The position numbers and the translations under genes are program-made. The notes beneath the pieces are model-generated. The model was not told the DNA's origin and searched no databases. It worked only from the letters and a program-made list of their open reading frames with translations. From assembly GCA_947476045.1 (NCBI GenBank), contig CANJNZ010000009.1, positions 9,564 through 73,563 on the forward strand: DNA of 64,000 bases, written 5' to 3'. This DNA comes from Chthoniobacteraceae bacterium. GTDB taxonomy: Bacteria; Verrucomicrobiota; Verrucomicrobiia; Chthoniobacterales; Chthoniobacteraceae. Positions within the stretch are counted from its first letter, which is position 1. Each line of letters starts with the position of its first letter. Of the stretch, positions 1-64,000 are shown piece by piece.

Positions 1-620
1 AATTGCTGCGCTTTGTGGAGGAGCACTCATTCACGCGACTGGGCGGGCGCGAGGACATTCGCGTGGAATTACGCCTCATCACAGCGACAAATAAAAACCT
101 CCGCGAGGAAGTTGCGGCGGGACGTTTCCGTGAGGACTTGTTTTATCGCCTGCACGTTCTCGAAATCCAGATGCCGCCGCTGCACGAACGCCGCGCAGAT
201 CTGCCTATGCTTGCCGCGAATTTCCTGCGCACTGCCGCGCGTCCGCTTTCCCTCGCGCCCGAGACTCTTGCCATCCTCCAACAACACGACTGGCCCGGCA
301 ATCTGCGCGAACTGCGCAACGCACTCGAGCACGCGGCCGCCGTCTGCACGGGCCCGATCATCCTGCCATCGCATCTCCCTCGCGAATTGCGCAACTGTGC
401 AGCGTCCGATTTGGACACCCGGCTCACCTCCTCTCTGGCCGGGTGGCTGGATGCCCAACTCGCCGCCGGCTCAGACTACGACACCATGCACGACGCACTT
501 GAATCAATGGTGCTCAAACATCTTCTCTCACGCTTTGACGGAAAACCGACCATCCTCGCCCGCGAGACCAGGATGAATCGCGTGACGCTACGCAAGAAGT
601 TGATGCAAGCGCCGGACTAA
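1..620 (+). CDS. sigma-54-dependent transcriptional activator (NtrC-family enhancer-binding protein), C-terminal part; 5' end lies outside the window
   Basis: Frame 3 is open from the window edge. 'EDLFYRLHVLEIQMPPLHERRADL' and 'WPGNLRELRN' are typical C-terminal motifs of the AAA+ sigma54-interaction domain. The terminal 'TRMNRVTLRKKL' looks like a Fis-type HTH. Confidence 0.85.
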   Translation, partial: LLRFVEEHSFTRLGGREDIRVELRLITATNKNLREEVAAGRFREDLFYRLHVLEIQMPPLHERRADLPMLAANFLRTAARPLSLAPETLAILQQHDWPGNLRELRNALEHAAAVCTGPIILPSHLPRELRNCAASDLDTRLTSSLAGWLDAQLAAGSDYDTMHDALESMVLKHLLSRFDGKPTILARETRMNRVTLRKKLMQAPD

Positions 621-719
621 ATAACAAGACTGTCTTGCTAGGATTGTTGCGCCGTGGGAAGACGGGGCTTCCATTTCCAGTAAAACAGAAAACTTCACAC
701 CCAAACCCGAACAAACATT

Positions 720-992
720 ATGGCTCAGGCGATCATGGATCCGGAAGAAGTGAGACGCTTTGCGAAGGAGATAAAGCGTTTCAATGACGACGTGCAGGCG
801 AAGGCGGCATCGCTACAGGCGCGATTCGCAGCACTGGGAAGCTCATGGCAGGATCAAGAGGCGGAAAAATTTGCAGAGGAGTTCATCACCACGATGAAGG
901 TGCTGAAAAAATTCGTGGAGATCGCTGAAAAACACACGCCGTATCTTTTGCGCAAAGCGCAGCGAATCGAGGAATACCTGGACCAGCGTTAA
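720..992 (+). CDS. WXG100-like small helical protein (90 aa)
   Basis: ATG at 720. Two predicted long helices flank 'GSS-W-Q-D' (W codon 846-848) where the WXG turn would sit, followed by 'EAEKFAEEF'. The next gene starts 3 nt after the stop. Confidence 0.6.
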   Translation: MAQAIMDPEEVRRFAKEIKRFNDDVQAKAASLQARFAALGSSWQDQEAEKFAEEFITTMKVLKKFVEIAEKHTPYLLRKAQRIEEYLDQR

Positions 993-995
993 AGC

Positions 996-1514
996 ATGGC
1001 AACTCAAGCCAAAGTCACCTCGCTGGATGCACTGGAAACCTTCCGGGCCGCGCTGATCGTTTTTTTGACCAAGGCGCGCCGGGCACTGGATGAAGTGAGC
1101 GACGAAATCCGGCGCACAAGACAATGGCTGGAAAATGACCGGAGACCGCACTGGGAGGGGAAAATCCGAAAGCGGAGGCGCGCGCTGGAACAGGCGCAGC
1201 AGGAGTTGTTCAGCGCGAGGCTGTCGGAGTTTATGGAGGCGAGCACACGGCAACTCGCCGTGCGCAAGGCAAAGCTCGCGATGGCTGAAGCGGAGGAGAA
1301 ACTGCGCGCTGTGAAATTCTGGAATCAAAAATACGACAGCGCAGCCGACCCCCTTGTCAAGGGGATCGAGGGATTGCGTCATTTTCTCGAACACGACATG
1401 CCCGGCGCTGTCTCATATCTCGTGCAGGTCCAAAAGATTCTCGAATCATACACTGTGACCTCGCATTCCAACGCTGGCGGGCAGCCGGGCAACGAGGAGA
1501 TTTCAAATTCATGA
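996..1514 (+). CDS. helical protein (172 aa) with a central W-E-G motif; possible extended WXG100-like or accessory protein
   Basis: ATG at 996. Charged, heptad-like sequence. 'PH-W-E-G-K' lies at nt 1152-1160 between predicted helices. The stop overlaps the next start (ATGA at 1511-1514). Confidence 0.5.
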   Translation: MATQAKVTSLDALETFRAALIVFLTKARRALDEVSDEIRRTRQWLENDRRPHWEGKIRKRRRALEQAQQELFSARLSEFMEASTRQLAVRKAKLAMAEAEEKLRAVKFWNQKYDSAADPLVKGIEGLRHFLEHDMPGAVSYLVQVQKILESYTVTSHSNAGGQPGNEEISNS

Positions 1515-1723
1515 GCACCAAGGGCAGCGCCTCAAATTTAATACAGGCCATGAAAAACCTCTCAGCGGAATGGCAGCGGTTGAAAGAAGTCTGGCGTGAC
1601 GGGAAGAGCGTGGAGTTTGAACAGAAGTATCTTGATAATTTGCCCGGCGATGTTTCCCAGGCAATCGAGTCGATGGAGGAAGTGGATGCGCTTCTCAAGA
1701 AAGTGAGGGGAGACTGTGAGTAA
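1511..1723 (+). CDS. WXG100-like small helical protein (70 aa)
   Basis: 'EV-W-R-D-G-KSVEFEQKY' (W codon 1592-1594) parallels 'SS-W-Q-D-QEAEKFAEEF' in the 90-aa protein. There is an 8-nt overlap with the GTG start of the ATPase gene. Confidence 0.5.
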   Translation: MSTKGSASNLIQAMKNLSAEWQRLKEVWRDGKSVEFEQKYLDNLPGDVSQAIESMEEVDALLKKVRGDCE

Positions 1724-4700
1724 CAACGCTGACCTGCGCGTAAGCCGGAGTCTCGAACTTCTCGGACGACTCAAGCAGACGGTGGTGGATTTCACGAAAA
1801 AGGAGGAGGATATACTGCGGGATCTTCGCGCGAGGCAACACACCCTGACACGAAAACAATATGAAGCCACGAGCAAGGCAGACGAACGATTCGCGTCACA
1901 GATAAACGAAATCGAGACTGCTTACCGACATGAGGCGCAACGGATTCGCTCACTGCACGACGGACGAATTGCGCGAATCCAGCGCCTGCAAGCTGCTGCG
2001 CTCCGCAAACTGCCAGGGCGCGCTCAAGAGGCGAAGGGAAACTGGCTGGGGCGATTGCAAATGCGGCAACTCAATGCGGACCGCACCAGAACGGCGGAAC
2101 TCGAACAAGCCGACGCGGCAGCGGCGGAGTTCGCCGCGCGACTGGCGAAAAAACACGAGGCACTCGTGAGTGTCGAACACTGCGCAGACAGTTTTTTCAA
2201 CGGCTACGGCGCATTCGGAAAATTACTCCATCGCAAATCAAACACCGCCTGCGAGGGCAATCTCGATGCTCTCTACAACGAATTACGCAATCAACTGAGC
2301 AAGGCAGACGGGCAACTCGTGGCGTTTCGCAGATTCCTGCTGCCGCGCATTTTCGCCGCGATACCGCTGGCGGTAATTCTGCCCATTATCATCACAGCAG
2401 CGGTGATCACTACCTTCGTATTCGGAGTTCACACCACTGCAGGCATGGCATTCGGAATCGGCGGCGGTGTGTTTTTACTAGCCGTCGTCTGTGTGTTGCA
2501 CATCGCAGGAAAACGTCAGTCCGCATCGACCGCTGAAGCCGCGACCCAAGCTCTCGCGGAAGCCCGCCAAACTCATGAAGCCTGCGCAACGACATCTGCG
2601 GCAGAGCACAAACACGAGCGCGAGCGCATTGAGTCGGAATACGAACATACAAAGGCGGAGATTGCTGAACAATGGGGCGAAGCAGGCGGCATCGAAGCAA
2701 CATTTGAGAAGGCAGCGCGCGACAAACTGAACATTCAAGTGCCGCGCGTTCTGGCGAAAAATCAGGAACTCATGCGCCCGAAACTCCAGCACATTGAAAA
2801 CGAGCGCTCCGTGCAACTGGAGCGCATTCAAGAAGAGGCAGGCACTATCAGAGAAAGGCTCACTACGACTCACGGGGCAGAAACCCACGCACTTGAAGCA
2901 GAACGGATATCACGCATGGAGGCATTGAGCGCGGATTGGACGAGTGCAATTTCCCCTCTGCATGAAGCCATCGCGGCGATGAACACCGCCACCTCCGCAA
3001 GCTTCCCTGCGTGGAATTCCGGGTTCGTGGAAAATTGGCAGCCTTCAAAATCATTCACCCCCACTGCGAAATTCGCGCAGCTCGAACTCGATCTCTCGGA
3101 GGGGATGCCAAAGCAGCTCGCAATGCCCGGCGGCACTCATGTCTCCATCCCGCTGACGCTCGCATTTCCGCAAGAGGGATCGCTGCTATTTGAAACAAAC
3201 GACTCCGGCAACAGCACTGTCCTCGGCACGCTGAACAATATCATCCTGCGCCTGCTCTCGACGACTCCACCGGGCAAACTCAGTTTCACGATCATTGATC
3301 CCGTCGGGCTTGGTCAAAGTTTTGCAGGACTGATGCATCTTTCCGACTACGAGGAGAGCCTCATCAACCGACGCATCTGGACGCAGCGCGACCAAATCGA
3401 CGAGCGACTCGCGGAGTTGAGCGAGCACATCGAGAAGGTCATCCAGATGTATCTACGCAACGAATACGAAACGATCACGCAATACAACGAGCAGGCCGGG
3501 AGCGTGGCGGAAAAGTATCACTTTCTCGTCGTGTCGGATTTTCCTGCGGGCTTCAGCGAAACCACAGCGAAGCGACTGCAAAGCATCGCCACGAGCGGCG
3601 CACGCTGCGGCGTATTCACGCTCATTCATTGGGATCAGCGCCAGCCGTTGCCCGATGGTTTTGCAGCGGATGAACTCCGCAAGAGCAGAGTTTGCATCCG
3701 CTCTGAGAACGGCAGCCTCGTGCTCTCTCGCGAGCAGGCGCAAACCGGAGCCACTCTTGTTTTCGATCCTCCACCCCAGCCGGAACTCGCCGCTGAACTC
3801 ATTCATAAAATCGGTAAAAGCAGTGTGGATTCGAACCGCGTCGAAGTGCCCTTTGCGCAAATCGCACCACGATCTGAAGAAATGTGGACGGGCGATACCA
3901 CGCAGGAATTGCGGATCGCCATCGGGCGAACCGGCGCGACGAAAATGCAGATGCTCGCCATCGGCAAGGGCACGCGCCAGCACGCGCTCTTCGCGGGCAA
4001 GACCGGCTCCGGCAAATCCACGCTCTTCCACGTCATCATCACCAATCTCGCGCTCGCATGCTCTCCCAATCAGGTCGAGTTTTACCTGATCGATTTCAAA
4101 AAGGGCGTGGAGTTTAAATGCTACGCATCAAAACGACTGCCGCACGCGCGCGTTGTCGCCATCGAAAGCGACCGTGAGTTTGCGCTCAGCGTGCTCCAGC
4201 GCGTGGACGAGGAACTCAAGCGGCGCGGCGACATCTTCCGCAAAATGGGCGTGCAGGATATCGCCGGCTACAAAAAGGCGGGAGGCACGGAACCGATGCC
4301 ACGCTCGCTGCTGCTCATTGATGAGTTTCAGGAATTCTTCGTGGATGACGACACCATCGCGCAAACTGCATCGCTGCTGTTCGACCGCATCGTGCGTCAG
4401 GGCCGTGCGTTTGGCATTCATGTGCTGCTCGGCTCGCAGAGTCTTGGCGGCGCGTATTCGCTCGCTCGCGCGACGCTCGGCCAGATGGTCATCCGCGTCG
4501 CGCTGCAATGCAATGAGGCTGACGCCTATCTCATCATGGACGACAGCAACTCCGCGCCGCGCCTCCTCTCGCGCCCCGGCGAAGGCATCTACAACGACGC
4601 GGGCGGTGCGCTCGAAGGGAATAGTCCGTTTCAAGTCGTCTGGCTTCCCGATGACGAGCGCGACGAGTGGCTCGATAAAGTCAGCGCCCTCGCCGCTCAA

Positions 4701-5579
4701 CACCACGACAAGCACCCCAGCCCCATCGTCTTCGAGGGCAATGCGCCTGCCGATCTTCGCGAAAACGATCTCCTCAGCGCCGCATTCGCAACAGTGCCCA
4801 CAAAAACGCCGCACGCGTCGCGCTGCTGGCTCGGTGCGCCGAATTCGATCAAGGGCCCGACTGAGGTTGTCTTCCGCCGGCAAAGTGGAAATCACCTGCT
4901 CATCGTCGGACAGCGCGAAGAGGCTTCGCTTTCCATCATCGGCGTTTCGATGCTCGCGCTCGCCGCGCAGCATCCTGTCGGCACGGCAAAATTCGTTCTG
5001 CTCCACGGCGCAAATCCCGGCTCGCCGGATGAAGAATTCATCGGACGAATCGCAGCCGCGATTCCGTATGAAGTCAAAATCGCACGAGGAAACGACATCG
5101 CGGAGGTGATGAATGAAATCGCTGCGACGCAGAAGGCACGCGCCTCCGGAGAACAAAACGAATATTCACCGAGCGTGTTCTTTTTCATCCACGGTCTGCA
5201 CAAATTCAAAAAGCTCCGCCACGAAGACGACTTTTCTTTTACATCCGGCGACAGCGAGGCGAGTCCCGGCTCACAATTCAACGACATCATTACCGAGGGC
5301 AGCGCGCACGGCATCCATATCATCGCCACGGTGGACACCTACAATAACGTGAACCGTGCAATATCGCGAAAAGCGCTGACGGAATTTGAAATGCGTGTCG
5401 TTTTCCAAATGGGCGCGAATGACTCCGCGAGCCTCATTGATTCGCCGAAGGCCAGCACGCTCGGTCTGCACCGCGCGCTCTATTACAATGAGCAGGAAGG
5501 GACGCTCGAAACTTTCCGCCCCTACGCAACGCCGGACTCCGAGTGGATCCGTGCGACTGCGGAAAAGCTCGCGCGCTAA
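1716..5579 (+). CDS. FtsK/SpoIIIE-family membrane ATPase, EssC/EccC-like (three P-loop modules, only the middle one canonical)
   Basis: 1287-aa ORF with GTG at 1716. aa 1-205 are coiled-coil-like. Two hydrophobic helices span aa ~207-265 (nt ~2334-2510), followed by a second coiled-coil and then three FtsK-like modules. The middle module has Walker A 'GKTGSGKST' and Walker B 'LLLIDEFQEF'. The flanking modules have degenerate loops ('NDSGNST'/'FLVVSDF' and 'VGQREEAS'/'VFFFIHG'). Confidence 0.85.
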   Translation: MSNNADLRVSRSLELLGRLKQTVVDFTKKEEDILRDLRARQHTLTRKQYEATSKADERFASQINEIETAYRHEAQRIRSLHDGRIARIQRLQAAALRKLPGRAQEAKGNWLGRLQMRQLNADRTRTAELEQADAAAAEFAARLAKKHEALVSVEHCADSFFNGYGAFGKLLHRKSNTACEGNLDALYNELRNQLSKADGQLVAFRRFLLPRIFAAIPLAVILPIIITAAVITTFVFGVHTTAGMAFGIGGGVFLLAVVCVLHIAGKRQSASTAEAATQALAEARQTHEACATTSAAEHKHERERIESEYEHTKAEIAEQWGEAGGIEATFEKAARDKLNIQVPRVLAKNQELMRPKLQHIENERSVQLERIQEEAGTIRERLTTTHGAETHALEAERISRMEALSADWTSAISPLHEAIAAMNTATSASFPAWNSGFVENWQPSKSFTPTAKFAQLELDLSEGMPKQLAMPGGTHVSIPLTLAFPQEGSLLFETNDSGNSTVLGTLNNIILRLLSTTPPGKLSFTIIDPVGLGQSFAGLMHLSDYEESLINRRIWTQRDQIDERLAELSEHIEKVIQMYLRNEYETITQYNEQAGSVAEKYHFLVVSDFPAGFSETTAKRLQSIATSGARCGVFTLIHWDQRQPLPDGFAADELRKSRVCIRSENGSLVLSREQAQTGATLVFDPPPQPELAAELIHKIGKSSVDSNRVEVPFAQIAPRSEEMWTGDTTQELRIAIGRTGATKMQMLAIGKGTRQHALFAGKTGSGKSTLFHVIITNLALACSPNQVEFYLIDFKKGVEFKCYASKRLPHARVVAIESDREFALSVLQRVDEELKRRGDIFRKMGVQDIAGYKKAGGTEPMPRSLLLIDEFQEFFVDDDTIAQTASLLFDRIVRQGRAFGIHVLLGSQSLGGAYSLARATLGQMVIRVALQCNEADAYLIMDDSNSAPRLLSRPGEGIYNDAGGALEGNSPFQVVWLPDDERDEWLDKVSALAAQHHDKHPSPIVFEGNAPADLRENDLLSAAFATVPTKTPHASRCWLGAPNSIKGPTEVVFRRQSGNHLLIVGQREEASLSIIGVSMLALAAQHPVGTAKFVLLHGANPGSPDEEFIGRIAAAIPYEVKIARGNDIAEVMNEIAATQKARASGEQNEYSPSVFFFIHGLHKFKKLRHEDDFSFTSGDSEASPGSQFNDIITEGSAHGIHIIATVDTYNNVNRAISRKALTEFEMRVVFQMGANDSASLIDSPKASTLGLHRALYYNEQEGTLETFRPYATPDSEWIRATAEKLAR
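3996..4022 (+). other. Walker A (P-loop) coding segment of the only canonical ATPase module
   Basis: GGC AAG ACC GGC TCC GGC AAA TCC ACG encodes GKTGSGKST (aa 761-769), in frame with the 1716 start. Confidence 0.9.
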
Positions 5580-6277
5580 ATCACAGGCCGGTCTTTTCCG
5601 GCGCGTATGTCGAGCACCTGCTCGGCGAGCGGCAGGTCGCGGGGAAATGTGATTTTGAAATTGTAGTCGTCGTTTCGCAGCAATGCGACGCGTTTGCCGA
5701 GTTTCTGCACCGCGCTCACTTCGTCGGTCACGAGTTCGTTGCGCGCCATGAGTGCAGCATAAGCCTGGAGGATGAGCGCGCTGCTGAAAACTTGCGGCGT
5801 TTGCATCGCCCACAGGTTTTCGCGCTCCACGCTCTCGGTCACCATTTGTTCGTAGGATGCGCGCTTGACCGTGTCCGGCACCGGCGCGGCGCAGCAGGCG
5901 GAGCCGTGTTTTTTTGCAAGTTCGATGCAGTCGCTGATCAACTTCGGTGTCACCAGCGGACGCGCACCGTCGTGAATCGCCACATACTGGCTGCCTTCGC
6001 TTTTCACCGCCTTGAGTCCATTCCATACTGAAAGATGCCGCTCAGCGCCGCCGGCAACAACGCTGCGCATCTTCGTGAGTTTTTCCGCGCGCACGAGTTT
6101 CTCCACGTCGGGGATGAGTTCCTCGCGTGTGACGACGAGTATTTCATCCACGCTCTCGCAGTTCTGGAACGCCGCGAGCGACCAGTAGAGCACGGGTTTG
6201 CCGTGCAGCAGCGTGAAAATCTTGTCGAGCCCCATGCGGCGACTGCTCCCGGCGGCGACGATGATGGCGCTGATCAT
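5576..6277 (-). CDS. ispD: 2-C-methyl-D-erythritol 4-phosphate cytidylyltransferase
   Basis: The N-terminus 'MISAIIVAAGSSRRMG.DK' is the IspD nucleotide-binding signature. Length is 233 aa. The stop overlaps the convergent ATPase gene stop. Confidence 0.9.
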   Translation of the reverse strand: MISAIIVAAGSSRRMGLDKIFTLLHGKPVLYWSLAAFQNCESVDEILVVTREELIPDVEKLVRAEKLTKMRSVVAGGAERHLSVWNGLKAVKSEGSQYVAIHDGARPLVTPKLISDCIELAKKHGSACCAAPVPDTVKRASYEQMVTESVERENLWAMQTPQVFSSALILQAYAALMARNELVTDEVSAVQKLGKRVALLRNDDYNFKITFPRDLPLAEQVLDIRAGKDRPVI

Positions 6278-6726
6278 GGGAGCAATTTTCCGACAACGGC
6301 TGAAAGTGTGCGACCATCCGCGCGGCCTGCTGCGCGCTCGCCTGCTGCTTTCATCACCGCGCCCATTTGCGCTTTCGATGTCGCGCCGAGTTCAGTGATG
6401 ACTGCGCGGACAAGCGCCTCGATTTCCTCCTGCGAAAGCGCCTTCGGCAGATAAGCGGAAAGCACATCAGCCTCGCTGCGCTCCTTCGCCACGAGGTCTG
6501 CGCGACCTCCTTTTTCGAAGCTCTCGATGCTGTCCTGCCGCTTTTTGAGTTCCTTGCGGATGATGGCCATCGCCATCGCATCATCCACCGCTTCATCGGC
6601 AATCCCCTTCTCCATCGCCGTCGCTTTCATTGCGCTTTTCAGACCGCGCAGCACGAGGAGGCGGTCAGCAGCGCGCGCACGCATGGCGTCTTTGATGTCG
6701 TTATCGAGTTGGGAAAGCAGGCTCAT
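6274..6726 (-). CDS. GatB/YqeY domain-containing protein
   Basis: Trimmed to the internal ATG at 6726 ('MSLLSQLDNDIKDAMRA...'). The 150-aa product matches the YqeY pattern. The upstream part of the listed ORF overlaps purU and is R/G/A-rich noise. There is a 4-nt overlap with the ispD start. Confidence 0.85.
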   Translation of the reverse strand: MSLLSQLDNDIKDAMRARAADRLLVLRGLKSAMKATAMEKGIADEAVDDAMAMAIIRKELKKRQDSIESFEKGGRADLVAKERSEADVLSAYLPKALSQEEIEALVRAVITELGATSKAQMGAVMKAAGERAAGRADGRTLSAVVGKLLP

Positions 6727-6758
6727 GCGTTGGACACTAGCGGCGGCGGGGGGCGGCC

Positions 6759-7613
6759 TCAATCTCGAAAGACGACTGTGCGTTTGCCGTGCAGAAGCAC
6801 GCGATCCGCGAGATGCCAGCGCACTCCACGTGAAAGCGCCTGCCGTTCGCAATCGCGACCCAGCCGCAGCAAATCCTCCGTCGAGTGAAAGTGCTCCACG
6901 CGGATTACCTCCTGTTCGAGAATCGGCCCGGCATCCAGTTCCGCCGTCACGTAATGGCAGGTAGCGCCGATCAATTTCACCCCGCGCTCCCACGCCCGCT
7001 GATACGGATTTGCCCCTACGAACGATGGCAGGAACGAGTGATGGATATTGATCACGCGACCCTCCCAACGCGCGCAAAGATCCTCAGGCACCACCTGCAT
7101 GTAGCGCGCGAGCACCACAAGATCCGCGCCTGCCTCCTCCCACAGCCGCTCGATCTTTGCGAAAGCCGCGGTCTTTCCCTCCGCGCTCACCGGCACGTAG
7201 TGAAAAGGAATCCCCTCCCGCTCGACGACTTCGCGAAAGTCCTCGTGGTTCCCAATCACACACGCGATATCGCAGCCCAATTCCCCCGCCCTCCAGCGCC
7301 AGAGCAATTCCGAAAGACAATGCCCAAGCCGCGAAACCATGAGCACCGCGCGCATCTTGTCGCCCTCGCGGCGGATGCTCCATTGCGCGCCCAGTTCCGC
7401 AGCGACTGGCGCAAATACCGCGCGCAATTCTGCCAGCGGCATCCGCAGCGTCTGCGTCTCGATTGCCATCCTCGTGAAAAACCAGCCCGCCTCCAAATCG
7501 GTGAACTGATGCACCTCATCAAGATTTCCTCCGTGCTCTGCAATGAAAGCCGTGAGCCGAGCAAGCAGTCCCACGCGATCGGGACAGGAGAGCTTTAATA
7601 GTGTGGCGGGCAT
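6759..7613 (-). CDS. purU: formyltetrahydrofolate deformylase
   Basis: The N-terminal ACT-like segment 'LLKLSCPDRVGLLARLTAFI' is followed by a formyltransferase core ('VLARYMQV', 'INIHHSFLPSF'). I preferred the ATG at 7613 over the listed TTG at 7649. Confidence 0.85.
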   Translation of the reverse strand: MPATLLKLSCPDRVGLLARLTAFIAEHGGNLDEVHQFTDLEAGWFFTRMAIETQTLRMPLAELRAVFAPVAAELGAQWSIRREGDKMRAVLMVSRLGHCLSELLWRWRAGELGCDIACVIGNHEDFREVVEREGIPFHYVPVSAEGKTAAFAKIERLWEEAGADLVVLARYMQVVPEDLCARWEGRVINIHHSFLPSFVGANPYQRAWERGVKLIGATCHYVTAELDAGPILEQEVIRVEHFHSTEDLLRLGRDCERQALSRGVRWHLADRVLLHGKRTVVFRD

Positions 7614-7833
7614 GGCAGGAGTGAAAGCGGACGATGACCGCGCGGGCAACCCGTTTTGTGTGGTAGAGCGAAAGGCTGCGTCGATTTCCTTTCAGACGGC
7701 CAGCGTCCCAACATCGGCGGCATCAGCAGGCGGAACCCGCGCAATTCACCTGCATGTCTCATACGCAGCAAAGAGAGTGTTGTCGTGCGTCTTTCCTTTT
7801 CCGTGCGGCCCCGTTAGGATTCCTCCTCAAATC

Positions 7834-10317
7834 GTGTCAGAAAACGCTGAACCAACAACGCCCAAGCCCGCGGCAGCCATCAAGCCCGTCGCGCCCGCTG
7901 AAAAACGTCCGATCCGTAAACGCGGATTTGTCGCAAAACTTCGTCTGCTCTTTTTGTGGCTCCTGCTATTCGTCTGCATTGCGGTGCAGGCCCCCGTCTT
8001 TCCCTGGATTGTTCGACTCGTCGTCCACATCGAGGCGTGGCGAAAAGGTTCGGAGATTAGCATCGGTTCAGTCGAGGGAAGTATTTTTGACCCCATCGTC
8101 CTGAGAGACACCATCTTCACCTACCACTCCGAAACCGGGGCAGTGACACGCATGGAAGCACGGCGCGCACGCGCAACATTTGCATGGAGCAATGTCTTCC
8201 CAGAGCCCGTCAGCAACTGGGTGCGTAACAGCGCCAGAGCACTCGGTCTTGCCACCATCGGACGCAACAACGTCTGGTGGCAGCGACTTGAACTCGATGG
8301 AGTCAGCGCCAAACTCACACTCCCCACCGCGCTCACGAAGGAACCGGCCACTTCGCGTCGCTTGCTGCGCTCACAGTTCGGCGAAGGTATGCTCCACCCG
8401 CCGCTTTATCTCTCTGTGCGCGATACGGAGTTTGTCATCGAGCGCGGCAGCGATTTTCTCCATGCGATTGGACTGCGGTTTTCGCTCAGTGAAATTGAAC
8501 CCGGCAGCGCACGCGCCTCGCAACTCAGTTGGAACCTCGGCGGGCTCACCAAAAGTTTCCGCGACTTGCATGGCAGTTCCACTCTCCAGCAGTCGCGCGC
8601 AACCATCGCCGGCCTCTCACTCGCGCCGGATGTCCGTGTGGAATTCTTTTCAGTAAATCTCAGCGACCTCGCAAAGGGCCGACTCACCCTTGCAACCCAG
8701 CTTGCTGCATTCGGCGGCACCGTGAACGCGGAGGCCGAAACCGCACCGCACGGACGGGAACTGCACTTCGATGCAGATGGCACTTTTGAAAACATCAATG
8801 TCAGCGGTCTCGCCACTTTTCTCGGCCTCAGCGAGGCAGCCGGAGGGTTGGTCAAAAATGGAAACTTCATTTATCGCGGTGCCCCCCGCGATCCCGCGCA
8901 CGCCGAAGCCCGGCTCAATTTTGAAGCAGGCAATTTCCAATGGGAAACACGCCAGTGGGACTCACTCACCCTGCGACTCTCCCTACTCGATCAACGGCTC
9001 CAAATCCCCGAATTGAAACTCCGGCAGGGCGTAAATCAGCTCGGCCTCAGCGGCAGCATGGCGTTGCCGAAAACCGGCACGTCGTGGTGGCAGCGGCAGT
9101 TCGACTTCAAAGTGGATGCGGACATCCACAACCTCACAGACCTCTCTGCGCTCGTGCTTCCGGATTTCAAATTTGCAGCGGGGCAACTCTTCGTTCGTGG
9201 CTCTGTCAGCGGCTCCGGAGCCGAAGCCCCGGCTATTCCGACCTTTGACGGGCAGCTTATTTTCAGCGGCAGCAACATCAAATGGCGCACCTCACCACTC
9301 GACGTGCTCAACGCAGCACTCGTCTTCCGGGGCCACGAACTACAGGTGATCAACGCCCAACTCCTGCATGGCGACGACTACTTTCGAGGCGTGGGCCGTA
9401 TCAGCCTATCCGGCGATGGCGGCTACGAGGGTGTCATACGAACCTCAGTGCGCGAACTCGCGATTTACCAGCCCCTGCTCGCTGCACCCGTGCTGCCGCT
9501 GCCCCTCGCCGGCAGTGCCCTCATCGACTGGCGCGGGAACGGCCTGCGGCAAAAACACGAAGGCACATTCACTGCGCAGTTGGAGAAAGTTCACACCCTG
9601 GGCGGCCCGGGCCTGCAAGCCACGCATCCGCTCAATGCCAGCGTTTCCGGGAGCTACGCTGGCGAACAGATGCAGTTTGATAAATTCGAACTCAGCGAAG
9701 GCTCTACCACACTCAGCGCAGCCGTAGGCATCGGACCCAGCGCAGTGAATCTCCGTTCCCTACGCGTGCAACACAAGGGCCAGCCATGGCTTCAGGGCGA
9801 TGCGATGCTTCCGCTGGATCTCTGGCAGCGCTGGCCGGATGTCGATTTCTCACACCTCCTCAACAACGACACCGTCGCCCGTGTAAATCTCACCGCCACC
9901 GACCTTGGACTGCGGGAAACCGCGCTGCTCACAGGCATCGAGTGGCCACTCGCCGGCACGCTCAACGGCACACTGACAGCCGACGGCGCGCTCAAGTCCC
10001 TCAAGCTTGGCGGCGCACTCACACTCGCCAAAGGCACACTACCGCTGAATTGGCACGGCACTACCGTCACCGACGTGAACAGCAGCTTCACGCTCGACGA
10101 GTCCGTCGTCACACTCACCAAAGCCAGTGGCCGCTACGCAAGCGGAGCATTCACCATGGAGGGTAAACTGGACCTCTCCAGTGCCCGTAAACCGCTGATC
10201 GAATCAACCGGCGCCGGCACCAACAACGGCCAGCCCTTCAGCTTTAAACTCAGCGGCCCCGCAGAAAAACCAGTCCTAACCACCGAAGGTCCCGCCCCTT
10301 TCGCTCCTCCGCAGTAA
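7834..10317 (+). CDS. large membrane-anchored beta-rich protein, TamB/AsmA-like (tentative)
   Basis: A single N-terminal hydrophobic anchor 'LRLLFLWLLLFVCIAV' is followed by ~750 aa of beta-rich sequence. The C-terminus recalls the TamB/DUF490 pattern. The start is uncertain: the listed 7543 start overlaps purU, and GTG 7834 is one in-frame candidate. Confidence 0.45.
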   Translation: MSENAEPTTPKPAAAIKPVAPAEKRPIRKRGFVAKLRLLFLWLLLFVCIAVQAPVFPWIVRLVVHIEAWRKGSEISIGSVEGSIFDPIVLRDTIFTYHSETGAVTRMEARRARATFAWSNVFPEPVSNWVRNSARALGLATIGRNNVWWQRLELDGVSAKLTLPTALTKEPATSRRLLRSQFGEGMLHPPLYLSVRDTEFVIERGSDFLHAIGLRFSLSEIEPGSARASQLSWNLGGLTKSFRDLHGSSTLQQSRATIAGLSLAPDVRVEFFSVNLSDLAKGRLTLATQLAAFGGTVNAEAETAPHGRELHFDADGTFENINVSGLATFLGLSEAAGGLVKNGNFIYRGAPRDPAHAEARLNFEAGNFQWETRQWDSLTLRLSLLDQRLQIPELKLRQGVNQLGLSGSMALPKTGTSWWQRQFDFKVDADIHNLTDLSALVLPDFKFAAGQLFVRGSVSGSGAEAPAIPTFDGQLIFSGSNIKWRTSPLDVLNAALVFRGHELQVINAQLLHGDDYFRGVGRISLSGDGGYEGVIRTSVRELAIYQPLLAAPVLPLPLAGSALIDWRGNGLRQKHEGTFTAQLEKVHTLGGPGLQATHPLNASVSGSYAGEQMQFDKFELSEGSTTLSAAVGIGPSAVNLRSLRVQHKGQPWLQGDAMLPLDLWQRWPDVDFSHLLNNDTVARVNLTATDLGLRETALLTGIEWPLAGTLNGTLTADGALKSLKLGGALTLAKGTLPLNWHGTTVTDVNSSFTLDESVVTLTKASGRYASGAFTMEGKLDLSSARKPLIESTGAGTNNGQPFSFKLSGPAEKPVLTTEGPAPFAPPQ

Positions 10318-10326
10318 CTCAACGCA

Positions 10327-10761
10327 CTATTCGCGGTGGTAGGGTGTGCCGGCGTTGATGGCGCGGGCGCGGTAGATTTGTTCGAGGAGGAGGAGAAGGG
10401 CGAGTTCGTGCTGGAGGGTGAGTTTGCTGAGGGAGAAACGGAAGTCGGCTGTGGTGCGGAGAGTGTCGGTGTGGCCGTCTGCTCCGCCGATGAGGAAGGT
10501 GATTGCTTTGGTGCGCTGCATTTCCCACTGCGCGATGCGGGCGGCGAGTTCTAGTGAGGTGAGTTGCTGGCCGCGTTCATCGAGGAGGATGCGCAATGTT
10601 CCTTCGCTACGGTCGAGGAGCGCTTCGCTTTCCTGTTCGCGCGTGGAGGCTTTGATATGTTCGATTTCGATGCCTTTGCCGAGGCGTCCGGCGTATTCAG
10701 CCACGCCTTCGCGGGCGTAGGGGAGTTTGGGTTTTCCGATGGTGAGGATGCGGAGGCGCAC
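10327..10761 (-). CDS. rlmH: 23S rRNA (pseudouridine1915-N3)-methyltransferase
   Basis: 144 aa, GTG start. 'ITFLIGGADG' and 'LSKLTLQHEL' are SPOUT/YbeA-family motifs. Confidence 0.9.
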   Translation of the reverse strand: MRLRILTIGKPKLPYAREGVAEYAGRLGKGIEIEHIKASTREQESEALLDRSEGTLRILLDERGQQLTSLELAARIAQWEMQRTKAITFLIGGADGHTDTLRTTADFRFSLSKLTLQHELALLLLLEQIYRARAINAGTPYHRE

Positions 10762-10771
10762 GGATTAATTT

Positions 10772-10840
10772 CGGATTTGGGATTTCGGATTGCGGATTGC
10801 GGCGGTGTTTTCCAATCCGCAATCCACAATCTGAAATCCG
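10772..10840. repeat. 28-bp imperfect inverted repeat built from tandem GGATTNN heptamers (long hairpin between rnr and rlmH)
   Basis: The left arm (10772-10799, cggatttgggatttcggattgcggattg) pairs with the right arm (10813-10840) at 24 of 28 positions by hand alignment. The loop is 13 nt. GGATT occurs 5 times on the left and AATCC 3 times on the right. Confidence 0.7.
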
Positions 10841-10843
10841 CAA

Positions 10844-12739
10844 TTATTTACTGAGTGTGAATTCGATTTCTCGCTGCTCGGCGTCCACACGGCAGACGTG
10901 GACTTGGAGGATGTCGCTGGTTTTGTAGGCGAAGTTGGTGCGGCGGTTCACGAGGCGGCTGCGTGCGCTGTCGAGGGCGTAGGGGCCGTTTGGGAGGAGG
11001 CTGACGGGGATGAAGCCGACGGTGTCCACTTCGGGGATTTCGATGAGGAGGCCGTGGGGTTTGGCGTCGGTGATGATGGCGCGGAAGGTGCGCGGATCGC
11101 GGGCGTCGAGCTGGCGCTGGAAGTATTCCATTTTCTTGAGGCGGACGCTGTCGCGCTCGGCGTCGGAGGAATTGCGTTCAGTGGTGCTGAGATGCTCGGA
11201 GATGTCGGCGAATTCTTTGCGCCCGCCACTGCGTTCTCCGGCGAGGACGCGGTGCGCAACGAGGTCGGCGTAGCGGCGGATGGGGCTGGTGAAATGGAGG
11301 TAGTCGGCCTTGGAAAGTCCGTAGTGTCCGACAGCGTCGGGACTGTAGGTGGCGCGGCGGAGGCTTTTCAAAAATTCGATTTTAATGCGGTGTTCGTCGG
11401 GGCGTCCGCGCAAAGCGGCGAGCATCCGCTGGACTTCCTTGCGCTGTTTCAGATCGCTGACACGCAGGCCCTGCACGGCGGCGAACTGGCGGAATTCTTC
11501 GAGGCGCGTGGGGTCCGGCTTTTCGTGGATGCGATAGATGCACGGGGCGGGGCGGTTTTTGATGGCGTGCGCGACGGCTTCGTTGGCGGCGAGCATGAAC
11601 TCCTCGATGAGCTGGTGGCTTTCGTCGCTCTCGATTCGCTCGATGCGGTCGGCGCGTCCGTCGGCATCGAGGAAAACTTTGACCTCGGGGAAATCGAGAT
11701 CGAGCGAGCCTGCGGCAAAGCGGTGTTTGCGAAGCATGGATGCGAGCTGCCACGCGGTGCGGACGGCTTCACCGACTTCGGGGACAAAGCCCTGCACTTT
11801 CTCGCCACGTAAAAGCGCCATGGCTTGCTTGTAGGTGAGGCGTGAGTGAACGCAGATGACGGTCTTTGCGAAACGGACGCGTTTGATTTTTCCAACACTG
11901 GTGAACTCGATGAATGCTGTGTGTGCGAGTCGCTCGACTCCTGCGCGCAGCGAGCACAAGTCGGCGCTGAGTCGCAGTGGGAGCATGGGGATGCAGCGGT
12001 CGGCGAGGTAGGTGGAGTTGCCGCGCTTGCGGGCTTCGCGGTCGAGAGCGGTGCCGGGGCGGACGTAGTGTGCGACGTCAGCGATGTGAACGCTTAGCCG
12101 CCAGCCGTCGCGCGTTTTTTCCACGCAGATAGCGTCGTCGTGATCCTTGGCGTCGTCGGGATCAATTGTGGTGACGAACTGGTTGCGGCAGTCTTCGCGT
12201 TTTGCGATTTCAGCGGCGGGGATTTTATCGGGAAAGGACTCCGCTTCACGCATGACGGCGGCGGAAAACTCTATGTCGAGATTGTAGGCGCGAATGACAG
12301 AAAGCATGTCCACGCCGTTGTCGGTAGCCGCGCCGAGGAGTTCGACGATCTGGCCGGCCGGGGAGACGTTGATGTTTGTCCACGGCTCCATTTTCAAAAC
12401 GATCTTGTCACCAGCGCGCGGAGGACGTTGCAGCGATGGGCCACCGGTGCGGATGAGGAAGTTGAACGGAATGCGTGGGTCGTCGGGGATGAGAAAGGCG
12501 TTTCCTTTCACGCGCTGGAAAGTGCCGACGAATGTATTGTGTGCGCGGGTAATGACGCGAGTGACGCGGGCGCGGTCGCCGCCGATGCGTTTGCATTCGA
12601 CGGTGTCGCCGGGGAGCGCGGTGGAAGTTTCCTGCACCCACGCGATGAGTTTGTCGTCGCCGCCGATGAGGCGCGCGCCGCCACCGCGACGGTTGAAAAG
12701 TAGTGTGCCGGTAATTGCGGCGTTTGGTTTATTGGACAT
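10844..12739 (-). CDS. rnr: ribonuclease R (RNB-family 3'-5' exoribonuclease)
   Basis: 631 aa. RNB catalytic motif 'DPDDAKDHDDAI', a cold-shock-like N-terminus and an S1-like C-terminus. Confidence 0.9.
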   Translation of the reverse strand: MSNKPNAAITGTLLFNRRGGGARLIGGDDKLIAWVQETSTALPGDTVECKRIGGDRARVTRVITRAHNTFVGTFQRVKGNAFLIPDDPRIPFNFLIRTGGPSLQRPPRAGDKIVLKMEPWTNINVSPAGQIVELLGAATDNGVDMLSVIRAYNLDIEFSAAVMREAESFPDKIPAAEIAKREDCRNQFVTTIDPDDAKDHDDAICVEKTRDGWRLSVHIADVAHYVRPGTALDREARKRGNSTYLADRCIPMLPLRLSADLCSLRAGVERLAHTAFIEFTSVGKIKRVRFAKTVICVHSRLTYKQAMALLRGEKVQGFVPEVGEAVRTAWQLASMLRKHRFAAGSLDLDFPEVKVFLDADGRADRIERIESDESHQLIEEFMLAANEAVAHAIKNRPAPCIYRIHEKPDPTRLEEFRQFAAVQGLRVSDLKQRKEVQRMLAALRGRPDEHRIKIEFLKSLRRATYSPDAVGHYGLSKADYLHFTSPIRRYADLVAHRVLAGERSGGRKEFADISEHLSTTERNSSDAERDSVRLKKMEYFQRQLDARDPRTFRAIITDAKPHGLLIEIPEVDTVGFIPVSLLPNGPYALDSARSRLVNRRTNFAYKTSDILQVHVCRVDAEQREIEFTLSK

Positions 12740-12910
12740 GAAAAGTTTAGGGGGAGGTTGTTGTTGAAATCGCTCAGCGGGATGCTGGCGGAGGATGGCG
12801 AGAGGCGACTGTCACTGCGCTCTGCCGAGCCGAAGTCCGGAGACTAGATACAGAAAACGGCCCGCTGTCCACAACGGCCTGCTTTTCCATGCAATCGGAG
12901 ACCTCGCAGC

Positions 12911-13819
12911 CTAGGACATTTTGACCTGAGATTTGATGATGAGGGTGAGTGCGCGGATAGCCAGTTCCTGAATATTGAAAGGCTTTGCGAGGAATTCGTT
13001 ACCACCGCGCAGGGATGATTCGATTCGATTTTCCTGCGAGGCATTTCCTGTGAGAAAGATGATGGGCGTCTCTGCGTGGAGAGCCATATTACGGATGTGC
13101 GTGCATAGCTCAAAGCCGTCCAGATCGGGCAGCTGCACATCAAGGATGATCAAGTCGTAGCGACTGCCCGAAAGCTCGGCGACTGCGGCACTGGGGTGCG
13201 TCGTAACCTTGCTCTTGAGGCCGACGCTTTTCAGCCCCTCCGTTATCATTTCGCTGACGGAACGATCGTCATCCACAGCGTAGATGCGGGCTGTTGCGAG
13301 TTTCACCCGGCGCTCCAGATCGCGCTCCTTGAGCAAGGCGGCGAGGAAGTCGATGGTTTGGTTCAGCGTGCGCAGCATCAGCGGAGTTATCTGCTCGGGA
13401 AGTTCATAAAGTTCCTGCAAGAGTGATGCGAAGGCGGCGCTCACACGATGCAGGACGCCCTGGCCGGATTTTCGGGCACGGTCTGCGAAGCTCTGGACCT
13501 GTGAGGAAAGTTCGTTGAGTTGACTCAAATCATCGGGCTTGCGGGAAAGCGCCTGAAAGCAATGACGCATTGCACCGATGGCGTTGCGTTCATTCTTGTC
13601 GGTCATTTTTTCGGCCAGCGAACTGGACTTCGCAGATTCCGCTTCGTCTGTTTGCATCTCATCTTCGGGGAGCAGATGCTCGTCCTCCACAGGCTGTGCC
13701 ACCGGCATGCTAACGGGCCGTGCACCGCGCTTGGCCATGATGCGGGCCTCAGCAAGGCTGGCACCCATTTCCCGAATCGTGCGCTGTGCGTTTTCCAGTT
13801 GCGAGGATACCTCGATCAT
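12911..13819 (-). CDS. response regulator with C-terminal receiver domain and an Hpt-like helical N-terminal region; probably the 3' part of a longer frameshifted gene
   Basis: Receiver motifs are 'VDDD', 'LIILDVQLPDLDG', 'IIFLTG' and 'LAKPF'. The helical region 'LHRVSAAFASLLQEL' is only tentatively Hpt-like. The reading frame stays open and coiled-coil-like for at least 50 codons upstream of the ATG. Confidence 0.8.
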   Translation of the reverse strand: MIEVSSQLENAQRTIREMGASLAEARIMAKRGARPVSMPVAQPVEDEHLLPEDEMQTDEAESAKSSSLAEKMTDKNERNAIGAMRHCFQALSRKPDDLSQLNELSSQVQSFADRARKSGQGVLHRVSAAFASLLQELYELPEQITPLMLRTLNQTIDFLAALLKERDLERRVKLATARIYAVDDDRSVSEMITEGLKSVGLKSKVTTHPSAAVAELSGSRYDLIILDVQLPDLDGFELCTHIRNMALHAETPIIFLTGNASQENRIESSLRGGNEFLAKPFNIQELAIRALTLIIKSQVKMS

Positions 13820-15567
13820 TTCCAGACGATGCGCTTCGTATTGCTTGAAAAACTGCTGGTGCTCCTCTGATTTGCCCTGCGCTTTTTCCAGTTCCTCTTT
13901 GAGCTGCGCGATTTCTGCACGACGCTCCTTGATCTGCGCGTCATATGCGATTGCGTTGCGCTGACATGCTTTTTCACGGTGTCCCGCTCGCGAATGATGT
14001 ATTCGATTTGCTTTTGTGCAGCGATCAATGAGTTCCGGGTATCTTCGAAGGCTTGTGAGTTTCCGCCATTCTCATGCTCGGCGAGTTCAGCCCTGAGTTC
14101 TGCTTCGGCCAGCCGAAGCTGGATTTCCTTATCCTTCTCCTCCATCGCGCTGACGACTTCGTTCAGCGTTTGAATCCGGTTTTCACGCTGCGCCAATTCC
14201 GCCTGAAACTGCTCGTTGGTAGAATTTGCGGACAACAGCGTGCTGCGGGATTCCTCATACTCCGCCTCACGTTCAAGAATGTGCTGGCGGGCGGCGTCAC
14301 GCTCTTTGGTGGCAACTTCGTTTTGCTGCTTTGAAAGAGCGAGTTGCGTTTCGTAAGCCTTTCGCAATTCGTCGAGTTTACTGCTGAATTCGCCAATTTC
14401 AGCCTCGCGCTCTTTGGAGAGTATGTCGATTTCTAGGCGTATTTCGTTAACCTCTGCTTCGTGTTCTTTGTTCGCCAAGTCCTGCGCTGCACGCAACGCC
14501 TTGAGTTCGGAGTTCAGACGCTCATCCACCTCGTTGTGTGTGGCGTTCTTTTTTTTCTGAACCTCCAGTTCAGCGGATAGCTCCTGAATCTTTTTTACCT
14601 GTTCGACATTGGTGCCGGTGGCTTCCTCGACCTGTTTTCGCAAGGCATTTGCTTCAGCCTCAATCTCCTTCAATTGCCCCAGACCGGCATCGCGCTCGCC
14701 GGCAGTCTGCTCCAGTTTTGCGCGCAGTTTCTCTAACTCTTCCGCAGCCTGCTTTGTCGCTTTGTCAGCGATTTCAAAATCGTATCCAAGATTTGCTATC
14801 TGATCTTCAAGCTCGCCGATGCGGTTTTTCAACTCCGCGACCTGTGTAGCCGAGGCATCACGAGCGAGCCGGAGTGCTGAGAATTGTTTCTGAATTTCAG
14901 CGTCTATCTTCTTGGCGTCGCCGGTATTCTTCTTTGCATTGAGAAGCGTCTTCTGCGCCTCCGCGAGCTGGCGATGACTCTCTTTGAGTTTTGCCAATGC
15001 CTCTTCCTTGTCCTTGTCCGCCAGATCACGCTGGCGCAGAATGGAGTCGCGCTGTTTCACCGTCTCATCTCGTGACGTTAAACAGTCCCTCAATTGCGCA
15101 CTTGTGTCGCTGTGAAGCTTTACTGTCTCCTCCCGCTGACGGAGGGCATCGAGTCGCTGGCGTTCGGCGGTTTCCAGTTTCTTTTTTAACTCACCGATGG
15201 TGGTCTCGTATTGTTGCTGTTGTTCGGAAAGGGTATCACACTCCCGTTCTAAAACATTGATTTTTCTTTCAAGTTCGAGTGCGGCATTTGCGCGATCAAG
15301 TGAACGTGTCAGTTCGTCAATTGCATGATTGCGCTCTTCCTCAGCTACTCGCTGCTTTGCGCGCGCTTCGTTCAGTGAATCCTGAAGCTGCTCGATGAAA
15401 TTACGAACCTCTTTCGTCGGATCTCGATCGGCGTTGGCTATATTTTCTGAACCTGATGGAAATGCGGGGCTGCGACGTTCTTCATCGCCTGTCGGAAAAC
15501 TGGAAATTTTTGCTGAATAATGGGCCATGTAGGACCACCTCAAACGGGTTGGCGCTTGAGTGGGCAT
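13816..15567 (-). CDS. long coiled-coil protein (583 aa as listed); the last 50 codons look out of frame
   Basis: About 480 aa of E/K/Q/L/R heptad-like sequence. The tail 'HVSATQSHMTRRSRS...' is R/S-rich and not coil-like. There is a 4-nt overlap with the downstream receiver ORF. Confidence 0.7.
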   Translation of the reverse strand: MPTQAPTRLRWSYMAHYSAKISSFPTGDEERRSPAFPSGSENIANADRDPTKEVRNFIEQLQDSLNEARAKQRVAEEERNHAIDELTRSLDRANAALELERKINVLERECDTLSEQQQQYETTIGELKKKLETAERQRLDALRQREETVKLHSDTSAQLRDCLTSRDETVKQRDSILRQRDLADKDKEEALAKLKESHRQLAEAQKTLLNAKKNTGDAKKIDAEIQKQFSALRLARDASATQVAELKNRIGELEDQIANLGYDFEIADKATKQAAEELEKLRAKLEQTAGERDAGLGQLKEIEAEANALRKQVEEATGTNVEQVKKIQELSAELEVQKKKNATHNEVDERLNSELKALRAAQDLANKEHEAEVNEIRLEIDILSKEREAEIGEFSSKLDELRKAYETQLALSKQQNEVATKERDAARQHILEREAEYEESRSTLLSANSTNEQFQAELAQRENRIQTLNEVVSAMEEKDKEIQLRLAEAELRAELAEHENGGNSQAFEDTRNSLIAAQKQIEYIIRERDTVKKHVSATQSHMTRRSRSVVQKSRSSKRNWKKRRANQRSTSSFSSNTKRIVWK

Positions 15568-15617
15568 ATTTGAAAATAGCAGAGGCTATGCCCAAGCCGG
15601 ACACTGTTGTTAACCGC

Positions 15618-16007
15618 TCACACTCCGGCGACCTGCCAGCCTTCTTTTTCTAAAAAAGCGCGGACTTTTTCAGGCTGATCTCCCTGCATCTCTATCGTGC
15701 GCCCTTTCAGTGTCCCGCCCGTCCCCAGCGCCTGGCGCAGTCGTTTTGCGAGCATCTCCATTTCAGGCGCGGTGATTTCCGGTGGAAAATCATGAATGAC
15801 CACCACCGCCTTGCCACCGCGATGCGCTGTCTCCCGCCTTAAAACGATACGCCCGAAACGCCGTGGTTTTTGCGGCTCCGCCGGCTTTACCGCAGGGGGC
15901 GCGGCAGGAAGCGGCCCAAGATCAAGGCCGTCGAGCACACTGCCAAACCCGGCTAGACCCTGCTGGGCGGGATTGATTTCGACTCGCTTGTTTTTTTCAG
16001 GACGCAT
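15618..16007 (-). CDS. SUI1/YciH-family translation initiation factor-like protein
   Basis: 129 aa. 'GRIVLRRETAHRGGKAVVVI' and 'GGTLKGRTIEMQGD' fit the SUI1 fold pattern. Confidence 0.8.
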   Translation of the reverse strand: MRPEKNKRVEINPAQQGLAGFGSVLDGLDLGPLPAAPPAVKPAEPQKPRRFGRIVLRRETAHRGGKAVVVIHDFPPEITAPEMEMLAKRLRQALGTGGTLKGRTIEMQGDQPEKVRAFLEKEGWQVAGV

Positions 16008-16129
16008 GGCGTTATGTTTGCTTGCAGGATGGATGTGCTTTTTACTCAGAGAAACTGCAACTCCGATACAAAAGCAGCGTTTTACAAATGAATAAACACG
16101 GCTAGCATACCGTCACAAGCGGCACTTCC

Positions 16130-16888
16130 ATGCATCGACTCTTTAAATTCCTCAGCGCAATCCTGCTGGTCGCAGCCACCCCGCTCAGCGCACAAGACGT
16201 CAACTTGCCGGCGCCCATCGGTGCGGACTTGACCAAAAAGTTTCCGTATTCGATGGCGGGGCAGCTCATCTTCTCCAGCGGCGACAATAACTATCAGGGC
16301 AGCGGCACTGTGATTAACAAACTCAGCGTGCTCACCGCCGCGCACAACGTGTGGGACGCCGACAGCGGCTGGAGCTATGATGTGGAATTCAACCGCGCGC
16401 GCAGCGGTCAGCAAATTGCCACGCGCACCATGGCGTCACGCGTCTTCGTTTTCGGAGGCTATCAGGGTGTCGCAGCGCGCTTTGGCGCGGATTCCGTGCG
16501 CGCTTTTGCATACGACCTAGGTGGCATTCGTTTCAAGACGATGCCCGCTGCGGGTTCATTCGCAGGATGGAAATCCGACCTCTCACTCGTCACGGGCGAC
16601 ACTTACAATATTTGCATCGGCTACGGAGCCGACACGCATACCGGCGACGACATGCTTTACGTCGAGCCGAACCTCAGTTTCTACCAGACCTACAGTGCTT
16701 TTTTTGAAAACGACACGCTCACTTTCGAAGGCGGCATGTCAGGCGGTCCCGTTTTTGCGGAAGTCGCTCCGAACGATCTTAGAATCGTCGGTGTGATAGT
16801 CGCGGGCAGCGACGATCCTCCAACGGGCGGCATCCGCGCAATCAATGCATCGGCCTCCCGCTTCATCTCCGTCTATCTGCGGTTTTAA
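16130..16888 (+). CDS. secreted trypsin-like (S1 family) serine protease
   Basis: Signal peptide 'MHRLFKFLSAILLVAATPLSAQ'. Catalytic His context 'LTAAHNV' and Ser context 'GMSGGPV'. Confidence 0.8.
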   Translation: MHRLFKFLSAILLVAATPLSAQDVNLPAPIGADLTKKFPYSMAGQLIFSSGDNNYQGSGTVINKLSVLTAAHNVWDADSGWSYDVEFNRARSGQQIATRTMASRVFVFGGYQGVAARFGADSVRAFAYDLGGIRFKTMPAAGSFAGWKSDLSLVTGDTYNICIGYGADTHTGDDMLYVEPNLSFYQTYSAFFENDTLTFEGGMSGGPVFAEVAPNDLRIVGVIVAGSDDPPTGGIRAINASASRFISVYLRF

Positions 16889-16924
16889 TCAGCGGCGTCG
16901 CCGTAAAGACGACGCTATTTCACG

Positions 16925-18046
16925 GTGAAAAAATCCCGTCCGTTTGTAATTCTAGCGCTGCTCTTTCTCCTCGCAGCCATCGGAATCTGGCTCAACGGGC
17001 GGATAAAAAACCGCACGACCACCGTGCGACAAACAGCGCCAGAGACCAGGCCCGAAAGTGCTGGCGCCGACAACGCGAAGGCCGCAATCCCGAACACAAC
17101 GCAAGACCTCTCCCCTGACGCTCAACTCACGCGGATTCTGGAAAAACTCCGCACCGGCACGCTCGCCCCCGGTGAACTCGACGCCTTCCGTCGCTCACTT
17201 CTCACGGCAGACCCAGCGCAAGCCATTGCCGCCATCGTAAAATTCCTCGCCACCGGACAGGACGCGCTCACGAGCGAGCAATTTACCCTCGGCAAAGGCG
17301 GGGAACTCGGGGGCGCACCCACACTCCGCGTTCTCCTCCTCGATATACTCGGGCGGATTTGTAAAACCACAAAGGGCAGCGAGGCGGCGACCGTTGCCCG
17401 CGACCTGCTCGAAAAGAAAACCTCCGCCGACGAATGGGTTGTCGCGCTGCGCAACGTTGGATGGCACTCGCCCAATGACCGCACTTTTCTCGCCGCCAAA
17501 TCGCGCGAAATGCTGCACTATCAGCCATGGCGCCAGCAGCCGAGCAGCGGCTTTTTCGAAGTATTCGATGTCATCGTCTTCTCTCGCGATGCCACTTTCG
17601 TCACCGACCTCGCGGAAATTGTTCGCGGTGAAGATAAATCACTTCAGCGCAGCGCTGGCATGGCCCTCGACCGCCTCGCAGAAATGGCCCCGCTCGACGT
17701 GATGAATTTTCTCAATACCAACCGCGTTGAACTCGCGGACAAGCCCTTCCTGCGCGCAGACTATTTCAGCAAGGCCGACCTCTCACAGCCCCCACAGCGC
17801 GCAGCAGTCGAGTCCTACCTCGGCCGTCTGGACGTGACGGAGCGCGAGAAAAGTAAACTCCTCGCCGTGCTCGCAAGCCCCGGCAGCTTCGCGGCGGATA
17901 CGATCCTCACCGAGCCACCGCCCGCCGAAGACCCGCCACAGCGCAGCGCAGGTCTCAAACAGGCCGTTGATGATTGGTTGAAAACCGGCCGCTTTCCGGA
18001 ACTCAGCCCCTCCCTCCTTCAACTCCAGGAACGCCTCGCGCAATAG
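16925..18046 (+). CDS. membrane-anchored hypothetical protein, helical-repeat (HEAT/ARM-like) appearance
   Basis: GTG start. N-terminal anchor 'FVILALLFLLAAIGIWL', then an alpha-helical repeat-like sequence. No family recognised. Confidence 0.5.
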   Translation: MKKSRPFVILALLFLLAAIGIWLNGRIKNRTTTVRQTAPETRPESAGADNAKAAIPNTTQDLSPDAQLTRILEKLRTGTLAPGELDAFRRSLLTADPAQAIAAIVKFLATGQDALTSEQFTLGKGGELGGAPTLRVLLLDILGRICKTTKGSEAATVARDLLEKKTSADEWVVALRNVGWHSPNDRTFLAAKSREMLHYQPWRQQPSSGFFEVFDVIVFSRDATFVTDLAEIVRGEDKSLQRSAGMALDRLAEMAPLDVMNFLNTNRVELADKPFLRADYFSKADLSQPPQRAAVESYLGRLDVTEREKSKLLAVLASPGSFAADTILTEPPPAEDPPQRSAGLKQAVDDWLKTGRFPELSPSLLQLQERLAQ

Positions 18047-18051
18047 CGCCG

Positions 18052-18423
18052 CTAGGCCTCGCGCCGCAAACGCACGGCGACAAACTCCGTATCCGGCAAA
18101 ATATATTTGCGCACCTCCACCTCCACCGCAGCGAGTGGGTAGCTTGAGAGTAATAACGTGGCGATATCCTCCGCCAGTGTCTCCACCAGCAGCCTCTGCC
18201 CCTCCGCAGCGAGCGACTTCACTGCGCGCGAAACCGCATCGTAGTCCACTGTGTTTTCCAGCGCATCCCCGAGGCTCTTGAGATCGCGGCGCGGCTCCAG
18301 AACAAGCGACACCCGGAGTCGCTGTGGCCGCTTTCTTTCTTCCTCAAACGCGCCGATGAACGCTGATACTCCGAGCTGTGAAATGATAATCTGGTCGCGC
18401 ATCGCGCCACGCTGAATCCCCAT
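18052..18423 (-). CDS. folB: dihydroneopterin aldolase
   Basis: 'IIISQLGVSAFIGAFEEERKRPQRLRVSL' and 'TVDYDAV' match the FolB pattern. I chose the ATG at 18423; the ATG at 18402 is equally possible. Confidence 0.85.
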   Translation of the reverse strand: MGIQRGAMRDQIIISQLGVSAFIGAFEEERKRPQRLRVSLVLEPRRDLKSLGDALENTVDYDAVSRAVKSLAAEGQRLLVETLAEDIATLLLSSYPLAAVEVEVRKYILPDTEFVAVRLRREA

Positions 18424-18441
18424 CGTGCGTTCGGCAATCAA

Positions 18442-18798
18442 TTACCCAACGCGAAATTTCACATCCCGCACTGTGCGTCCGAAACGCAGCTTCAGCTTTT
18501 TCACAATCTCTGGCCGCCACGTCCGCTCCAGTTCGAAATGCATCGATGGCTGGAGCACGCGCACATAAAGCACACCCTCGACGAGCTTCAGCGGCGCCGA
18601 GTGCTGCGCGAGAAAGTCCCCGACCACCTCGCGCCATGCGGACACAACCTCCTCTTCGCGCATCCGCTCCCCGAGCCCAAGTTGCACGATCAGCTTCGCC
18701 ACGAGCGCGCCCACGGGCTTCGAAGTGTCCTGCGGAAACGGAGTCTCCGGCAGTCCCCTCCACTCGGCGATCACACGCGCTCGAAGCTGTGGTTTCAT
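18442..18798 (-). CDS. DUF721/DciA-like protein
   Basis: 118 aa. 'VSAWREVVGDFLAQHSAPLKLVEGVLYVRV...SMHFEL' fits the DUF721 pattern as I recall it. Confidence 0.65.
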   Translation of the reverse strand: MKPQLRARVIAEWRGLPETPFPQDTSKPVGALVAKLIVQLGLGERMREEEVVSAWREVVGDFLAQHSAPLKLVEGVLYVRVLQPSMHFELERTWRPEIVKKLKLRFGRTVRDVKFRVG

Positions 18799-18860
18799 GC
18801 ACGCAGTGTTTGCGAAAAGAGACGCCTCACGCGATAAAATTCCTCCATCATCGCCGAAAC

Positions 18861-18890
18861 AAAAAGCCCCCGCCTATCAAGGTCGGAGGC
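18861..18890 (-). terminator. candidate intrinsic terminator downstream of the ferredoxin gene
   Basis: Stem gcccccg (18866-18872) pairs with cggaggc (18884-18890) at 6 of 7 bp, followed on the minus strand by TTTTTG. Confidence 0.45.
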
Positions 18891-18920
18891 ATTTTGAAAA
18901 ATAATGCGGCGTTTCGCGAC

Positions 18921-19154
18921 CTACTCGCCGTCGTTGCCGATGGCTTCCACCGGGCATCCGTCCATGGCCTCTTTGCAAAGCGCTTCTTCGGCAGGATTTT
19001 CGGGCTGCTTGTAGAGATAGCTGTGACCGCCATCATCATTGCGTTTGTAATTCGCCGGTGCCGTCTCACGGCACAGGTCACAATCAATGCACTGGTCATC
19101 CACGTAGAATTTCCCCTGCACGTTTTCCGGATATTTGTTCGCTTGGTCTGCCAT
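18921..19154 (-). CDS. small ferredoxin (single [4Fe-4S]/[3Fe-4S]-type)
   Basis: Trimmed to the ATG at 19154 (77 aa). Cluster ligands 'CIDCDLC' plus a distal 'CP'. Confidence 0.8.
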   Translation of the reverse strand: MADQANKYPENVQGKFYVDDQCIDCDLCRETAPANYKRNDDGGHSYLYKQPENPAEEALCKEAMDGCPVEAIGNDGE

Positions 19155-19286
19155 ATTAAAGGGCGCGCAAATTAGCGACCATCCCTGAGAGGGCAACGCA
19201 TTTTTTTGGGAATGCAAATAAACACAGGACACATGTTCTGACTATGGAGTTTCATTTTCCAGCGCGCCGGCATAAGCTCGGAAAAC

Positions 19287-19937
19287 ATGAGCATTTTCAT
19301 CACGGGCACGGACACGGCGGTCGGCAAAACACGCGTGGCGGCACTGCTGGTGCGTGCGTTGCGTGAAGCAAGGGTTGATGCAGTTGGATTCAAACCTGTC
19401 TGTTGCGGAGGGCGGGAAGATGCGGAGGCGCTCGTGAGCGCGAGCAAAGATGCGGTGACTTTGAATGATGTGAATCCCGTGTGGCTGCGCCCGCCCGTGG
19501 CTCCTTATACAGCGGCGATGATCGAGGGGCGGGTGGTGGATGTGGCGCTGGTGCGCGAGACTTTTTCACGACTGCGCTCGGCACATGCGGCGGTGATTGT
19601 GGAGGGTTGCGGAGGATGGCTGGTGCCGGTGGCGCAGGATTTTTCGATGGCGGATCTGGCAGCCGAGTTTGCGCTGCCGGTGCTGGTAGTGGCGGCGAAC
19701 CGGCTCGGAGTGATTAATCACACGCTGCTCACAGTGGCTGCCATCCGTGCCCGGGGGCTGGCGTGTGCGGGAGTGCTGTTAAATCAAGTGCAACAGCCCG
19801 CGCCCAATGATGCGGCGGTGCTGACGAACGACGCTGTGTTGGAGGAATTACTCGATGTGCCCGTGCTGGGTGAGTTGGAGTTTGGAAAAGATACGCTGCC
19901 TGCGGACTTGTTATCGCGATTGGGGACGGTGTCGTGA
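19287..19937 (+). CDS. bioD: dethiobiotin synthase
   Basis: 'IFITGTDTAVGKT' P-loop and 'GFKPV'. Length is 216 aa. Confidence 0.9.
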   Translation: MSIFITGTDTAVGKTRVAALLVRALREARVDAVGFKPVCCGGREDAEALVSASKDAVTLNDVNPVWLRPPVAPYTAAMIEGRVVDVALVRETFSRLRSAHAAVIVEGCGGWLVPVAQDFSMADLAAEFALPVLVVAANRLGVINHTLLTVAAIRARGLACAGVLLNQVQQPAPNDAAVLTNDAVLEELLDVPVLGELEFGKDTLPADLLSRLGTVS

Positions 19938-19970
19938 AGATGGTGATTGATCGCCCGCTCACAAGGGTGC

Positions 19971-20741
19971 ATGGGCTTTTCGCCTGTGAATCCTTACGAG
20001 ACTGACAAGTTCCTGAATGAATATCTGCTGTTTCACTACGGCGCAGCGGATGAGGTGCTTCCTTTTGCGAACGGGCCGCACGATGCGCTGGACTATGCGG
20101 TGCGCTGTGTGAGCCAGTGTGTGGATGCGACGAAGTTGGCGCCCGATGCGCGCGGCCTTGATGTGGGCTGCGCGGTAGGACGCTCAACATTTGAACTGGC
20201 TCGTTTGTGCAAGGAAGTAATTGGCATCGATTATTCCCAGCGTTTCATCGATGCAGTGCGGGCTCTCGCCGGATCGGGCTCCCTGCCATATCTGAGAGCG
20301 GATGAGGGCGCGCTGAATATGAAATTGATGGCACATTTACCATATGGCATTGCTCCAGAGCGTGTGCGTTTTGAGCACGGCGATGCGCACGCTTTGCGGG
20401 ATGGGCTTGGCGTTTTCGATGTGGTGCTGGCTGCGAATCTGGTGGATCGACTCGCGCAACCGTCACGTTTTCTGGCGCAATTGCCGCGACTCGTAAAACC
20501 GGGCGGGCAACTCATCATCACGACTCCATGCACCTGGCTTCCGGAATACACTTCGCCGGATCACTGGCTTGGCGGTTTCGTTGCAGATGGAAAACCGCGT
20601 TCGACGCTCGACGGTCTGCGCGCCGCGCTGGCTCCGCATTTTTCACTCAGCAGCACGCGCGACCTGCCTTTCCTCATCCGCGAGCACGCACGCAAATACC
20701 AGTGGAGCATGGCGCTGGCGACAACATGGCAACGGCAATGA
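19971..20741 (+). CDS. class I SAM-dependent methyltransferase (resembles stand-alone OvoA C-terminal-type methyltransferases, from memory)
   Basis: Motif I 'LDVGCAVGRSTFEL', post-I 'VIGIDYS' and 'VKPGGQLII'. The N-terminal 'YETDKFLNEYLLFHYG' is what reminds me of the putative 4-mercaptohistidine N1-methyltransferase family. I chose the ATG at 19971. Confidence 0.7.
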   Translation: MGFSPVNPYETDKFLNEYLLFHYGAADEVLPFANGPHDALDYAVRCVSQCVDATKLAPDARGLDVGCAVGRSTFELARLCKEVIGIDYSQRFIDAVRALAGSGSLPYLRADEGALNMKLMAHLPYGIAPERVRFEHGDAHALRDGLGVFDVVLAANLVDRLAQPSRFLAQLPRLVKPGGQLIITTPCTWLPEYTSPDHWLGGFVADGKPRSTLDGLRAALAPHFSLSSTRDLPFLIREHARKYQWSMALATTWQRQ

Positions 20742-21328
20742 ATACAGATTGGGAGAAACGCTACATCACCGGAGAGACGCCTTGGGAAAAGGGGGCGCCG
20801 CATCCCGCGCTGGTCGCATTCGTAAAGAGTGCGCCGGTGCGCGGCAGAGTCTTTGTCCCCGGCTGCGGGACCGGGCATGATGTGCGCGCACTCGCTGCAA
20901 CTGCGGATGAGGTTCTGGGCCTCGACATTGCGCCTTCCGCCATCGCTGCGGCGAAAAGTCAGCCGCAAATCGGTGGCGAACGCTTTATGCTCGGCGACCT
21001 TTTCGCGTTGCCTGCGGAGATGCGCGGTTATTTCGACTGGGTCGTGGAGCACACTTGCTTTTGCGCCATCCCTCCGTCGCTGCGCCCAAACTACGTGCGT
21101 GCCGTGGCGTCTGTGCTAAAAGCAGGCGGCCACTTACTGGCGGTATTTTATTTAACCCCGGATATGGAGCCGGGCGAATCCGGTCCGCCCTTCGGCGCGA
21201 CCGTCGCCGAACTGGACAAACTTTTCACCCCCTATTTCACCATGGAAAAAGAATGGAGCCCGCCCGCGACTCATGCAGGAAGGGAAGGTAGAGAACTCTG
21301 CCGACTGCTCGTGCGGTGCTCAGCGTAA
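20726..21328 (+). CDS. thiopurine S-methyltransferase (TPMT)-family SAM methyltransferase
   Basis: 'W..RY..GETPWE', 'VFVPGCGTGHDV' and 'VLGLDIAPSAI'. The start is either ATG 20726 or ATG 20738; the latter forms an ATGA overlap with the upstream stop. Confidence 0.7.
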   Translation: MATAMNTDWEKRYITGETPWEKGAPHPALVAFVKSAPVRGRVFVPGCGTGHDVRALAATADEVLGLDIAPSAIAAAKSQPQIGGERFMLGDLFALPAEMRGYFDWVVEHTCFCAIPPSLRPNYVRAVASVLKAGGHLLAVFYLTPDMEPGESGPPFGATVAELDKLFTPYFTMEKEWSPPATHAGREGRELCRLLVRCSA

Positions 21329-21329
21329 A

Positions 21330-21908
21330 CTACGCCGCCTTGGCTTTCACTTCGTGCCCAAGCATCTTCAACGCTTGTTCAAGCAGTTCGACTTCGAGAG
21401 GCTTCTTTAAAACGGTCACAGGTCCGTGCTTAAGAATGTTGTCGAGCATCTGACTGTCCGGGTAGCCGGTAATGATAATGATGGGCATCCCGGGATGCAG
21501 CGCCTTCGCTTGTTTGTAGATTTCATCCCCAGTGATGTCCGGTAATTGGAGGTCCAGGAAGCAAAGGTCGAATTTTTGTTTACTCAACGCGGCGAGGGCT
21601 TCTTTACCAGTGCCGACTACGATGCGGGTGAATCCCTGCTTTTTCAAAAAGAGCTTAAACATGCTCTGCAAGCCGATGTCATCGTCCACAACCAGAACGG
21701 TCGGCGCTCCGCCTTGCTCTCCTTCATTGCGAAGGACATCACGATCGAGCATGTCGCGTTTTACGCGCCAGCGTCCACCGATTTGGACTGCTGGAAGTTG
21801 TCCGCGCTGGACGAGGTAGTAAACCGTGGGCAACGGAATGCGCAGATAGGCTGCGGTTTCCTTCACGGTCATCAAGTTATGATCAGACATGGCGCTTTGG
21901 TTGGGCAT
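21330..21908 (-). CDS. DNA-binding response regulator with N-terminal excisionase/MerR-type HTH and C-terminal receiver
   Basis: HTH 'MTVKETAAYLRIPLPTVYYLVQRGQLPAVQIGGRWRV'. Receiver motifs 'LVVDDD', 'LCFLDLQLPDITG' and 'IIIITG'. The start is ATG 21908 or 21890. Confidence 0.8.
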   Translation of the reverse strand: MPNQSAMSDHNLMTVKETAAYLRIPLPTVYYLVQRGQLPAVQIGGRWRVKRDMLDRDVLRNEGEQGGAPTVLVVDDDIGLQSMFKLFLKKQGFTRIVVGTGKEALAALSKQKFDLCFLDLQLPDITGDEIYKQAKALHPGMPIIIITGYPDSQMLDNILKHGPVTVLKKPLEVELLEQALKMLGHEVKAKAA

Positions 21909-22006
21909 TTGAAAATAGCAGTTCAGCGCTTGCTGCGATCGGTGCGCAATTTGCCCAACTACCAGTGTGGTGTCAACGCGTGATTGTGGTATTTCTAGAT
22001 TCGGCG

Positions 22007-22753
22007 ATGGACATTGGGCTGGAGAAATTGGCAAGTGCCTCAATGTTAAGCGACTCTTCCTCTCTCACAGCCGTGCTCATTCCGCTCGGTCTCGATGCGC
22101 GCGCTTTCACCATTGATGGTGATTTTCCAAATCTCACAGCGCTGCGACTGGACCTCACCGGCGCACTTTTTCATCGCGGTTTGCGTCTTGCGGATGCGTC
22201 TGGCGTTCCAGCGTTCGTTGCACGCACAGTGGAGGCCCGTGCGGCCCCGGCGTATTTTGAGTCGTTGCCTTTCTCGATGTCGTTGCACGTTGAAGATGCG
22301 GTATTTTCATCCAAGGCCGCACTGATTCGCAGCGGCAAAGGCGCGCTGACGCTCTCAGCCACCATAGCCGACTTGGAAAAAACACTGCTCGATCTCGTGC
22401 GCACCGCAGCGGAAAAGCAGGGTGCGGAAGTGCAAAGTGTGCAACTCAACCTCCATGCAGAAAGCCCTCACGTGCTTGTTTTGCGGGCGACAGCCACGGC
22501 CAAGGCAATGTTTTTGACGGCCACACTCACGCTCAGCGGCCGCATAGAAATCACCGAAAAATTAGAAGCGCGGCTATGTGCGCTGTCGTGCGCCGGCGAT
22601 GGAATGATTGCAAATCTTGCAGTTGGCGCTTTGCGCCCGAAACTTGCCGCGATCGATGGGAAAACACTCGCGCTCCCCACGCTCGTCCCCTCGTTGCACA
22701 CACTCACACTCGACACAAAAGACGGGCTGCAACTTCGCGCCCTCTTTGGTTAA
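22007..22753 (+). CDS. hypothetical protein
   Basis: ORF with plausible coding composition but no motif I recognise. The start is uncertain (ATG 22007 or 22043). Confidence 0.4.
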   Translation: MDIGLEKLASASMLSDSSSLTAVLIPLGLDARAFTIDGDFPNLTALRLDLTGALFHRGLRLADASGVPAFVARTVEARAAPAYFESLPFSMSLHVEDAVFSSKAALIRSGKGALTLSATIADLEKTLLDLVRTAAEKQGAEVQSVQLNLHAESPHVLVLRATATAKAMFLTATLTLSGRIEITEKLEARLCALSCAGDGMIANLAVGALRPKLAAIDGKTLALPTLVPSLHTLTLDTKDGLQLRALFG

Positions 22754-22917
22754 ATGAACAAGCTGGTCTTTCATTTTGGAGCCGGACCTCAAAAAGAATT
22801 AGCTGAAAACTTTGTGAGCTTAGCAATTTTTACTTCCCATCTGAGCGCCCTTCGTAAAAAAGATGTCACTGATTTATTCCTGACGGAAAAAGCGTTTACC
22901 AATCTGCCCTAGGTGCC
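22754..22917 (+). promoter_or_regulatory. AT-richer intergenic region upstream of the pilus-like cluster (probable promoter/leader)
   Basis: 164-nt non-coding gap, visibly more AT-rich than its surroundings, immediately 5' of five co-oriented, tightly packed genes. No specific -35/-10 could be assigned. Confidence 0.3.
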
Positions 22918-23493
22918 ATGAAAATTTTCTCCACATTACTTGCTGCGGTTTCACTCTTCACAACTCCGCTGTTTGCTCAGGCGCCTGTTCCCATCACGGC
23001 GAAAAATGTGAAAATCGATAAAATCATGCCCTCGGTTATTACTACCCCGGAGTTCGTAATCAAAGGCACGACCGACAAGCGGGCTGAGTATCTCAAATGG
23101 TTTGAGATAGAAGTGGAGTTTGAAGTGGAAGGCGTCGAGATGGTGGATGAATTGACGTTCAAATACCTTGCCGAAATCAACGGTAAGTTGCTCCCCGGTG
23201 AAATCACACATGTGAACATCCCAAAAGGAAGGAACCATTTTTCCGTGATGTATATCTCCCCCCGCTCGCTGGACCGCTTGACGGACGGCAAGCAGCTGAA
23301 TCAAGGGATGATTGGCAACATTTGGATTGAAATCGAAAAACAGGGGCAGGTTCTTGCCAAAAAATCATCCCAACAGAAACCGCCGCCAAATTTACAACGT
23401 ATGAATGGTCTCATGGTGCCAAAATCTGAAACGCCCTTTCAGGTGCTGTGGTGGGATCGCTACGAAGCAGTCAAACCCGGCGTGAGCCGATAA
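22918..23493 (+). CDS. secreted protein, first gene of the pilus-like cluster (positional equivalent of Amuc_1102)
   Basis: Sec signal 'MKIFSTLLAAVSLFTTPLFAQA'. 191 aa. The call rests on position in the cluster only. Confidence 0.5.
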   Translation: MKIFSTLLAAVSLFTTPLFAQAPVPITAKNVKIDKIMPSVITTPEFVIKGTTDKRAEYLKWFEIEVEFEVEGVEMVDELTFKYLAEINGKLLPGEITHVNIPKGRNHFSVMYISPRSLDRLTDGKQLNQGMIGNIWIEIEKQGQVLAKKSSQQKPPPNLQRMNGLMVPKSETPFQVLWWDRYEAVKPGVSR

Positions 23494-23519
23494 TCTGGAA
23501 ATTTTTCGCAGGCAACCGA

Positions 23520-25232
23520 ATGGCCGCACCAAACAGCATCCTCGCCCTCAATCTCGGCACGCAGACTATCAGTCTGGCCGAGTTTCAAACGAACCCGAGC
23601 GGGGGCATTGTGCTTGTTCGTTACAAGCAGGCCGAAATTCTGGGCGACCCCGCAGCTGATGCTACACGCGTCGCACAGACCAAGCTGCAAATACAACAAT
23701 TAGTCGCGGAATTTGGACTGAAGAAACAGCGGGTAAACTACGCGATCGCTTCACATACGATTTTTACGCGCCCCGTAAGGCTGCCGGTCGTCGAAGACGC
23801 CTCGCAGGTGGAGCAGATCGTCGCTTTTGAAGCAGCGCAAAACGTCCCCTACCCGATTGATCAAGTCGTGTGGGACTGGCAACTCCTGGACGAGGGCAAG
23901 GGAGGGCAGATGGAAGTCATCCTCGCGGCCATCAAGTCGGACTTGCTCGATGACATCAATGACGCTGTGCAAAATGCCGGCCTGCGAACCAGCGTCGTCG
24001 AGATAGCGCCAATGGCCCTCTACAACGCGCTCCGCTATAATTACGCAGATGCGGACGGCTGCACCTTGTTGGTCGATATCGGTTCGCGCACGACGAACCT
24101 GCTCTTTTGCGAACCGGGTAAAATTTTTCCGAGACGCCTGAATATCGGCGGCAGCACAATCACTACTGCGATTGCGAAAGACTTTGGAATGTCTTTCACG
24201 GAGGCCGACAAGCGCAAGGCGGACGATGGTTTTGTGAGTTTGGGCGGCAGCTACGCGGAGCCCGACGATGCAGAAACGGCGCGCATCTCGAAAATCATCC
24301 GCAATCAAATGACGCGCCTGCATCAAGAAATTGCACGCAGCATCACCTTCTATCGCAGCGAGCATGGAGGCTCGCAGCCCGAGCGGGTGCTGCTTTCCGG
24401 CTGCACGGCCTCACTTCCTTACATGCGGGAGTTTTTCCAGGAAAAATTCCCAAGCATGGATGTGGAATACTTCAATCCTCTGCGCAATGTCTCCGTCTCC
24501 AGCACGCTTGATGTCGAGGAAGTCGGACGAACCGCGCACATGCTCGGCGAACTCGTAGGTCTCGCGCTGCGCGGAGCGGTAAGTTGCCCGATGGAACTGA
24601 ATCTCCGCCCGGCAAGCGTCACCACGGCAGACCGCACGGCAGCCCAGCGCCCGTTTCTCATCGCAGCAGGCGTGTGTGTTCTGACCATGCTCGCTGGCTG
24701 GTGGCAGTATTTTGAACGCGCTGCAGATACGGCAACAGAGGTCACCGAAAAGATAAGCGCTCAATCCCAGCCACTTGAAGCCGAGGAAGCCAAAATCAAA
24801 AGCGCTCTAGCGGATATCGACACGCTGAAAAACTCGGTCAAACCCCTGCAAAAGGCGATCGAAGAGCGGGAATACTGGGTCAAAGTCATCAGTGACATCG
24901 GCCAGCGACTGCCCAAAGACTACATTTGGATCACGTCCTTTGAGTTGCCGCCGAGGGAGGAAAAAGAAACGCCCAAGCAGCCTGAAAAAGGCAAGACCAA
25001 GGACACACCTCCAGTGATTCTGACAGTGAAAGGACTCTATCTCAGCAAGGATGCCGGGAATAATGAGCGCACAAAAATAGTGGACGAATTTCTCAAAAAT
25101 CTCGGCGATTCTCCGTATGTCGAACCACCCAAGGAAGAGGCGGAGATCATCCGGGGAAATGACGATACCGCGCACTGGGCATTCCCATACACATTCCCGC
25201 TCAAACTTAAAAAACCGATCGATTTGAAATGA
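23520..25232 (+). CDS. PilM-like actin-fold protein fused to a PilN-like transmembrane/coiled-coil segment (Amuc_1101-like)
   Basis: ATG at 23520. 'ILALNLGTQTISLAEF', 'LLVDIGSRTTNL' and 'VLLSGCTASLP' are actin/FtsA/PilM-type phosphate and adenosine motifs. The TM helix 'FLIAAGVCVLTMLAGWW' at aa ~395 is followed by ~170 further residues. Confidence 0.8.
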   Translation: MAAPNSILALNLGTQTISLAEFQTNPSGGIVLVRYKQAEILGDPAADATRVAQTKLQIQQLVAEFGLKKQRVNYAIASHTIFTRPVRLPVVEDASQVEQIVAFEAAQNVPYPIDQVVWDWQLLDEGKGGQMEVILAAIKSDLLDDINDAVQNAGLRTSVVEIAPMALYNALRYNYADADGCTLLVDIGSRTTNLLFCEPGKIFPRRLNIGGSTITTAIAKDFGMSFTEADKRKADDGFVSLGGSYAEPDDAETARISKIIRNQMTRLHQEIARSITFYRSEHGGSQPERVLLSGCTASLPYMREFFQEKFPSMDVEYFNPLRNVSVSSTLDVEEVGRTAHMLGELVGLALRGAVSCPMELNLRPASVTTADRTAAQRPFLIAAGVCVLTMLAGWWQYFERAADTATEVTEKISAQSQPLEAEEAKIKSALADIDTLKNSVKPLQKAIEEREYWVKVISDIGQRLPKDYIWITSFELPPREEKETPKQPEKGKTKDTPPVILTVKGLYLSKDAGNNERTKIVDEFLKNLGDSPYVEPPKEEAEIIRGNDDTAHWAFPYTFPLKLKKPIDLK

Positions 25233-26185
25233 GCTGGCTTTCCAAAAATAAATTTCTTGCTGGATTTGGTGCCGCGATGCTTCTAGGCGTTGGCGGACTG
25301 GGCTACCTCACCTACTCCGCTATGGATCGCAGCAGCTCTGCAGAAAGCGATTTCGAAGGCGCACTCGCAAAACTAAAAGGTCTGCAGGATGGACACCCCT
25401 ATCCCGAAAAAGGAAACCGGGAGAAACTCGTCGCGCAAAAAGACGCACTGAACGAAAAAATCGCCTCGTTTCAAAAACAGCTCGCGGATTCCGTTCTGCC
25501 TGTCGAGCCTCTGACTCCCACCGACTTCCAAGACAAACTCAAGGAAACCGTCGCCCGGGTCACTGCCAAAGCCGGAGGTGATGCGCACCTCAAACTGCCG
25601 GACAAATTTTACATGGGCTTTCCGGAATATTCGAGCAAACCGCCGGAGAAGGCAGCAGCAGCCTTGCTTGGCCGCGAACTCGTCGCATTTGAATCGATCA
25701 TCAATCTCATGCTCGCCGCCAAGGACGTGGAGCTTAAGGAATTTTCCCGTGAAGAATTAAAAGAGGAAAAGGACAACGAAAAGCCAAAGCCAGGAGCGAA
25801 GAAAAGCGCGCAAACCGAACGGAAACTTGTTCAACACTCAGGTTTCACGGTGAAGTTTGAATCAAGCGATGCAGCGTTTCGCACCATCTTAAACGGCATC
25901 GTTGGGAACAAAGAGCAATTCTATATCGTCCGGAGGATCAAGGTGAACAGCACCATGACGCAAGCCCCTCAAAAAGCGAACAGCCCCGCCCCAAACACAC
26001 CCTCCACAAATCCATCCACCCCTGCTCCAGGCCCCGCCGTTCCTCCGCCACAAGCCCCGTCGCAACGTCTCGAATACATATTTGGAACAGAACGTGTGGA
26101 TGTCGCCTTGGAAATAGAAATGGTGGACTTCGCAAAGCCCGAAGCGCCCGTTAAATCCGTAAAAAAAGAGAAGGAGGACAAGTGA
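25229..26185 (+). CDS. Amuc_1100-family pilus-like protein (PilO-position bitopic membrane protein)
   Basis: 318 aa. N-terminal anchor 'FLAGFGAAMLLGVGGLGYL', a helical region, a P/A/S/T-rich linker and a C-terminal beta segment. Length, architecture and several short stretches (for example 'TPTDFQDKLKE', 'FYIVRRIKV') resemble my memory of Akkermansia Amuc_1100. There is an ATGA overlap with the upstream gene. Confidence 0.6.
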   Translation: MSWLSKNKFLAGFGAAMLLGVGGLGYLTYSAMDRSSSAESDFEGALAKLKGLQDGHPYPEKGNREKLVAQKDALNEKIASFQKQLADSVLPVEPLTPTDFQDKLKETVARVTAKAGGDAHLKLPDKFYMGFPEYSSKPPEKAAAALLGRELVAFESIINLMLAAKDVELKEFSREELKEEKDNEKPKPGAKKSAQTERKLVQHSGFTVKFESSDAAFRTILNGIVGNKEQFYIVRRIKVNSTMTQAPQKANSPAPNTPSTNPSTPAPGPAVPPPQAPSQRLEYIFGTERVDVALEIEMVDFAKPEAPVKSVKKEKEDK

Positions 26186-26188
26186 GCC

Positions 26189-27259
26189 ATGGAATGGATT
26201 AAGAAAAACCCGGCCCAACTGATTCTTGCGCTCGTCGCCGCAGGTTCCCTCGCCTCTGCCATCCTGCTTTACACAAAAGAGGATGACTTCAAGAATGCTT
26301 TCAACGCATTCAACGTCTCGCCCAACAAGGACAATAAAATCCCAAACCTCCATGTTGAGAATATCACGGCAGCCGAGAAAGCGATTAGCACACCGGCGCT
26401 CTGGAGTCCTGGAAACAACAAAGATACAGCCGCTCTTTTCGTCCCCAAAAAATACGTCTTGAAAGACGGCGCTCTCGTCAGGCCGATGAACTGGACTTTC
26501 AACCCTCCCGTTCCCAACGCATGGCTCGAAAAATACGGCTTCGACTACCTCAATCCTGGACTGCTCGACGAGGATCCTGACAAAGATGGATTCAGCACTC
26601 TCCTGGAGTTCAAGGGACTCGACGCACAGTCGCACCTCGATATGGCGGGCCAGTCAGTGCTTGGCAAAGACGGCAAAGCGCTGACCGATGATTCGACCGA
26701 CCCGACCGATCCAAAATCGCATCCTCCTTACCACACACGTCTCTCGCTCAAAAAAATCGAGTTAATCCCTTTCCGCCTTCGATTCATGACCTATGACACC
26801 AATAGAGCAGGCAGGGTCGATAGCGTGCAGATCAATACACTGGATCGCGGAAACAAATCCATGTTCGTCACGCTCGGCGAAGACATACCCGGCACACGTT
26901 TCAAGACATTGACCTTCGAGAAAAAAGAAGTGCCCGATGTTGACAACACAAAGAAAGACGTTTCCGAACTCACCATCATCAACAACGAAACAAAGGAAAC
27001 TCTCGTTCTCGTCCTCGGCATCGTGCGCGACTCGCCCGAGAGTTACATCGTCCTCCAATATCACTGGGTGGGTGCAGACGGACAAAAGACGCCCGACATG
27101 AATTTGAAGAAAGGAATCACATTCAAGCTTCCCCCCGACAATGACAGCACCTACAAGGTCATTGACATCAAAGCACCCGATCCGCAAAAGGGCCAACTTG
27201 GAGAAGCAAAAATTCAGATCCCCAACGGGGAAACGATCACCTTGCACACTTCAAAGTAA
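26189..27259 (+). CDS. membrane-anchored pilus-like system protein (Amuc_1099-position, PilP-position)
   Basis: N-terminal anchor 'LILALVAAGSLASAILLY'. A thrombospondin-type-3-like acidic motif 'DEDPDKDGFS'. 356 aa, with a 3-nt gap from the upstream gene. Confidence 0.5.
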   Translation: MEWIKKNPAQLILALVAAGSLASAILLYTKEDDFKNAFNAFNVSPNKDNKIPNLHVENITAAEKAISTPALWSPGNNKDTAALFVPKKYVLKDGALVRPMNWTFNPPVPNAWLEKYGFDYLNPGLLDEDPDKDGFSTLLEFKGLDAQSHLDMAGQSVLGKDGKALTDDSTDPTDPKSHPPYHTRLSLKKIELIPFRLRFMTYDTNRAGRVDSVQINTLDRGNKSMFVTLGEDIPGTRFKTLTFEKKEVPDVDNTKKDVSELTIINNETKETLVLVLGIVRDSPESYIVLQYHWVGADGQKTPDMNLKKGITFKLPPDNDSTYKVIDIKAPDPQKGQLGEAKIQIPNGETITLHTSK

Positions 27260-27334
27260 CCCCCGGCGCTAGAAAACTCCTCAGTTCACAGCCAACCAAC
27301 AAACACTTTAAACCGAAATAACCAACACACGCCC

Positions 27335-29953
27335 ATGACACGGCCGCCTCTCGCTGCACCCATCGCCTCGCTCCTCATTGCCAGTTTTATGTTTCCGCCC
27401 ACCATCACGTGGGGGCAGGAACTCTCCGGTGATTCCGCTGAAGCCGCAGCCACACGCGCACTGGCGCGCCTGCAGCAACGCGAGCAGCTCGGAAAAGATG
27501 AGACTGCAAAGGGCGAGGAATCGCTTGCGAAAAAAGATTACGAAGACGCTTTTGCTCATTTCAAAAATGCCTGCGAGGCCATCATCGTAGCCCCGGCCAC
27601 AAGCTCCAGCCGGCGTTCCGCTGTGAACGGACTCACCACAGCAGGACGCAGACTTGCAGAACAGCGCGTTACCGAAGGCTACTACGCAAGCGCCGTGCAG
27701 GCACTTCAGGTCGTCCTCATTCATAATCCCGACGACAAAGGAACCCTCACACTGCTGGCCAATATTGAAGCACCCGATTACTTCAACAAGCAGATGACCC
27801 CCGGCCATCGCGCCAACATTGAGAAGGTGAAAGCCCTCTTCATCGCCGCCGATGGCTACAAGCAACTTGGTCGTTACGAACTTGCTCTGCAAAAATACGA
27901 GGAAGTCCTCAATATCGACCCCAACAACTCAGCCGCCCGCCAGGGTCGTGCTGAAGTGTATATTTTAAAAACCCGGCCTACCGTTGACGCTTATAACGCA
28001 ACTCGCTCTCAAGCCATGTATGAGGTGAGCAAAGAATGGGAGCGCCCTTATCGCCGCTTTGACCGCAAATCGGTTGTTCGCAATACCGAAGGAAAGTCAA
28101 CCGCGCCCAGCACGGTCGGCATTACCAGAAAACTCAATGGAATCGTTTTGCCTAAAGTTGACTTCAAGGAATCCACGGTTCGCGAGGCAATCGATTTCCT
28201 CGTCAAAAAATCGAAGGACCTCGATCCGGAAAGCGTCGGCGTCAACATCGTCCTCAAACTAGATGAGCAAGGCGGAACCGTCGCGCCGCCTCCAGCCGCA
28301 GCAGCCGGTGGTGCGATTCCCGGTCTTGGCCTTGATCCCGTCGCGCCCGTAGCGGCCGCTGCTCCAGTGATAACAGGCGGCGCAGGCACCCGCGTGACTC
28401 TTACCCTCAACAATGTCCCCCTCATTGAGGTCATCAAATACATCACCAACCTCGCCAATCTCAAATTCAAGATCGAGCCGTTCGCCGTCTCGATTGTTCC
28501 TCTGGGCACGGACACTTCCGAAATGTTCATCAAGGAATGGAAAGTCTCCCCCATCATGTTCCGCGAAGCCATGGGTGCTGCAGCAGGCGGGCTCGCTGCT
28601 GAGCCCGCAGCTGCCCCGGCAGATCCCAATGCCTCATCTCTTGCTGGCAACTCATCTGCAAAAGACTTCCTGGCCCAGCGTGGCGTGACCTTTGGAGCAG
28701 GAGCTTTTGCTATGTATAGTCCGGCCAGTTCCACGCTGGTTGTAAAAAATACCTCCGAGCAACTCGACCTCGTCGAGCGCGTCGTCGAAATCCAAGGCGA
28801 ATCCACCGCTGTCAAGCAGATCGAAATTCAAGCGAAGTTCGTCGAAATCACCCAGAATAACCTAAAGGAACTCAGTTTCGACTGGCTGCTCGGGCAGGCG
28901 AACCTCCCCGGCTCCAAAAACTATCCACTCTTTTTCGGAGGAGGAAATGGCGCCCCTGCATCTACAGACTTCACCTTTAACAATGGTGGAGTCCCCGTTG
29001 GCGGAAGCCCGGTGACGGGTGGGAATCGCAGCGGCAGCATGGCGATCAGTGCCAGCGCCATAGACGCCCTGTTGTTTGGCAGTGCCGGCGGATCCCGGCT
29101 CGCGCCCGGCATCGCATCCATCGCAGGCGTCGGCACCGACCCGGTCTTCCAGTTGATGATTCGCGGCCTCGATCAAAAGAAAGGTGTGGATCTGCTCTCC
29201 TCTCCTCGCGTCACTACCAAAAGCGGCAACCGCGCGGTCATCGAAATCATTCGTGAATTCCGTTACGCAACAGAATTCCAGGCTCCGCAGATCCCGCAAA
29301 CTGTCGGGCAGCAGGGCGGTGGTATTTTGGGCGGCGGCGGCGGCGCCGGCTTCCTCGGCGGCGGCGGCGGCGGCTTCCCGGTCACTCCCACCACTCCAAC
29401 AAGCTTTGAAACCCGCAACGTCGGCGTGACTCTCGAAGTCGAACCCGTCATCGGGCCGGATGGATATACCATCGACATGCAGCTTGCTCCGCAGGTCACT
29501 GAATTCGAAGGATTCATCAACTACGGAAGCCCGATTCAGAGCCAGTCCACCAACCCGATCACAGGTCAGACGACGACCAACGTCATCACGCCAAACGTCA
29601 TCAACCAGCCTATCTTCAGCACGCGCAAGGTGACTACGAACGTCAGCGTGTATGATGGCGCGACTGTTGTCTTAGGCGGTCTCGTCCGCGAAGACGTGCA
29701 GAAGGTCGAGGATAAAACGCCGATCATTGGTGACATCCCGCTTCTTGGACGTTTGTTCCGCTCCAATGTGGATTCACACATCAAGCGTAACCTCGTAATT
29801 TTTGTTACCGCTAGAATCGTGAACGCAGAAGGCCAGCCCATCGTAAACGACGACGAGAAAGAGGAGAAAGTGGAAGACCTGCCACTCCCCGAAATCACGC
29901 CGCCTGCGCTGCCAGACATCAGCGCCTTCACAGGCAACGGCCTCAAGAAGTAG
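27335..29953 (+). CDS. secretin (type II/III secretion system family, PilQ/GspD-like) with N-terminal TPR region
   Basis: C-terminal secretin signature 'VVLGGL....V.....PIIGDIPLLGRLFRS' with 'LVIFVTARIV'. N-terminal TPR-like repeats ('GYKQLGRYELALQKYEEVLNIDPNN'). Ala/Gly/Pro-rich linkers. Confidence 0.85.
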   Translation: MTRPPLAAPIASLLIASFMFPPTITWGQELSGDSAEAAATRALARLQQREQLGKDETAKGEESLAKKDYEDAFAHFKNACEAIIVAPATSSSRRSAVNGLTTAGRRLAEQRVTEGYYASAVQALQVVLIHNPDDKGTLTLLANIEAPDYFNKQMTPGHRANIEKVKALFIAADGYKQLGRYELALQKYEEVLNIDPNNSAARQGRAEVYILKTRPTVDAYNATRSQAMYEVSKEWERPYRRFDRKSVVRNTEGKSTAPSTVGITRKLNGIVLPKVDFKESTVREAIDFLVKKSKDLDPESVGVNIVLKLDEQGGTVAPPPAAAAGGAIPGLGLDPVAPVAAAAPVITGGAGTRVTLTLNNVPLIEVIKYITNLANLKFKIEPFAVSIVPLGTDTSEMFIKEWKVSPIMFREAMGAAAGGLAAEPAAAPADPNASSLAGNSSAKDFLAQRGVTFGAGAFAMYSPASSTLVVKNTSEQLDLVERVVEIQGESTAVKQIEIQAKFVEITQNNLKELSFDWLLGQANLPGSKNYPLFFGGGNGAPASTDFTFNNGGVPVGGSPVTGGNRSGSMAISASAIDALLFGSAGGSRLAPGIASIAGVGTDPVFQLMIRGLDQKKGVDLLSSPRVTTKSGNRAVIEIIREFRYATEFQAPQIPQTVGQQGGGILGGGGGAGFLGGGGGGFPVTPTTPTSFETRNVGVTLEVEPVIGPDGYTIDMQLAPQVTEFEGFINYGSPIQSQSTNPITGQTTTNVITPNVINQPIFSTRKVTTNVSVYDGATVVLGGLVREDVQKVEDKTPIIGDIPLLGRLFRSNVDSHIKRNLVIFVTARIVNAEGQPIVNDDEKEEKVEDLPLPEITPPALPDISAFTGNGLKK

Positions 29954-29955
29954 CC

Positions 29956-30558
29956 GTGCCAGTCATCGGCCTCACGGGTGGCATCGCAACTGGCAAAAGC
30001 ACTTTTGCCAGCGCGCTGCTCCGGGAGTTGCCGATGGGGCATTTTGATTCCGACCGCTGCGTGCACGACCTGCTCGCCGCAGACAATCAGATACGCGACT
30101 CCATAGTAGCCGCTTTCGGCCCATCCGTCTGCGATCAGGCAGGGCGGCCCGAGCGAACCGCACTGCGAAACATCATTTTTAACGACGAAAAACGGCGCAG
30201 AACGCTGGAAAGCATCCTGCACCCGGCCGTCCACGCCCAGTGGAAGGCACTCGCCGAAGAAGCCCGACGCCGGGAAACATGGTTGCTAGTGGACATCCCA
30301 CTGCTCTATGAAACCCAAGCCGAAGGTGAATTTGACCGCGTTATCGTGGTCGCCAGCTCAAAAAAAACTCAAATCGAACGCCTGACACAAGAACGCAGGC
30401 TTGCACCTGAGTTGGCAGAAAAGATAATCGCCTCACAGTTCGACCTCGAGGCGAAGACACAGAAAGCAGAACACGTAATTTGGAATGACAGCACCCGCCG
30501 AAACCTTGACGGACAAGCCCGACTCCTTGCCGATTGGCTCAGAGTCCGCTTCTCCTGA
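29956..30558 (+). CDS. coaE: dephospho-CoA kinase
   Basis: 'VIGLTGGIATGKST' P-loop. 200 aa. The GTG start lies 2 nt after the secretin stop. Confidence 0.9.
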   Translation: MPVIGLTGGIATGKSTFASALLRELPMGHFDSDRCVHDLLAADNQIRDSIVAAFGPSVCDQAGRPERTALRNIIFNDEKRRRTLESILHPAVHAQWKALAEEARRRETWLLVDIPLLYETQAEGEFDRVIVVASSKKTQIERLTQERRLAPELAEKIIASQFDLEAKTQKAEHVIWNDSTRRNLDGQARLLADWLRVRFS

Positions 30559-31993
30559 ACCCATCGCACCTGCGACAGAAGCGCCTGCTTCTCCCGCAGA
30601 AAATCCGCCTGCCGCCACGGCAGAGCAGGCCACAGCCGAAGCAACTTCGCCAGCAGCAGAGTCTCCGACACCTGCGGAAGCACCCAAGCAACCGGAGCCC
30701 GCGCCCATTCCGCCGGAACTCCAGCCGCGCGACTTGTGGATTGATGAACTTCATTCCCTCACCGTCCTGGAACTGCACGAGCGACTGGAAAAACTCCGCG
30801 TTCGCATCAACCCCGAAAAGAACCGCCACCTCCTCGTCTGTGACCTTCTCCGTGCGTATCACTCGCTCGGTTTTCGTCTGCTGGCGGAAGGCATCACCGA
30901 GTTCATCACGAACGACGGTTGTGGCTACGTGCGCTTCCCACGTTACAGCTTCCGTCCGGGGCCGCAGGATCCATTTATCCCTTTCCAAATTGCCCGCCGC
31001 TTGAGAATTCGCGGAGGCCATTTGGTCACCGTCCGCTTCCGTCCGCCAGGCCACAAGGACAAGCATATGATGCTTGAGGAAGTCCTCACCATCGAAGGCA
31101 TCCCGTTCAACGAATGGCAGCCGCCGAAGGATTTCGACACGCTCACAGCACGCTTCCCCGATGCCCGCATCCGCCTCGAAGGCGAGGGCGGCAGCAACGT
31201 CACCGCACGGGCTGTGGATCTCATCGCGCCCATCGGTCGCGGCCAGCGCGGTCTTCTCGTCGCATCACCTCGCGCCGGCAAGACGATCGTGATGAAGGAA
31301 CTCGCCAAAGCCGCGCTCGCAAACAACCCAGGACTCCACGTCATCATGCTGCTCGTGGATGAGCGTCCCGAGGAAGTCACCGACCTCATGCGCAGCGTTC
31401 GCGGAGCGGAAATTTACAGTTCCACTTTCGACGAGCCGAGCATTCGCCACATCCAGGTCGCGGATATCGTCGCCGATCGCGCCAAGCGCCTCGTCGAGCA
31501 GGGTAAACACGTCCTCATCTTCCTCGATTCCATCACCCGCCTCTCGCGCGGCTACAACAACGCACAGCCCGGCAAAGGCCGCATCATGACCGGCGGTCTC
31601 GACACCAAGGCTCTCGTGAAACCGAAAAAGTTTTTCGGCAGCGCGCGCAATACCGAGGAAGCCGGCAGCCTCACCATCCTCGCCACCGCGCTCGTGGACA
31701 CCCACAGCCGCATGGACGAAATCATCTTCGAGGAATACAAAGGCACCGGCAACATGGAGGTGAAATTGGATCGCTTCCTCTCCGAGCGCCGCATTTTCCC
31801 AGCGATAGACCTCCTGCAAAGCGCCACCCGCCGCGACGAACTCCTCTACCACCCCGACGAGTATCACCGTATCACCGTCCTCCGCAAACAGCTCGCCATG
31901 CTCCCGCCCGCCGAGGCGACCGAAGTCCTCATCCACGCCCTCAAAGCAACCACCAGCAACGCCTCGCTGCTCATGGGAGGACTCCGTGGTTGA
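30485..31993 (+). CDS. rho: transcription termination factor Rho (with a possible P/A/E-rich N-terminal extension)
   Basis: 'IAPIGRGQRGLLVASPRAGKT' Walker A, 'MLLVDERPEEV' and an RNA-binding domain 'GCGYVRFP'. The ATG at 30485 overlaps coaE by 74 nt. An in-frame TTG at 30734 is an alternative start. Confidence 0.9.
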   Translation: MTAPAETLTDKPDSLPIGSESASPEPIAPATEAPASPAENPPAATAEQATAEATSPAAESPTPAEAPKQPEPAPIPPELQPRDLWIDELHSLTVLELHERLEKLRVRINPEKNRHLLVCDLLRAYHSLGFRLLAEGITEFITNDGCGYVRFPRYSFRPGPQDPFIPFQIARRLRIRGGHLVTVRFRPPGHKDKHMMLEEVLTIEGIPFNEWQPPKDFDTLTARFPDARIRLEGEGGSNVTARAVDLIAPIGRGQRGLLVASPRAGKTIVMKELAKAALANNPGLHVIMLLVDERPEEVTDLMRSVRGAEIYSSTFDEPSIRHIQVADIVADRAKRLVEQGKHVLIFLDSITRLSRGYNNAQPGKGRIMTGGLDTKALVKPKKFFGSARNTEEAGSLTILATALVDTHSRMDEIIFEEYKGTGNMEVKLDRFLSERRIFPAIDLLQSATRRDELLYHPDEYHRITVLRKQLAMLPPAEATEVLIHALKATTSNASLLMGGLRG

Positions 31994-33092
31994 AAAACCA
32001 AGTCAACTGCGCGACGGACATTCACCCTCTCAAATGGTCCCGTTGACCGACACCGCCTCCGGCCTCGCCGACGCGCTGCCCGCCATCGCAGCGCAGCAGC
32101 GCATCGCCGTGGATACCGAGGCCGACTCGCTCCACTGCTATTTCGAAAAACTCTGCCTCATCCAAATCACAGTTCCAGGTCATGACTTCCTCATTGATCC
32201 GCTCGCTGGTTTCGACCTCACACCACTTTGGGAGTCATGGTCGGGGAAAGAACTCATCTTCCACGGAGCAGACTACGATCTCCGCCTGCTCCGCCGCACC
32301 GGCTGCCCAAGACCCGCACGCATTTTCGACACAATGATCGCCGCACGGCTCTGCGGGCTGAAGGAATTCAGCTATGCGGCGCTGATGGAAAAATACTTCC
32401 AGCTTCCCATCGCCAAGGCATCGCAAAAAGCAAACTGGGCGCGCCGTCCGCTTTCGCCGCAGATGATGGAATACGCAGTCAACGACACGCGTCACCTCGC
32501 CGGGCTCGCCGACATTTTGAGCGCTGAACTGGACCGGCAAAATCGCCGCGTGTGGTTCGACCAGCTCTGCGACCGCGCCATTCGCTCCGCTGAAGTGGAC
32601 AAGGAAATTGACCCCGACCAGCTCTGGCGTGTCCCCGGCAGTGGCCACCTTCGCGGGCGCGCAGCGGCAATCTTCCGCGAGCTGTGGAAATGGCGCGATG
32701 AAGAAGCCCGCCGCCTCGACAAACCCACATTCCACATCTGCAACAGCGACCTCCTCGTGCAAGCGGCAGTCGCTTTTGACGCAGGCGAAACTTTTGAAAT
32801 CCGCCACCTGCGCGGTCCGCGCGAAGCAAAGTATTTTGCAGCAGCCCAGCGCGGAGTTGAACTACCCGAATCCGAGTGGCCGAAATTTATCCGGGCACCG
32901 CGCCTCCGCCCGACCACAGCGCAGTTGAAACGTTTCGACGAGCTGAAGAGCCTCCGCGACAAAGCCGCCGCTGAGCATCATCTCGATCCCTCGCTCATTG
33001 CCCCGAAAGCCACCTTGGAAGGTCTGGCATTCCGCCCGGAGGAGACTCAGGCAAAACTATTGCCCTGGCAGCGTGAACTGATGGGCCTTTAG
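31986..33092 (+). CDS. rnd: ribonuclease D (DEDDy 3'-5' exonuclease plus HRDC)
   Basis: 'IAVDTEADSL', 'HGADYDLRLL' and 'YAVNDTRHL' are Exo I-III motifs. The start is GTG 31986 (overlapping the rho stop) or ATG 32034. Confidence 0.85.
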   Translation: MVEKPSQLRDGHSPSQMVPLTDTASGLADALPAIAAQQRIAVDTEADSLHCYFEKLCLIQITVPGHDFLIDPLAGFDLTPLWESWSGKELIFHGADYDLRLLRRTGCPRPARIFDTMIAARLCGLKEFSYAALMEKYFQLPIAKASQKANWARRPLSPQMMEYAVNDTRHLAGLADILSAELDRQNRRVWFDQLCDRAIRSAEVDKEIDPDQLWRVPGSGHLRGRAAAIFRELWKWRDEEARRLDKPTFHICNSDLLVQAAVAFDAGETFEIRHLRGPREAKYFAAAQRGVELPESEWPKFIRAPRLRPTTAQLKRFDELKSLRDKAAAEHHLDPSLIAPKATLEGLAFRPEETQAKLLPWQRELMGL

Positions 33093-33200
33093 GAAACGTG
33101 GGAGGCTACGGAGCATAGCACAATGCTCCCAGGACGAATGTCGCAGCGTATTCTCGTGCGCGTGCGGGACAGTAAGATGTCGGATAAGCCGTAGCATCAC

Positions 33201-33240
33201 AAAGCCTCGTGCCGTAAACAAAGTAACGGCACGAGGCTTT
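33201..33240. terminator. bidirectional intrinsic terminator between convergent rnd and tsf
   Basis: Perfect 12-bp GC-rich stem (gcctcgtgccgt at 33204-33215 pairing with acggcacgaggc at 33226-33237) with a 10-nt loop. It is flanked by AAA on the 5' side and TTT on the 3' side, so it can act for either strand. Confidence 0.65.
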
Positions 33241-33265
33241 CGTAATGTGGAACTGACTGCCTAAA

Positions 33266-34114
33266 TTAGGCAGCGATTTCTTCGCCGACTTGATAGCGGA
33301 CGAAGGCGCGAATCTCGATGGTGTCGCCGAGATTCTTCGACGTCGCTGCGACGAGAGCGGTGATGGTCTGCTCGGGATTCTTCACGAAACCCTGCTCCAA
33401 CAAGCAAGCGCCCGCGTAGAATTTCCCCATTTTTCCATCAATGATCTTCTCGATCATCTCCGCTGGTTTGTCTTTCGGAGCCTGCTCGCGATAGATGGCG
33501 CGTTCGCGCTCGACGAGCGTGGCTGGCACCTCATTGCGATTGAGGCAGACTGGGCTCGCAGCGGCGATGTGCAGCGTGATGTCGCGAACGAGCTGTTTGA
33601 AGTCGTCGTGGTTCACCGTGGCATCTTTGCCAGCGCTCACTTCGAGAAGGACGCCAATTTTTCCACCGAGGTGGATGTATGCCGCGACTGCGCCACTGCC
33701 TTTGACTTCAAGGCGGGCGTTGCGGCGAATCTGAATGTTTTCACCGATTTTTGCGACGGTCTCGATGCGCGAAGGCTCCAGATCCGTTGCGTGATTTTCA
33801 GCGAGTGCCTTGGCCCATCCAGCGGTGATGGCCTGAAAGCTCTCGTTTTTAGCGACGAAATCCGTCTCGCAGTTCACCTCGACGAGAACGCCGACTTTGG
33901 AACCGGGCAGGATTGCCTGAGCGATGAGACCTTCGTTCGCAGCACGGCCTGCCTTCTTGGCGGCGCTGGCTGTGCCCTTGGCGCGGAGAAGATCCACGGC
34001 TGCTTCCATTTCGCCGTTGGTTTCCATGAGCGCCTTGCGGCAGTCCAATATACCAGCACCAGTCTTTTCGCGGAGTGTGGCTACTTGTTTGGCATCAATG
34101 TTCACAGTGGTCAT
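33266..34114 (-). CDS. tsf: translation elongation factor Ts
   Basis: 'VATLREKTGAGILDCRKAL' UBA-like N-terminus. 282 aa. Lies downstream of rpsB as in most bacteria. Confidence 0.95.
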   Translation of the reverse strand: MTTVNIDAKQVATLREKTGAGILDCRKALMETNGEMEAAVDLLRAKGTASAAKKAGRAANEGLIAQAILPGSKVGVLVEVNCETDFVAKNESFQAITAGWAKALAENHATDLEPSRIETVAKIGENIQIRRNARLEVKGSGAVAAYIHLGGKIGVLLEVSAGKDATVNHDDFKQLVRDITLHIAAASPVCLNRNEVPATLVERERAIYREQAPKDKPAEMIEKIIDGKMGKFYAGACLLEQGFVKNPEQTITALVAATSKNLGDTIEIRAFVRYQVGEEIAA

Positions 34115-34140
34115 ATATTTTGTAAGGATGTTGTTGGTTT

Positions 34141-34177
34141 AAAAAGAGAGAGACGAGAGCGTTGGCCCTCGTCTCTC
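34141..34177 (-). terminator. hairpin plus T-tract between rpsB and tsf (attenuator/partial terminator candidate)
   Basis: On the minus strand: gagagacgag, a 10-nt loop, ctcgtctctc, then TCTTTTT. The stem arms are at 34148-34157 and 34168-34177. Confidence 0.55.
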
Positions 34178-34198
34178 ATTGAAAGACTAGGAAAGTGA

Positions 34199-34924
34199 CT
34201 ACTCGGCCACGCCTGCAAGCTCCGCGCTCTCCTTCTTCGCAGCGACGGTGCTGTTGCTACCGATGGCGTCCACGAGTTTTTGCAGAATGACGCGGATGGA
34301 GCGGATGGCGTCATCGTTTCCGGCGATTGGGTAATCAATCACTTCGGGATCGGCGTTCGTATCCACGATGGCCACGATTGGAATACCTAGGCGGCGGGCT
34401 TCGGCGACGGCGTTCAATTCGCGGGCGGTATCAATGATGATGATCGCATCTGGATAACGATCCATGCTGCGGATGCCTTCGAGGTTGCGGAGCAACTTCG
34501 CGCCTTCACGACGGACGGCGGAAATCTCCTGCTTGCCCATCTTCGCATAGTCGGGCGACTTCTCCATGTTCTCGATCCAGTTCAGCCGGGCGATGCTCTG
34601 GCGAATGGTCTTGAGATTGGTGAGTGTGCCGCCGAGCCAGCGCTGGTTCACATAGTATTGTCCGCAAGCGGTCGCGGCTTCCTTCACGGCTTCCTGCGCC
34701 TGCTTTTTGCAGCCGACGAAAAGGATCTTGCCATTCTTGGCGGTGACATTGGCGAGGAAATCACATGCGCTGTTGAGCTGACGGACAGTCTCCCCAAGGT
34801 TAATGATATAAATTTGGTTCTTCTTCTCGAAGATGAACGGCTTCATCTTTGGGTTCCAGCGTTTGGTCTGGTGGCCAAAGTGGACTCCAGCTTCAAGCAG
34901 TTCGGTCATCAATTCTGTAGACAT
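34199..34924 (-). CDS. rpsB: 30S ribosomal protein S2
   Basis: Trimmed to the ATG at 34924. 'LLEAGVHFGHQTKRWNPKM' is the S2 signature. Confidence 0.95.
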   Translation of the reverse strand: MSTELMTELLEAGVHFGHQTKRWNPKMKPFIFEKKNQIYIINLGETVRQLNSACDFLANVTAKNGKILFVGCKKQAQEAVKEAATACGQYYVNQRWLGGTLTNLKTIRQSIARLNWIENMEKSPDYAKMGKQEISAVRREGAKLLRNLEGIRSMDRYPDAIIIIDTARELNAVAEARRLGIPIVAIVDTNADPEVIDYPIAGNDDAIRSIRVILQKLVDAIGSNSTVAAKKESAELAGVAE

Positions 34925-35037
34925 GTGGTCGGTATAAGTTTTGCGGAAAAGGGCACGGAAATTGGCGGACTCCCTCCCGTTTGGCAAGCGCGAGTTTAGG
35001 AAATCTTTACCTGCCCTGCCAGCCCCAGTGTCCCCGC

Positions 35038-35526
35038 CTACTTCTGAGGAATCACTCCGCTCTCGTGGAGCACGCTCAGATCGGGGTCGTTCTTCGCAAA
35101 GTCGCGGAGCTTCTTGTCCATGGTGAAGCTCATGTCGAGATGGGCGCGGGCCTGTTCAAGATTGCCGAGCGCGCACTCGTAGCACGCAAGATTGTAGTGA
35201 AAGGTGGCCTCTTCATGGAGGGCCTTGGGGCCGCTGAGCAAAAGCTCGCGCGCCGCCTGCGTGTTGCCGAGTTCGTGCAGACAATATGCCGAGTGGATAA
35301 AGCCCGACGTTTTCTCCGGCAACAGTCGGCAGAGCTTCTGGCCAAATTGCAGCGCGTCCTTGTATCGCTTCGCCTGCATGAAAACCGAAAGCCGCGTTTC
35401 CACGACGGATGGATCGGCCTGCAATTCCTCCGGCAATTCAGCAAGCTCCGCGAGTGCCAGCTCGGGAAGTCCGAGTTCGCTGTAGCCTTGTGCTGCGAGA
35501 AGGAGGCGCTGGTGCGTGATGTCCAT
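35038..35526 (-). CDS. tetratricopeptide-repeat protein
   Basis: TPR-like helices ('AKRYKDALQFGQKL', 'HYNLACYECALGNLEQA'). The start is uncertain; I chose ATG 35526, while the listed start is 35583. Confidence 0.6.
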   Translation of the reverse strand: MDITHQRLLLAAQGYSELGLPELALAELAELPEELQADPSVVETRLSVFMQAKRYKDALQFGQKLCRLLPEKTSGFIHSAYCLHELGNTQAARELLLSGPKALHEEATFHYNLACYECALGNLEQARAHLDMSFTMDKKLRDFAKNDPDLSVLHESGVIPQK

Positions 35527-35607
35527 GTTCTGTCCGTCGGACGTGTTCTGCTTTTTGAAACAACCTGAGTGGCGCATTGGCAAGTCTCGTTTTGAAAGTG
35601 CGCGGTC

Positions 35608-37434
35608 TTATTGCCCGGCGAGCAGTTCCTCAAGCTCCGTCACGCGGCGCGCAAAAAGTTCCAGCGTCGCAGCGACTGGCGCGGGGCTGGACATATCCAC
35701 GCCCGCATCGCGCAGCGTCGGGATGGGAAATTTCGAGCCGCCACTGCGAAGGAAACCGAGATAGCGCGTGGCATCGCCCGTTTCCAAAACCTGCTGGCTC
35801 AGCGCTACGGCGGCGCTCAGCCCCGTCGCGTATTTATACACGTAGAATGCGGAGTAGAAATGCGGAATGCGCAGCGGTTCGAGATCGAGTTCCGCATCGA
35901 GCGTAAAGTCCGGGCCGAAGTAATCCGTCAGCAACCCGCGATACGCCGTGCGGATCGTATCGAGCGTCACCGGCTCCCCGGCTTCCTCCATCGCGTGCGT
36001 GATTTTTTCAAACTCCGCAAACATCGTCTGCCGATAAACCGTCCCGCGAATATCATCGAGCTGACGGTTGATGAGATAAGCGCGCAACTTCGGGTCGCTC
36101 GTCTTTTCGAGCAGATGATGCGTCAGCAACTCCTCGTTGAAAGTGCTCGCCACCTCCGCGAGGAAGATCGGGTAGTCCGCATCCTGCCAGCGCTGCGTGC
36201 CGTTCGCGTGCCACGTGTGCATCGAGTGCCCGGCCTCGTGCGCCAGCGTGAACACATCCGCAAACACATCCTCCTCGTAATTCATCAGAATGTAAGGCGG
36301 CGCACCGTAGCTCCCACTGCTGAATGCACCACTGCGCTTCCCCTTGTTTTCGTAACGATCACACCAGCGCTTCGTCGTCAGCCCGTCGTGCAACACCCGG
36401 CAATACTCCTCGCCCAGTGGGGCCAACGACTCGATGCACAACCCAATCGCCTCATCGAACGAAGTCCGCTTGTCCACACTCGCCACGATGGGCACGTAAG
36501 TGTCGTATTGATGAATCTCCGAAAGCCCCAGCACCCGCTTGCGCAGCGCGTAGTAGCGGAAAAGCGGCGCGAGATTCGCGCGCACCGTCGAGATCAGATT
36601 GTCATACACACTCACCGGCACATCGTCCGAAAACAGCGCCTGCTCCCGCGCATTCGCATAATTGCGGGCGCGAGCCTCGAAAACATCCGCCTTGATCGAA
36701 TTGGAAAGCGTCGAAGCCAGCGTGAACTTATGCGCATCGAACTCCGCGTAGAATTGATGAAACGCCCGCTTGCGCAGCTCCGCATCCCGCTTTTGCAAAA
36801 ACGACGAATAACTGCTCTGCGTCAGCTCCCGCGAGCGGCCCGACTCATCCGCCAGCGAGCCGAACTTCATATCCACATTCGTCAGTTGCGAAAACGTCTC
36901 GTCATGCCCCGTCAGCGCACTATTGCCCAGCGCCAGCAGCCGCTCCTCCGCCGCACTCAGCGTGTGCGGGCGCAGCCGGCGCAAATCCACCAGATACAAC
37001 CTCCACTCCTCCAGCGCCGGGTCCGCGAGGAATTTCGCAAACGTCGCATCATCAATCGCCTGCACCTCCGGCGCGAAAAACGCCGACGCCTCCCCGATCT
37101 TCGTCAGCAGATTATCCAGTTGCGACTCCCGCGCCAGATTCCCCGAGTCCGACGAATCCTCCGAACTCCGCAGCGAAGCATAATGATGCAACCGCTCGAT
37201 GAGCAGGCTAATCCGCTTATCGCACTCCAGCGCATCGCGCAGCATCGCCGCCGACTCCCCCACCTTCCCGCGAAAACCCTCAATCGCCGTGTAAACCCGC
37301 TGCAACACCGCGAAATCATGCGCCCAAGCCTCCGGCGTCGGGAAAAGCGGCGTCAAATCCCAAGTGTGTTCCTGCTTCACCTGCCCGCGCGTCGGAGTTC
37401 CCCCATCATCCTTGTCGAAAAATATCTGAGTCAT
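35608..37434 (-). CDS. pepF: oligoendopeptidase F (M3B metallopeptidase)
   Basis: 608 aa. Zinc motif 'HEAGHSMH' in an M3B context. Confidence 0.9.
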   Translation of the reverse strand: MTQIFFDKDDGGTPTRGQVKQEHTWDLTPLFPTPEAWAHDFAVLQRVYTAIEGFRGKVGESAAMLRDALECDKRISLLIERLHHYASLRSSEDSSDSGNLARESQLDNLLTKIGEASAFFAPEVQAIDDATFAKFLADPALEEWRLYLVDLRRLRPHTLSAAEERLLALGNSALTGHDETFSQLTNVDMKFGSLADESGRSRELTQSSYSSFLQKRDAELRKRAFHQFYAEFDAHKFTLASTLSNSIKADVFEARARNYANAREQALFSDDVPVSVYDNLISTVRANLAPLFRYYALRKRVLGLSEIHQYDTYVPIVASVDKRTSFDEAIGLCIESLAPLGEEYCRVLHDGLTTKRWCDRYENKGKRSGAFSSGSYGAPPYILMNYEEDVFADVFTLAHEAGHSMHTWHANGTQRWQDADYPIFLAEVASTFNEELLTHHLLEKTSDPKLRAYLINRQLDDIRGTVYRQTMFAEFEKITHAMEEAGEPVTLDTIRTAYRGLLTDYFGPDFTLDAELDLEPLRIPHFYSAFYVYKYATGLSAAVALSQQVLETGDATRYLGFLRSGGSKFPIPTLRDAGVDMSSPAPVAATLELFARRVTELEELLAGQ

Positions 37435-37519
37435 GTGTCCCGCAAAACTTGCCCCCGAATCCCCACACGTCCAGCACGAAGCTTCGCTCTTTCCATCCGG
37501 CAGGGCGCGGGGCGGCTGA

Positions 37520-38350
<831 letters not shown>

Positions 38351-38433
38351 ACAACTGCTCCTACACGTGCTCCCACTGTCTGTCTTTATGGAAATCTTTG
38401 CGGAGCGCAAACGAGCAGCCGCTTGCGACACCA

Positions 38434-39768
38434 TTAGCGTGCGAGTTCTTCGAGCAGGGCGCGGTTGAGGCGGATGCCGGCTTCGAAGTTTTCGATGGGG
38501 AAGTTTTCGTCGGGGGCGTGGGCGCGGCAGTCGGGCAGGGCGAGGCCGAGGAGGAGGGTTTCGGCACCGAGGATTTTTTTGAAGGTGTTTACAATCGGGA
38601 TGCTGCCGCCTTCGCGGATGAGGGCGGTTTCCCTGCCGGGGAATGTGCGGGCGAGGGCGCGCTGGGCGGCTTTGCCAAAGGCGCTGTGCGGGTCGGTGGC
38701 GTAGGGCTCGCCGCTGTGGCCGTCTTCGATTTCGATGCGCACGCCGGGCGGGCAGTGCTTTTCCAAATGCGCGCGCACTTTCGCCATGATGTCCGCAGGG
38801 CGCTGTCCGGGCACGAGGCGGAAGGTGAGTTTCACGAAGGCTTCGCGACCGATGACGGTCTTGCTGCCCGCGCCCTGGAAGCCGCCGCCGATGCCGTTCA
38901 CTTCGACGGTCGGGCGCGCCCACAGTCGCTCGACGCTCGTGTAGCCCGCTTCGCCAAAGAGCGCGGGTGAGCCGGTGACGGCGAGGATTTCGGCATCGCC
39001 GAAAGGCAGGCGCGCCCACGCATCGCGCTCCCATTGCTGGAGCGGCGCGACGTCGTCGTAGAAACCGGCGACGGCGACGCGACCATCGGCGTCGTGCAAC
39101 GTGGCGACGAGCCGGGCGAGCGCGGTGAGGGGGTTTGCAACCGCGCCGCCGTAGATGCCGCTATGCAAATCGGTCGCCGGGCCGTGGAGGCGCACTTCCA
39201 TCGCAGCGACGCCGCGCAGTCCGTAGGTGAAAGTGGGCGTGTCGCGTGCGATCATGCCGGTGTCGGAGATGGCGATGATGTCGCACTTCAACTCCTCGCG
39301 ATGCGCGGCGAGGAAGGTTTCGAGATGTTTGCTGCCGACTTCCTCCTCGCCTTCGATGAGGAAGATCAGATTCACGGGCACGTCGCCCTTTTCGCGCAGC
39401 GTCTCCCCCACCCCGAGCACGTGCGCGAGGATCTGGCCTTTGTTGTCCGTGGAACCGCGCGCGTAGATTACGCCAGCGCGCACGACGGGCTCGAACGGCG
39501 GCGAAGTCCACTCGCCGAGCGGGTCCACCGGCTGCACGTCGTAGTGCCCGTAAATCATCACCGTGCGCCGACCGGCGATGTGTTTATTGCGCGCAACAAC
39601 GATGGGATGCCCGCCCGTCGCGTGGATTTCCGCCTGCAAACCCAGCGCGTTTAATTTCGCACCAAGCCACTGCGCGCACGCCGCGACATCCCCCGCCCGC
39701 TCGGGCAGTGTGGAAATGCTGGGAAAGCGGATGAAAGCAAACAGGTCGTCGAGATGCGCAGAGTTCAT
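38434..39768 (-). CDS. M20-family dipeptidase/deacylase
   Basis: 'IYGHYDVQP', 'ARGSTDNKGQ' and 'LIEGEEEVGS' are M20 metal-binding and catalytic motifs. 444 aa. Confidence 0.85.
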   Translation of the reverse strand: MNSAHLDDLFAFIRFPSISTLPERAGDVAACAQWLGAKLNALGLQAEIHATGGHPIVVARNKHIAGRRTVMIYGHYDVQPVDPLGEWTSPPFEPVVRAGVIYARGSTDNKGQILAHVLGVGETLREKGDVPVNLIFLIEGEEEVGSKHLETFLAAHREELKCDIIAISDTGMIARDTPTFTYGLRGVAAMEVRLHGPATDLHSGIYGGAVANPLTALARLVATLHDADGRVAVAGFYDDVAPLQQWERDAWARLPFGDAEILAVTGSPALFGEAGYTSVERLWARPTVEVNGIGGGFQGAGSKTVIGREAFVKLTFRLVPGQRPADIMAKVRAHLEKHCPPGVRIEIEDGHSGEPYATDPHSAFGKAAQRALARTFPGRETALIREGGSIPIVNTFKKILGAETLLLGLALPDCRAHAPDENFPIENFEAGIRLNRALLEELAR

Positions 39769-39845
39769 TGCCGCGACACTGGCAAAAGGATCGGCGCGCG
39801 TCGAGTGGTGCGCGCTTTCGCCGTCACAAAGACTATTGGAAGTCT

Positions 39846-39923
39846 TTACGCTCTGCGCCGCCGCAATCCTAGCAACAGGCCGAGGCCGCCGAGCAGCGAC
39901 ACCGCCGCGCCGGGCTCGGGCAC
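39846..39923 (-). other. PEP-CTERM sorting signal coding segment
   Basis: VPEP motif, then the hydrophobic stretch 'GAAVSLLGGLGLLLGL', then RRRR and the stop. Confidence 0.9.
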
Positions 39924-42900
39924 CACGGTCAAGGTGACCTCATTTGTAGTCCCATCCGCGCCGTTGTAGGAAATTTGATACGCATTCAGCCCAACCGTGA
40001 AGACGCTGTCGTCGCCCAGTCCCATGAACCCTGTTCCATTCCACGCACCGCTATAGTTGATGATCGGTGCAGAGGTCCCTTCGGCCAGGATCGCCGTGCC
40101 CAAGTCAGTTACATTCATCACCGCTCCAATCGTGATATTCAGGTTCCCGGTGATATTGATGAAATCAAGTGCGGGCGCAGAAGAGTCTATTTGAAATTGA
40201 AAGATGCCGCCTGCGTTGAACGTCAACGTGCCGGTGTTCAGTGTGCCGGTGTTCAACGTGCCAGTGCCATTGGCACCCGGGGATAAAGTCCCTCCGTTTA
40301 CGACCACATCTCCCAACGTTCCGTTATCGCCGCTTACCGTGCCGCCGCTATTCACGGTCGTGCTGCCGGAGATCGTGCCGCTCACGACGAGTGTGCCGGT
40401 GTTCACAATCGTATTACTGGAAATGGCCCCGTTAATTTGCAGGATTCCCGCGTTGATTGTTGTATCGCCCGTGTAGGTATTCGTGCCACCGATCATCCAT
40501 GTGCCAATACCATTTTTTACGACTTCTGTTACGTTCGGGGCAGTGCCGTTGGCTATACCTCCGTTTTCCGAGCCATCCCCGCTGCCAGTCAGCACGAGTG
40601 TAGTGGCACCAGTCGTGTTTATGCCGCCACTCAGCGCGAATAGCGTGCTCCCGCTGGCATCGAAGTTAAATGTCCCGCCTGCCGGCGTGCTCAGGTTAAT
40701 CACCCTGTCGCTGCTCCCGTCTGCAGACCCCGTGTAGCGCAGCGTGCTTCCCGCAGCGAAGCTGATGATGCTGTTCACTCCGACCGCCGGATTACCCAGC
40801 GCATTCGGCGTTGCGCTTCCGGCGTTCTGGATGCTGTTGATGGAAAGGACACCGCCTCCAATCGTCGTCGTGCCTGTGTATGTGCTTGCACCGCTAAGCA
40901 CCAGTGTATCGTTTCCAAGTTTCGTAAGCGAACCCGTGCCGCTGATTGCGTTGGAAATTGCGAGCGCATCGCCGCGATTGAAAACAAGACTGCCATTGTT
41001 GATCACATTACCGCTTCCGAGACTTCCTGTGGTGCCACCATTGCTGATTTGCAAAACGCCCGCGTTGATGGTCGTCGTTCCGCTGTAGGTATTCGCGCCG
41101 GTGAAAGTCAGCGTGTTTGTTCCAAATTTTTGCACTCCGAGCACGTTGGCTCCACCATTCTGATTGCTGAGGCTGGCATCGAAAGTGAAGTCGCCTCCCG
41201 CTGTGTCGAAGCCGATGCTGGCGTTGTTCAAAAGACCGGAAACACTGTCGCTGGCACCGAGGTGCGCTGCATCAAGCAGTGTGTTGATGTCGGCGGTGAC
41301 AAACTGCCCGACACCACCGACTCCAAGGTCCAGAACAGCCCCGGGATTCACGGTAATGTTGGCCTTTGTCCACTTGCTGGCATCGGCGTTGTAAAGTGCG
41401 GCTGGAATTTGGAATTTCAGCGTGCCCTGCGTGACTGTGGTCTGCCCCGTGTAGGAATTGGCTGCGGCGAAGGTCAGTGTGCCTGTGCCAATTTTGTTCA
41501 CAGAACCTCCGGCGCCGGAAATCGCGCCGGAAAAAGCCGCCGGACTGGTGTTGTCTTTGCCTATGGAAAGCGTCGCACTTCCAAGCGTCACACTGCCCGC
41601 CCCGGTCAGTGATCCGATGGTGTTGCTATATCCATCGAGATTCAAAGTCGCCCCTCCCGCCACGGTGTATGCGGAGTTTGGAGAAAGAGCGGCGATCGAG
41701 CCGGCTTGGATGGTGCCTACGCCAACTGTGCTCGCGCCGCTATAGGTGTTGTTGCCGGAGAGGGTCCATCTGGCCGTCGGGACTGGAGCGTATAGAAAAT
41801 TATTTGCGAACTGCAAACCCACTGTGCCGACACCATCCACGATGTTGCCGCCGAACGTTTTCGTGTTACTCGGATGAACCATCAACATGGCCGCTGTCGC
41901 ATTGCTGTTGGTGACTATCCCGGTGCCGTCAATCTGTGGCTCGTAATTGTTCGTATTGCCGTTGAGATCGAAACTCCCCCCGGACATATGAAATGGATTG
42001 GTCGGCACGATTTGCCTGCCCTGTGCATTGCCCAGCTTGAGAGTCGCGCCGGTTTTCACATCCGTGACAGAGTTGACCGTAGTCATGAACGCCGGATCTG
42101 TCACCGTTGAGCCGAGCACCATGCTTCCTTCGTCAATCGAAAGCACAAGGCTCCCGAAATTGAAGCCGATGTAGTAAACATTTCCCGCCAGTGCGAATGT
42201 GCCTGCACCTTTCTTAGTGATGGTGCTGTCGTGGTAGGCGTTGCTGAGGGTCAAGCTGGCGTCGGCATGGACGATGTCCAAGGTGACAGCACCGCCAGCT
42301 AGATTGAAGTTGTTGCTGGTGACAACATCATGGCCGGAATACTGAAACGTGCCGCTGTTCAGTGCGATGGAAAGAAGGCCGCCATTCCCCAATGCAGACA
42401 GACTACTGACGCTCAACGTGCCATCATCAAGAACCGTCCCTCCATGGGTATTTGAGCCGAAAAGTGTCAGTTTGCCGCTGCTGCGTTTGATCAACCTGCC
42501 AGCACCGGCGATCGAGCCGTCGTAGATGCCGTCAGTTGTTTGATTCAACGTAAGAGTCTTGCTCGCGGCGATATTGATCATCGCGGTGTTTGTGCCACTG
42601 GTCGGGATGGCAATCGTTCCGCTTAACGGACCGGTGCTCACGGAGCCATTGAGATTCAGAACGACATTGGTGCCATCACCAGTGTTCGGATTGTTCACCG
42701 CGAGAGGGCTGCTGCTTGCACCTAAATTAGCGCCGTCGCTCACCGTGAGGGTGCCGGTGTTGATCGTCGTGCCGCCGCTGTAGTTGCTAATTCCATCCAG
42801 CACCAAGGTGCCCGCGCCAGCCTTCGTTAGCGCGGTGGATACGCCATTGGATATTGCTCCCCTGACGGTCAGCGTGCCTGCGTTCACTGAAAGCGTCCGC

Positions 42901-45900
42901 GCACCGACTGTGGAGCCCAAGGATACTGCGCCGCTGCCAAGATCCAGATCGTTTGTTCCACTGAAGGCGAAGTCACTGTTCCAAGTCTGTGCGTTGTTAC
43001 TGGTCAACACGAGGCCCGCGACGCCGCTATCGAGGGTGCCGCTATTGATGATCAGTGTGCTGCTTCCCAATGCAGGCGCACTGGCAAATGTGAGCTTGCC
43101 CGTGTTCAGCGTCGTGTTGCCGCCGTGACTGTTTGTTCCGCTGAGCACCAATTCACCATCGCCATTTTTGATGATCGAACCGGTGCCGCTGATGGCATCT
43201 GACACGGAAACGAGGTCGGAGCGATTAAAGGTCAGGACGCCGTCATCAACAATCGCACCCACCCCGAGAGTCCCTTTTGTGCCGCCATCGCCAATCTGAA
43301 TTGTGCCTCCGCTGATGGTCGTGCCGCCGGTATAACTGTTGTTGGTGGTGATGGTCAGCTTGCCGCTGCCGCTCTTGGTCAGAGCCGTGCCGCCTGTAAT
43401 CCCAAAGCCACCTTGCAGCGTGTAGTCCTTCGCACTGTTGCTGAATGTGACTGAAGCCGGCGAGACGTCCGCCGTGCTGATGTTGACGGTGGTCGTTCCG
43501 GAAACTGTGTCATTAAAAAGCGCAGCGTCGGCAGCGATGAAGTTGGTGGCAATCGCTGCGTTACTCGCCAGCTTCCAGTTCACCGGTAGGGTCACGCTGA
43601 GATTCGCTGAGGTGATCCAGTTGCCATCCCCCACCCCGCTCCAGACGGGGTTGTCCAAACTGTAACTCAAATCCACATAAGCTGTCGGATTGGAAAGCGT
43701 GAACAACGCGCGCGGGCCAGCCCCCAGCCCTGCTGTGTTCAAAACAAAAGCGCCAAAACCTGCACCCGCACCACCGATGCTGCCCGCATACTGGATGAGA
43801 TGCGCCGTGCCTCCGGCGGGTGCGGTGCCACTGAGTGTAATTGTAATGGAACCAGATCCACCGTTGACGAACAGACCATCGGTGTTGATCACATTCACGG
43901 CGGAGCTGCCGCTGTAGTTACCGATATTCGCGATGTTGATGGTGCTGGTGTTTGTGAAATTAAGACCACCTAAAGAGAGACCACCCGCTCCGCCAGAACC
44001 CGCCTCGACGATGCCGGTGTCGGCAATTGTTGCGACAGCCGAAGCCGCGCTTCCCGATCCACCCAAAGTTGCCCCGCCCGCGACGGAAATTGCCGTCGCG
44101 GAGTTGCTGCCATTCAAGTAGAGCTTGCCGACATTCACGGCAGTGCTGCCGGTGTAGGTGGCTGCGCCAATCCGTTGAGTCCCTGCTCCGTTCTTGATGA
44201 GGTTCATACCCGGAAGATCACTGCCCAGCGTGCCGGAATAGTTATGGGAAATTCCGTTACCGGGACTGAGCGTGAGGTCCGTCACATTGGCAGTGATGGA
44301 CAGGCTGACGCTTCCTTTCATGCCGCCGAAAGTCGGCGTATTGATGCCCGCCGAAAAACTCAACGTGCCCGCTGTGTAATTCAGCGCGCTGTTCTGCAAT
44401 GCGAGCAGATTGCCAATGGTCAGCGTGCCGCCATTGAGCGTGGTGTCACCGGTGAATGGATTCGCACCGTTGAGCGTCCACGCGCCGGTGCCGGTTTTGG
44501 TCAAAGACGTAGCGCCGCCGCTGCTATCCACGATCTGCCCGCCGATCACGCCAGCGCCCGCAGTGGATCCTTGCAGCATTAGTATCTTGGCACCCACACC
44601 AGTCGCCGTGAAATTCCTGGTGAGCGTCAGCACTCCGCTTGCACCCGATTGATCGAGCGTCGCCCCCCCTGTCGTGCCCGCCATGTTGATGACGCGATCC
44701 GTGGTGTCGCCCGTGCCGGTATAAAGCAGCGTTGCGCCTGTGCTCAAGTTGCCGATAGAGATTGTGCCGTTGGCGACCGTGGTGGGTTTTCCGAGAGAAC
44801 TGGCTGTGGCACTGCCAACATCCTTGATGGTATTGATGCTGAGCGTGCCGACTTTGATGAATGTCGCGCCCGTGTATGCGTTCGCACCGTTGAGCGCCTG
44901 CATCCCTGCGCCAGTCTTTGTCAGCGTCGTGTTTGCGTGGTTACCAGTGCCGATGACGTTCGTGTAGGTCTTGATGGCATCCGCAATCGTGGGGTTCAGG
45001 ATGAGGCCCGTGAAAGTGGCGTTGGCCGTCAAATCCTGAAGTGTGCGATTACCGTTGATAAGACCTCCAAGTTGCAAGACGCCGCCGCTAGTCGAAGCAG
45101 TCAGCCAAGATGCCACTGAATTGGCGTCAACCGCACTATTCTGCAACGCGAGGGGATTTTGCATCTCGATTCCGCCATAGTTACCTGCAGAACCACTGGC
45201 ATCCCATTTTGTGTCGCCAGTGTAGGTATTTGCCGCGGGGAGATACAGGCGTCTCCCAGCATAGCCAATTGCGCCTCCGTTCCCATGGAAAAGTCCGCCT
45301 GGACCACTGATCACACCGTTGATGTAGAAATCGCCGCCGCCTGTGTTGATCGTCTGTATGCCTGTGTCGAGATAGATGCCTCGATTGGCACTCAGAGACC
45401 TTCCATCAGTCCCGGAGAGCATCGTAAGAATTGCGCCGTTCTTGATGGTGATGCTGTCGGCGACAAAAACAGAAGGTGTTGTTCCTAGCTTTGGTTCGTT
45501 AGTCGTGCCGTTTTCATCGTTGGCGATCAAATTACCGCCAGCGATGACGATTTTGCCCGTAAATGTATTGGCTCCCTGAAGCGTCAGCGAGCCTGTGCCG
45601 GTCTTGTAGAGGCTCACTCCGGTCACTCCTACGCTGCTGGAAATCACACCTGCATAAGTGGTGTTGGTATTATTGCCGCCGACTGTGAGGGTGTTTGCAC
45701 CAAGTGTCACATTACCGCCGTTCGCACCACCGCCAGCCAGTGAGCCGATCTGCGTGTCGAAGCCCGCGATGTCGAGCGCCACCCCCGCAGTATTCGCAAG
45801 TGTCACGGCGGAGTTATTGCCGAACGCACCGCTCACACCTGCCACGGAAGCGACGCCCGCTTTGAGAATACCGCCATTGACCACAGTCGGGCCAGTATAG

Positions 45901-48900
45901 ACGCTCGCTCCAGAAAGGGTCAGCGTATTCGCACCATTTTTCGCAATACCCATGTTGGTCTTGTTCGGAAAAACCGCCGCTGTGCTGAAATTTCCGCTGG
46001 TGGTATCTACGCCCAATGTCGCCGCGCCGGTGAATGTCAGGTTGGCGTTGTTCACCAGATTGCCAATTTCGGCATCGGCCCATTCTGAAGCGCCGCCAGT
46101 GCGCACGCCGAGCGAAGCGCCGACTGCCACTGTGATTGTCGCCGTGTTGTAGTTGGGGAGGGCTGCGCTGATCAGAGCGGTCAGTGTGCCTGCATTGACA
46201 GCGGTTGTGCCAGTGTAGGTATTTGCTCCGGAAAGGATCAGCGTGCCAGCGCCGGTCTTGGTCAGGCCCAATGTATTACTGCTTGGGATCACCCCACCGA
46301 GCGTCACGCTCTGTCCGTTCGTATCAAGCGCGATAGCGAAGGCTGAATTATTTTGAATCCGCGAGCCCCAGTTCACGGTCTGATTGTTCAGACTGCTACC
46401 GAATTGCAGCGCGCCGCCGCCCAACGCGATGTTCCCGCCATTGCCCAGGGCGCTGGCGTGATTCGCCTGCAAAAAACCGCCGTTGATAGCAGTGACACCC
46501 GTGTAGGTGTTGGCCCCGCTGAGCGTGATCGTGCCGCTGCCAGTCTTGGTCAAAGCGATCACGCCGCTGCCGGTGTCGTTCTTGTCGGCGATGACACCGA
46601 GAAAATTTCCGCCACCGTTATTGCCGCTGCCAATCGTGAAAGTGACGGTGCTGTTGCCCTGATTATTGACGATGGTTCCACCGTTACCTGTGAGATTACC
46701 GACGTTCTGACTGGTGTTGTTGAAATCCAAAATGCCTCCGTTGACGTTCAGCGTCCCACTCGTGGAGCCGAGCGTGCCCGACCCGCTCAACTGTAGTTTG
46801 CCGGATGATACCGTTGCGCCACCCGTGTAGGTATTGGTGCCTGCGAGGACTTGAGTGCCCGCGCCATTCATCACGAGACTGAGCGCACCGAGTCCGCCGT
46901 CGCCAGCAAGCACGCCGGTAAAAACAGCGCGGTCGGCTGTGGTGAGCACCAGCGACGATGCGGATGCCACGTTGGTATTTTGCACCGCGCCGAAGCTGAC
47001 GCCGGTCACATAGTCGTTGAGAGAGGCGACCTGCTGGGTGTTGCCGTTCAGATCAAAAATTGCATCGCTGGCAATCGAGAGTGCGGTGGTGCCTGGCAGG
47101 GTGGCAGAAGTGGGCGCAAAGAGCGCGGGGTTGGTGTTGAGACTCGTCACTTCGCCGGAAGTGATGGCGCGATTGAAGAAGTAGATTTCGTCCAGTTTGC
47201 CGTTGAAGAAGGAATTCCACGTCGTGGTGCTGTAGGCGTTGCTATTCGCCCTAGCCCCGAAAGCCAACATGGCGGCGCTGGCACCAATGTTTCCGGTGGC
47301 TGTTGACTGAGCGAGCAGTGCGCCATCAACATAAATCTTCTTGTTATTGGCCCCGCCAGCGGCGTCGTAGGTCATCGTGATCATGTGCCATACACCGTTA
47401 TTGACACTCGACGCATTGTTCGTGTCCCCCTGCGGGCGGGTGGTCCATGACAAATTGGTGCCGCTGGCAGCATTTTTACGCATCTGCCAGCCTTGAGTGT
47501 TTTCTCCAAATTTACTGACAAACGGACTCCAAGTGCCAGGCCAGCCCTTGACCCACGCTGAGATGGTCATTGCAGAGCCGCCGTCGAAGACAGACTGGGT
47601 GCCGCCGGTGTCCACATAGACCAGTTGATTCGTGCCGTTCAATTGCAGCGAATAGCCGGTTCCGGAGCGTGTATCCGTCGAGTAGGTCGGGGCGTTGACG
47701 GCTGTGCCGTTATAGCCGTTGCCGGAAACATCGTTCGCGTTTTGAGCGTCGAAAGTCCAACTGCCCTTCAGTCCGGAATATGTGGTAGGTGCAGACAACT
47801 TCAGCGTGCCACCGATGACCTCGGTCGCACCGTTGTAGGACTGAAAATTACTGATGAGCAACGTGCCCGCGCCGGACTTCACCAAGCCTGCGGTATTGCT
47901 GCTCGCAATCGTCCCCGAGAGCGTCAGCGACTGGCTGTTGGTATCAATTCTGATGGGTGCAGTGCTGCTCGCGATCCTTCCGCCCCATGCAACCATGCTG
48001 TTGTTCAAAGTGCTGCCGACCTGCAACGTGCCACCGAAAAACTTGATGTTTCCACCATTGCCAAGAGCCGTCGCGTTATCTGCCAGCACGACACCGCCGT
48101 TGATCGTCGTGATACCCGTGTAAGTATTCGCTCCCGAAAGCGCCAGCGTGCCAGCGCCGGACTTGGTCAGACTGCTGGTTCCGTTGACGAGGATCGGCGT
48201 GCTGATGTTCAGCGTATCCCCCGCTAAATCCGTGCGAATCACCATCTCGTTATTGGCCGCCGTCGTCGTGATTCCTGTTCCCCCGGAAATCGTCGCCGCA
48301 TTTCCTCCCGATTTCAAAACTCCGTTGAGGCTCAACGTCTGCGATACGTCCAAGGTAATGTTGAAAGCACCGGGATCGCTGATCGTATTCACCGACGCCG
48401 TCGTCTGGGCCGTGATGTCGCCGGAAATCTGCACGTCCTTCGTCGCATCATTCACACCGAGCGTCGGCCCACTCGCAATGGACAATGGCGCATTCGCATC
48501 TGTGCCATAATTGAGTCCGCGCACAAAACCGCCCGCATCATATGCCGCATACTGGGAGCCGTTGTAAAACAGTCCGCGATCCAGCAACTGCGCCGTCAAT
48601 TCCCCGCCAATCGTGATGTTGTTTGTCCCGCCAGCGCCTTGCGTTCCATTGAGCAGCGTGAAATTTCCCGTCGCTCCTGCAGCGCGCACCGCACGCGATG
48701 TGAAACTCACCGTGCTCGTCCCTCCATTGTTTGTCGAACGCACCGTTCCATCGCCACCGCTGAACCTCAGCACTTTCATCCCCTGACCCACCCCGCTCGC
48801 CGCGCTCACATGGAAAGTCCCCGTTCCCGCGAACGTCAAATCCATCCCTGTCGTTCCATTGAGACTTCCATTCAGCGTCAACGTCCCACCGCCTATCGTC

Positions 48901-49418
48901 GTCGTCCCGGTGAAAGTATTCGCGCCACCGAGAATCAAATCCCCAAGCCCGATCTTGTTCAAATTCACGTTCGTTCCGCTAATCACTCCATTCACCGTCA
49001 ACGTCCGTCCATTCGCCACATTCCACGACTGATCCGCCGCCAGCGCCACCAGCGCTTCGAGCAGCAAATTCTGCGACGCAGCACTCATATCAATCCCACC
49101 CGCACCCAGCGTGAGCAAATTCCCGGCGCCAATCGTGATCAGCCCGCCCGGCGTCCTGATCCTCAAACCCTGAATCGAAAAATCCGCCCCCAACGTCGTC
49201 GTCAGATTCGAAGTCGAGCCCGCATCAAACACAGCCACATCAGCCGCCACCGGCGCGAATCCTCCCACCCAGTTTCCGCCAGTGCTCCAAAGCGCGTCAG
49301 CCGCCCCATTCCACGAAATGTTCGCCGCCGATGCGTTCACAGCAAACAAAGCAGCAAATGGCACTGCACAGATGCGGAGAACACGTGAATAACGTAAAGG
49401 AGGATTTTGTTTCATCAT
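39846..49418 (-). CDS. giant (3190 aa) secreted autotransporter-associated beta-strand repeat protein with LamG-like insert and C-terminal PEP-CTERM anchor
   Basis: Signal peptide 'ICAVPFAALFAVNASA'. Dozens of 'G.G.L.L.G.NTYTG.T.I..G.L' repeats. C-terminus 'VPEPGAAVSLLGGLGLLLGLRRRRA'. Confidence 0.9.
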   Translation of the reverse strand: MMKQNPPLRYSRVLRICAVPFAALFAVNASAANISWNGAADALWSTGGNWVGGFAPVAADVAVFDAGSTSNLTTTLGADFSIQGLRIRTPGGLITIGAGNLLTLGAGGIDMSAASQNLLLEALVALAADQSWNVANGRTLTVNGVISGTNVNLNKIGLGDLILGGANTFTGTTTIGGGTLTLNGSLNGTTGMDLTFAGTGTFHVSAASGVGQGMKVLRFSGGDGTVRSTNNGGTSTVSFTSRAVRAAGATGNFTLLNGTQGAGGTNNITIGGELTAQLLDRGLFYNGSQYAAYDAGGFVRGLNYGTDANAPLSIASGPTLGVNDATKDVQISGDITAQTTASVNTISDPGAFNITLDVSQTLSLNGVLKSGGNAATISGGTGITTTAANNEMVIRTDLAGDTLNISTPILVNGTSSLTKSGAGTLALSGANTYTGITTINGGVVLADNATALGNGGNIKFFGGTLQVGSTLNNSMVAWGGRIASSTAPIRIDTNSQSLTLSGTIASSNTAGLVKSGAGTLLISNFQSYNGATEVIGGTLKLSAPTTYSGLKGSWTFDAQNANDVSGNGYNGTAVNAPTYSTDTRSGTGYSLQLNGTNQLVYVDTGGTQSVFDGGSAMTISAWVKGWPGTWSPFVSKFGENTQGWQMRKNAASGTNLSWTTRPQGDTNNASSVNNGVWHMITMTYDAAGGANNKKIYVDGALLAQSTATGNIGASAAMLAFGARANSNAYSTTTWNSFFNGKLDEIYFFNRAITSGEVTSLNTNPALFAPTSATLPGTTALSIASDAIFDLNGNTQQVASLNDYVTGVSFGAVQNTNVASASSLVLTTADRAVFTGVLAGDGGLGALSLVMNGAGTQVLAGTNTYTGGATVSSGKLQLSGSGTLGSTSGTLNVNGGILDFNNTSQNVGNLTGNGGTIVNNQGNSTVTFTIGSGNNGGGNFLGVIADKNDTGSGVIALTKTGSGTITLSGANTYTGVTAINGGFLQANHASALGNGGNIALGGGALQFGSSLNNQTVNWGSRIQNNSAFAIALDTNGQSVTLGGVIPSSNTLGLTKTGAGTLILSGANTYTGTTAVNAGTLTALISAALPNYNTATITVAVGASLGVRTGGASEWADAEIGNLVNNANLTFTGAATLGVDTTSGNFSTAAVFPNKTNMGIAKNGANTLTLSGASVYTGPTVVNGGILKAGVASVAGVSGAFGNNSAVTLANTAGVALDIAGFDTQIGSLAGGGANGGNVTLGANTLTVGGNNTNTTYAGVISSSVGVTGVSLYKTGTGSLTLQGANTFTGKIVIAGGNLIANDENGTTNEPKLGTTPSVFVADSITIKNGAILTMLSGTDGRSLSANRGIYLDTGIQTINTGGGDFYINGVISGPGGLFHGNGGAIGYAGRRLYLPAANTYTGDTKWDASGSAGNYGGIEMQNPLALQNSAVDANSVASWLTASTSGGVLQLGGLINGNRTLQDLTANATFTGLILNPTIADAIKTYTNVIGTGNHANTTLTKTGAGMQALNGANAYTGATFIKVGTLSINTIKDVGSATASSLGKPTTVANGTISIGNLSTGATLLYTGTGDTTDRVINMAGTTGGATLDQSGASGVLTLTRNFTATGVGAKILMLQGSTAGAGVIGGQIVDSSGGATSLTKTGTGAWTLNGANPFTGDTTLNGGTLTIGNLLALQNSALNYTAGTLSFSAGINTPTFGGMKGSVSLSITANVTDLTLSPGNGISHNYSGTLGSDLPGMNLIKNGAGTQRIGAATYTGSTAVNVGKLYLNGSNSATAISVAGGATLGGSGSAASAVATIADTGIVEAGSGGAGGLSLGGLNFTNTSTINIANIGNYSGSSAVNVINTDGLFVNGGSGSITITLSGTAPAGGTAHLIQYAGSIGGAGAGFGAFVLNTAGLGAGPRALFTLSNPTAYVDLSYSLDNPVWSGVGDGNWITSANLSVTLPVNWKLASNAAIATNFIAADAALFNDTVSGTTTVNISTADVSPASVTFSNSAKDYTLQGGFGITGGTALTKSGSGKLTITTNNSYTGGTTISGGTIQIGDGGTKGTLGVGAIVDDGVLTFNRSDLVSVSDAISGTGSIIKNGDGELVLSGTNSHGGNTTLNTGKLTFASAPALGSSTLIINSGTLDSGVAGLVLTSNNAQTWNSDFAFSGTNDLDLGSGAVSLGSTVGARTLSVNAGTLTVRGAISNGVSTALTKAGAGTLVLDGISNYSGGTTINTGTLTVSDGANLGASSSPLAVNNPNTGDGTNVVLNLNGSVSTGPLSGTIAIPTSGTNTAMINIAASKTLTLNQTTDGIYDGSIAGAGRLIKRSSGKLTLFGSNTHGGTVLDDGTLSVSSLSALGNGGLLSIALNSGTFQYSGHDVVTSNNFNLAGGAVTLDIVHADASLTLSNAYHDSTITKKGAGTFALAGNVYYIGFNFGSLVLSIDEGSMVLGSTVTDPAFMTTVNSVTDVKTGATLKLGNAQGRQIVPTNPFHMSGGSFDLNGNTNNYEPQIDGTGIVTNSNATAAMLMVHPSNTKTFGGNIVDGVGTVGLQFANNFLYAPVPTARWTLSGNNTYSGASTVGVGTIQAGSIAALSPNSAYTVAGGATLNLDGYSNTIGSLTGAGSVTLGSATLSIGKDNTSPAAFSGAISGAGGSVNKIGTGTLTFAAANSYTGQTTVTQGTLKFQIPAALYNADASKWTKANITVNPGAVLDLGVGGVGQFVTADINTLLDAAHLGASDSVSGLLNNASIGFDTAGGDFTFDASLSNQNGGANVLGVQKFGTNTLTFTGANTYSGTTTINAGVLQISNGGTTGSLGSGNVINNGSLVFNRGDALAISNAISGTGSLTKLGNDTLVLSGASTYTGTTTIGGGVLSINSIQNAGSATPNALGNPAVGVNSIISFAAGSTLRYTGSADGSSDRVINLSTPAGGTFNFDASGSTLFALSGGINTTGATTLVLTGSGDGSENGGIANGTAPNVTEVVKNGIGTWMIGGTNTYTGDTTINAGILQINGAISSNTIVNTGTLVVSGTISGSTTVNSGGTVSGDNGTLGDVVVNGGTLSPGANGTGTLNTGTLNTGTLTFNAGGIFQFQIDSSAPALDFINITGNLNITIGAVMNVTDLGTAILAEGTSAPIINYSGAWNGTGFMGLGDDSVFTVGLNAYQISYNGADGTTNEVTLTVVPEPGAAVSLLGGLGLLLGLRRRRA
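47150..47765 (-). other. LamG/concanavalin-A-like lectin module inserted in the 3190-aa protein (approximate bounds)
   Basis: 'WTFD....DVSGNGYNGT', 'MTISAWVK', 'W.HITMTYD', 'IYVDG' and 'G.LDEIYFFNRAIT' follow the Laminin_G_3-type pattern. Confidence 0.7.
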
Positions 49419-49640
49419 GGTTATACTGAGGAAAATTATCTGGTGCTTCAGCTAATCACATAGCGATGAACAGAGTGCTCGCAACGAGGAAATTTCACGT
49501 TCCAGCGACATATGTTTCCTTCATATCTTATGGCGTGGAGCAAAGCCTTTTGTGGGCTCCGTGTCTTTTGTGCGAGGCCGCCTGCCTCTGCGTCCATCCG
49601 TGTTGATCGACAGTTGAAAAATGCTGCATTTATTACCCGG

Positions 49641-49683
49641 AAATCAAAACTGCCATGCAAAGCGGTGGCCCTGCATGGCAGTT
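49641..49683 (-). terminator. intrinsic terminator downstream of the >4760-aa gene
   Basis: Perfect 12-bp stem (aactgccatgca at 49648-49659 pairing with tgcatggcagtt at 49672-49683) with a 12-nt loop. On the minus strand it is followed by TTGATTT. It lies 23 nt after the stop codon. Confidence 0.65.
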
Positions 49684-49705
49684 GGTGATTTGTTGGTTGA
49701 ACTTC

Positions 49706-49783
49706 CTACTTCCGGCGACGGCGGGCACCGAGGAGCAGGCCGAGGCCGCCGAGCAGCGAAACTGCTGCACCGGGCTCGGGCAC
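49706..49783 (-). other. PEP-CTERM sorting signal coding segment
   Basis: VPEP, a hydrophobic helix, RRRRK and the stop. Nearly identical at the amino-acid level to the 39846-39923 segment. Confidence 0.9.
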
Positions 49784-52700
49784 CACAGTCAGCGTGACCG
49801 AGGTATTGTCGAACTGGTTATTGATGTCTCCGTTGTAGGAAATCATCACCAAGTTCATACCCACAGTGAATACGCTGTCGTCTGGATGTCCGGCAAATAG
49901 GCCGCCATCCCAAGTTCCGTAGTCAATCAGGAGCGCGGTAGGCCCAGTCTGATTCATATTGTCATACAGGTTCGTTGAACCGAGATCCGAAACATTCAAT
50001 ACCGCTCCACTGCTGATGCTGAGGGCACCCGTAACCGTGAGTAAGTCGAGGACCGCAGTATCCGAATTGAGCTGATAATTGAAGGCGCCGGTTCCGCTGA
50101 AGGTCAGATTGCCGCTGACAGTCACTTCGCCGATACCGCCAGATGATGCAGGATCGCCTGCAGCGATTGCGCCACCGCTATTCACGGTTACGTTACCCAG
50201 AGTTCCGCTTGCACCGCCGAGCACGCCGCCGTTCACCGTTGCCGTGCTGCCGGAGAGCGAGCCGGTGTTCACCAGCAGTGTGCCAGTGCTCACGGTCACA
50301 GTGCCGGTGAAGGCGCTGTTGTTTGCGGTCATAATCGTCGTGCCGGAGCCCGTCTGGGACATATTGCCGGAACCGGTGACAAGTTCGCTGAAGGTGGCGA
50401 CATCACTGCGGTTGAAGGCCAGTGAGCCACCACTGTTCAGGACGACGTTGCTGGTTCCATCAATGGAGCCTGTTGTGCTGCCATTGCCGATTTGGAGCGT
50501 TCCGCCGGATACCGTCGTGACGCCTGTGTAGGTGTTTGCACCGGTGAGGATTTGTGTGCTGTTACCGTTCTTGGTTAGGGCGACCGTGCTGGCTCCGTTA
50601 CTGATGACACCGCCGAAGGTGGTGCTGCCGGACGTGCCGCTGATGGTCAGGATGCTGTTGATGGTCGCATGGCTGTTGGTGATGCTCGCACCGCCGACAC
50701 CCGTGAGCGAAGCAATCTGCTGCTGGTTGCCATTGATGTCGAGGATCGCGCCCGACGCGATCGTCACCGACGTGGTGACCGGGAGCGGGTTGTTGCCGCC
50801 GACTTGTGTAATAACTGTCCACGAACCGCCTTGATCGGCATTGCCAGCGGAGTTCACATACACTTGGGAACCACCGGGTTTTGTGATATACCAGTTATTG
50901 CTCTCACCACCGCCATCCTCATGCGACATATAGAGGTAGTTGTAGGTGGTGCCGGCAGTCAGGGACTTGCTGGCGTTGAAATTCCCAGTGGTGCCGCCGT
51001 AGCGCTCAGAGCTTGCGAAGGTTCCGTTGCCATCCAAGTCAAGATACATGACGCCATGGTCGTCATTGGCCGAAGCGAAGTTATAGTTGCCCGTGGAATT
51101 CGGAGTGAAGCGACCACTCCAAGCGGTCGTGAAGTTTTCTCCGCCGCCGATGCTGCCGATGGGGAACGTAAGGAAGCCAATCGCCTGCCCTGTATATGCC
51201 GCCACATTGCCGTCTGGCGTCTTCGAGAGAACCCCTGCGGAACCCGTGAACGAGCGACCGACGGTATTTGCGTCATAGGTGGCAGCATCTAGATTCATAT
51301 CAGCCTGAAAGGAATTACCGAACCAGGATACATTGATACCGGCGGATGTCGCCTCGCCTTGCAGCACTAGGGTGCCTGCACTCACGACTGTCGCGCCCTG
51401 ATAAGTATTCCCTGTGGCGCTGACGATTCTCAGCGTCCCGTTGCCCACCTTGGTCAGCCCGCCTGCGCCGCTCAGCACGCCGCTATAGGTGGTTGTTGCA
51501 TCATTGTTGCCAACATTCAGCGTCACAGCTTGGGATGTTGCAGTCGCCAGCGTAATGTTGCCGGTGCCCTGCAGGCCGCCGAGTGTCGGGGCAGTAATCC
51601 CCGTGGCGAAGGTCAGTCCGTTGTTGCTGTTCACACTCACGGTGGTGTTTTGCAAGGCCGAGTTATGGGCGGCACTGATGGCACCGGCGGAGATGGTGGT
51701 CGCACCATTGAAGGTATTCGCCGCCGAGAGGGTCACGGTGCCGCTGGTCGTTTTCGTCAAAGCACCGCTGCCCGCGAGGACTGCACCGACCGAGCCGCTT
51801 TCCACGGCGTAGGATGAACCAGTGAGGGTGCCGTTGTTGATCTGTCCGCTGTTTTTCAAGGCGACTGCGCCAACCGTCTGCGAAGTCGTGCCGAGGTTTG
51901 CTATGGCCGTGCTGCCATCCACGGTCAGCGGCCCGGTGGTGGCACCGAGCGTGCCGCTACCTGAGACAGCCAGTGTGCCGGCATTGACGGTGTTGCCGCC
52001 CGTGTAGCCGTTGGCGGCGGTGAGAGTCACCGAGCCGGCTCCTGTCTTGACCAGTTTGCCCGCGCTGGTGCCGTCGCTGAGGATGCCACCAAGGGTCAGA
52101 TTGTTCGAGACGCTGCTGACGGTGGTGCCTGCGGCGCGCGAAAGCGACATTGCGAGGTTGACGACTTGATTCGTCGAGGAGTTGTTGGCGAGATCGCCAG
52201 CCATATCGATGGAGTTTCCGCCCACCGTAAAGCCTGCGGCTCCGGAATCGAATGACACACCAGCGAACACCGTTCCCGGAGTGAAGTCGTTGTTTGGAGT
52301 CACGCGATTTGGGCCGTAGAAGTGAACGATTTCACCACCGATGACCGGGCTGCTCCAGTTGTCAGCGGTCGTCCAGTTGTCATCCGCGCTTGGTGCGCCG
52401 CCGGTCCAGACTTTGTCAGCGGCGACCACCAGATTGAGCGCGCCACCTGCGAGGGTGAGATAATATCCGGCTGGTGCGACTGCGCCGCCGAGGGTTTGCA
52501 GCGAGTAGTTGGTAAGTGCCGAGGCCGTTCCGGTGTAGCCGATGAGCGGATACGTGTTGGCCGCGAGTCCGGTGGATACCCCGATGACCGTGCCGCTGGC
52601 AGCGGTGAGGTTGCCGGTGATGCTCAGGAAGTCCCTCGTGGTGATGTCCTGGATGTCGAAGTAACCGACTGCGCCGCTGCCGAAGGTCAGGCCGCCACCG

Positions 52701-55700
52701 AGGGTGAGCGTGCCGTAGCCGCCGATGTCAGCAGCAGTGATACGATTGACACGGGCGATTGCAGACGTGGCGCTGAGCGCGACCGCACCGCTGATGGTGC
52801 CGGTGCCGCCGATGGTGACCGTGGTGTTGTCGTTCAAATTGGTGATGGTGAAGGCACTGCCTGCGACAGTGGTGCCATTCACTAGAACAGTGCCGCCGTT
52901 GATGGTCGTCGCGCCCGTGTAGGTGTTCGTCCCGCCGAGCGTCAGTGTGCCGAGGCCGGTCTTGGTGATGCCGCCGTTACCGCTGCCAATCGCTGCGCCA
53001 AACGTCGTGTTGCCAGCGCCGGTGACGGTGAGGAGGTGCGAGCCGTTGGTGACTGCACCGCTGACTGTCAGCGTGCCCGCGTCGCTCTGGATGGTAGCGG
53101 CGCCGGTCATGTTGATGGTGCGGTTTACACCGAGGTCATAGGTGTTGGCTATGGAGCGCAGGGTGGTGTTGGCCGCCATGCTGATGGTGTTGGTCACCTG
53201 CGTGAAGTCACCAAGGCTGTTCGCCCCGTTGATTTGCACAGTGCCTACGCTGATCGTGGTCGGGCCGCTGTAGCTGCTGGCTCCGAAGAGGGCCAGTGTG
53301 CCGGTGCCGGCCTTGGTCAGCGCGTTGGCCGTGGTGCCGTCGCTGATGGCTCCGCCGAGCGTGAGCGTCCCTGCATTATTGGTTGTAATCGTGCGTGTGG
53401 TGCCTGCGGTCGTGCCCAGTGAAACCGCCCCCGTGCCGAGATTGAGGTTCCAGTTGTTGTCCGCGCCATAGGTAAAGTTGGCGTTGATCGTGATCGGGTT
53501 GTTGTTGGCGTTTGTGATGCCGGCCCCGTTGGCATTCTGATTGATCGAACCGCCATTGATCGTGAACGTGCCGGATGTGGCGCCCAGTGCAGTCGCATTG
53601 TTCACGTAGAGGGTGCCAGCATTGAGAGTCACTCCACCACCGAACGTATTGGCACCCGCCAGGACGAGATTGTTGGTGGCATTCATCGTGAGACCGCCTG
53701 CGCCGCTGATCGCTCCATTCAGATTCGTCGGCCCGTTGCCGGCGATGGTGAGCAGGTTTCCGCCGTTGGCGACGCTGCCGTTGATGACCAGTGTTCTACC
53801 ATTGTTGTTGTTCGTCCAAGACTGCGCAGCACTCATGGTCAAGTTGGCATTGAAAGTGGCGTTTCCGCCGACCGGAGCGCCCGAGTTCATCGTGAGACCG
53901 CCGGTGCCAATCGTCAAAGTGGAACCGTCGCTATTGAGGTTCACGTCGTTTGGAGTGCTGACATTCGTGATGGTCAGGCTCTTGATCGTCATATCCGCAC
54001 CCAACTTCATGTCGTTCGGGTTTTGTGAGATCGAGGTTGCGGAAAGGAACACATCCGTGGTTGCTCCGGGCACCAATGCCGTGGCGGTGCCACCAAGGTC
54101 GGTCACCCAGTTGCTGACCGAGCCGTTCGATGCAGCCCAAAGATTGGTCGCGCCGCTGAGTCCTCCCTTCCAGTAGGCGGATGTGAGACCGGCGACGCTG
54201 GTGATTGGCACGGTCACACTCGTGGCTGTTCCCGTAGGCGTTCCGACGCTGAAGTTGGTGTTGTTGTAAACAAAGCCCAGCGAATATGTCGGGTTATTCA
54301 ATGTGCTGGAGCCATTGGCGCTGTTGAAAAGCGTGTAGGTGCCGGTGCTTGGGCTGACGCCGTTGATACCGTAAACATTCACCTTCACGGCCCCCGTGGT
54401 GGCCGTGGCAAGGCCCGCCACATTGACCTGTGCGCTGGTGGTGGTGGCGCCGACGGTGCCGCCGATGGTGGTGCTGCCACCCGAGGTGATGCTGAGCGTG
54501 CCACCAATGGCCAGTGGTGCGTCCGCACTCGCGATGTAGTTCAACGCGGTGCTCTGAGCCAGAGACACATTGTTGCCGGAGCCACTGCCGAGACCGCTGG
54601 CGTTGGTGACATTCAAGGTGCCGCCAGTGATTGTGGTCGAGCCGGTGTAGGTGTTCGCGCCGCTGAGAACCAGCGTGGCGCTGTTCGCCTTGGTCAGCGA
54701 GTTGGCCGTGGTGCCGTTGCTGATGACGCCGCCGATGGTTAGCAAGGAGTTGTTGTTGACGTAGATCGTGCGATTCGTTCCAGGATTCGTGCCCAGCGTG
54801 ACGGCACCGGTGCCGAGGTTCAGGCTGTTGTTGTTGGATGCGGCGAAAGTGAAGTCCGCGTTGATCGTCACCGGGTTGTTCGGGAGTATGAGGCCCGTCG
54901 TTTCCGTATCGAGCGAACCACCTGCGAAGTTCAGTCCGCCGGTGCTCAGGGCGCTGGCGTTATTGATGAACACAGTTCCCGCGTTGATCACCGTGCCGCC
55001 CGTGTAGGTGTTCGTCCCGCGCAGATAGAGTCTGTCGCCGCCCGATTTCACGAGGGTGACTGCACCGCCGTTGTCCGTGACGTTCGGGTTGAGATTAATA
55101 AATGCGTTTTCCCAGTTGTTACCGGAGGTGATATAGAGTTTGCCGCCACCCGACGGTGTGGTCACCACGCCCCCGCTGGTGTTGATATACCACTGATTCC
55201 GGCCACCATGGAGCAGGCCGTAGGTGTAGAGATTATTGGTGCCCAAGGTCAGCGTCTGGTTGTAGCCAAAGTTGCGCAGTGCCGTGATGGTGCGGTTGGC
55301 CGTCAGGGTGACGTTGGTTGTAGCATTGATGTTCGTGCCGTTCGCGTAAGCCGCATCGCCCATCGTGTAGGCGTAGTTCGCATTGGTCCAGTTCGTCTCC
55401 GCCGAACCGGCGATGTTTGCCCCGGCAATGTTGCCGTTCGCATCATAGACTGCGTAGTCACGCTGGTTGACGTTCGAGGTGCCAACCGTGGCCCACGGGG
55501 CGATGATCTGCCCTGCGGCGGTCTGTGTCGCCCCGGTCACTTTCACGATGTTGGTCGTCGTGTTCAGGCCGGTGTTGTTGTAATTGACATCGGGCGGCGA
55601 TGAGAACGTGACGGCCGAGGTGTTCGACGCGCCGGTGTGGGTCAGACCGCCGAGGATGAGCGTCTGGGTGTTGTTCGCAGCCGAGGCGTTGCTCTGTAGC

Positions 55701-58700
55701 ACGATGTCGTTTTGCCCGCTGGTGGACGCCACAGTTCCAATCGTCTCGGAGTAGTGAACGTTGGCAGCGGTGGCGTTGTTGAAGTAAAGCTGGCCGCCAT
55801 AGGTGGTGATGGTGCCGCCGTTGTTCACGCGATCCACATAGCTTTCGTTGGCACCGCTGGTGACCACCTGCAGATAAGTGCCGGGAGCGATGGAGATGCC
55901 GGAGGAGGATGCAATCGAGCCGCCCTGGCCGCTGACGTAAATGCTGCCGCCATTGATCGTGGTCGCACCGCTGTAGGTGTTGGCACCGCTGAGATACATC
56001 TGGTAGCCACCATTCTTCGTCAGACCGCCTGCACCGCTGATGGCACCGTTGATGGTGGGAGTGTTCTGAGCATTGGAGGCTAACACCGTGTTGATCGTGA
56101 GCAGGTTCCCCTGATTGTCCACGTTGCCGTTGATGGTCAGGAAATTCCTTCCGTAATTGGGCGGGCTGACGAACGGGCTGTTGATCGTCCAAGTCTGGGC
56201 TGCGGCCAGCTTAATGTCGGGATTGATGGTGATGGTCTGTTGATCCGGAGCGCTGATGAGGTTGATGCCGCCGCTGCCGAGCGTCAGGGTGTAACCGTCT
56301 GCGTTGAAGTTCAGCGAGTTGGTGACGTTGGTGGTGTTGATCGTCAGGCTCTTGATGCTCATGTCCGAGCCGAGAAGCGAATTGGTCCACGCGTCGTTTC
56401 CAGCTGGGGATGCCCCGATGACGACATCGGTGTTGATCCCCGGGATGAGCCCCTGAGCCGCCCCAGCCGGGGAGATTGAGGACCAGTTGCTGGCCGTGGA
56501 GCCGTTGGATGCCGTCCAAGTTGTCGTCGCGCCGCTCAGTCCGCCCCTCCAGTAGGCAGTCGTAAGCGCCGTGGCGCTGGTGACAGCCACCTGCAGAGCC
56601 GTGGCGGAACGGGTGAAGGCACCCACTGTGAAGTTCGTGTTGTTATACACGAAGCCAATCGTCGGGGCCGTGGCCGGGTTCAGCGAGCTGCCCGCACCGC
56701 CGCTGATGAGCGTGTAGGTGCCATTGGCCGGCGCAACTCCGGGCACTCCGTAGATGTCAATGCTCTGCGCGGCGTTCGCGATGGTCGCGATGCCGGTGAC
56801 GTTGATCGCGGCGCTGGTCGTCGTCGCGCCGATGGCGGCTCCGAGCCTTGCGATGACCGGGGTCGTGAGGTTGGTCGCGCCGGTGAAGGTCAGCGCGCCC
56901 TGGATTGTCAATGCGGCGTCGGTCGTCGGGTTGTAGGTGAAATTCGCGCCTGTGGCCACGGTCACGCCGGCTGTGTTGCCGCTGCCGCCCAGCGCGTTCG
57001 CGCTGCGGGCGACCAAGGTGCCGCCGCTGTTGAGGCGCATCTGGCCCGTGGTGCTGGTGGTGCCGTCAATGACCAGTGTGCCTGCGTTCACGATGGTCGC
57101 GCCGCTGTAGGTGTTATTGCCCGTGAGCAAGAGCTTGCCGCCGCTGTTCTTGGCCAGCCCGGCGGTGCCGCTGATGATGGCCGGGATGTGCATATCATTG
57201 CCCGCATTCGAGCTGTCGTTGATGTTGAAATCACGCGCGCTGAAGGAAGGCACGCTGGTGTATTGATTGATGCCGGAGTTGTATTGCGTCAGGTTCGCCG
57301 TGCCCAGTGCGAGGTTGCCGGTGATTTTTGCGGAGTAGATGATGCTACCCGAATCATATGTGACGGTGCCACCCAGCGTCAGCGGATTCGATGCATCGCC
57401 GGTGGCGATCAGGGATGAGCCGCCGGTAACATTCGTTGTGAGACCGTTGTTGCCGATCACCGTGGTGCCGCCCATGTTCAGCGTGCCGATGGTGAGTGCG
57501 ATATTATTGGTCGCCAGATCCAGCGTGGCGGTGTGCAAGCCGAGCTGGCTGGCCACGGTCAGATTCGTGCCGGTCGGGATGGCTCCCGCCACAGTCGGGC
57601 GCAGGATGCCGCCGACAACAGCAGTCGAGCCGTTGTAAGTATTGCCTGCGTTGGTGAGAGTCAGGAGACCCGCGCCGCCTTTGATCAAGCCGCCGCCGGA
57701 GGACGAACCACCGCTGGTGCCGGCTGCGTTACCGTAACCGCTGAGGACACCGGCAAACTCCACGTCGCCATAGGTGTTGAACCAGCGTGACGCGAATCCG
57801 AAGTCCATCGGTGCGCTGAATGTGAGTTTACCACCAACAATACCGGAGCCGAGATTGCCGGCGATGTTGCCGTTGTTGCCGCTGAAAGCGACGGAGTTGA
57901 TAATCGTGCGTGACGTGACGTCGGAGGCAAGACCGCCACCATTGAATACAACGCGCCCCCTGCCGATTGCGCCGCTGGTAACCGAGCCGACCGAGCCGAC
58001 CGAGTTGACGCCGATTTGAATCACACCGCCAGTGAGGATGGTGTCGCCGGTGTAGGTGTTCTGGTTATTGAGGCTCAAATTTCCCGAACCAGCTTTCTCA
58101 ATGGAGTTGACCGTCGTGCCGTTGCTGACCACGCCGTTGAAGACGACAGCGGCGGCGTTGGCGACGTTGATCGTGCGCCATGCGCCGGGGGTCGTGCCCA
58201 GCGAAACGGTGTTGGTGAAGGTCGCGCTGTAGTTGCTGCTCGCTCCGTAACCCATGAAACCATTGAGGACCAACGGATTGGTGAACGTGGGGAGTTGCAC
58301 GTTCTCGTTGTCAAAAGTGCCGCCCGCAAAGGTGATCGTGCCGGTGCCGAACGACGCAGCGCTGGCCGCGTTGATGAACAACGTGCCCGCGTTGAGCACG
58401 GTGCCGCCGGTGTAGGTGTTCGCGCCGCGCAGATACAGGTTCTGATACCCGCTCTTCACCAGCGTCAATGCGCCAGTGTTGTTCGCGATTGGGGCATTGA
58501 TATAAATGCCACCCAAGTCACTGGTGGTCACATAGAGGTTTGAGGCGGAGGTTGTATTCTGCCGGATCACGCCACCGCTGCTGTTGATGCTCCAGTTGCC
58601 GTTGGAGTGATTGAGCAGACCGTTGGTCTCGAGGTTGTAAGCACTGAGATCCAACGTGTCGTTGCTGCCCACGTCTCGCAGGGCCATCATGGTCCGTGTG

Positions 58701-61700
58701 CCGGTGAGGGTGGCGTTGCCGCTGCCTCCGCCGCCGGGCGTGGTGCCCGTGGTGTAGGCCTTGGTCGCATCCGACCATGTGGACTGATCCGAACTGCTGA
58801 TATTCGCCGCGACGATGTTGGCGGAGCCGTCATAGACCGCGTAGTCGGTTTGCTGGCCATTGGAGAAACCAACTGTCGCCCACGGCCCGATGATCTCCCC
58901 TGCGGGCGTCGCCGTGACCCCGGTGACCTTGATCATGTTCGTAGTTGCGTTCAACCCGGTCCTGGCGTTGGTCCAGTTGGTTGCGGCGCTCTGTGAAGAG
59001 AAGGTGACCACCGAGGTGTTCGATGCGCCGGTGCGTGTCAGGCCGCTGAGAGTCAGCGTCTGGCTGTTGCCTGCGTTGGTTTGGTCGTTGTTGAGGATGA
59101 TGTCGAACTGCCCTGCGTTCAGCGCCACCGAGCCTGTGGTCTGGGCATAGACGGAATTCACACTTGTGGTGTTATTGAACTGCAGATTGCCACCGTAGCT
59201 GGCAATGCCCGCACCGGTCCCGAGGCGGGTGCTGCTGTTCCGGATGTCGTTATTTGAGATGTTGTTGTCCAGTCGCAGCGATGCACCGCTGCCGATCACG
59301 ATGCTGCCGGACGTGGCAATCGAAGCAATGGCACCCGAGAGCCTCAACTGGCCGCCGTAGATATTCGTAGCACCCGTGTAGGTGTTGACGCCTTGGAGTT
59401 GGAGCACACCGTTGTTGGTCTTGGTCAGCGCACCATTTTGCAACTGAGCGCTGTAGTTGAAATTCACGTCTGGATCACCAGCGCCATCGGCGATGTTGAA
59501 CGTGGCTGCGCCATTCATGTCCACGTTCAGGTTGGAGAAGGTCGCGGTGCCTGGGTTCAGACTCGAGTATGGCTGGCTGTAGGTTAGCGCATTGGCGCCG
59601 CCGGTGAGCGTCAACGTGCTGGTGCCGAGCGAGCTGGTGATGTTCTGCGTGCCGTTGGCTTGCAGCGAGCTGATGTTCAGATTGCTCAGCGACTGGCTGA
59701 AACCGTTCAGATCGAAGGTGGCGGTGCCTCCGACGCTGACGAGACCGAAGGTATTCGACGACGGGATGGCGCTGTTGATGCCCAATTTGAGGGTGCCGTT
59801 GCTCACCAGCGTCGGGCCGGTGAGGGTGTTCACCGCCGAGAGCGTCCATGTGCCGGTGTTTGACTTGGTCAGCGAGGCCACGGTGCTGTCAATGACCCGC
59901 GCAAATCTGCCGAACGCGGTGGTGCCGTTGAGCATCAGATTGTGGCTGTTTCCAACGAACGTGCCGCTGCCGCCGATGAGCACGTTATTGCCGATGCTCG
60001 AGTCGCTTTGCAGGCTGATATTCCCATTCCATGCCGCCACGGTGCCGTTGGTGTTGTTCAGCGTGATGTTGCCGGTGGCGTAGCTGTTGTTGCCGTTGAG
60101 GACGAGCGCCGGGGTCGTGTAGAGCGACTGTCCGTTGAGATTCAACGTGGAATTGATGTCATTGATGGTGACCGTGCCGTTGCCATTGCCCAGCGGGCTG
60201 GCTCCGGGTGCTCCCGAGCCATCCAACTGGATCGTTCCGTAGTTGATCGTGGTGTTGCCGGCGTAGGTGTTCGGCGCGGAGATGTTGAGGTTCTGGCTGC
60301 CCATCTTGGTCAGGCCACCGGCACCACTGATCACGCCGTAGAGGTTCACATTCTGGCCCGAGGCGGAGTTGACCGTCAGCAGGTTGCCGTTGTTGTTGAC
60401 GTTTCCATAGACGTTCAAAATGTTGTTCCCGAGGGCCACGTTGGGAGTCTGAGGATTGAAGTTTGTTGTATTATTGAGAGTCCATGTCTGGGCTCCATTC
60501 AGCACGAGGTTGGCACCGATGGTGATGTTCTGGTTCTGCCTGCCGCCGAGCACGCTGAGTCCGCCGGTGCCGATCGTCAGGCTGTAGCCGTCGGGGCTGA
60601 GGACAAAGTTGTCGTCCACGAAGTTATTGAACGTCAGGCTCTTGATGCTCATGTCCGTGCCGAGCGTCGTGCCGTTGGGCGACTGCACAGCCGCCGTGCC
60701 ACCGATGCTGGCAGCGAAAAACACATCGGTGCCAGACCCAGGGATGAGAACCTGACTCGTGCCCGCGAGGGTCGTGGCCCAGTTGCTGGCTGCGTTAGGA
60801 CCCGCGCTACCGGCAATACCGCTGGACGCCGCCCAGACCTGCGTGCCGACCGTCGCACCACCACGCCAGTAGGCGGTGGTGATCGGCGTGGCACTGGTGA
60901 TGCTCAATTGCAGATCCGTAGCCGAGCGCGTAAAGGCGGCCGCGCTGCCGAGCGTGAAGTCCGTGTTGTTATAGACGGCGTTTATTGTCGGAGCCGTGAC
61001 CGGATTCAGTGAACTGCCAGCTCCACCACTGATCAGGGTGTAGGTGGTCGTCCCGTTGGGAATAGCAGCCCCGATTCCGAAGACATTGATCTTGTGCGCG
61101 GCGTTCGTGATTTGCGCGGCACCTGCGACGTTGATCCGGGCACTGGTCGCCGAAGCACCGATGGAACTGCCGATGATCGTGCTGGCACCGCCCGTGATGG
61201 TCAGCGGGCCACCGATGGCCAGTTGCGCGTCAGCCTGGGCATTATAGTTCGTCGTCAGGTTCGTGGCCACCGTCATACCTGCGGTGTTGGCGTTGCCGCC
61301 GAGGGCATTGGCGCTGCGGGCGACGAGCGTGCCGGTGGTCTGCGTGATCGGCTGGGTGCTGAGGTTGCTGCCTGTGATGAACAGGGTGCCGCCGTTGAGC
61401 AGGATGCCGCCGGTGAAGGTGTTGTTGGCCGGGAGTTGCAGCATCCCTGCGCCGGTCTTGTTGATCCCGACGCCAGAGCCGGAGATGACGGCGTTGATGT
61501 TTAAATCGGCTCCTGCGTTGGTGCTGTCGCCGACGACAATGCTGCGGGCGAAGTATGGAGTCGCGCCGAGGTTGTTCACCACGGGGTTGTTCACCACGAG
61601 GTTCAGTGTGCCGAGGGCGAGCTTGCCGTTGATGACCGAGGAGTAGGTATTTTGACCGCTGGTATTATAAGTGAGGTCGCCACCGAGGGTCAGTGTCGCT

Positions 61701-64000
61701 GTCCCGGTGTTGATCAGGGCATAATTCGTAGAAGCACCGTTGAAGGTGTTATTGTTGCCGTAAACGTTGTTGTAGCCACCTATCGAGAGTGTGCCGACGG
61801 TGAGGTCAATGCTGTTGGTCGCCAGATCCAGCGTTGCGGTGCCAAGACTGGCGGTGGGGGAGACAACCATGTTGGTGTTGGCCGGAATCGCGCCGACGAC
61901 CGTCGGACGCAGGACGCCGCCGCCCACCACGGTGATGCCCTGATAGCTGTTATTGGCGTTGGTGAGGGTCAGGATGCCGAGGCCAGTCTTGGCCAGACCG
62001 CCGCCGGCGGTGCCGCTGTTGCCGCTGATGATGCCGTCAATCTGCACATCGCTGGGCATATCAATCCTGCGCGGTGCGAAGCCGAGATCGAACCCGGCGC
62101 TGAAGGTGAGTTTGCCGTTGTAAAATGCATCACCCAGCGTGGCGCTTTGGTTGTTCGCGCTGCCGTTGAAGGAGACGGGGTTGAGAATCGTGCGGGCTGC
62201 GGTGCCGAAGGAGGCGATGCCGCCGCCGTTGAAGACGAGGTTGCCGGTGCCGATCGGGCTGCTGGTGATGGAGCCCACGGTGCCGTCGTTGGCACCAGCG
62301 AGCAGGATTTTTCCGTCGCGGATGATGGTGCTCGTGTAGGTGTTGGCACCGGAGAGAATGAGGTTGCCGTTGCCGAGTTTCTCGATGGCGTTGACCGTCG
62401 TGCCATTGCTGACGATGCCTTTGAAGACCAGATTGGTGGAGTTGGCGACGTTGATCGTCCGCCTGTCGCCGGGCGACGTGCCCAGCGTGAAGTTGCTGCT
62501 GAGGACAAGATTGTTGCTGCCGGTGCCGCCCCAGCCCATCGCACCATTGAGAACGACGGCATTGCCAAGCGTCGGGAGCTGGATGCTGTCATTGTCCAGC
62601 GTGCCGCCGGCGAAGGTGATTGCGCCAGTGCCGCCAAATGTCTGGGCGCTGGTGGCGTTGAGGAACAAGGATCCCCCGTTCAGTGTCGTGCCGCCTGTGT
62701 AGGTGTTCGGTCCATACAGATACAGACTCTGACCGCCCGATTTCACGAGGGAGACAGCGCCGCCGTTGTCGGTGATTGGGGCATAGACGTTCAAGCGTTG
62801 CCGGCCTGCGGTCAGATAGAGATTGCCGCCGCCGCTCGGGGTGGTCAGCGCGCCGCCGGCTGAGTTGATGTTCCATTGGTTTTGCCCGCCATTGAGAATG
62901 CCGTAAGTCAACAGGTTGAACTGCTGCATGTTCAGGGTGTCGTTGTTCCCGTTGCCGCGCAGGGCCGCCATCGTCCGGTTGTCCGTCAGGTTGAAGTTGA
63001 AGTTGCCACCGGTGCCCGCCGTGTAGGAATTGGTCGTCGAAGTCGTCCACGAGGAGTCATCAGTCACACCCGTGATGGCTGCCGGGAGAATCCTGCCCGA
63101 AGCGTCATACACCGCGTAGTCGCGCTGGTCGCCGCTGCTCACGCCGGTCGTGGCCCAAGGCGCGATGATCTGGCCCGCTGTGGTCGCCGCTGAAATCGCG
63201 TTGTTGCGGATGATGTTGGTCGTCGCGTTCGGCTGCGTGGTCGTTGCAGAGAAGGTGGCAACCGAGGTGTTCGACGCGCCGGTGTGGGTCAGGTCGCTCA
63301 GGATCAGGGTCTGGGTGTTTCCTGCACCGCCGGTCTGATCGTTGTTGAGCAGCACATTGAACTGGCCGTTGTTCAGCCCGAGCGAACCGACGGTCTCCGA
63401 ATAAACGACGCCTGCGCTTAGCGTGTTTTGGAACTGAAGATTGCCGCCGTAGCTGGTGATGCCGGCGCTGTCCTTGACGCGATTGATACCGGTCATCTGC
63501 TGGGTGTTGGTCAACAGCAACGTGGCATCACCGCCGATGGCGATGCTCGATGACTGGTTGATCGTGCCGAGGTTGTTGTTAATCTGAAGGGTGCCGCCGT
63601 AGATATTTGTCGCGCCGGTGTAGGTATTGACGCCTTGCAGGATGAGGGTGCCGTTGGGATTGGTCTTGGTCAGGTCTCCGTTCTGGATGATCGAGGTGAC
63701 GGTCACGCCAGCGCCTTGGCCGACGTTGAAAGTCGCGGCACCGTTGAGATCCACGGTGTTGACGGAGATGGTCGCAGCGCCAGCGGTCATGCTGCTGGAA
63801 ACGTTGTTGTAGGTGAACGCCGTGGCTCCGCCGGAGAGCGTCAGGGTGCTGAGGCTGGCGACGTTCGCATTGGTCACGGTGGTCGTGCCGTTGTTCGTCA
63901 GCGCGCTCATGGTCAGGCTGCCGAGGTTCTGATTGAATCCGTTGAGATCCAAAATAGGGTTGCCGCCGACACTGAACAGCGTCATCGCGTTGCCAGATTT
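49706..64000 (-). CDS. giant (>4760 aa, N-terminus outside window) autotransporter-associated beta-strand repeat protein with PA14-like insert and C-terminal PEP-CTERM anchor
   Basis: The frame stays open to the window edge: codons upstream of the listed ATG at 63985 read K-S-G-N-A. It has the same repeat type as the neighbouring gene. C-terminus 'VPEPGAAVSLLGGLGLLLGARRRRK'. Confidence 0.9.
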   Translation of the reverse strand, partial: KSGNAMTLFSVGGNPILDLNGFNQNLGSLTMSALTNNGTTTVTNANVASLSTLTLSGGATAFTYNNVSSSMTAGAATISVNTVDLNGAATFNVGQGAGVTVTSIIQNGDLTKTNPNGTLILQGVNTYTGATNIYGGTLQINNNLGTINQSSSIAIGGDATLLLTNTQQMTGINRVKDSAGITSYGGNLQFQNTLSAGVVYSETVGSLGLNNGQFNVLLNNDQTGGAGNTQTLILSDLTHTGASNTSVATFSATTTQPNATTNIIRNNAISAATTAGQIIAPWATTGVSSGDQRDYAVYDASGRILPAAITGVTDDSSWTTSTTNSYTAGTGGNFNFNLTDNRTMAALRGNGNNDTLNMQQFNLLTYGILNGGQNQWNINSAGGALTTPSGGGNLYLTAGRQRLNVYAPITDNGGAVSLVKSGGQSLYLYGPNTYTGGTTLNGGSLFLNATSAQTFGGTGAITFAGGTLDNDSIQLPTLGNAVVLNGAMGWGGTGSNNLVLSSNFTLGTSPGDRRTINVANSTNLVFKGIVSNGTTVNAIEKLGNGNLILSGANTYTSTIIRDGKILLAGANDGTVGSITSSPIGTGNLVFNGGGIASFGTAARTILNPVSFNGSANNQSATLGDAFYNGKLTFSAGFDLGFAPRRIDMPSDVQIDGIISGNSGTAGGGLAKTGLGILTLTNANNSYQGITVVGGGVLRPTVVGAIPANTNMVVSPTASLGTATLDLATNSIDLTVGTLSIGGYNNVYGNNNTFNGASTNYALINTGTATLTLGGDLTYNTSGQNTYSSVINGKLALGTLNLVVNNPVVNNLGATPYFARSIVVGDSTNAGADLNINAVISGSGVGINKTGAGMLQLPANNTFTGGILLNGGTLFITGSNLSTQPITQTTGTLVARSANALGGNANTAGMTVATNLTTNYNAQADAQLAIGGPLTITGGASTIIGSSIGASATSARINVAGAAQITNAAHKINVFGIGAAIPNGTTTYTLISGGAGSSLNPVTAPTINAVYNNTDFTLGSAAAFTRSATDLQLSITSATPITTAYWRGGATVGTQVWAASSGIAGSAGPNAASNWATTLAGTSQVLIPGSGTDVFFAASIGGTAAVQSPNGTTLGTDMSIKSLTFNNFVDDNFVLSPDGYSLTIGTGGLSVLGGRQNQNITIGANLVLNGAQTWTLNNTTNFNPQTPNVALGNNILNVYGNVNNNGNLLTVNSASGQNVNLYGVISGAGGLTKMGSQNLNISAPNTYAGNTTINYGTIQLDGSGAPGASPLGNGNGTVTINDINSTLNLNGQSLYTTPALVLNGNNSYATGNITLNNTNGTVAAWNGNISLQSDSSIGNNVLIGGSGTFVGNSHNLMLNGTTAFGRFARVIDSTVASLTKSNTGTWTLSAVNTLTGPTLVSNGTLKLGINSAIPSSNTFGLVSVGGTATFDLNGFSQSLSNLNISSLQANGTQNITSSLGTSTLTLTGGANALTYSQPYSSLNPGTATFSNLNVDMNGAATFNIADGAGDPDVNFNYSAQLQNGALTKTNNGVLQLQGVNTYTGATNIYGGQLRLSGAIASIATSGSIVIGSGASLRLDNNISNNDIRNSSTRLGTGAGIASYGGNLQFNNTTSVNSVYAQTTGSVALNAGQFDIILNNDQTNAGNSQTLTLSGLTRTGASNTSVVTFSSQSAATNWTNARTGLNATTNMIKVTGVTATPAGEIIGPWATVGFSNGQQTDYAVYDGSANIVAANISSSDQSTWSDATKAYTTGTTPGGGGSGNATLTGTRTMMALRDVGSNDTLDLSAYNLETNGLLNHSNGNWSINSSGGVIRQNTTSASNLYVTTSDLGGIYINAPIANNTGALTLVKSGYQNLYLRGANTYTGGTVLNAGTLFINAASAASFGTGTITFAGGTFDNENVQLPTFTNPLVLNGFMGYGASSNYSATFTNTVSLGTTPGAWRTINVANAAAVVFNGVVSNGTTVNSIEKAGSGNLSLNNQNTYTGDTILTGGVIQIGVNSVGSVGSVTSGAIGRGRVVFNGGGLASDVTSRTIINSVAFSGNNGNIAGNLGSGIVGGKLTFSAPMDFGFASRWFNTYGDVEFAGVLSGYGNAAGTSGGSSSGGGLIKGGAGLLTLTNAGNTYNGSTAVVGGILRPTVAGAIPTGTNLTVASQLGLHTATLDLATNNIALTIGTLNMGGTTVIGNNGLTTNVTGGSSLIATGDASNPLTLGGTVTYDSGSIIYSAKITGNLALGTANLTQYNSGINQYTSVPSFSARDFNINDSSNAGNDMHIPAIISGTAGLAKNSGGKLLLTGNNTYSGATIVNAGTLVIDGTTSTTGQMRLNSGGTLVARSANALGGSGNTAGVTVATGANFTYNPTTDAALTIQGALTFTGATNLTTPVIARLGAAIGATTTSAAINVTGIATIANAAQSIDIYGVPGVAPANGTYTLISGGAGSSLNPATAPTIGFVYNNTNFTVGAFTRSATALQVAVTSATALTTAYWRGGLSGATTTWTASNGSTASNWSSISPAGAAQGLIPGINTDVVIGASPAGNDAWTNSLLGSDMSIKSLTINTTNVTNSLNFNADGYTLTLGSGGINLISAPDQQTITINPDIKLAAAQTWTINSPFVSPPNYGRNFLTINGNVDNQGNLLTINTVLASNAQNTPTINGAISGAGGLTKNGGYQMYLSGANTYSGATTINGGSIYVSGQGGSIASSSGISIAPGTYLQVVTSGANESYVDRVNNGGTITTYGGQLYFNNATAANVHYSETIGTVASTSGQNDIVLQSNASAANNTQTLILGGLTHTGASNTSAVTFSSPPDVNYNNTGLNTTTNIVKVTGATQTAAGQIIAPWATVGTSNVNQRDYAVYDANGNIAGANIAGSAETNWTNANYAYTMGDAAYANGTNINATTNVTLTANRTITALRNFGYNQTLTLGTNNLYTYGLLHGGRNQWYINTSGGVVTTPSGGGKLYITSGNNWENAFINLNPNVTDNGGAVTLVKSGGDRLYLRGTNTYTGGTVINAGTVFINNASALSTGGLNFAGGSLDTETTGLILPNNPVTINADFTFAASNNNSLNLGTGAVTLGTNPGTNRTIYVNNNSLLTIGGVISNGTTANSLTKANSATLVLSGANTYTGSTTITGGTLNVTNASGLGSGSGNNVSLAQSTALNYIASADAPLAIGGTLSITSGGSTTIGGTVGATTTSAQVNVAGLATATTGAVKVNVYGINGVSPSTGTYTLFNSANGSSTLNNPTYSLGFVYNNTNFSVGTPTGTATSVTVPITSVAGLTSAYWKGGLSGATNLWAASNGSVSNWVTDLGGTATALVPGATTDVFLSATSISQNPNDMKLGADMTIKSLTITNVSTPNDVNLNSDGSTLTIGTGGLTMNSGAPVGGNATFNANLTMSAAQSWTNNNNGRTLVINGSVANGGNLLTIAGNGPTNLNGAISGAGGLTMNATNNLVLAGANTFGGGVTLNAGTLYVNNATALGATSGTFTINGGSINQNANGAGITNANNNPITINANFTYGADNNWNLNLGTGAVSLGTTAGTTRTITTNNAGTLTLGGAISDGTTANALTKAGTGTLALFGASSYSGPTTISVGTVQINGANSLGDFTQVTNTISMAANTTLRSIANTYDLGVNRTINMTGAATIQSDAGTLTVSGAVTNGSHLLTVTGAGNTTFGAAIGSGNGGITKTGLGTLTLGGTNTYTGATTINGGTVLVNGTTVAGSAFTITNLNDNTTVTIGGTGTISGAVALSATSAIARVNRITAADIGGYGTLTLGGGLTFGSGAVGYFDIQDITTRDFLSITGNLTAASGTVIGVSTGLAANTYPLIGYTGTASALTNYSLQTLGGAVAPAGYYLTLAGGALNLVVAADKVWTGGAPSADDNWTTADNWSSPVIGGEIVHFYGPNRVTPNNDFTPGTVFAGVSFDSGAAGFTVGGNSIDMAGDLANNSSTNQVVNLAMSLSRAAGTTVSSVSNNLTLGGILSDGTSAGKLVKTGAGSVTLTAANGYTGGNTVNAGTLAVSGSGTLGATTGPLTVDGSTAIANLGTTSQTVGAVALKNSGQINNGTLTGSSYAVESGSVGAVLAGSGALTKTTSGTVTLSAANTFNGATTISAGAISAAHNSALQNTTVSVNSNNGLTFATGITAPTLGGLQGTGNITLATATSQAVTLNVGNNDATTTYSGVLSGAGGLTKVGNGTLRIVSATGNTYQGATVVSAGTLVLQGEATSAGINVSWFGNSFQADMNLDAATYDANTVGRSFTGSAGVLSKTPDGNVAAYTGQAIGFLTFPIGSIGGGENFTTAWSGRFTPNSTGNYNFASANDDHGVMYLDLDGNGTFASSERYGGTTGNFNASKSLTAGTTYNYLYMSHEDGGGESNNWYITKPGGSQVYVNSAGNADQGGSWTVITQVGGNNPLPVTTSVTIASGAILDINGNQQQIASLTGVGGASITNSHATINSILTISGTSGSTTFGGVISNGASTVALTKNGNSTQILTGANTYTGVTTVSGGTLQIGNGSTTGSIDGTSNVVLNSGGSLAFNRSDVATFSELVTGSGNMSQTGSGTTIMTANNSAFTGTVTVSTGTLLVNTGSLSGSTATVNGGVLGGASGTLGNVTVNSGGAIAAGDPASSGGIGEVTVSGNLTFSGTGAFNYQLNSDTAVLDLLTVTGALSISSGAVLNVSDLGSTNLYDNMNQTGPTALLIDYGTWDGGLFAGHPDDSVFTVGMNLVMISYNGDINNQFDNTSVTLTVVPEPGAAVSLLGGLGLLLGARRRRK
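50850..51330 (-). other. PA14-like module inserted in the giant protein (approximate bounds)
   Basis: 'FTTAWSGRFTPNSTGNYNFASANDDHGVMYLDLDGNG' and 'LTAGTTYNYLYMSHEDGGG' follow the PA14 (GLEYA-like) pattern. Confidence 0.65.

Follow-up and report, generated by a model that had tools for sequence, protein, structure and literature searches.

The nearest known system to the locus described here is the solo-WXG operon (Zhang et al. 2012, Biol Direct, PMC3482391, Table 1 footnote 6; Anantharaman et al. 2012, cited through Bell et al. 2024 and Uchiyama et al. 2016; Helicobacter pylori HP0062/HP0066). In the account given in that footnote, an ATPase of three FtsK/HerA modules, the middle one alone active, accompanies solo WXG proteins in the explicitly listed Verrucomicrobia and in other lineages, and other type VII secretion system (T7SS) components are lacking. 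The solo WXG100 partner carries W-x-D at the bend (WRD in HP0062). A second relative is the EssC-like module of CoCoNuT Type III-A and TerY-P systems (Bell et al. 2024, eLife, PMC11090510), exemplified by Caballeronia pSBC2-5 (our locus L084). As described there, an anchor-less version lies beside a nuclease fusion in defense islands, in the order WXG100, coiled-coil protein, small motif-less WXG100-like protein, and ATPase, and the ATPase carries a coiled coil of >200 aa at its N terminus and three modules, of which the central one is active. Because these relatives lack transmembrane (TM) helices, Bell et al. suspect "a different mechanism."

The locus that we analyzed lies in a 64-kb window, the whole stretch of DNA under study. 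Its operon type has already been described by comparative genomics, and its novelty is modest. Whereas the solo-WXG operon is called a mobile element in the descriptions cited, the module here is chromosomal, with an ATPase tree that tracks taxonomy, and it has two extra partner genes and a TM hairpin that do not feature in the passages cited. Profiles from this locus recognize the Caballeronia module (ATPase, 355 bits; first small protein, E 1e-24), but the CoCoNuT/TerY-P ATPases have no TM helices, their coiled-coil protein, as portrayed by Bell et al., bears a D-ExK nuclease domain, its gene being followed by a DNA-mimic-like one, and their module is flanked by VWA, PP2C, kinase, and CARF genes, all of which are missing here.

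A conserved four-gene block

An earlier note on this DNA had proposed a minimal type VII-like module of four packed genes, and the layout is borne out. All four open reading frames lie on the forward strand and encode p1 (720 to 992; 90 aa), p2 (996 to 1514; 172 aa), p3 (1511 to 1723; 70 aa), and the ATPase (1716 to 5579; 1287 aa, GTG start). The junctions, too, are as reported, with a 3-nt gap between p1 and p2, an ATGA overlap at 1511 to 1514, and an 8-nt overlap at 1716 to 1723. The overlap between the p3 and ATPase genes is itself kept across relatives, at 8 to 14 nt, and the four genes would be co-expressed and translationally coupled. The sequences of p1, p2, and p3 lack an N-terminal signal peptide.

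The small genes are kept beside the ATPase gene in related genomes: p1-p2-p3 lies directly upstream of it in ~70 of 80 related loci from species-representative genomes, nearly all of them from Verrucomicrobiota, a linkage far above chance. The four-gene operon is real and is maintained throughout the Verrucomicrobiota. At least 471 relatives of the ATPase occur in species-representative genomes, and among the related loci no further conserved neighbor gene was found besides the four. No toxin or immunity gene lies within or beside the module across the 80 loci, no relaxase or mobile-element context was seen around it, and no viral contigs were found. Nor is the setting that of a defense island, and no nuclease, VWA, kinase, or phosphatase genes adjoin the module. 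The version found here is chromosomal, vertically inherited, membrane-anchored, and toxin-free.

The evidence points to a host with an outer membrane, as the note had held: a PilM...secretin cluster lies in the window, and the ATPase relatives are affiliated with Verrucomicrobiota. The reported absence of EccB/D/E, MycP, EssA/B, EsaA, and YukD also holds, with none found within 8 to 10 kb and none as a conserved neighbor elsewhere. A link to the sigma-54 activator gene upstream gained no support; the activator adjoins the module in this organism only, the link is circumstantial, and positions 621 to 719 contain no sigma-54 promoter match.

The three small proteins

The small proteins had all been read as WXG-type helical proteins with a central Trp turn motif. 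At the profile level this is correct for p1, holds less firmly for p3, whose matches stay below threshold, and fails for p2, which has no Pfam relative. The motifs lie where they were placed (p1 W43-Q-D, nt 846 to 854; p2 W53-E-G, 1152 to 1160; p3 W28-R-D-G, 1592 to 1603), and p1 and p3 do have W-x-D-x5-F-x3-[FY] in common.

By its sequence profile, p1 is a true WXG100 protein of the HP0062/EsxA helical-hairpin type, scoring 42.5 bits against Pfam PF06013 (cut-off 27.3), with W43-x-D45 where WXG100 proteins have W-x-G. Its family profile matches H. pylori HP0062 (3fx7/2gts), the nearest solved relative, at E 2e-11, Bacillus anthracis EsxB at 1e-7, and Staphylococcus aureus EsxA at 6e-4, and JGI names members of the p1 cluster "YukE." Homology to HP0062 and EsxA suggests that p1 would form an antiparallel four-helix bundle, either as a homodimer or with p3. 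Over ~75 loci p1 identity is 53 to 91%, with W43, D45, F51, and F55 invariant. The ATPase is less well conserved than p1, a pattern no less compatible with p1 being a structural or regulatory subunit than with its being secreted.

In the AlphaFold2 model of p2 (pLDDT 86.6), helices 2 to 77 and 82 to 157 form a single long antiparallel coiled-coil hairpin with its turn at 78 to 81 and a disordered C-terminal tail. The W-E-G falls midway along helix 1 rather than at the turn, and we therefore rejected p2 as a WXG protein. It has no sequence relatives in Pfam, NCBIfam, or the PDB, and Foldseek returned generic coiled-coil hairpins only (every E ≥ 0.02), with YscO and HP0958 among the hairpins that resemble it, not significantly. 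The p2 family comprises 2348 clusters at 50% identity, the best 150 of which are all stand-alone proteins of 118 to 244 aa, and p2 is kept at the same operon position in ~75 loci. With a hairpin of ~110 Å, p2 might act as a co-substrate or adaptor, and it may pair with the coiled-coil stalk of the ATPase.

The model of p3 (pLDDT 79.7) is a short helical hairpin (helix 4 to 28, turn 29 to 30, helices 31 to 41 and 44 to 69) with W28-R-D at the turn. Profile matches between p3 and p1 are reciprocal but sub-threshold, and an hhalign comparison is not significant taken alone. In a search of 9706 ORFs with the p3 profile, the top 20 non-self matches were all p1-type; against the Caballeronia WXG100 protein, the profile scores 18.3 bits. 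At the C terminus, p3 ends in a conserved tail, K-h-[RKH]-x-[DE]-C-[ED], which is kept also where the p3 and ATPase genes do not overlap. These comparisons point, more weakly than for p1, to a divergent, N-terminally shortened WXG100-like paralogue.

The ATPase and its affinities

The description of the ATPase as a two-TM protein with several FtsK/SpoIIIE modules proved accurate, with one hydrophobic hairpin at aa ~206 to 266 and three FtsK-like modules. The cytoplasmic N-terminal region (aa 1 to 205; nt 1716 to 2330) is poorly conserved in the family alignment and, judging from weak matches of coiled-coil type only (ZorA tail, LmuB, LeoBC), is probably a coiled coil. The TM hairpin (aa 206 to 266; 2331 to 2513) has hydropathy peaks of 2.68 and 2.33, and its short, uncharged periplasmic loop, GVHTTAG, of only ~7 residues is flanked on either side by basic residues. 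It occurs in 22 of 22 aligned family members and is missing from the plasmid and defense-island homologues. The post-membrane coiled-coil stalk (aa 275 to 470; 2538 to 3125) is homologous, by profile alignment, to the N-terminal coiled coil of the anchor-less homologues; the family profile aligns from position 366 for the Caballeronia ATPase and from position 309 for the Rhodococcus ATPase.

Module A (aa 471 to 720; 3126 to 3875) is a degenerate FtsK-like P-loop module with no G....GK[ST] motif; it scores 24.3 bits alone against Pfam FtsK_SpoIIIE (cut-off 24) and is the best-conserved stretch of the ATPase, with invariant columns in the family alignment. Module B (aa 721 to 990; 3876 to 4685) is the sole catalytic module, scoring 113 bits against the same model and aligning to EccC D1. 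Its Walker A (GKTGSGKS, nt 3996 to 4019) and Walker B (LLLIDE, nt 4308 to 4325) can be read directly, and 22 of 22 ATPase relatives have a single Walker A per protein. Module C (aa 991 to 1287; 4686 to 5576) is a degenerate duplicate of module B (blastp 2.5e-8; hhalign 87% probability, E 4e-6), with G-Q-R-E-E in place of Walker A and FFFIHG in place of Walker B; by analogy with EccC D3, it is a candidate substrate-docking module.

Membership in the FtsK-HerA superfamily, and public annotations that label some relatives "DNA segregation ATPase FtsK/SpoIIIE," could be taken to indicate a DNA translocase resembling FtsK, SpoIIIE, or TraB, with a role in segregating chromosomes or transferring DNA. 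We consider this highly improbable. NCBIfam scores are 118.5 (EccCa), 110 (EccCb), and 90 bits (EssC) versus 29 bits for FtsK, and the top PDB matches are Thermomonospora curvata EccC (4nh0), EccC5 (7np7), and YukB (9qks), over their D1 domains. Neither Ftsk_gamma nor FtsK_alpha gives a Pfam match, in contrast to the true FtsK P0034. An arrangement of three tandem modules, two of them degenerate, is of the T7SS type, WXG100-type genes always accompany the gene (with the full block in the ~70 loci noted above), and the relaxase and viral contexts are lacking, as described.

Like the T7SSb of Bacillota (Ess/Yuk), the module combines a WXG100 protein akin to the homodimeric EsxA/YukE with a membrane ATPase that has tandem FtsK-like modules and two TM helices; it also has long helical-hairpin partners, comparable to LXG/Lap-type substrates, and signal peptides are absent. 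It differs in its diderm host and in the absence nearby of EssA, EssB/YukC, EsaA/YueB, and EsaB/YukD, and its ATPase has no FHA domains, one module fewer, and one active module. With the T7SSa of Actinomycetota (ESX) it shares a catalytic module that aligns best to EccC D1 (4nh0, 7np7), a degenerate module ahead of it, like the EccC DUF domain, and WXG100 genes beside the ATPase gene; unlike ESX, it shows no EccB, EccD, EccE, or MycP, no bicistronic EsxA/EsxB pair bearing an evident YxxxD/E signal, and one module after D1 rather than two. The ATPase is thus not EssC/EccC-like in detail. Given the WXG100 match of p1, the grouping of the ATPase with EccC and EssC, and the conservation of the small genes beside it, the proposal that a diderm here carries a minimal type VII-related module holds as far as homology goes; p2 as a WXG protein and EssC/EccC architecture in detail do not.

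Proposed export and its alternatives

The mobile homologues have the gene order seen here, with a toxin in the p2 position. On a Helicobacter plasmid the order is WXG100, HNH nuclease, SMI1/KNR4 immunity protein, 77-aa protein, and ATPase; on a Caballeronia plasmid it is WXG100, coiled-coil-REase fusion, 113-aa protein, 76-aa protein, and ATPase. As a rule, such toxin-immunity pairs are a sign of export. The HNH and REase toxins between the WXG100 and ATPase genes, in one case with a SUKH immunity gene, would also suit a toxin-delivery core whose cargo, polymorphic toxins with WXG-type or coiled-coil N termini, is encoded elsewhere and for which p1 to p3 serve as targeting factors like EsxA/Lap of T7SSb. 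According to the phyletic spread given by Zhang et al. (2012, PMC3482391), WXG-linked toxin domains do reach Verrucomicrobia. We nonetheless regard such a core as improbable, given the toxin-free loci, the short stand-alone form of the best 150 p2-family representatives, and the lack of any additional p1-, p2-, or p3-like domain in the window. We could not demonstrate that p2 is homologous to the coiled-coil portion of these toxin fusions.

The best explanation, and in our judgment a reasonably probable one, is a stand-alone, membrane-anchored chromosomal member, with a proposed export mechanism, of an operon family that couples solo WXG100 proteins to a three-module, middle-active EssC/YueA-like ATPase, the family being a stripped-down relative of type VII systems; putative export across the inner membrane is most likely the function of the module. 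Several observations speak against this explanation, namely, the ~7-residue periplasmic loop, the absence of any linked channel or other membrane or outer-membrane component, the lack of TM helices in the nearest described relatives (those of the CoCoNuT/TerY-P islands), the unusually high conservation of p1 relative to the ATPase, and the undemonstrated p2-toxin-fusion and sub-threshold p3-WXG100 relationships. Together with PADLOC similarity of the ATPase to the FtsK-type domains of SspH (91.7 bits) and mad8, and with the nonsignificant resemblance of p2 to YscO/HP0958 hairpins that bind in or beside export ATPases, some of these could instead indicate a non-secretory machine, a membrane-tethered remodeling or sensing motor derived from a conflict/defense module, with the WXG100 and coiled-coil proteins as cytoplasmic adaptors or regulators. 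This reading seems to us rather unlikely, as the TM hairpin is strictly kept in the verrucomicrobial clade, the module lies outside defense islands, and p1, p2, and p3 match no PADLOC model. To our knowledge, WXG100 proteins are exported in every characterized case.

Members of the FtsK-HerA superfamily assemble as hexamers. In the export mechanism that we propose, the ATPase would do likewise, with the two TM helices of each protomer in the inner membrane and three stacked rings hanging from the coiled-coil stalk, of which, as the motifs indicate, the middle ring alone would hydrolyze ATP. Recognition could involve the degenerate last module and either the invariant tail at the p3 C terminus or the conserved p1 tail, by analogy with EsxB on EccC D3, and the helical proteins would then be driven through the inner membrane to the periplasm. 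In Verrucomicrobiota the module has lost the toxin/immunity cargo of its mobile relatives and is vertically inherited, and because of this loss and mode of inheritance, its present role is probably a conserved one, in the envelope or in housekeeping, rather than interbacterial warfare.

Layout, spread, and inheritance of the four-gene block

Four genes on the forward strand occupy positions 720-5579: p1 (720-992; 90 aa), p2 (996-1514; 172 aa), p3 (1511-1723; 70 aa), and a gene with a GTG start that encodes an ATPase of 1287 aa (1716-5579). An earlier note on this DNA read them as a minimal type VII-like module in a diderm, and in the main this was right: the module is real and most of it had been correctly interpreted, but p2, the details of the ATPase, a sigma-54 link, and the degree of novelty call for revision. 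The four open reading frames (ORFs), the 3-nt gap, ATGA overlap, and 8-nt overlap that join them, the Trp motifs (W-Q-D at 846-854, W-E-G at 1152-1160, and W-R-D-G at 1592-1603), and the pattern W-x-D-x5-F-x3-[FY] common to p1 and p3 are all present as it had described.

Relatives of the ATPase were sought in one genome per species. The scan returned at least 471, and neighborhood counts refer to the best 80 of these loci, which come almost throughout from Verrucomicrobiota (carriers include Chthoniobacter flavus Ellin428, Prosthecobacter, Luteolibacter, Haloferula, Roseibacillus, Limisphaera, and Methylacidiphilales), plus one Phycisphaerales genome. Homologs of p1, p2, and p3 lie in the same order immediately 5' of the ATPase gene at about 70 of the 80 loci, and the loci without the full block are mostly on contigs that end early on the upstream side. 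This recurrence is more than chance. Also conserved is the overlap between p3 and the ATPase gene, at 8 to 14 nt. With 53 to 91% identity across the phylum, against 42 to 64% for the ATPase, p1 is the best-conserved component. Its mean column identity is 78%; conservation exceeding that of the ATPase is unusual for a secreted effector. At three loci, an insert of 0.7 to 5.9 kb separates p3 from the ATPase gene (L012, 6106-7965; L043, 2038-7965; L059, 7325-7992). In the L043 insert, an HNH_2 endonuclease is encoded on the opposite strand; that of L012 encodes, likewise on the opposite strand, a 7TM-type membrane protein, and it also has an 87-aa ORF overlapping the ATPase start; neither of these two inserts contains a recognizable module component.

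No flanking gene is conserved among the 80 loci, the commonest neighbor family being a generic sensor protein (8/80). In a neighbor-joining tree of the ATPase, Chthoniobacterales, Prosthecobacter, Limisphaerales/subdivision 3, and Akkermansiaceae-type sequences form separate groups, and the sister of the ATPase studied here is a Chthoniobacteraceae sequence. The source of the window is probably a member of the Chthoniobacterales. This grouping by taxonomy points to mainly vertical inheritance and, together with the chromosomal location and the lack of conserved neighbors, argues that the module is domesticated rather than mobile. Viral contigs yielded no relative, and the 64-kb window holds no further copy.

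An ORF fragment directly upstream (3-620) encodes the C-terminal end of a sigma-54 activator; longer contigs of this organism show it to be an NtrC-type response regulator of 450 aa. The earlier note placed this gene directly 5' of the module on the same strand. Among the 80 loci it is a neighbor in this organism only, and a regulatory link is not supported. The spacer upstream of p1 (621-719) has no match to a sigma-54 promoter within 2 mismatches, and a promoter and terminator scan gave nothing above chance. Two contigs, L081 and L082, have a 100% identical module and differ in the sequence upstream of the sigma-54 activator: over 1-7500 of these contigs, which lies before the window start, Fic/MerR and Fic_N genes occur in one, and genes for a phage-type integrase and a Prim-Pol/PolA giant protein in the other. 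This divergence indicates a strain-variable island starting ~1.5 kb beyond the window start. On the downstream side, the housekeeping genes ispD, a YqeY/GatB-like gene, and purU (5576-7649, reverse strand) converge on the module, with a 4-nt overlap between the ispD stop codon and the stop region of the ATPase gene. Farther along, 30485-33092 holds two genes that overlap by 8 nt: the first encodes a 502-aa Rho termination factor extended at its N terminus, and the second an RNase D-like 3'-5' exonuclease/HRDC protein.

The small proteins and the ATPase

The p1 protein is a WXG100 protein by Pfam, as the Trp motif had led the earlier note to propose, scoring 42.5 bits against PF06013 (cut-off, 27.3) over profile positions 4-83 of 86; against NCBIfam TIGR03930 it scores 33.4 bits, under the cut-off of 44.85. 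A profile built from 27 p1 orthologs finds Helicobacter pylori HP0062 (3fx7/2gts) at an E value of 2e-11, followed by Bacillus anthracis EsxB and Staphylococcus aureus EsxA. The bend motif is W-x-D rather than W-x-G, and the invariance of W43 and D45 places p1 in a W-x-D subfamily. Solved as an antiparallel hairpin dimer, HP0062 has "WRD" at its bend, and its gene lies near an FtsK/SpoIIIE gene (PMC3397514). By homology to 3fx7, p1 is probably also a hairpin. Its C terminus (A80-QRI-E84-EY-L87-DQR) fits A-xxx-E-xx-L, and the chain stops before the last hydrophobic position. The WXG100 C-terminal pattern, reportedly described by Poulsen in 2014, is HxxxD/ExxhxxxH. The export signal YxxxD/E is absent from the p1 sequence, and all three small proteins lack an N-terminal signal peptide.

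The case of p3 is less direct. Profile searches of Pfam, NCBIfam, and PDB sequences gave no significant match, a fold search with the p3 model returned nothing, and hhalign of p3 against p1 was not significant (E value of 0.13), although it aligned the Trp residues. The link was therefore made through reciprocal sub-threshold enrichment among the 9706 ORFs of the full set of loci: the 20 highest non-self matches of the p3 profile are all p1-type, a class that makes up 0.8% of the set, and the sub-threshold matches of the p1 profile are in turn mostly p3. An AlphaFold2 model (pLDDT, 79.7) has p3 as a hairpin with W28-R-D at the turn. From the modeled hairpin, the W-x-D-x5-F-x3-[FY] pattern, the reciprocal enrichment, and the description of a related system by Bell et al., we conclude that p3 is a divergent WXG100 paralog shortened at its N terminus. 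The p3 C terminus, K-h-[RKH]-x-[DE]-C-[ED]-COOH, is near-invariant at ~75 loci (1694-1723 in the window, the last 10 codons, residues 61-70, including the stop), and this tail, including a Cys two residues from the end, persists also where p3 and the ATPase gene do not overlap. The Cys could serve in docking, metal binding, or a disulfide. A 76-aa counterpart of p3 in Caballeronia also has a Cys near its C terminus.

The p2 protein is of a different kind. Its AlphaFold2 model, a confident one (pLDDT, 86.6), is one long hairpin of helices 2-77 and 82-157, and the W-E-G that had been taken for a WXG-type turn motif falls in the middle of helix 1 (W53). We therefore set aside a WXG100 assignment, given this position, the lack of any Pfam, NCBIfam, or PDB sequence match, and an hhalign probability of 1% against p1. 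A profile search of PDB sequences also found no match, and a fold search returned generic coiled-coil hairpins only, all at E values of ≥0.02. The p2 family is large: with E ≤ 1e-3, clustering at 50% identity gives 2348 clusters, and stand-alone proteins of 118 to 244 aa make up all of the best 150. No nuclease domain was found in p2.

The ATPase opens with a poorly conserved region of ~205 aa, which is followed by a hydrophobic two-helix hairpin (aa 206-266) whose basic flanks and 7-residue uncharged loop place both ends in the cytoplasm. A stalk of ~200 aa then leads from this transmembrane (TM) hairpin to three FtsK-like modules. Module A (aa 471-720) is without a Walker A motif but, scanned by itself, scores 24.3 bits and so attains the cut-off of Pfam FtsK_SpoIIIE; in module B (aa 721-990), GKTGSGKS and LLLIDE can be read directly; module C (aa 991-1287) duplicates B in degenerate form (blastp, 2.5e-8; hhalign, 87%). 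Exactly one Walker A and the TM hairpin are present in each of 22/22 aligned relatives. The part N-terminal to the modules is probably coiled coil, and the family profile region 309/366-470 aligned to the N-terminal coil of plasmid homologs.

Module B scores 118, 110, and 90 bits against the NCBIfam EccCa, EccCb, and EssC models, compared to 29 bits for FtsK, and aligns best with D1 of Thermomonospora curvata EccC, EccC5, and YukB. The FtsK equivalog model gave 29 bits to the ATPase, far from its cut-off of 1566. The ATPase does not fit an FtsK/SpoIIIE-type DNA translocase, which has a single motor and, at the C terminus, a DNA-binding gamma (winged-helix) domain; the FtsK gamma and alpha domains (PF09397 and PF17854) have no match in the ATPase. 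Nor was an FHA match found; distant protein matches to the ATPase (P0028-P0033) do carry PF00498 and PF16697. The multi-module, two-TM ATPase of the EssC/EccC kind claimed earlier is thus borne out by the hairpin and the EccC/EssC scores, but it has three modules with only the middle one active, and no FHA domain.

Plasmid relatives and published type VII-related systems

Full-length homologs of the three-module part were found by tblastn on plasmids of Caballeronia, Rhodococcus, Deinococcus, and Helicobacter. On Caballeronia pSBC2-5, genes for a VWA protein, a WXG100 protein, a coiled-coil-REase fusion (436 aa), and proteins of 113 and 76 aa precede that of the ATPase (927 aa, no TM), with CARF, VWA, PP2C, and kinase genes downstream; the Helicobacter order is WXG100-like protein, HNH nuclease, SMI1/KNR4 immunity protein, 77-aa protein, and ATPase. 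The p1 profile matches the WXG100 genes of the plasmid loci at E values of 1e-24 to 1e-8, with 196 to 435 bits for the ATPase profile; the four-gene frame is thus common to the module and these loci. In the mobile forms a nuclease toxin occupies the p2 position, sometimes followed by an immunity gene. The p2 profile detected no homology to the coiled-coil N terminus of the Caballeronia REase fusion or to the Helicobacter HNH protein, and its sole match in the plasmid loci was a weak one (12 bits) to a Rhodococcus ORF, so that p2 and the toxins are linked by position only. On the Rhodococcus (L085) and Deinococcus (L086) plasmids, the WXG100-type genes lie 3' rather than 5' of the three-module ATPase gene; those of L085 are beside TerD and DUF475 tellurite-resistance-type genes, and the L086 ATPase has no canonical Walker A whatsoever.

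The components of the module are very probably homologous to those of type VII secretion systems (T7SSs). Minimally defined, a T7SS is a WXG100 substrate together with a membrane-bound multi-module FtsK/SpoIIIE ATPase on which its export depends; as to the genes, a WXG100 gene adjoins an EccC/EssC-type ATPase gene at about 70 of the 80 loci. As the earlier note had observed, genes for EccB, EccD, EccE, MycP, EssA, EssB, EsaA, and YukD-like proteins are missing from the neighborhood: Pfam families for EccB, EccD, EccE, and MycP are absent from genes within 10 kb, and none is a conserved neighbor among the 80 loci. The module therefore differs from T7SSa (ESX, Actinomycetota) in lacking EccB, EccD, EccE, and MycP beside the ATPase gene and from T7SSb (Ess/Yuk, Bacillota) in an ATPase without FHA and in the absence of EssA, EssB, EsaA, and EsaB/YukD nearby.

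A closer likeness is to an operon type already described. The solo-WXG/YueA-like operon of Zhang et al. 2012 (PMC3482391) has the same architecture, and with this operon type, as described there and by Bell et al. 2024 (PMC11090510), the shared features are three FtsK/HerA modules with Walker A and B in the central one only, a coil (here a probable one) N-terminal to the modules, and two WXG100-type proteins, matching p1 and p3, one without the motif. The form that Bell et al. describe there is attached to Type III-A CoCoNuT/TerY-P defense islands; its EssC-like ATPase lacks TM helices, starts with a coiled coil of >200 aa, and has three domains, of which the central one alone is active. Encoded with it are a pair of WXG100 proteins, a fusion of coiled coil and REase, and a protein resembling DNA mimics. 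Unlike that form, the module has a TM hairpin, a nuclease-free p2, and no VWA, PP2C, or kinase neighbors, which makes it a stand-alone rather than a defense-island form. It thus represents, in stand-alone form, a relative of T7SS that bioinformatic work had already defined. Membership in a defense system was also considered and set aside, since no PADLOC model matches p1, p2, or p3 and the ATPase has generic FtsK/HerA-domain matches only.

Bioinformatic descriptions being already published, novelty is lower than the earlier note supposed. Sutcliffe 2011 is cited for Verrucomicrobia WXG100 proteins (PMC6471051), HP0062/HP0066 are termed a "WXG100 secretion system" by Uchiyama et al. 2016, who cite Anantharaman et al., and a recent survey of T7SS variants deals with Gram-positives only (PMC11217815). 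Our literature search found no paper with experiments on these systems or a detailed treatment of the Verrucomicrobial clade. Relative to the published accounts consulted, what is particular to this clade is a conserved TM hairpin inserted in the probable N-terminal coiled coil, a coiled-coil partner free of any toxin domain, the lack of an immunity gene, and a chromosomal location that has no conserved neighbors and follows taxonomy.

Possible function in an outer-membrane bacterium

Verrucomicrobiota are established diderms, and the outer membrane assigned to this host is supported by a type IV pilus-like cluster at 23448-29953 that runs from a PilM-type ATPase-fold protein (594 aa) through two Pfam-less ORFs to an 872-aa TPR-secretin fusion. 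The 924-aa ORF at 7543-10317, earlier called TamB-like, has no Pfam match at E ≤ 1e-5.

The likeliest mechanism is ATPase-driven export of a p1/p3 bundle, perhaps with p2. The ATPase hexamer would be anchored by 12 TM helices, and the bundle would move, driven by ATP, through or alongside it. Recognition may pair the degenerate module C with the conserved C-terminal tails, by analogy with EsxB and EccC D3, a pair reportedly described by Rosenberg et al. in 2015. The main rival to export is a non-secretory, membrane-tethered machine with the small proteins as its subunits, toward which point the defense-island relatives without TM helices, the extreme conservation of p1, and the lack of a linked channel or outer-membrane component. 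For actual secretion by the module, we would put the chances at about even. That the four genes form a complete, self-sufficient minimal type VII machine, in which a hexameric ATPase with two TM helices per protomer itself forms the inner-membrane channel and exports helical hairpins to the periplasm, fixed across Verrucomicrobiota and in part of the remaining PVC bacteria for a role in the envelope that is conserved and unrelated to toxins, we regard as possible but doubtful. If true, nature would offer no simpler model of T7SS translocation, and T7SS-type export would for the first time have been shown in a bacterium with a classical outer membrane.

How T7SS ATPases transport folded helical dimers across a membrane and which accessory proteins are essential are both still debated. 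A reduced natural system of one ATPase and three small helical proteins would offer a clean minimal model, and the toxin-free, membrane-anchored, phylum-wide form described here is a good one for T7SS-type translocation. It would also settle whether the WXG100/EssC-type modules of outer-membrane bacteria, noted in 2011-2012, secrete, and the existence of cultured carriers (C. flavus Ellin428 and Prosthecobacter) makes this question directly testable. Verrucomicrobiota are abundant in soil, freshwater, and the gut, and the retention of the module throughout the phylum, together with the loss of the toxins of its mobile relatives, suggests an unrecognized core function in the PVC cell envelope.

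Follow-up and report, generated by a model that had tools for sequence, protein, structure and literature searches.

A single-base deletion, close to an AAA-AAG lysine pair, probably explains the splitting of a conserved coiled-coil/receiver gene in a Chthoniobacteraceae bacterium

In Escherichia coli dnaX, a programmed -1 frameshift takes place at A_AAA_AAG, with a Shine-Dalgarno-like element upstream and a hairpin downstream. In Myxococcus, FrzS and AglZ carry a receiver domain plus a long coiled coil. The A_AAG sequence is shift-prone in E. coli, as in dnaX (PMC1851650, PMC5009743). In Sulfolobus solfataricus, the two ORFs of the split fucA1 gene are joined on expression by a -1 frameshift, the full-length product having been shown experimentally (PMC1616953), and the translational correction of "savior" indels has been reviewed (PMC5009743).

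The locus considered here lies on the minus strand of the window, that is, the whole stretch of 64,000 nucleotides that was analyzed. The first-pass annotation had read two overlapping ORFs as one gene of ~885 aa broken by a -1 frame change at an AAA-AAG slippery pair, and had listed a homopolymer sequencing or assembly error, a recent pseudogenizing indel, slipped-strand phase variation and programmed frameshifting as possible causes. Full-length single-ORF relatives that align across the junction bear out the single gene and, among the causes, the indel, which is a 1-nt deletion when compared with these intact relatives. We consider an ordinary lineage-specific frameshift mutation in an otherwise conserved Chthoniobacterales gene of this freshwater bacterium to be the highly probable explanation. 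The features concerned are the following.

13816..15567, minus strand: ORF1, 583 aa as listed, from the ATG at 15567
15535..15541, minus strand: Shine-Dalgarno-like GAGGTGG, 6 nt 5′ of the ATG at 15528, read from the sequence
13959..15528, minus strand: native-frame part of ORF1, with a conserved N-terminal motif (MAHYSAKISSFP...DPTKEVRNFIEQLQ) and a coiled coil of ~520 aa extending to ...DTVKKHVS, colinear with the relatives P0001-P0008
13969..13975, minus strand: G_AAA_AAG, the supposed slippery motif, an imperfect heptamer (first base G) read in frame and unchanged in the intact relative L001
13958..13959, minus strand: site of the 1-nt deletion, coding strand AGC G^C AAC against AGC GAC AAT in the relative, an Asp codon without its A
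13816..13959, minus strand: frameshifted end of ORF1, with a TGA stop after 47 basic R/S-rich residues (ATQSHMTRRSRS...RIVWK)
13820..13957, minus strand: "orphan" segment NAIAYDAQIKE...EAHRLE, about 46-47 native-frame codons, conserved across the family
13816..13819, minus strand: ATGA overlap between the TGA stop of the frameshifted ORF1 and the ATG of ORF2
12911..13819, minus strand: ORF2, 302 aa, which continues the long helix and adds a disordered acidic linker, the predicted four-helix bundle and the receiver domain
13328..13600, minus strand: predicted four-helix bundle, a putative degenerate Hpt-like module (AlphaFold2 helices 120-139, 144-163, 167-185 and 192-210, pLDDT above 90)
12959..13285, minus strand: receiver (REC) domain (PF00072, E 1.1e-22, 80.7 bits against a cut-off of 30.2)
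12862..12877, minus strand: terminator-like hairpin followed by a T-rich tail, ~35 nt past the ORF2 stop, from a consensus scan only

ORF1 (frame 0) and ORF2 (frame -1) were confirmed at the coordinates first assigned to them, and the ORF2 frame was again found to run without a stop into its ATG at 13819. Upstream of this ATG it stays open to a TGA at 14072-14074, reads ...ACQRNAIAYDAQIKERRAEIAQLKEELEKAQGKSEEHQQFFKQYEAHRLE-MIEV and contains no ATG, GTG or TTG between 14072 and 13819. Any -1 shift in the 256-nt zone 13816-14072 gives an uninterrupted product; a hand-made slip at the AAG codon (13969-13971), next to an A5 run that appears as T5 on the plus strand (13970-13974), yielded the 885 aa already described. 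The start of ORF1 was revised. The ATG at 15567, taken previously, was rejected: no Shine-Dalgarno-like sequence precedes it, whereas the ATG at 15528 follows GAGGTGG, agrees with the N-terminus MAHYSAKISSFP of the relatives and is the choice of the gene callers, which gives a protein of 570 aa.

Since full-length single-ORF relatives align across the junction, the joint homology of ORF1 and ORF2 is not due to chance, and at the level of sequence the two are pieces of a single conserved coiled-coil/receiver gene of ~872 residues. Relatives in Chthoniobacterales, to which the family was confined in the searches made, encode one protein of 773-880 aa. Seven of them, spanning this same size range, align as single proteins over 98-99% of the hand-fused protein, P0001-P0008 each have the gene in a single frame, and at 23 of 25 genome loci 97-100% of the match falls within one open frame. 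The closest relative, L001, is intact. Chthoniobacter flavus has an orthologue, in locus L025. The family gene almost always adjoins a SUI1/YciH gene and evolves much faster than its neighbors: amino acid identity with L008 is 62% for this gene and 76-99% for those neighbors. The frame is also broken in several relatives, in one case at an A9 tract: L011 has A8 where L036 has A9, which breaks the frame at a homopolymer, and L026 shows many 1-nt indels.

The blastn alignment of the window with L001 (2802 nt, 88.3% identity) contains exactly one gap, at CAGCG-CAAC in the window against CAGCGACAAT in L001, located between 13959 and 13958, outside the A run and 11 nt downstream of the AAG codon. 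At the protein level, relatives read DTVKK-QVSD-NAIA, with QVSD|NAIA conserved at the junction; the ORF1 frame of the window matches them through HVS and the ORF2 frame only from NAIA. The switch point is thus not the AAA-AAG pair, where it had first been placed. Nor was the original state A6, the form one A longer that would fuse the ORFs: GTGAAAAAGCA occurs unchanged and in frame in the intact L001, which makes A5 the native state. GCGCAAC is the sequence of the deletion allele, and the intact-allele form at 13955-13962 is GCGACAAC. Outgroups have D or E at the deleted codon position, always in a single frame. An insertion in L001 instead of a deletion in the window was rejected, the extra codon position being in one frame in all outgroups, and the outgroups show the deletion to be the derived, lineage-specific state.

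Downstream of the deletion, the ORF1 tail shows no homology in its own frame and the relatives match the other one. In the split allele the orphan segment lacks its own start codon and is read only in the wrong frame. Alignment identified the ORF2 ATG as the native internal Met codon of the RLEMIEV motif in the subclade. No Shine-Dalgarno sequence was seen 5′ of ORF2, only CTGGAA abutting the ATG.

The same junction was recovered from other assemblies. Six contigs (L002-L007, from ENA ERZ27280173 and from Logan ERR12084900, ERR12084903, SRR6754086, SRR6754088 and ERR3761205) match the window at 100.000% identity for 5.5-10.8 kb, junction included and without length variation. ERR3761205, the sole run accession placed by the paper search, is a metagenome of the Rimov reservoir (PMC10244341). 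The exact ORF2 protein is present on at least 24 contigs and is indexed in 32 blocks of the collection. A minority intact allele may exist in the population, the evidence consisting of assembled contigs. Exact-pattern scans covering both alleles (AAAAAGCATGTCAGCG N{0,1} CAACGCAATCGC) gave 0 matches in JGI metagenome contigs and GTDB species genomes and say nothing on polymorphism, because the species is absent from both. The repaired 872-aa protein had no match in an exact look-up, which is a weak negative, as the same look-up missed the contig-called 570-aa ORF1. A protein-database search with 170 aa centered on the repaired junction returned nothing, not even P0001, and is uninformative on the intact allele.

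The PF00072 match confirms that ORF2 is the receiver ORF, as initially proposed. The phosphorylation residues of the domain are all present (DDD pocket, LILD phospho-acceptor Asp, FLTG Thr and AKPF Lys), and D229-231, D273, T303 and K325 are invariant in alignment A2. A Foldseek search with a model of the orphan segment plus ORF2 retrieved CheY-like receivers, with TM up to 0.94 normalized to the target, and so confirmed the CheY fold; being receiver-dominated, it gave no information on the helical bundle. For the bundle, the earlier Hpt-like label is weakly supported. The best PDB match of the family profile is the P1 domain of T. maritima CheA (1TQG, 2LD6; E 0.009-0.018), aligned end to end, but PF01627 (Hpt) gave no match at E up to 0.1 in the window protein or at E up to 1 in 9 relatives. 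Since the phospho-accepting His column of CheA is occupied by Gln in the window protein and by H, Q, E, A or N across the family, the bundle is probably not a phosphotransfer site. Proteins of the family begin with an N-terminal motif and a long coiled coil, which are followed by a putative, degenerate four-helix bundle of Hpt type and, last, by a CheY-like receiver. Within this architecture, the split falls inside one predicted continuous helix (model residues 2-78; block pLDDT about 81-90 to residue 70) and also cuts the block that the family conserves best outside REC, RFEKQR[LV]E[MT]I[ED]...AQ..I[RK]E[LM]SA.LAEARL.

Analysis of substitutions relative to L001 (dS ~0.44) revealed dN/dS values of 0.134 for the coiled coil (native-frame ORF1), 0.125 for ORF2 and 0.017 for the REC domain. 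The orphan segment, in its native frame, gave 0.19, a value that rests on only 16 substitutions and is equally compatible with continued native-frame translation. No excess of derived residues against outgroups was detected on the window branch (11 vs 15, 2 vs 3 and 3 vs 8), and the relaxed constraint and further disabling mutations expected of an old pseudogene were not found (dN/dS 0.13-0.19, no rate excess). This absence of decay would fit a recent event or a function that has been kept, and it makes a recent origin of the deletion probable; all deletion-bearing contigs are identical, so its age and selection are gauged only indirectly.

We propose that an Asp codon, GAC, lost its A through a 1-nt deletion between 13959 and 13958, and that ribosomes would from there read 47 unrelated basic residues in another frame before stopping at the TGA at 13816-13818. 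The predicted product would be a 570-aa coiled-coil protein without the conserved C-terminal helix and the signaling half. A native internal ATG happens to lie across this stop, so that the 302-aa bundle-plus-receiver protein could be re-initiated at the ATGA by termination-reinitiation coupling, in which case its N-terminal peptide would carry MIEVSSQLENAQR. The AAA-AAG pair would then be an ordinary Lys-Lys of a lysine-rich coiled coil, which predates the deletion and did not cause the frame change. Judging from the sequence, the allele has most likely lost its function in full or in part and would represent a pseudogene, or a gene fission, in the making.

Programmed -1 ribosomal frameshifting at G_AAA_AAG, producing a short coiled-coil protein and a long signaling form, draws on an in-frame AAA_AAG situated 11 nt before the deletion and inside the 256-nt zone, on a slip product only 4 residues off the ancestral protein (ACQR for HVSD) and on the A_AAG shifting documented in E. 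coli (PMC1851650, PMC5009743). The relatives, however, need no shift, and the comparison of related loci called for in the first-pass annotation goes against it: a two-frame arrangement with a slippery site is not conserved among them (P0001-P0008 and 23/25 loci are single-frame), L001 reads the identical motif in frame, and more distant relatives have K-Q, K-E or R-E at the KK codons, so that the motif is unconserved at the protein level beyond L001. No slippery heptamer X_XXY_YYZ occurs at the frame change; only the A_AAG part fits, and the homology switch is 4 codons downstream. ORF1 holds five in-frame AAA_AAG, about one every 110 codons in this lysine-rich coiled coil, and three of them are perfect A_AAA_AAG (15187, 14596 and 14554) that are read straight through. 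The downstream stimulatory structure for which an RNA folding search had been suggested was absent, the RNA being no better folded than shuffles (79 nt, MFE -17.2, z +0.94; 119 nt, MFE -27.0, z +0.48), and upstream of the motif no GGAGG or AGGAG was present, only GCGGGA. Scanning the window for Rfam families and for tRNA genes, among them the tRNA-Lys genes that bear on AAG shift-proneness, gave no hits. We regard programmed frameshifting as scarcely credible. Hardly more tenable is a sequencing or assembly error in an organism that truly has an intact gene. Single-base frame breaks are common artefacts, and L011 and L026 show such breaks, but the missing base lies outside a homopolymer (G[A]C), and the six contigs, drawn from six run or assembly accessions, are the same at every base and extend without a break for kilobases to either side of the junction. 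Such an error is excluded on these two grounds, and on sequence evidence the deletion is genuine. Slipped-strand phase variation, acting as an on/off contingency switch, would suit a fast-evolving gene with frame breaks in several relatives, including the one at the A9 tract. Its chances are next to negligible: there is no simple-sequence repeat of varying tract length at the indel, the short A5 is equally long in broken and intact genes, and the six contigs show no length variation.

Gene fission, adaptive or neutral, deserves more consideration and still appears unlikely. The deletion would be fixed and the halves would work separately, as a coiled-coil protein with a new basic tail and a stand-alone bundle-plus-receiver response regulator, with ORF2 expressed by translational coupling at the ATGA. 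The overlap at a native Met, the dominance of the allele in six assemblies from different runs, the intact REC residues and the low dN/dS of ORF2 speak for it. However, 0/23 intact relatives are split, 46 conserved codons are lost from both products, a single predicted helix and the best-conserved non-REC block are bisected, ORF2 has no Shine-Dalgarno sequence, and the low dN/dS mostly reflects pre-deletion history. A further, very unlikely reading is that a deletion fixed in the lake population is tolerated through occasional -1 slips that restore the full-length protein. These could occur at G_AAA_AAG, 11 nt upstream, or at the AAA_AAG at 13882-13887, which is in frame once reading has shifted. 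If true, a major truncated coiled-coil protein would be accompanied by a minor full-length signaling form with as few as four residues changed, a natural translational correction of an indel caught at birth.

Under the preferred reading, an ordinary frameshift mutation, the apparent slippery-site frameshift is a coincidence and the main value of the result is one of correction: 12911..15528 is best annotated as a single disrupted gene, and neither a pair of genes nor a recoding site should be entered there. Of secondary value is the uncharacterized family itself, in which a coiled coil is joined to a receiver and a putative, degenerate Hpt-like bundle, and a natural population with what is effectively a truncation allele could inform on the dispensability of the gene.

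Among known systems, the ordinary frameshift pseudogene or split gene offers the closest likeness, with a base missing compared with all relatives, an out-of-frame tail, a premature stop, a -1 remainder and a lineage-specific distribution. The locus differs from it in that no decay has yet set in, the stop falls exactly on an in-frame Met and downstream coupling is conceivable. With dnaX and the IS1/IS3 orfA-orfB pairs, it shares an AAA_AAG lysine pair near the 0/-1 transition and the possibility of a short and a long product; here, however, an imperfect heptamer has neither stimulator beside it, relatives lack the arrangement and the frame changes 11 nt downstream, at a deletion. The locus resembles fucA1 and the "savior" indels in that a -1 change, with an A-rich shifty site close by, divides a gene which relatives have whole; a full-length product has been demonstrated for fucA1, whereas nothing here indicates one. 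Hpt domains and CheA P1, the latter being its best PDB profile match, resemble the predicted ~90-aa four-helix bundle that lies immediately ahead of the receiver, but the match is below Pfam detection and the phospho-His column holds Gln. Finally, FrzS and AglZ likewise combine a CheY-like receiver and a very long coiled coil in one protein. The order is reversed here, with the coiled coil N-terminal and the receiver C-terminal, and an Hpt-like bundle is added, so that the likeness is one of architecture; by this analogy, the combination of receiver and coiled coil suggests a localized scaffold controlled by phosphorylation.

Two minus-strand reading frames, overlapping by 4 nt, make up the locus:

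13816..15567 (-), ORF1, 583 aa, coiled-coil half
12911..13819 (-), ORF2, 302 aa, receiver half

Analysis of the window confirmed several features described in the first-pass annotation: the basic, R/S-rich C-terminal end of ORF1, an ORF2 frame that has no stop upstream as far as TGA 14072-14074 and is coiled-coil-like from ~13957, the AAG codon at 13969-13971 with an A5 run at 13970-13974, and a receiver domain within ORF2 (PF00072, E 1e-22). A -1 slip made by hand at this AAG indeed gives an uninterrupted protein of 885 aa. The proposal that both ORFs are one gene was borne out when the hand-fused protein was searched against a database, where seven single proteins cover 98-99% of the query: P0001 (872 aa, 88% identity), P0002-P0005 (874-880 aa, 60-65%), P0007 (773 aa, 38%) and P0008 (777 aa, 34%). 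Scanning species-representative genomes yielded 25 more loci, one of them in Chthoniobacter flavus Ellin428 and every one from Chthoniobacterales or 'Spartobacteria'; 23 have one open frame spanning 97-100% of the match. Relatives thus do not share the two-frame arrangement: the fused gene is ancestral and the state in the window derived.

The frame does not switch at AAA-AAG, where it had initially been placed. Aligned at the protein level, relatives show DTVKK-QVSD-NAIAHDAQ against DTVKK-HVS-A... in the window's ORF1 frame, and the ORF2 frame picks up at NAIAYDAQ. The DNA alignment with L001, the locus of the closest relative P0001 (2802 nt, 88.3% identity), contains exactly one gap, CAGCG-CAAC in the window versus CAGCGACAAT in L001. 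The base lost, the A of an Asp codon (GAC) between 13959 and 13958, is outside any homopolymer and lies 11 nt downstream of the AAG. As GTGAAAAAGCA is identical and in frame in L001, A5 is the native length; that an A6 would fuse the ORFs is correct as arithmetic but not as history, A5 being already present in the intact gene. The two Lys codons of the motif are K-Q, K-E or R-E in more distant relatives, so the motif is not conserved.

Could the missing base be an error? In the assembly collection, 32 indexed blocks contain the exact 302-aa ORF2, and six fetched contigs (ENA ERZ27280173; Logan assemblies of ERR12084900, ERR12084903, SRR6754086, SRR6754088 and ERR3761205) are 100.000% identical to the window across 5.5-10.8 kb, deletion junction included. 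Since separate assemblies from separate read sets agree and the indel is not in a homopolymer, a sequencing or assembly artefact is very unlikely. Slipped-strand phase variation, also proposed, lacks support: there is neither a repeat at the indel nor length variation among contigs. The metagenome ERR3761205 is from the Rimov reservoir (PMC10244341), which makes the organism a freshwater planktonic Chthoniobacterales bacterium.

Expression of a split gene via frameshifting has been described (PMC1616953), and 'savior indel' correction has been discussed (PMC5009743). Programmed -1 frameshifting is not supported here: relatives differ, motif and frame change do not coincide in either alignment, and the heptamer (13969..13975, minus strand) is G_AAA_AAG, not X_XXY_YYZ. 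No GGAGG-type element was seen on inspection of the sequence upstream, and the RNA downstream of the motif, folded in search of a stimulatory structure, proved no more stable than dinucleotide shuffles (-17.2 kcal/mol, z +0.94, for 79 nt; -27.0 kcal/mol, z +0.48, for 119 nt). In-frame AAA_AAG pairs occur five times in ORF1, in three cases as a perfect A_AAA_AAG (15187, 14596, 14554) to which no frame change is linked. Because 570 codons hold 13 in-frame A_AAG, it is only mildly coincidental that one lies a few codons from a given point. A second AAA_AAG at 13882..13887 (-) is in frame only in the shifted tail of ORF1 (TGG AAA AAG CGC), and a -1 slip there would likewise return to the native frame; chance slippage at either site might partly rescue the full-length protein, but nothing favours this reading. 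We conclude that an ordinary, real and probably recent single-base deletion splits a conserved gene and that the nearby AAA-AAG is coincidental.

Pairwise dN/dS against L001 (dS ~0.44) was 0.134 for the coiled coil, 0.125 for ORF2, 0.017 for REC and 0.19 for the native-frame segment between the deletion and ATG 13819 (47 codons; 8 synonymous and 8 non-synonymous changes). With four outgroups polarising the differences, derived residues were not over-represented on the window branch in any segment (11 vs 15, 2 vs 3, 3 vs 8). Judged by these substitutions, the split gene is not decayed. We prefer a deletion that is probably recent over persisting constraint on the split gene; all copies being identical, its age is not readable from the population. 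Of the suggested 'recent pseudogenising indel', the single-base deletion thus stands, recency is probable and no decay is seen.

ORF1 starts at ATG 15528, not at ATG 15567 as first annotated, giving a 570-aa product; a GAGGTGG Shine-Dalgarno sequence, the relatives' N-terminus and gene callers agree. Beyond Ser-536 (583-aa numbering), translation would add 47 unrelated residues before reaching the stop codon TGA 13816-13818, which overlaps ATG 13817-13819 as ATGA. This ATG encodes the native internal Met of an RLEMIEV motif, Thr in more distant relatives. The ORF2 frame has no further ATG, GTG or TTG upstream and lacks a Shine-Dalgarno sequence, so that ORF2, if made at all, would have to arise by termination-reinitiation coupling. 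In an AlphaFold2 model of the segment downstream of the deletion plus ORF2 (mean pLDDT 84.2), residues 2-78 form one continuous helix, which would place the ORF1 stop and the ORF2 start mid-helix. The cut interrupts the block of the family alignment that is best conserved outside REC, and 46 conserved codons (13820-13957) are missing from both products. Impaired function is therefore expected.

Frame breaks also occur in other loci. In a MAG from Lake Mendota, an A8 run (L011, 4298-4306) marks the break in the orthologous gene, and an assembly of the same species (P0003, 97.7% identical; L036, 3259-3268) has A9 there and an intact 880-aa gene. The two differ in homopolymer length, through misassembly or through genuine slippage at a tract of unstable length. 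Compared with L015, L026 (3700-6400) carries at least nine 1-nt indels, most of them within short runs of C or A, and L037 (3695-6050) has several breaks and is called as 361 + 72 + 349 aa; both contig names are typical of long-read assemblers, so these breaks may be errors, not pseudogenes.

Other genes noted in the window are:

15618..16007 (-), SUI1/YciH-type translation-initiation-factor gene, directly upstream of the coiled-coil/receiver gene
10844..12739 (-), RNase R gene
39846..49418 (-), giant ORF, 3190 aa
49706..63985 (-), adjacent giant ORF, 4759 aa

The SUI1/YciH gene occupies the equivalent place in most Chthoniobacterales loci examined (L008-L033), forming a conserved pair. The RNase R gene, compared with L008, L009 and L011, shares 93-98% of its nucleotides (99.2% of its amino acids) with its counterpart in another Verrucomicrobiia MAG (L008), and the high-identity block starts just downstream of the ORF2 stop. 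Identity drops to ~62-88% in the flanking DNA and to 62% in amino acids for the adjoining coiled-coil/receiver gene. The pattern suggests recent recombination between species over this tract, or else constraint of unusual strength. Both giant ORFs are rich in PATR autotransporter-associated repeats (PF12951; 18-19 stretches each), with a weak PA14 match also in the longer one. Across the full 64 kb of the window (1..64000), scans for tRNA genes and for Rfam families at gathering threshold gave no hits.

From N to C terminus, the protein comprises a conserved motif, a coiled coil (~520 aa), a long helix and, in the AlphaFold2 model, an acidic disordered linker (residues 80-117), a four-helix bundle (residues 120-210, pLDDT above 90) and a CheY-like receiver. 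Foldseek confirmed the receiver fold, and its DDD, D, T and K residues are invariant in the family alignment. The earlier label 'Hpt-like' fits the bundle only loosely: the top PDB match to its profile is CheA P1 of T. maritima (1TQG, E 0.009, aligned end to end), but neither the window protein nor nine relatives match PF01627, and the CheA phospho-His column holds Gln in the window protein and varies across the family. FrzS and AglZ of Myxococcus are coiled-coil receiver proteins; the window protein resembles them in composition, a coiled coil plus a receiver, and differs in its reversed domain order.

Follow-up and report, generated by a model that had tools for sequence, protein, structure and literature searches.

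A Chthoniobacterales copy of the Akkermansia Amuc_1098-1102 (MUL2) cluster with a probable natural PilM-PilN fusion

Five adjacent genes in a 64 kb stretch of DNA from a member of the Chthoniobacteraceae, here termed the window, are a genuine and intact copy of the Amuc_1098-1102, or MUL2, cluster. The locus is very likely to be the Chthoniobacterales version of this Akkermansia cluster: a vertically inherited, envelope-spanning module of a type IV pilus-like kind. The system is a known one and this copy an ordinary example of it. Nor is its occurrence outside Akkermansia new: MUL2 has been reported across Verrucomicrobiales, and among Chthoniobacterales in 97 of 235 genomes (Wilkie et al. 2026). 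The Amuc_1100 homologue that the original prediction stressed, because it lies outside Akkermansia, is real, but its significance was overstated. What is added here is the recognition of a probable PilM-PilN fusion with an INLLP-like junction, and of conserved N-termini in the Amuc_1100-like and Amuc_1099-like proteins.

Gene content and arrangement

All features described below lie on the + strand. The cluster had been predicted to consist of five co-oriented, nearly abutting genes, and the five intact open reading frames in the window reproduce the proposed coordinates and junctions exactly. The first ends with a TAA stop codon at 23493 and the second starts with an ATG at 23520; the second and third share a 4 nt ATGA overlap (25229-25232), the third and fourth are separated by 3 nt (26186-26188) and the fourth and fifth by 75 nt (27260-27334). 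The longest reading frame for the second gene opens with a GTG at 23448, and public gene calls start at the ATG at 23520.

In order, the encoded proteins match the NCBIfam models for Amuc_1102, Amuc_1101, Amuc_1100, Amuc_1099 and Amuc_1098, so that the homologies put forward for all five are confirmed by profile searches, and the architectures originally described (a Sec signal, a PilM domain with a transmembrane tail, bitopic third and fourth proteins, an acidic motif and a TPR-secretin) all hold. Four of the five exceed the curated cut-offs, the exception being the PilM-like protein (633.7 bits against 650). The exact proteins are already present in NCBI, identical public genes carry the Pfam Amuc_1100 and Amuc_1102 families, and the family is large: at E <= 1e-3 it counts 2743 cluster representatives (50% identity).

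The 164 nt intergenic region upstream of the first gene (22754..22917) is the largest non-coding gap adjoining the cluster and is the presumed site of its promoter, a role assigned by position. A sigma-70 consensus scan gave no match within it, and matches across the whole region were no more frequent than in shuffled sequences; Rfam likewise gave no match to the gap, and a 52-aa reading frame called there in one assembly is not pilin-like. No promoter or terminator signal above background was recognised around the cluster, which is the sole point in favour of regarding the five reading frames as a chance or decayed arrangement without function. That reading has next to no probability, given that all five frames are intact, four family models are exceeded, more than 20 independent public contigs carry identical genes and the gene order is retained as described below; it is refuted by the conservation data.

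Conservation and synteny

The arrangement was compared across 80 related loci, each from a different genome and nearly all from Chthoniobacterales, including Chthoniobacter flavus Ellin428. The order Amuc_1102, Amuc_1101, Amuc_1100, Amuc_1099, Amuc_1098 is invariant and co-directional in all 80, wherever the contig allows, even though protein identities reach down to about 27%. Such a recurrence of the five-gene order places the arrangement far beyond chance; together with the matches to Amuc_1100 given below, it means that neither of the two grounds on which the original prediction could have been refuted applies. The PilM domain is the best conserved component, with about 45-85% identity among related loci.

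Downstream of the secretin gene lie coaE, encoding dephospho-CoA kinase (29956..30558; Pfam CoaE), and rho (30734..31993; Pfam Rho_RNA_bind and ATP-synt_ab), which serve here as synteny markers, coaE being no functional part of the system. About 60 of the 80 related loci have the same pair behind the secretin gene, and according to a figure legend it also flanks MUL2 in the published Akkermansiaceae synteny. These housekeeping flanks point to vertical inheritance. The cluster thus shares with MUL2 of Akkermansia muciniphila its five families, their order and orientation and the coaE-rho flank, as well as the protein architectures, including the tail of the PilM-like protein and a proline-rich linker in the Amuc_1100 homologue. 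It differs in that the host is represented by a GC-rich Chthoniobacterales MAG rather than a member of the Akkermansiaceae, in its low sequence identity (about 25% to Amuc_1100) and in the PilM-like protein falling 16 bits below the equivalog cut-off. A further difference is that its closest relatives carry a response regulator and an unannotated 248-aa gene immediately ahead of the cluster. The source organism is a soil or freshwater relative of the gut-dwelling Akkermansia.

A probable natural fusion of PilM and PilN

The second gene (23520..25232) encodes a 570-aa protein of the Amuc_1101 family. Its match to NF045709 (E = 4e-190) aligns positions 1-487 of the 608 in the profile and leaves approximately the last 80 residues unaligned; the shortfall against the cut-off arises because this end of the tail is divergent. 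The length of the profile nevertheless indicates that the tail is a family trait, and the median length among homologues is 578 aa. The actin-like PilM domain, spanning about residues 1-352, passes the TIGR01175 pilM model (149.6 bits, cut-off 133) and matches Pfam PilM_2 (PF11104) with 123 bits. Similarly, Foldseek searches with an AF2 model of the protein (pLDDT 73.6), a check proposed at the outset, retrieved the PilM structures 5EOX (E = 3e-28) and 2YCH (TM-score 0.84), along with 3JC8. The cytoplasmic domain of GspL (4PHT) was also matched, with E = 2e-9.

PilN possesses an N-terminal INLLP motif that binds PilM, and further a transmembrane segment, a coiled coil and a ferredoxin-like domain. 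At the junction behind the actin-like domain, residues 356-364 of the 570-aa protein (24585..24611) read CPMELNLRP, and a phmmer alignment to 5EOU, an engineered PilM:PilN(1-12) chimera, crosses this junction, setting GLALRGAVSCPM-ELNLRP opposite GLALRSFDSSGMARINLLP. C356, P357, E359, L360, L362 and P364 are invariant among 33 homologues, and motifs of the ELNLxP type are found in 68 of 81 loci. Judged by this alignment and invariance, CPMELNLRP is the predicted counterpart of the INLLP motif. The AF2 model and DSSP, together with hydrophobicity, place a transmembrane segment at residues 379-398, followed by a long helix extending to about residue 462 and a small beta-beta-alpha-beta-beta domain (24654..25229 in total), resembling the periplasmic part of PilN and GspL. 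The tail has no match to Pfam PilN (PF05137), even at E <= 10, and in profile comparison it resembles the Amuc_1100 family in the transmembrane segment only; its likely identity as a PilN-like region fits both the motif alignment and the predicted architecture. The second protein accordingly appears to be a natural PilM-PilN fusion, combining an actin-like domain, an INLLP-like motif, a transmembrane segment, a long helix and an alpha/beta periplasmic domain in the layout of GspL.

This one-chain layout, of a cytoplasmic actin-like domain, a transmembrane segment and a periplasmic ferredoxin-like domain, is the first of several features that could be taken to indicate a type II secretion-like or uptake conduit, in which the fusion would take the part of GspL and the Amuc_1100-like protein that of GspM, with the 356-aa protein standing for GspC and the secretin for GspD. 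Such a conduit would serve to release enzymes that degrade glycans or to bring in glycan fragments, with a short pseudopilus encoded elsewhere. The cytoplasmic domain is, however, clearly nearer to PilM than to GspL, both in exceeding the TIGR01175 cut-off and in the strength of the 5EOX match relative to that of 4PHT, and the INLLP-like PilN motif is characteristic of type IV pili.

The Amuc_1100-like protein

The third gene (25229..26185) encodes a 318-aa Amuc_1100-family protein in the PilO position. It matches NF038287 over its full length (229.5 bits, cut-off 180) and Amuc_1100 itself by BLASTP at 25% identity (E = 5e-10), thereby substantiating the similarity to Amuc_1100 that had been proposed from its length, architecture and short stretches of sequence. 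As a single sequence it also matches those of the solved Amuc_1100 structures 6KNY, 6LAD and 6LAF with E of about 1e-12, the significance rising to E = 7e-32 when the family profile is used, and Pfam PF28028 is recorded on the corresponding public gene. A single N-terminal, glycine-rich hydrophobic segment of 21 residues (9-29) is followed by a coiled-coil region and then an alpha/beta core split by the proline-rich linker (246-279). Neither the protein nor its 27-sequence profile matches PilO (Pfam PF04350) by sequence. Crystal structures of Amuc_1100 have been described as containing two alpha-beta-beta motifs like those of type IV pilus and type II secretion proteins, specifically PilO and PilN. 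The protein is an Amuc_1100 homologue in the PilO position, its link to PilO being drawn from these published structures, and it would form an inner-membrane alignment pair with the PilM-PilN fusion.

In conservation, the ten N-terminal residues rank first among the blocks of this protein (0.79; mean 0.48) and second among those of the 356-aa protein encoded by the next gene (0.74; mean 0.50); the signal peptide of the Amuc_1102-like protein, by comparison, is poorly conserved (0.46). Conservation of this kind speaks for anchoring in the inner membrane and against signal cleavage, and along with the long, glycine-rich hydrophobic segments suggests that the Amuc_1100-like and Amuc_1099-like proteins remain uncleaved in the inner membrane. 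The Akkermansia literature describes Amuc_1100 as an outer-membrane or cell-surface protein with a canonical signal sequence, an account with which the anchoring proposed here conflicts.

The Amuc_1099-like protein and the TPR-secretin

The fourth gene (26189..27259) encodes a 356-aa Amuc_1099-family protein in the PilP position, which matches NF042425 with 154 bits (cut-off 50). One N-terminal hydrophobic transmembrane segment (11-28) precedes two acidic loops of the DxDxDG type, at residues 127-141 (DEDPDKDGFSTLLEF) and 167-175, and a beta-rich C-terminal region (185-354). Within the acidic motif, D129, D131, D133, G134, F135 and E140 are invariant in an alignment of 55 homologues, and the family profile has a weak EF-hand match at positions 109-140 (E = 0.05). 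No Pfam family was matched and PilP was not found by sequence profile; similarly, Foldseek searches with the whole-chain AF2 model (pLDDT 84.8) gave no PDB match at E < 1e-3 and neither PilP nor GspC among the top 50. PilP is a lipoprotein with a beta-sandwich that binds the N0 domain of the secretin; the protein in its position here has no lipobox, being anchored by its transmembrane segment, and carries calcium-type acidic loops. A bitopic protein with such loops and a beta-rich C-terminus might nonetheless bridge to the secretin in the manner of PilP or GspC.

The fifth gene (27335..29953) encodes an 872-aa protein that matches NF042912 (807.9 bits, cut-off 750) and consists of a signal peptide, TPR repeats (about 147-210), a glycine-rich insert (661-681) and a secretin domain (687-829). 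Pfam Secretin (PF00263) is matched with 110.9 bits, as are TPR_2, TPR_19 and TPR_11; the protein is a secretin with an N-terminal TPR region. Models for GspD (128 bits), PilQ (TIGR02515; 109.6 bits, cut-off 284) and MshL all match below their cut-offs.

Two of these observations favour the conduit, namely that the 356-aa protein is anchored like GspC rather than by a lipobox like PilP, and that the secretin domain scores higher with GspD than with PilQ; published links between MUL2 and the build-up of mucin or fucoidan inside cells are also in keeping with it. By contrast, the Gsp cut-offs are unreached, no match to the GspC HR domain was found by Foldseek with the 356-aa model, the genes follow the order pilM-N-O-P-Q rather than that of gsp, and no GspE, GspF or GspG-K genes are linked to them. 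Identification of the locus as a type II-like conduit is consequently unlikely.

The type IV pilus-like reading instead rests on positions that follow those of the type IVa PilM-PilN-PilO-PilP-PilQ proteins of Pseudomonas aeruginosa, Myxococcus xanthus and Thermus thermophilus, with a PilM fold, an INLLP-like motif, a transmembrane segment, a coiled coil and a secretin in common. The departures are that PilM and PilN are fused in one polypeptide, that no sequence similarity to PilO or PilP is detectable in the proteins occupying those two positions, that the secretin has an N-terminal TPR region and that an extra, Sec-exported Amuc_1102-family protein leads the operon. The analogy with pilMNOPQ drawn in the original prediction is thus strengthened for PilM, PilN and PilQ, whereas the 356-aa protein found no structural counterpart in PilP or GspC.

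The leading gene and the partners of the machine

The first gene (22918..23493) encodes a 191-aa Amuc_1102-family protein, which scores 101 bits against NF042424 (cut-off 55) and matches the sequence of Amuc_1102 (PDB 7DSZ) with E = 3.9e-11; Pfam PF28178 is recorded on an identical public gene. Residues 1-22 (MKIFSTLLAAVSLFTTPLFAQA) form a signal of the Sec/SPase-I type. Signals of the Sec type were found in all 75 homologues inspected, and class III signals in none. The protein, termed MUL2A in the literature, where it is said to resemble an archaeal pilin, would act in the periplasm or pass through the secretin.

In model organisms, P. aeruginosa for example, location of pilMNOPQ apart from the genes for pilin, ATPase and platform is the rule. 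The statement that the window contains no such gene proved true, although the weight placed on it was overstated, since pilMNOPQ operons typically lack these genes. The whole window is free of class III (G-F-T-L-x-E) signals, and T2SSE, T2SSF, N_methyl and prepilin-peptidase are absent from the Pfam matches of the public gene calls covering it. A PilB/GspE-type Walker A motif is found neither in the window nor within ±10 kb in the 80 related loci, and prepilin-like genes lie within 10 kb in only one of the 80.

These absences could be explained by a self-contained, pilin-less machine, in which the Amuc_1102-like protein would be a fibre subunit or a cargo, assembled within the secretin or pushed through it, and neither type IV pilins nor a PilB-type ATPase would be involved. 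Consistent with this, the Amuc_1102-like gene is always the first of the operon among the 80 related loci, and published work has modelled Amuc_1102 as a homotrimer and treated it as pilin-like. The 191-aa protein, however, is devoid of the hydrophobic N-terminal helix used by type IV pilins for polymerisation. Furthermore, the cytoplasmic PilM domain has been kept as the best conserved part of the system, and in type IVa pili it is PilM that connects with the motor and platform in the cytoplasm. Separation from the pilin and ATPase genes is in any case normal for pilMNOPQ, and A. muciniphila itself has separate pilus and pseudopilus genes at other sites, which it requires for colonisation. 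A pilin-less machine is therefore decidedly unlikely. For the preferred, type IV pilus-like module, the arrangement in P. aeruginosa and the other pilus loci of Akkermansia suggest that the pilins or pseudopilins, the prepilin peptidase, the PilB/PilT-type ATPase and the PilC platform would be encoded elsewhere in the genome.

Proposed role

Genetic work, as described in citing papers, indicates that MUL2 is important for mucin acquisition in A. muciniphila. By analogy with this and with marine Akkermansiaceae, the Chthoniobacterales cluster probably serves natively to attach to complex glycans and to capture them or take them up, rather than to signal to a host, and no link of this locus to mucin or a host is expected. 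The glycan-capture role is extrapolated from distant relatives, at about 25% identity.

Organisation and identity of the cluster

The region from 22918 to 29953 carries five genes on the forward strand, and every detail of the coordinates and junctions originally predicted for them was borne out by a six-frame ORF list and by reading of the DNA. In order, these encode a 191 aa Amuc_1102-like protein (22918-23493), a 570 aa PilM-like protein (23448/23520-25232), a 318 aa Amuc_1100-like protein (25229-26185), a 356 aa Amuc_1099-like protein (26189-27259) and an 872 aa TPR-secretin (27335-29953). The first gene ends with a TAA at 23493 and the second begins at the ATG at 23520; the coordinates then give an ATGA overlap at 25229-25232 between the second and third genes, a 3 nt gap between the third and fourth, and a 75 nt gap before the secretin gene. 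The same five genes, with products of 191, 570, 318, 356 and 872 aa, are called on identical public contigs, and the exact 318 aa protein is present in NCBI, ENA and Logan assemblies, for example the MAG GCA_947471895.1.

As had been proposed, the top NCBIfam family of each protein follows the genomic order from Amuc_1102 to Amuc_1098: Amuc_1102 for the 191 aa protein (101 bits; curated cut-off 55), the PilM-like Amuc_1101 for the 570 aa protein (633.7 bits; cut-off 650), which also matches the generic pilM model TIGR01175 (149.6 bits; cut-off 133), Amuc_1100 for the 318 aa protein (229.5 bits; cut-off 180), Amuc_1099 for the 356 aa protein (154 bits; cut-off 50) and Amuc_1098 for the 872 aa protein (807.9 bits; cut-off 750). 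A local Pfam scan of the five proteins detected PilM_2, Secretin and TPR alone; the precomputed Pfam annotation of the identical public genes includes PF28028 (Amuc_1100) and PF28178 (Amuc_1102). The suspected homology of the 318 aa protein to Amuc_1100 is further confirmed by its matches to the PDB entries 6KNY, 6LAD and 6LAF (E about 1e-12, pairwise identity about 25%), which a 27-member family profile reaches at 7e-32 over almost the full length. Likewise, the 191 aa protein matches the Amuc_1102 structure 7DSZ (3.9e-11); a stronger match to the repeat protein Crov588 was rejected as spurious, being the sum of ten domains, none individually significant. A search of PDB sequences found no solved relative of the 356 aa protein. 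The operon is real, intact and well conserved, and it is an ordinary representative of a system already known and annotated; the original prediction interpreted it correctly, but the finding was already known.

Conservation of the locus

Scanning one genome per GTDB species with the Amuc_1100-family alignment yielded 132 confirmed loci. Nearly all of the best 80 carry the labels Chthoniobacterales, Chthoniobacteraceae or Spartobacteria, with Chthoniobacter flavus Ellin428 among them, which places the window in a Chthoniobacterales MAG. When all window proteins were searched against these 80 loci with tblastn, the order 1102>1101>1100>1099>1098 was found in each, as far as the contig extends, upholding the expectation that it would be conserved in related genomes. 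Downstream, coaE and rho follow in about 60 of the best 80, and the other conserved neighbours are similarly housekeeping genes (a UDP-sugar epimerase/decarboxylase-like gene, dehydroquinase and RNase D). Identity at the nearest loci is about 60-62% for the 318 aa protein and 97-98% for Rho; at the most distant it is about 45-47% for the PilM-like protein and secretin, and about 27-30% for the Amuc_1100-like and Amuc_1099-like proteins. The invariant order and housekeeping flanks therefore point to a locus that is old and has been inherited vertically. Location on a mobile island was rejected, since GC content drops only mildly (0.53 against about 0.58) and the flanking genes are conserved housekeeping ones. 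Among 1.84 billion cluster representatives, a profile search recovered 2743 family members with E <= 1e-3, and 562 when the limit is E <= 1e-30.

Directly upstream lie a response regulator with an N-terminal excisionase/HTH_17 DNA-binding domain (21330-21872, reverse strand) and, divergent from it, a 248 aa protein with no family match (22007-22753, forward strand). The pair occupies this position only in the closest relatives (L005-L007), and the 248 aa gene alone is retained in about 20 loci, possibly as a regulator or accessory gene of the operon peculiar to this lineage. The 248 aa gene was set aside as a sixth component, since its conservation is limited to some 20 of the closest genomes and it lacks a family match, and its product has no PilN, PilO, PilP or GspC/L/M Pfam match at E <= 10. 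The intergenic stretch ahead of the cluster has a 52 aa ORF, whose product does not resemble a pilin. Promoter and terminator matches were no more frequent than in shuffled sequence, and Rfam gave no match over 21000-32500.

A probable natural PilM-PilN fusion

The AF2 model of the PilM-like protein (pLDDT 73.6) consists of an actin-like domain and a tail. The former superposes on PilM of P. aeruginosa (5EOX; Foldseek E = 3e-28), as well as on the PilM structures 2YCH of T. thermophilus (TM-score 0.84) and 3JC8 of M. xanthus. Beyond residue 352, a short linker leads into a continuous modelled helix (365-462) that includes a hydrophobic segment (379-398) and is followed by a beta-beta-alpha-beta-beta domain. 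When the protein is aligned by phmmer with the engineered PilM:PilN(1-12) chimera 5EOU, the match continues across the chimera junction, pairing GLALRGAVSCPM-ELNLRP of the window protein with GLALRSFDSSGMARINLLP of 5EOU. Junction residues C356, P357, E359, L360, L362 and P364 are invariant across 33 homologues, at least 68 of 81 loci have ELNLxP-type motifs, and the median length of the homologues in the 81 loci is 578 aa. The protein is therefore probably a natural PilM-PilN fusion, albeit one with no Pfam PilN sequence match: neither with nor without the junction did the tail match PilN, PilO, PilP or GspC/L/M at E <= 10. When the tail alignment was compared with that of the Amuc_1100 family using hhalign, the transmembrane segment alone was matched, at 6% probability. 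Such a fusion would be laid out like GspL. A reading of the cluster as type II secretion-like is retained as a minority one.

The bitopic proteins and the secretin

The Amuc_1100-like and Amuc_1099-like proteins each have one N-terminal hydrophobic segment. Across 70-74 genomes, the first ten residues are the most conserved ten-residue block of the former (consensus MNWIKENKFL) and the second most conserved of the latter (consensus MDWIKKNYDQ), whereas conservation is poor by comparison in the true signal peptide of the Amuc_1102-like protein. From this conservation we infer that both proteins are probably uncleaved inner-membrane anchors, whose short cytoplasmic peptides would have a binding role, which conflicts with the outer-membrane label used for Amuc_1100. 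The peptides, encoded at 25229-25258 and 26189-26218 and found at the same positions in the 80 related loci, resemble each other, following the patterns M-[SN]-W-I-x-E-N-K-F-L and M-[DE]-W-I-K-K-N/H-x-x-Q respectively, and sit on otherwise fast-evolving proteins. One possible role for them is docking to the cytoplasmic PilM domain.

The 318, 356 and 191 aa proteins have no PilN, PilO, PilP or GspC/L/M Pfam match at E <= 10, and among PDB sequences the Amuc_1100-family profile reached Amuc_1100 alone, not PilO, PilN or GspM. The 356 aa protein has invariant DxDxDG-type acidic loops, its family profile matches the EF-hand weakly, and its confident AF2 model (pLDDT 84.8) is beta-rich in the C-terminal half. 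Foldseek found no PilP, GspC or other significant match for this model in the PDB; beta-propeller and EF-P-like matches were spurious (TM-score <= 0.15). The 872 aa secretin comprises a signal peptide, TPR repeats and a secretin domain. The proposed analogy to pilM-N-O-P-Q is strengthened by the PilM fold, the PilN-type junction motif and the secretin; the PilP role of the 356 aa protein is positional only.

Missing pilin genes and the likely mechanism

The window does, as noted originally, lack pilin, ATPase and platform genes: the Pfam-annotated gene calls that jointly cover it include no T2SSE, T2SSF, N_methyl or prepilin-peptidase family, and a regular expression found no class III signal in it. 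The GspE/PilB Walker A signature was absent from all 1.47 Mb examined. In the 80 related loci, class III signals were confined to two neighbouring ORFs in a single locus, L047 (696-2240, forward strand), with G-F-T-L-L-E N-termini about 3-4.5 kb upstream of the Amuc_1102-like gene; this is the sole related locus with prepilin-like genes near the cluster. The absence of pilin and motor genes beside the cluster fits the norm: in P. aeruginosa, pilMNOPQ is separate from pilA-pilBCD and pilTU. For A. muciniphila, a recent preprint lists pilus genes outside the cluster (Amuc_1523-24, Amuc_1583, Amuc_0394 and Amuc_0745).

The identity of the cluster is established, and its mechanism is a proposed one. 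Most likely, the cluster would form a type IV pilus-like alignment module with a secretin, together spanning the envelope, working with pilins and a motor encoded elsewhere and serving surface attachment or glycan capture. In a minority reading, the Amuc_1102-like protein would be the substrate of a pilin-less conduit. Here, the PilM-PilN fusion and the Amuc_1100-like and Amuc_1099-like proteins would gate the TPR-secretin, the bitopic proteins docking through their near-invariant N-terminal M-x-W-I-K-x-N peptides, and the Sec-exported Amuc_1102-like protein would be extruded or cycled for glycan capture and import, without a classical type IV pilin or PilB motor. Such a conduit, together with its corollary that the Amuc_1100 family are natively inner-membrane PilO-type scaffolds rather than the outer-membrane pilus proteins of the probiotic literature, is improbable; the corollary is the weaker claim but the more likely of the two.

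Relation to the published MUL2 locus

The Amuc_1098-1102 cluster was defined by Ottman et al. (2017), who also described its abundance in envelope fractions; subsequent studies introduced the name MUL2 and tied the cluster to the acquisition of mucin, and crystal structures of Amuc_1100 revealed two alpha-beta-beta motifs like those of PilO/PilN and type II secretion proteins. Wilkie et al. (2026) found MUL2 synteny, flanked by the secretin, dephospho-CoA kinase and rho, to be conserved in aquatic Akkermansiaceae and most other Verrucomicrobiales, and proposed a role in glycan attachment and uptake. Their survey, which used name-based InterProScan detection, reported MUL2 (>= 3 genes) for 97 of 235 Chthoniobacterales genomes but did not find it in the methanotrophic order, whereas all 80 loci recovered here by homology have the full gene order, contig permitting. 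The locus looks universal and complete in the Chthoniobacterales loci sampled, and the published survey probably under-detects divergent members, name-based detection missing the fast-evolving 1099, 1100 and 1102.

Amuc_1100 acts on the host, has been studied intensively and is a candidate probiotic or postbiotic. Its place in an ancient, vertically inherited envelope machine of free-living Verrucomicrobiota implies that TLR2 activity is a by-product and not the native role. As this point is already in print (MUL2; Wilkie et al. 2026) and incorporated in NCBI and Pfam models, the window contributes just a further example. What is modestly new is the completeness of the locus in the sampled Chthoniobacterales, the probable PilM-PilN fusion and the inner-membrane anchoring argued from sequence conservation.

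Other features of the window

A type VII secretion-like pair, here in a verrucomicrobial MAG, lies at 720-5579 on the forward strand, just downstream of a sigma-54-type response regulator. It consists of a 90 aa WXG100-like protein (720-992; Pfam WXG100 on record, TIGR03930 at 33 bits, below cut-off) and a 1287 aa FtsK/SpoIIIE ATPase (1716-5579), whose EccC/EssC-type domain matches fall far below the equivalog cut-offs, with two small unannotated ORFs between them (996-1514 and 1511-1723). On the reverse strand, 12911-15528 encodes a 570 aa coiled-coil protein with weak SMC/Rad50-like matches and no Pfam family, translationally coupled to a 302 aa response-regulator protein. Two adjacent giant proteins are also encoded on the reverse strand: one of 3190 aa (39846-49418), with Pfam PATR, the autotransporter-associated beta-strand repeat, on record, and one of at least 4759 aa (49706-63985), which extends past the window and has an unusually high GC3 (0.78).
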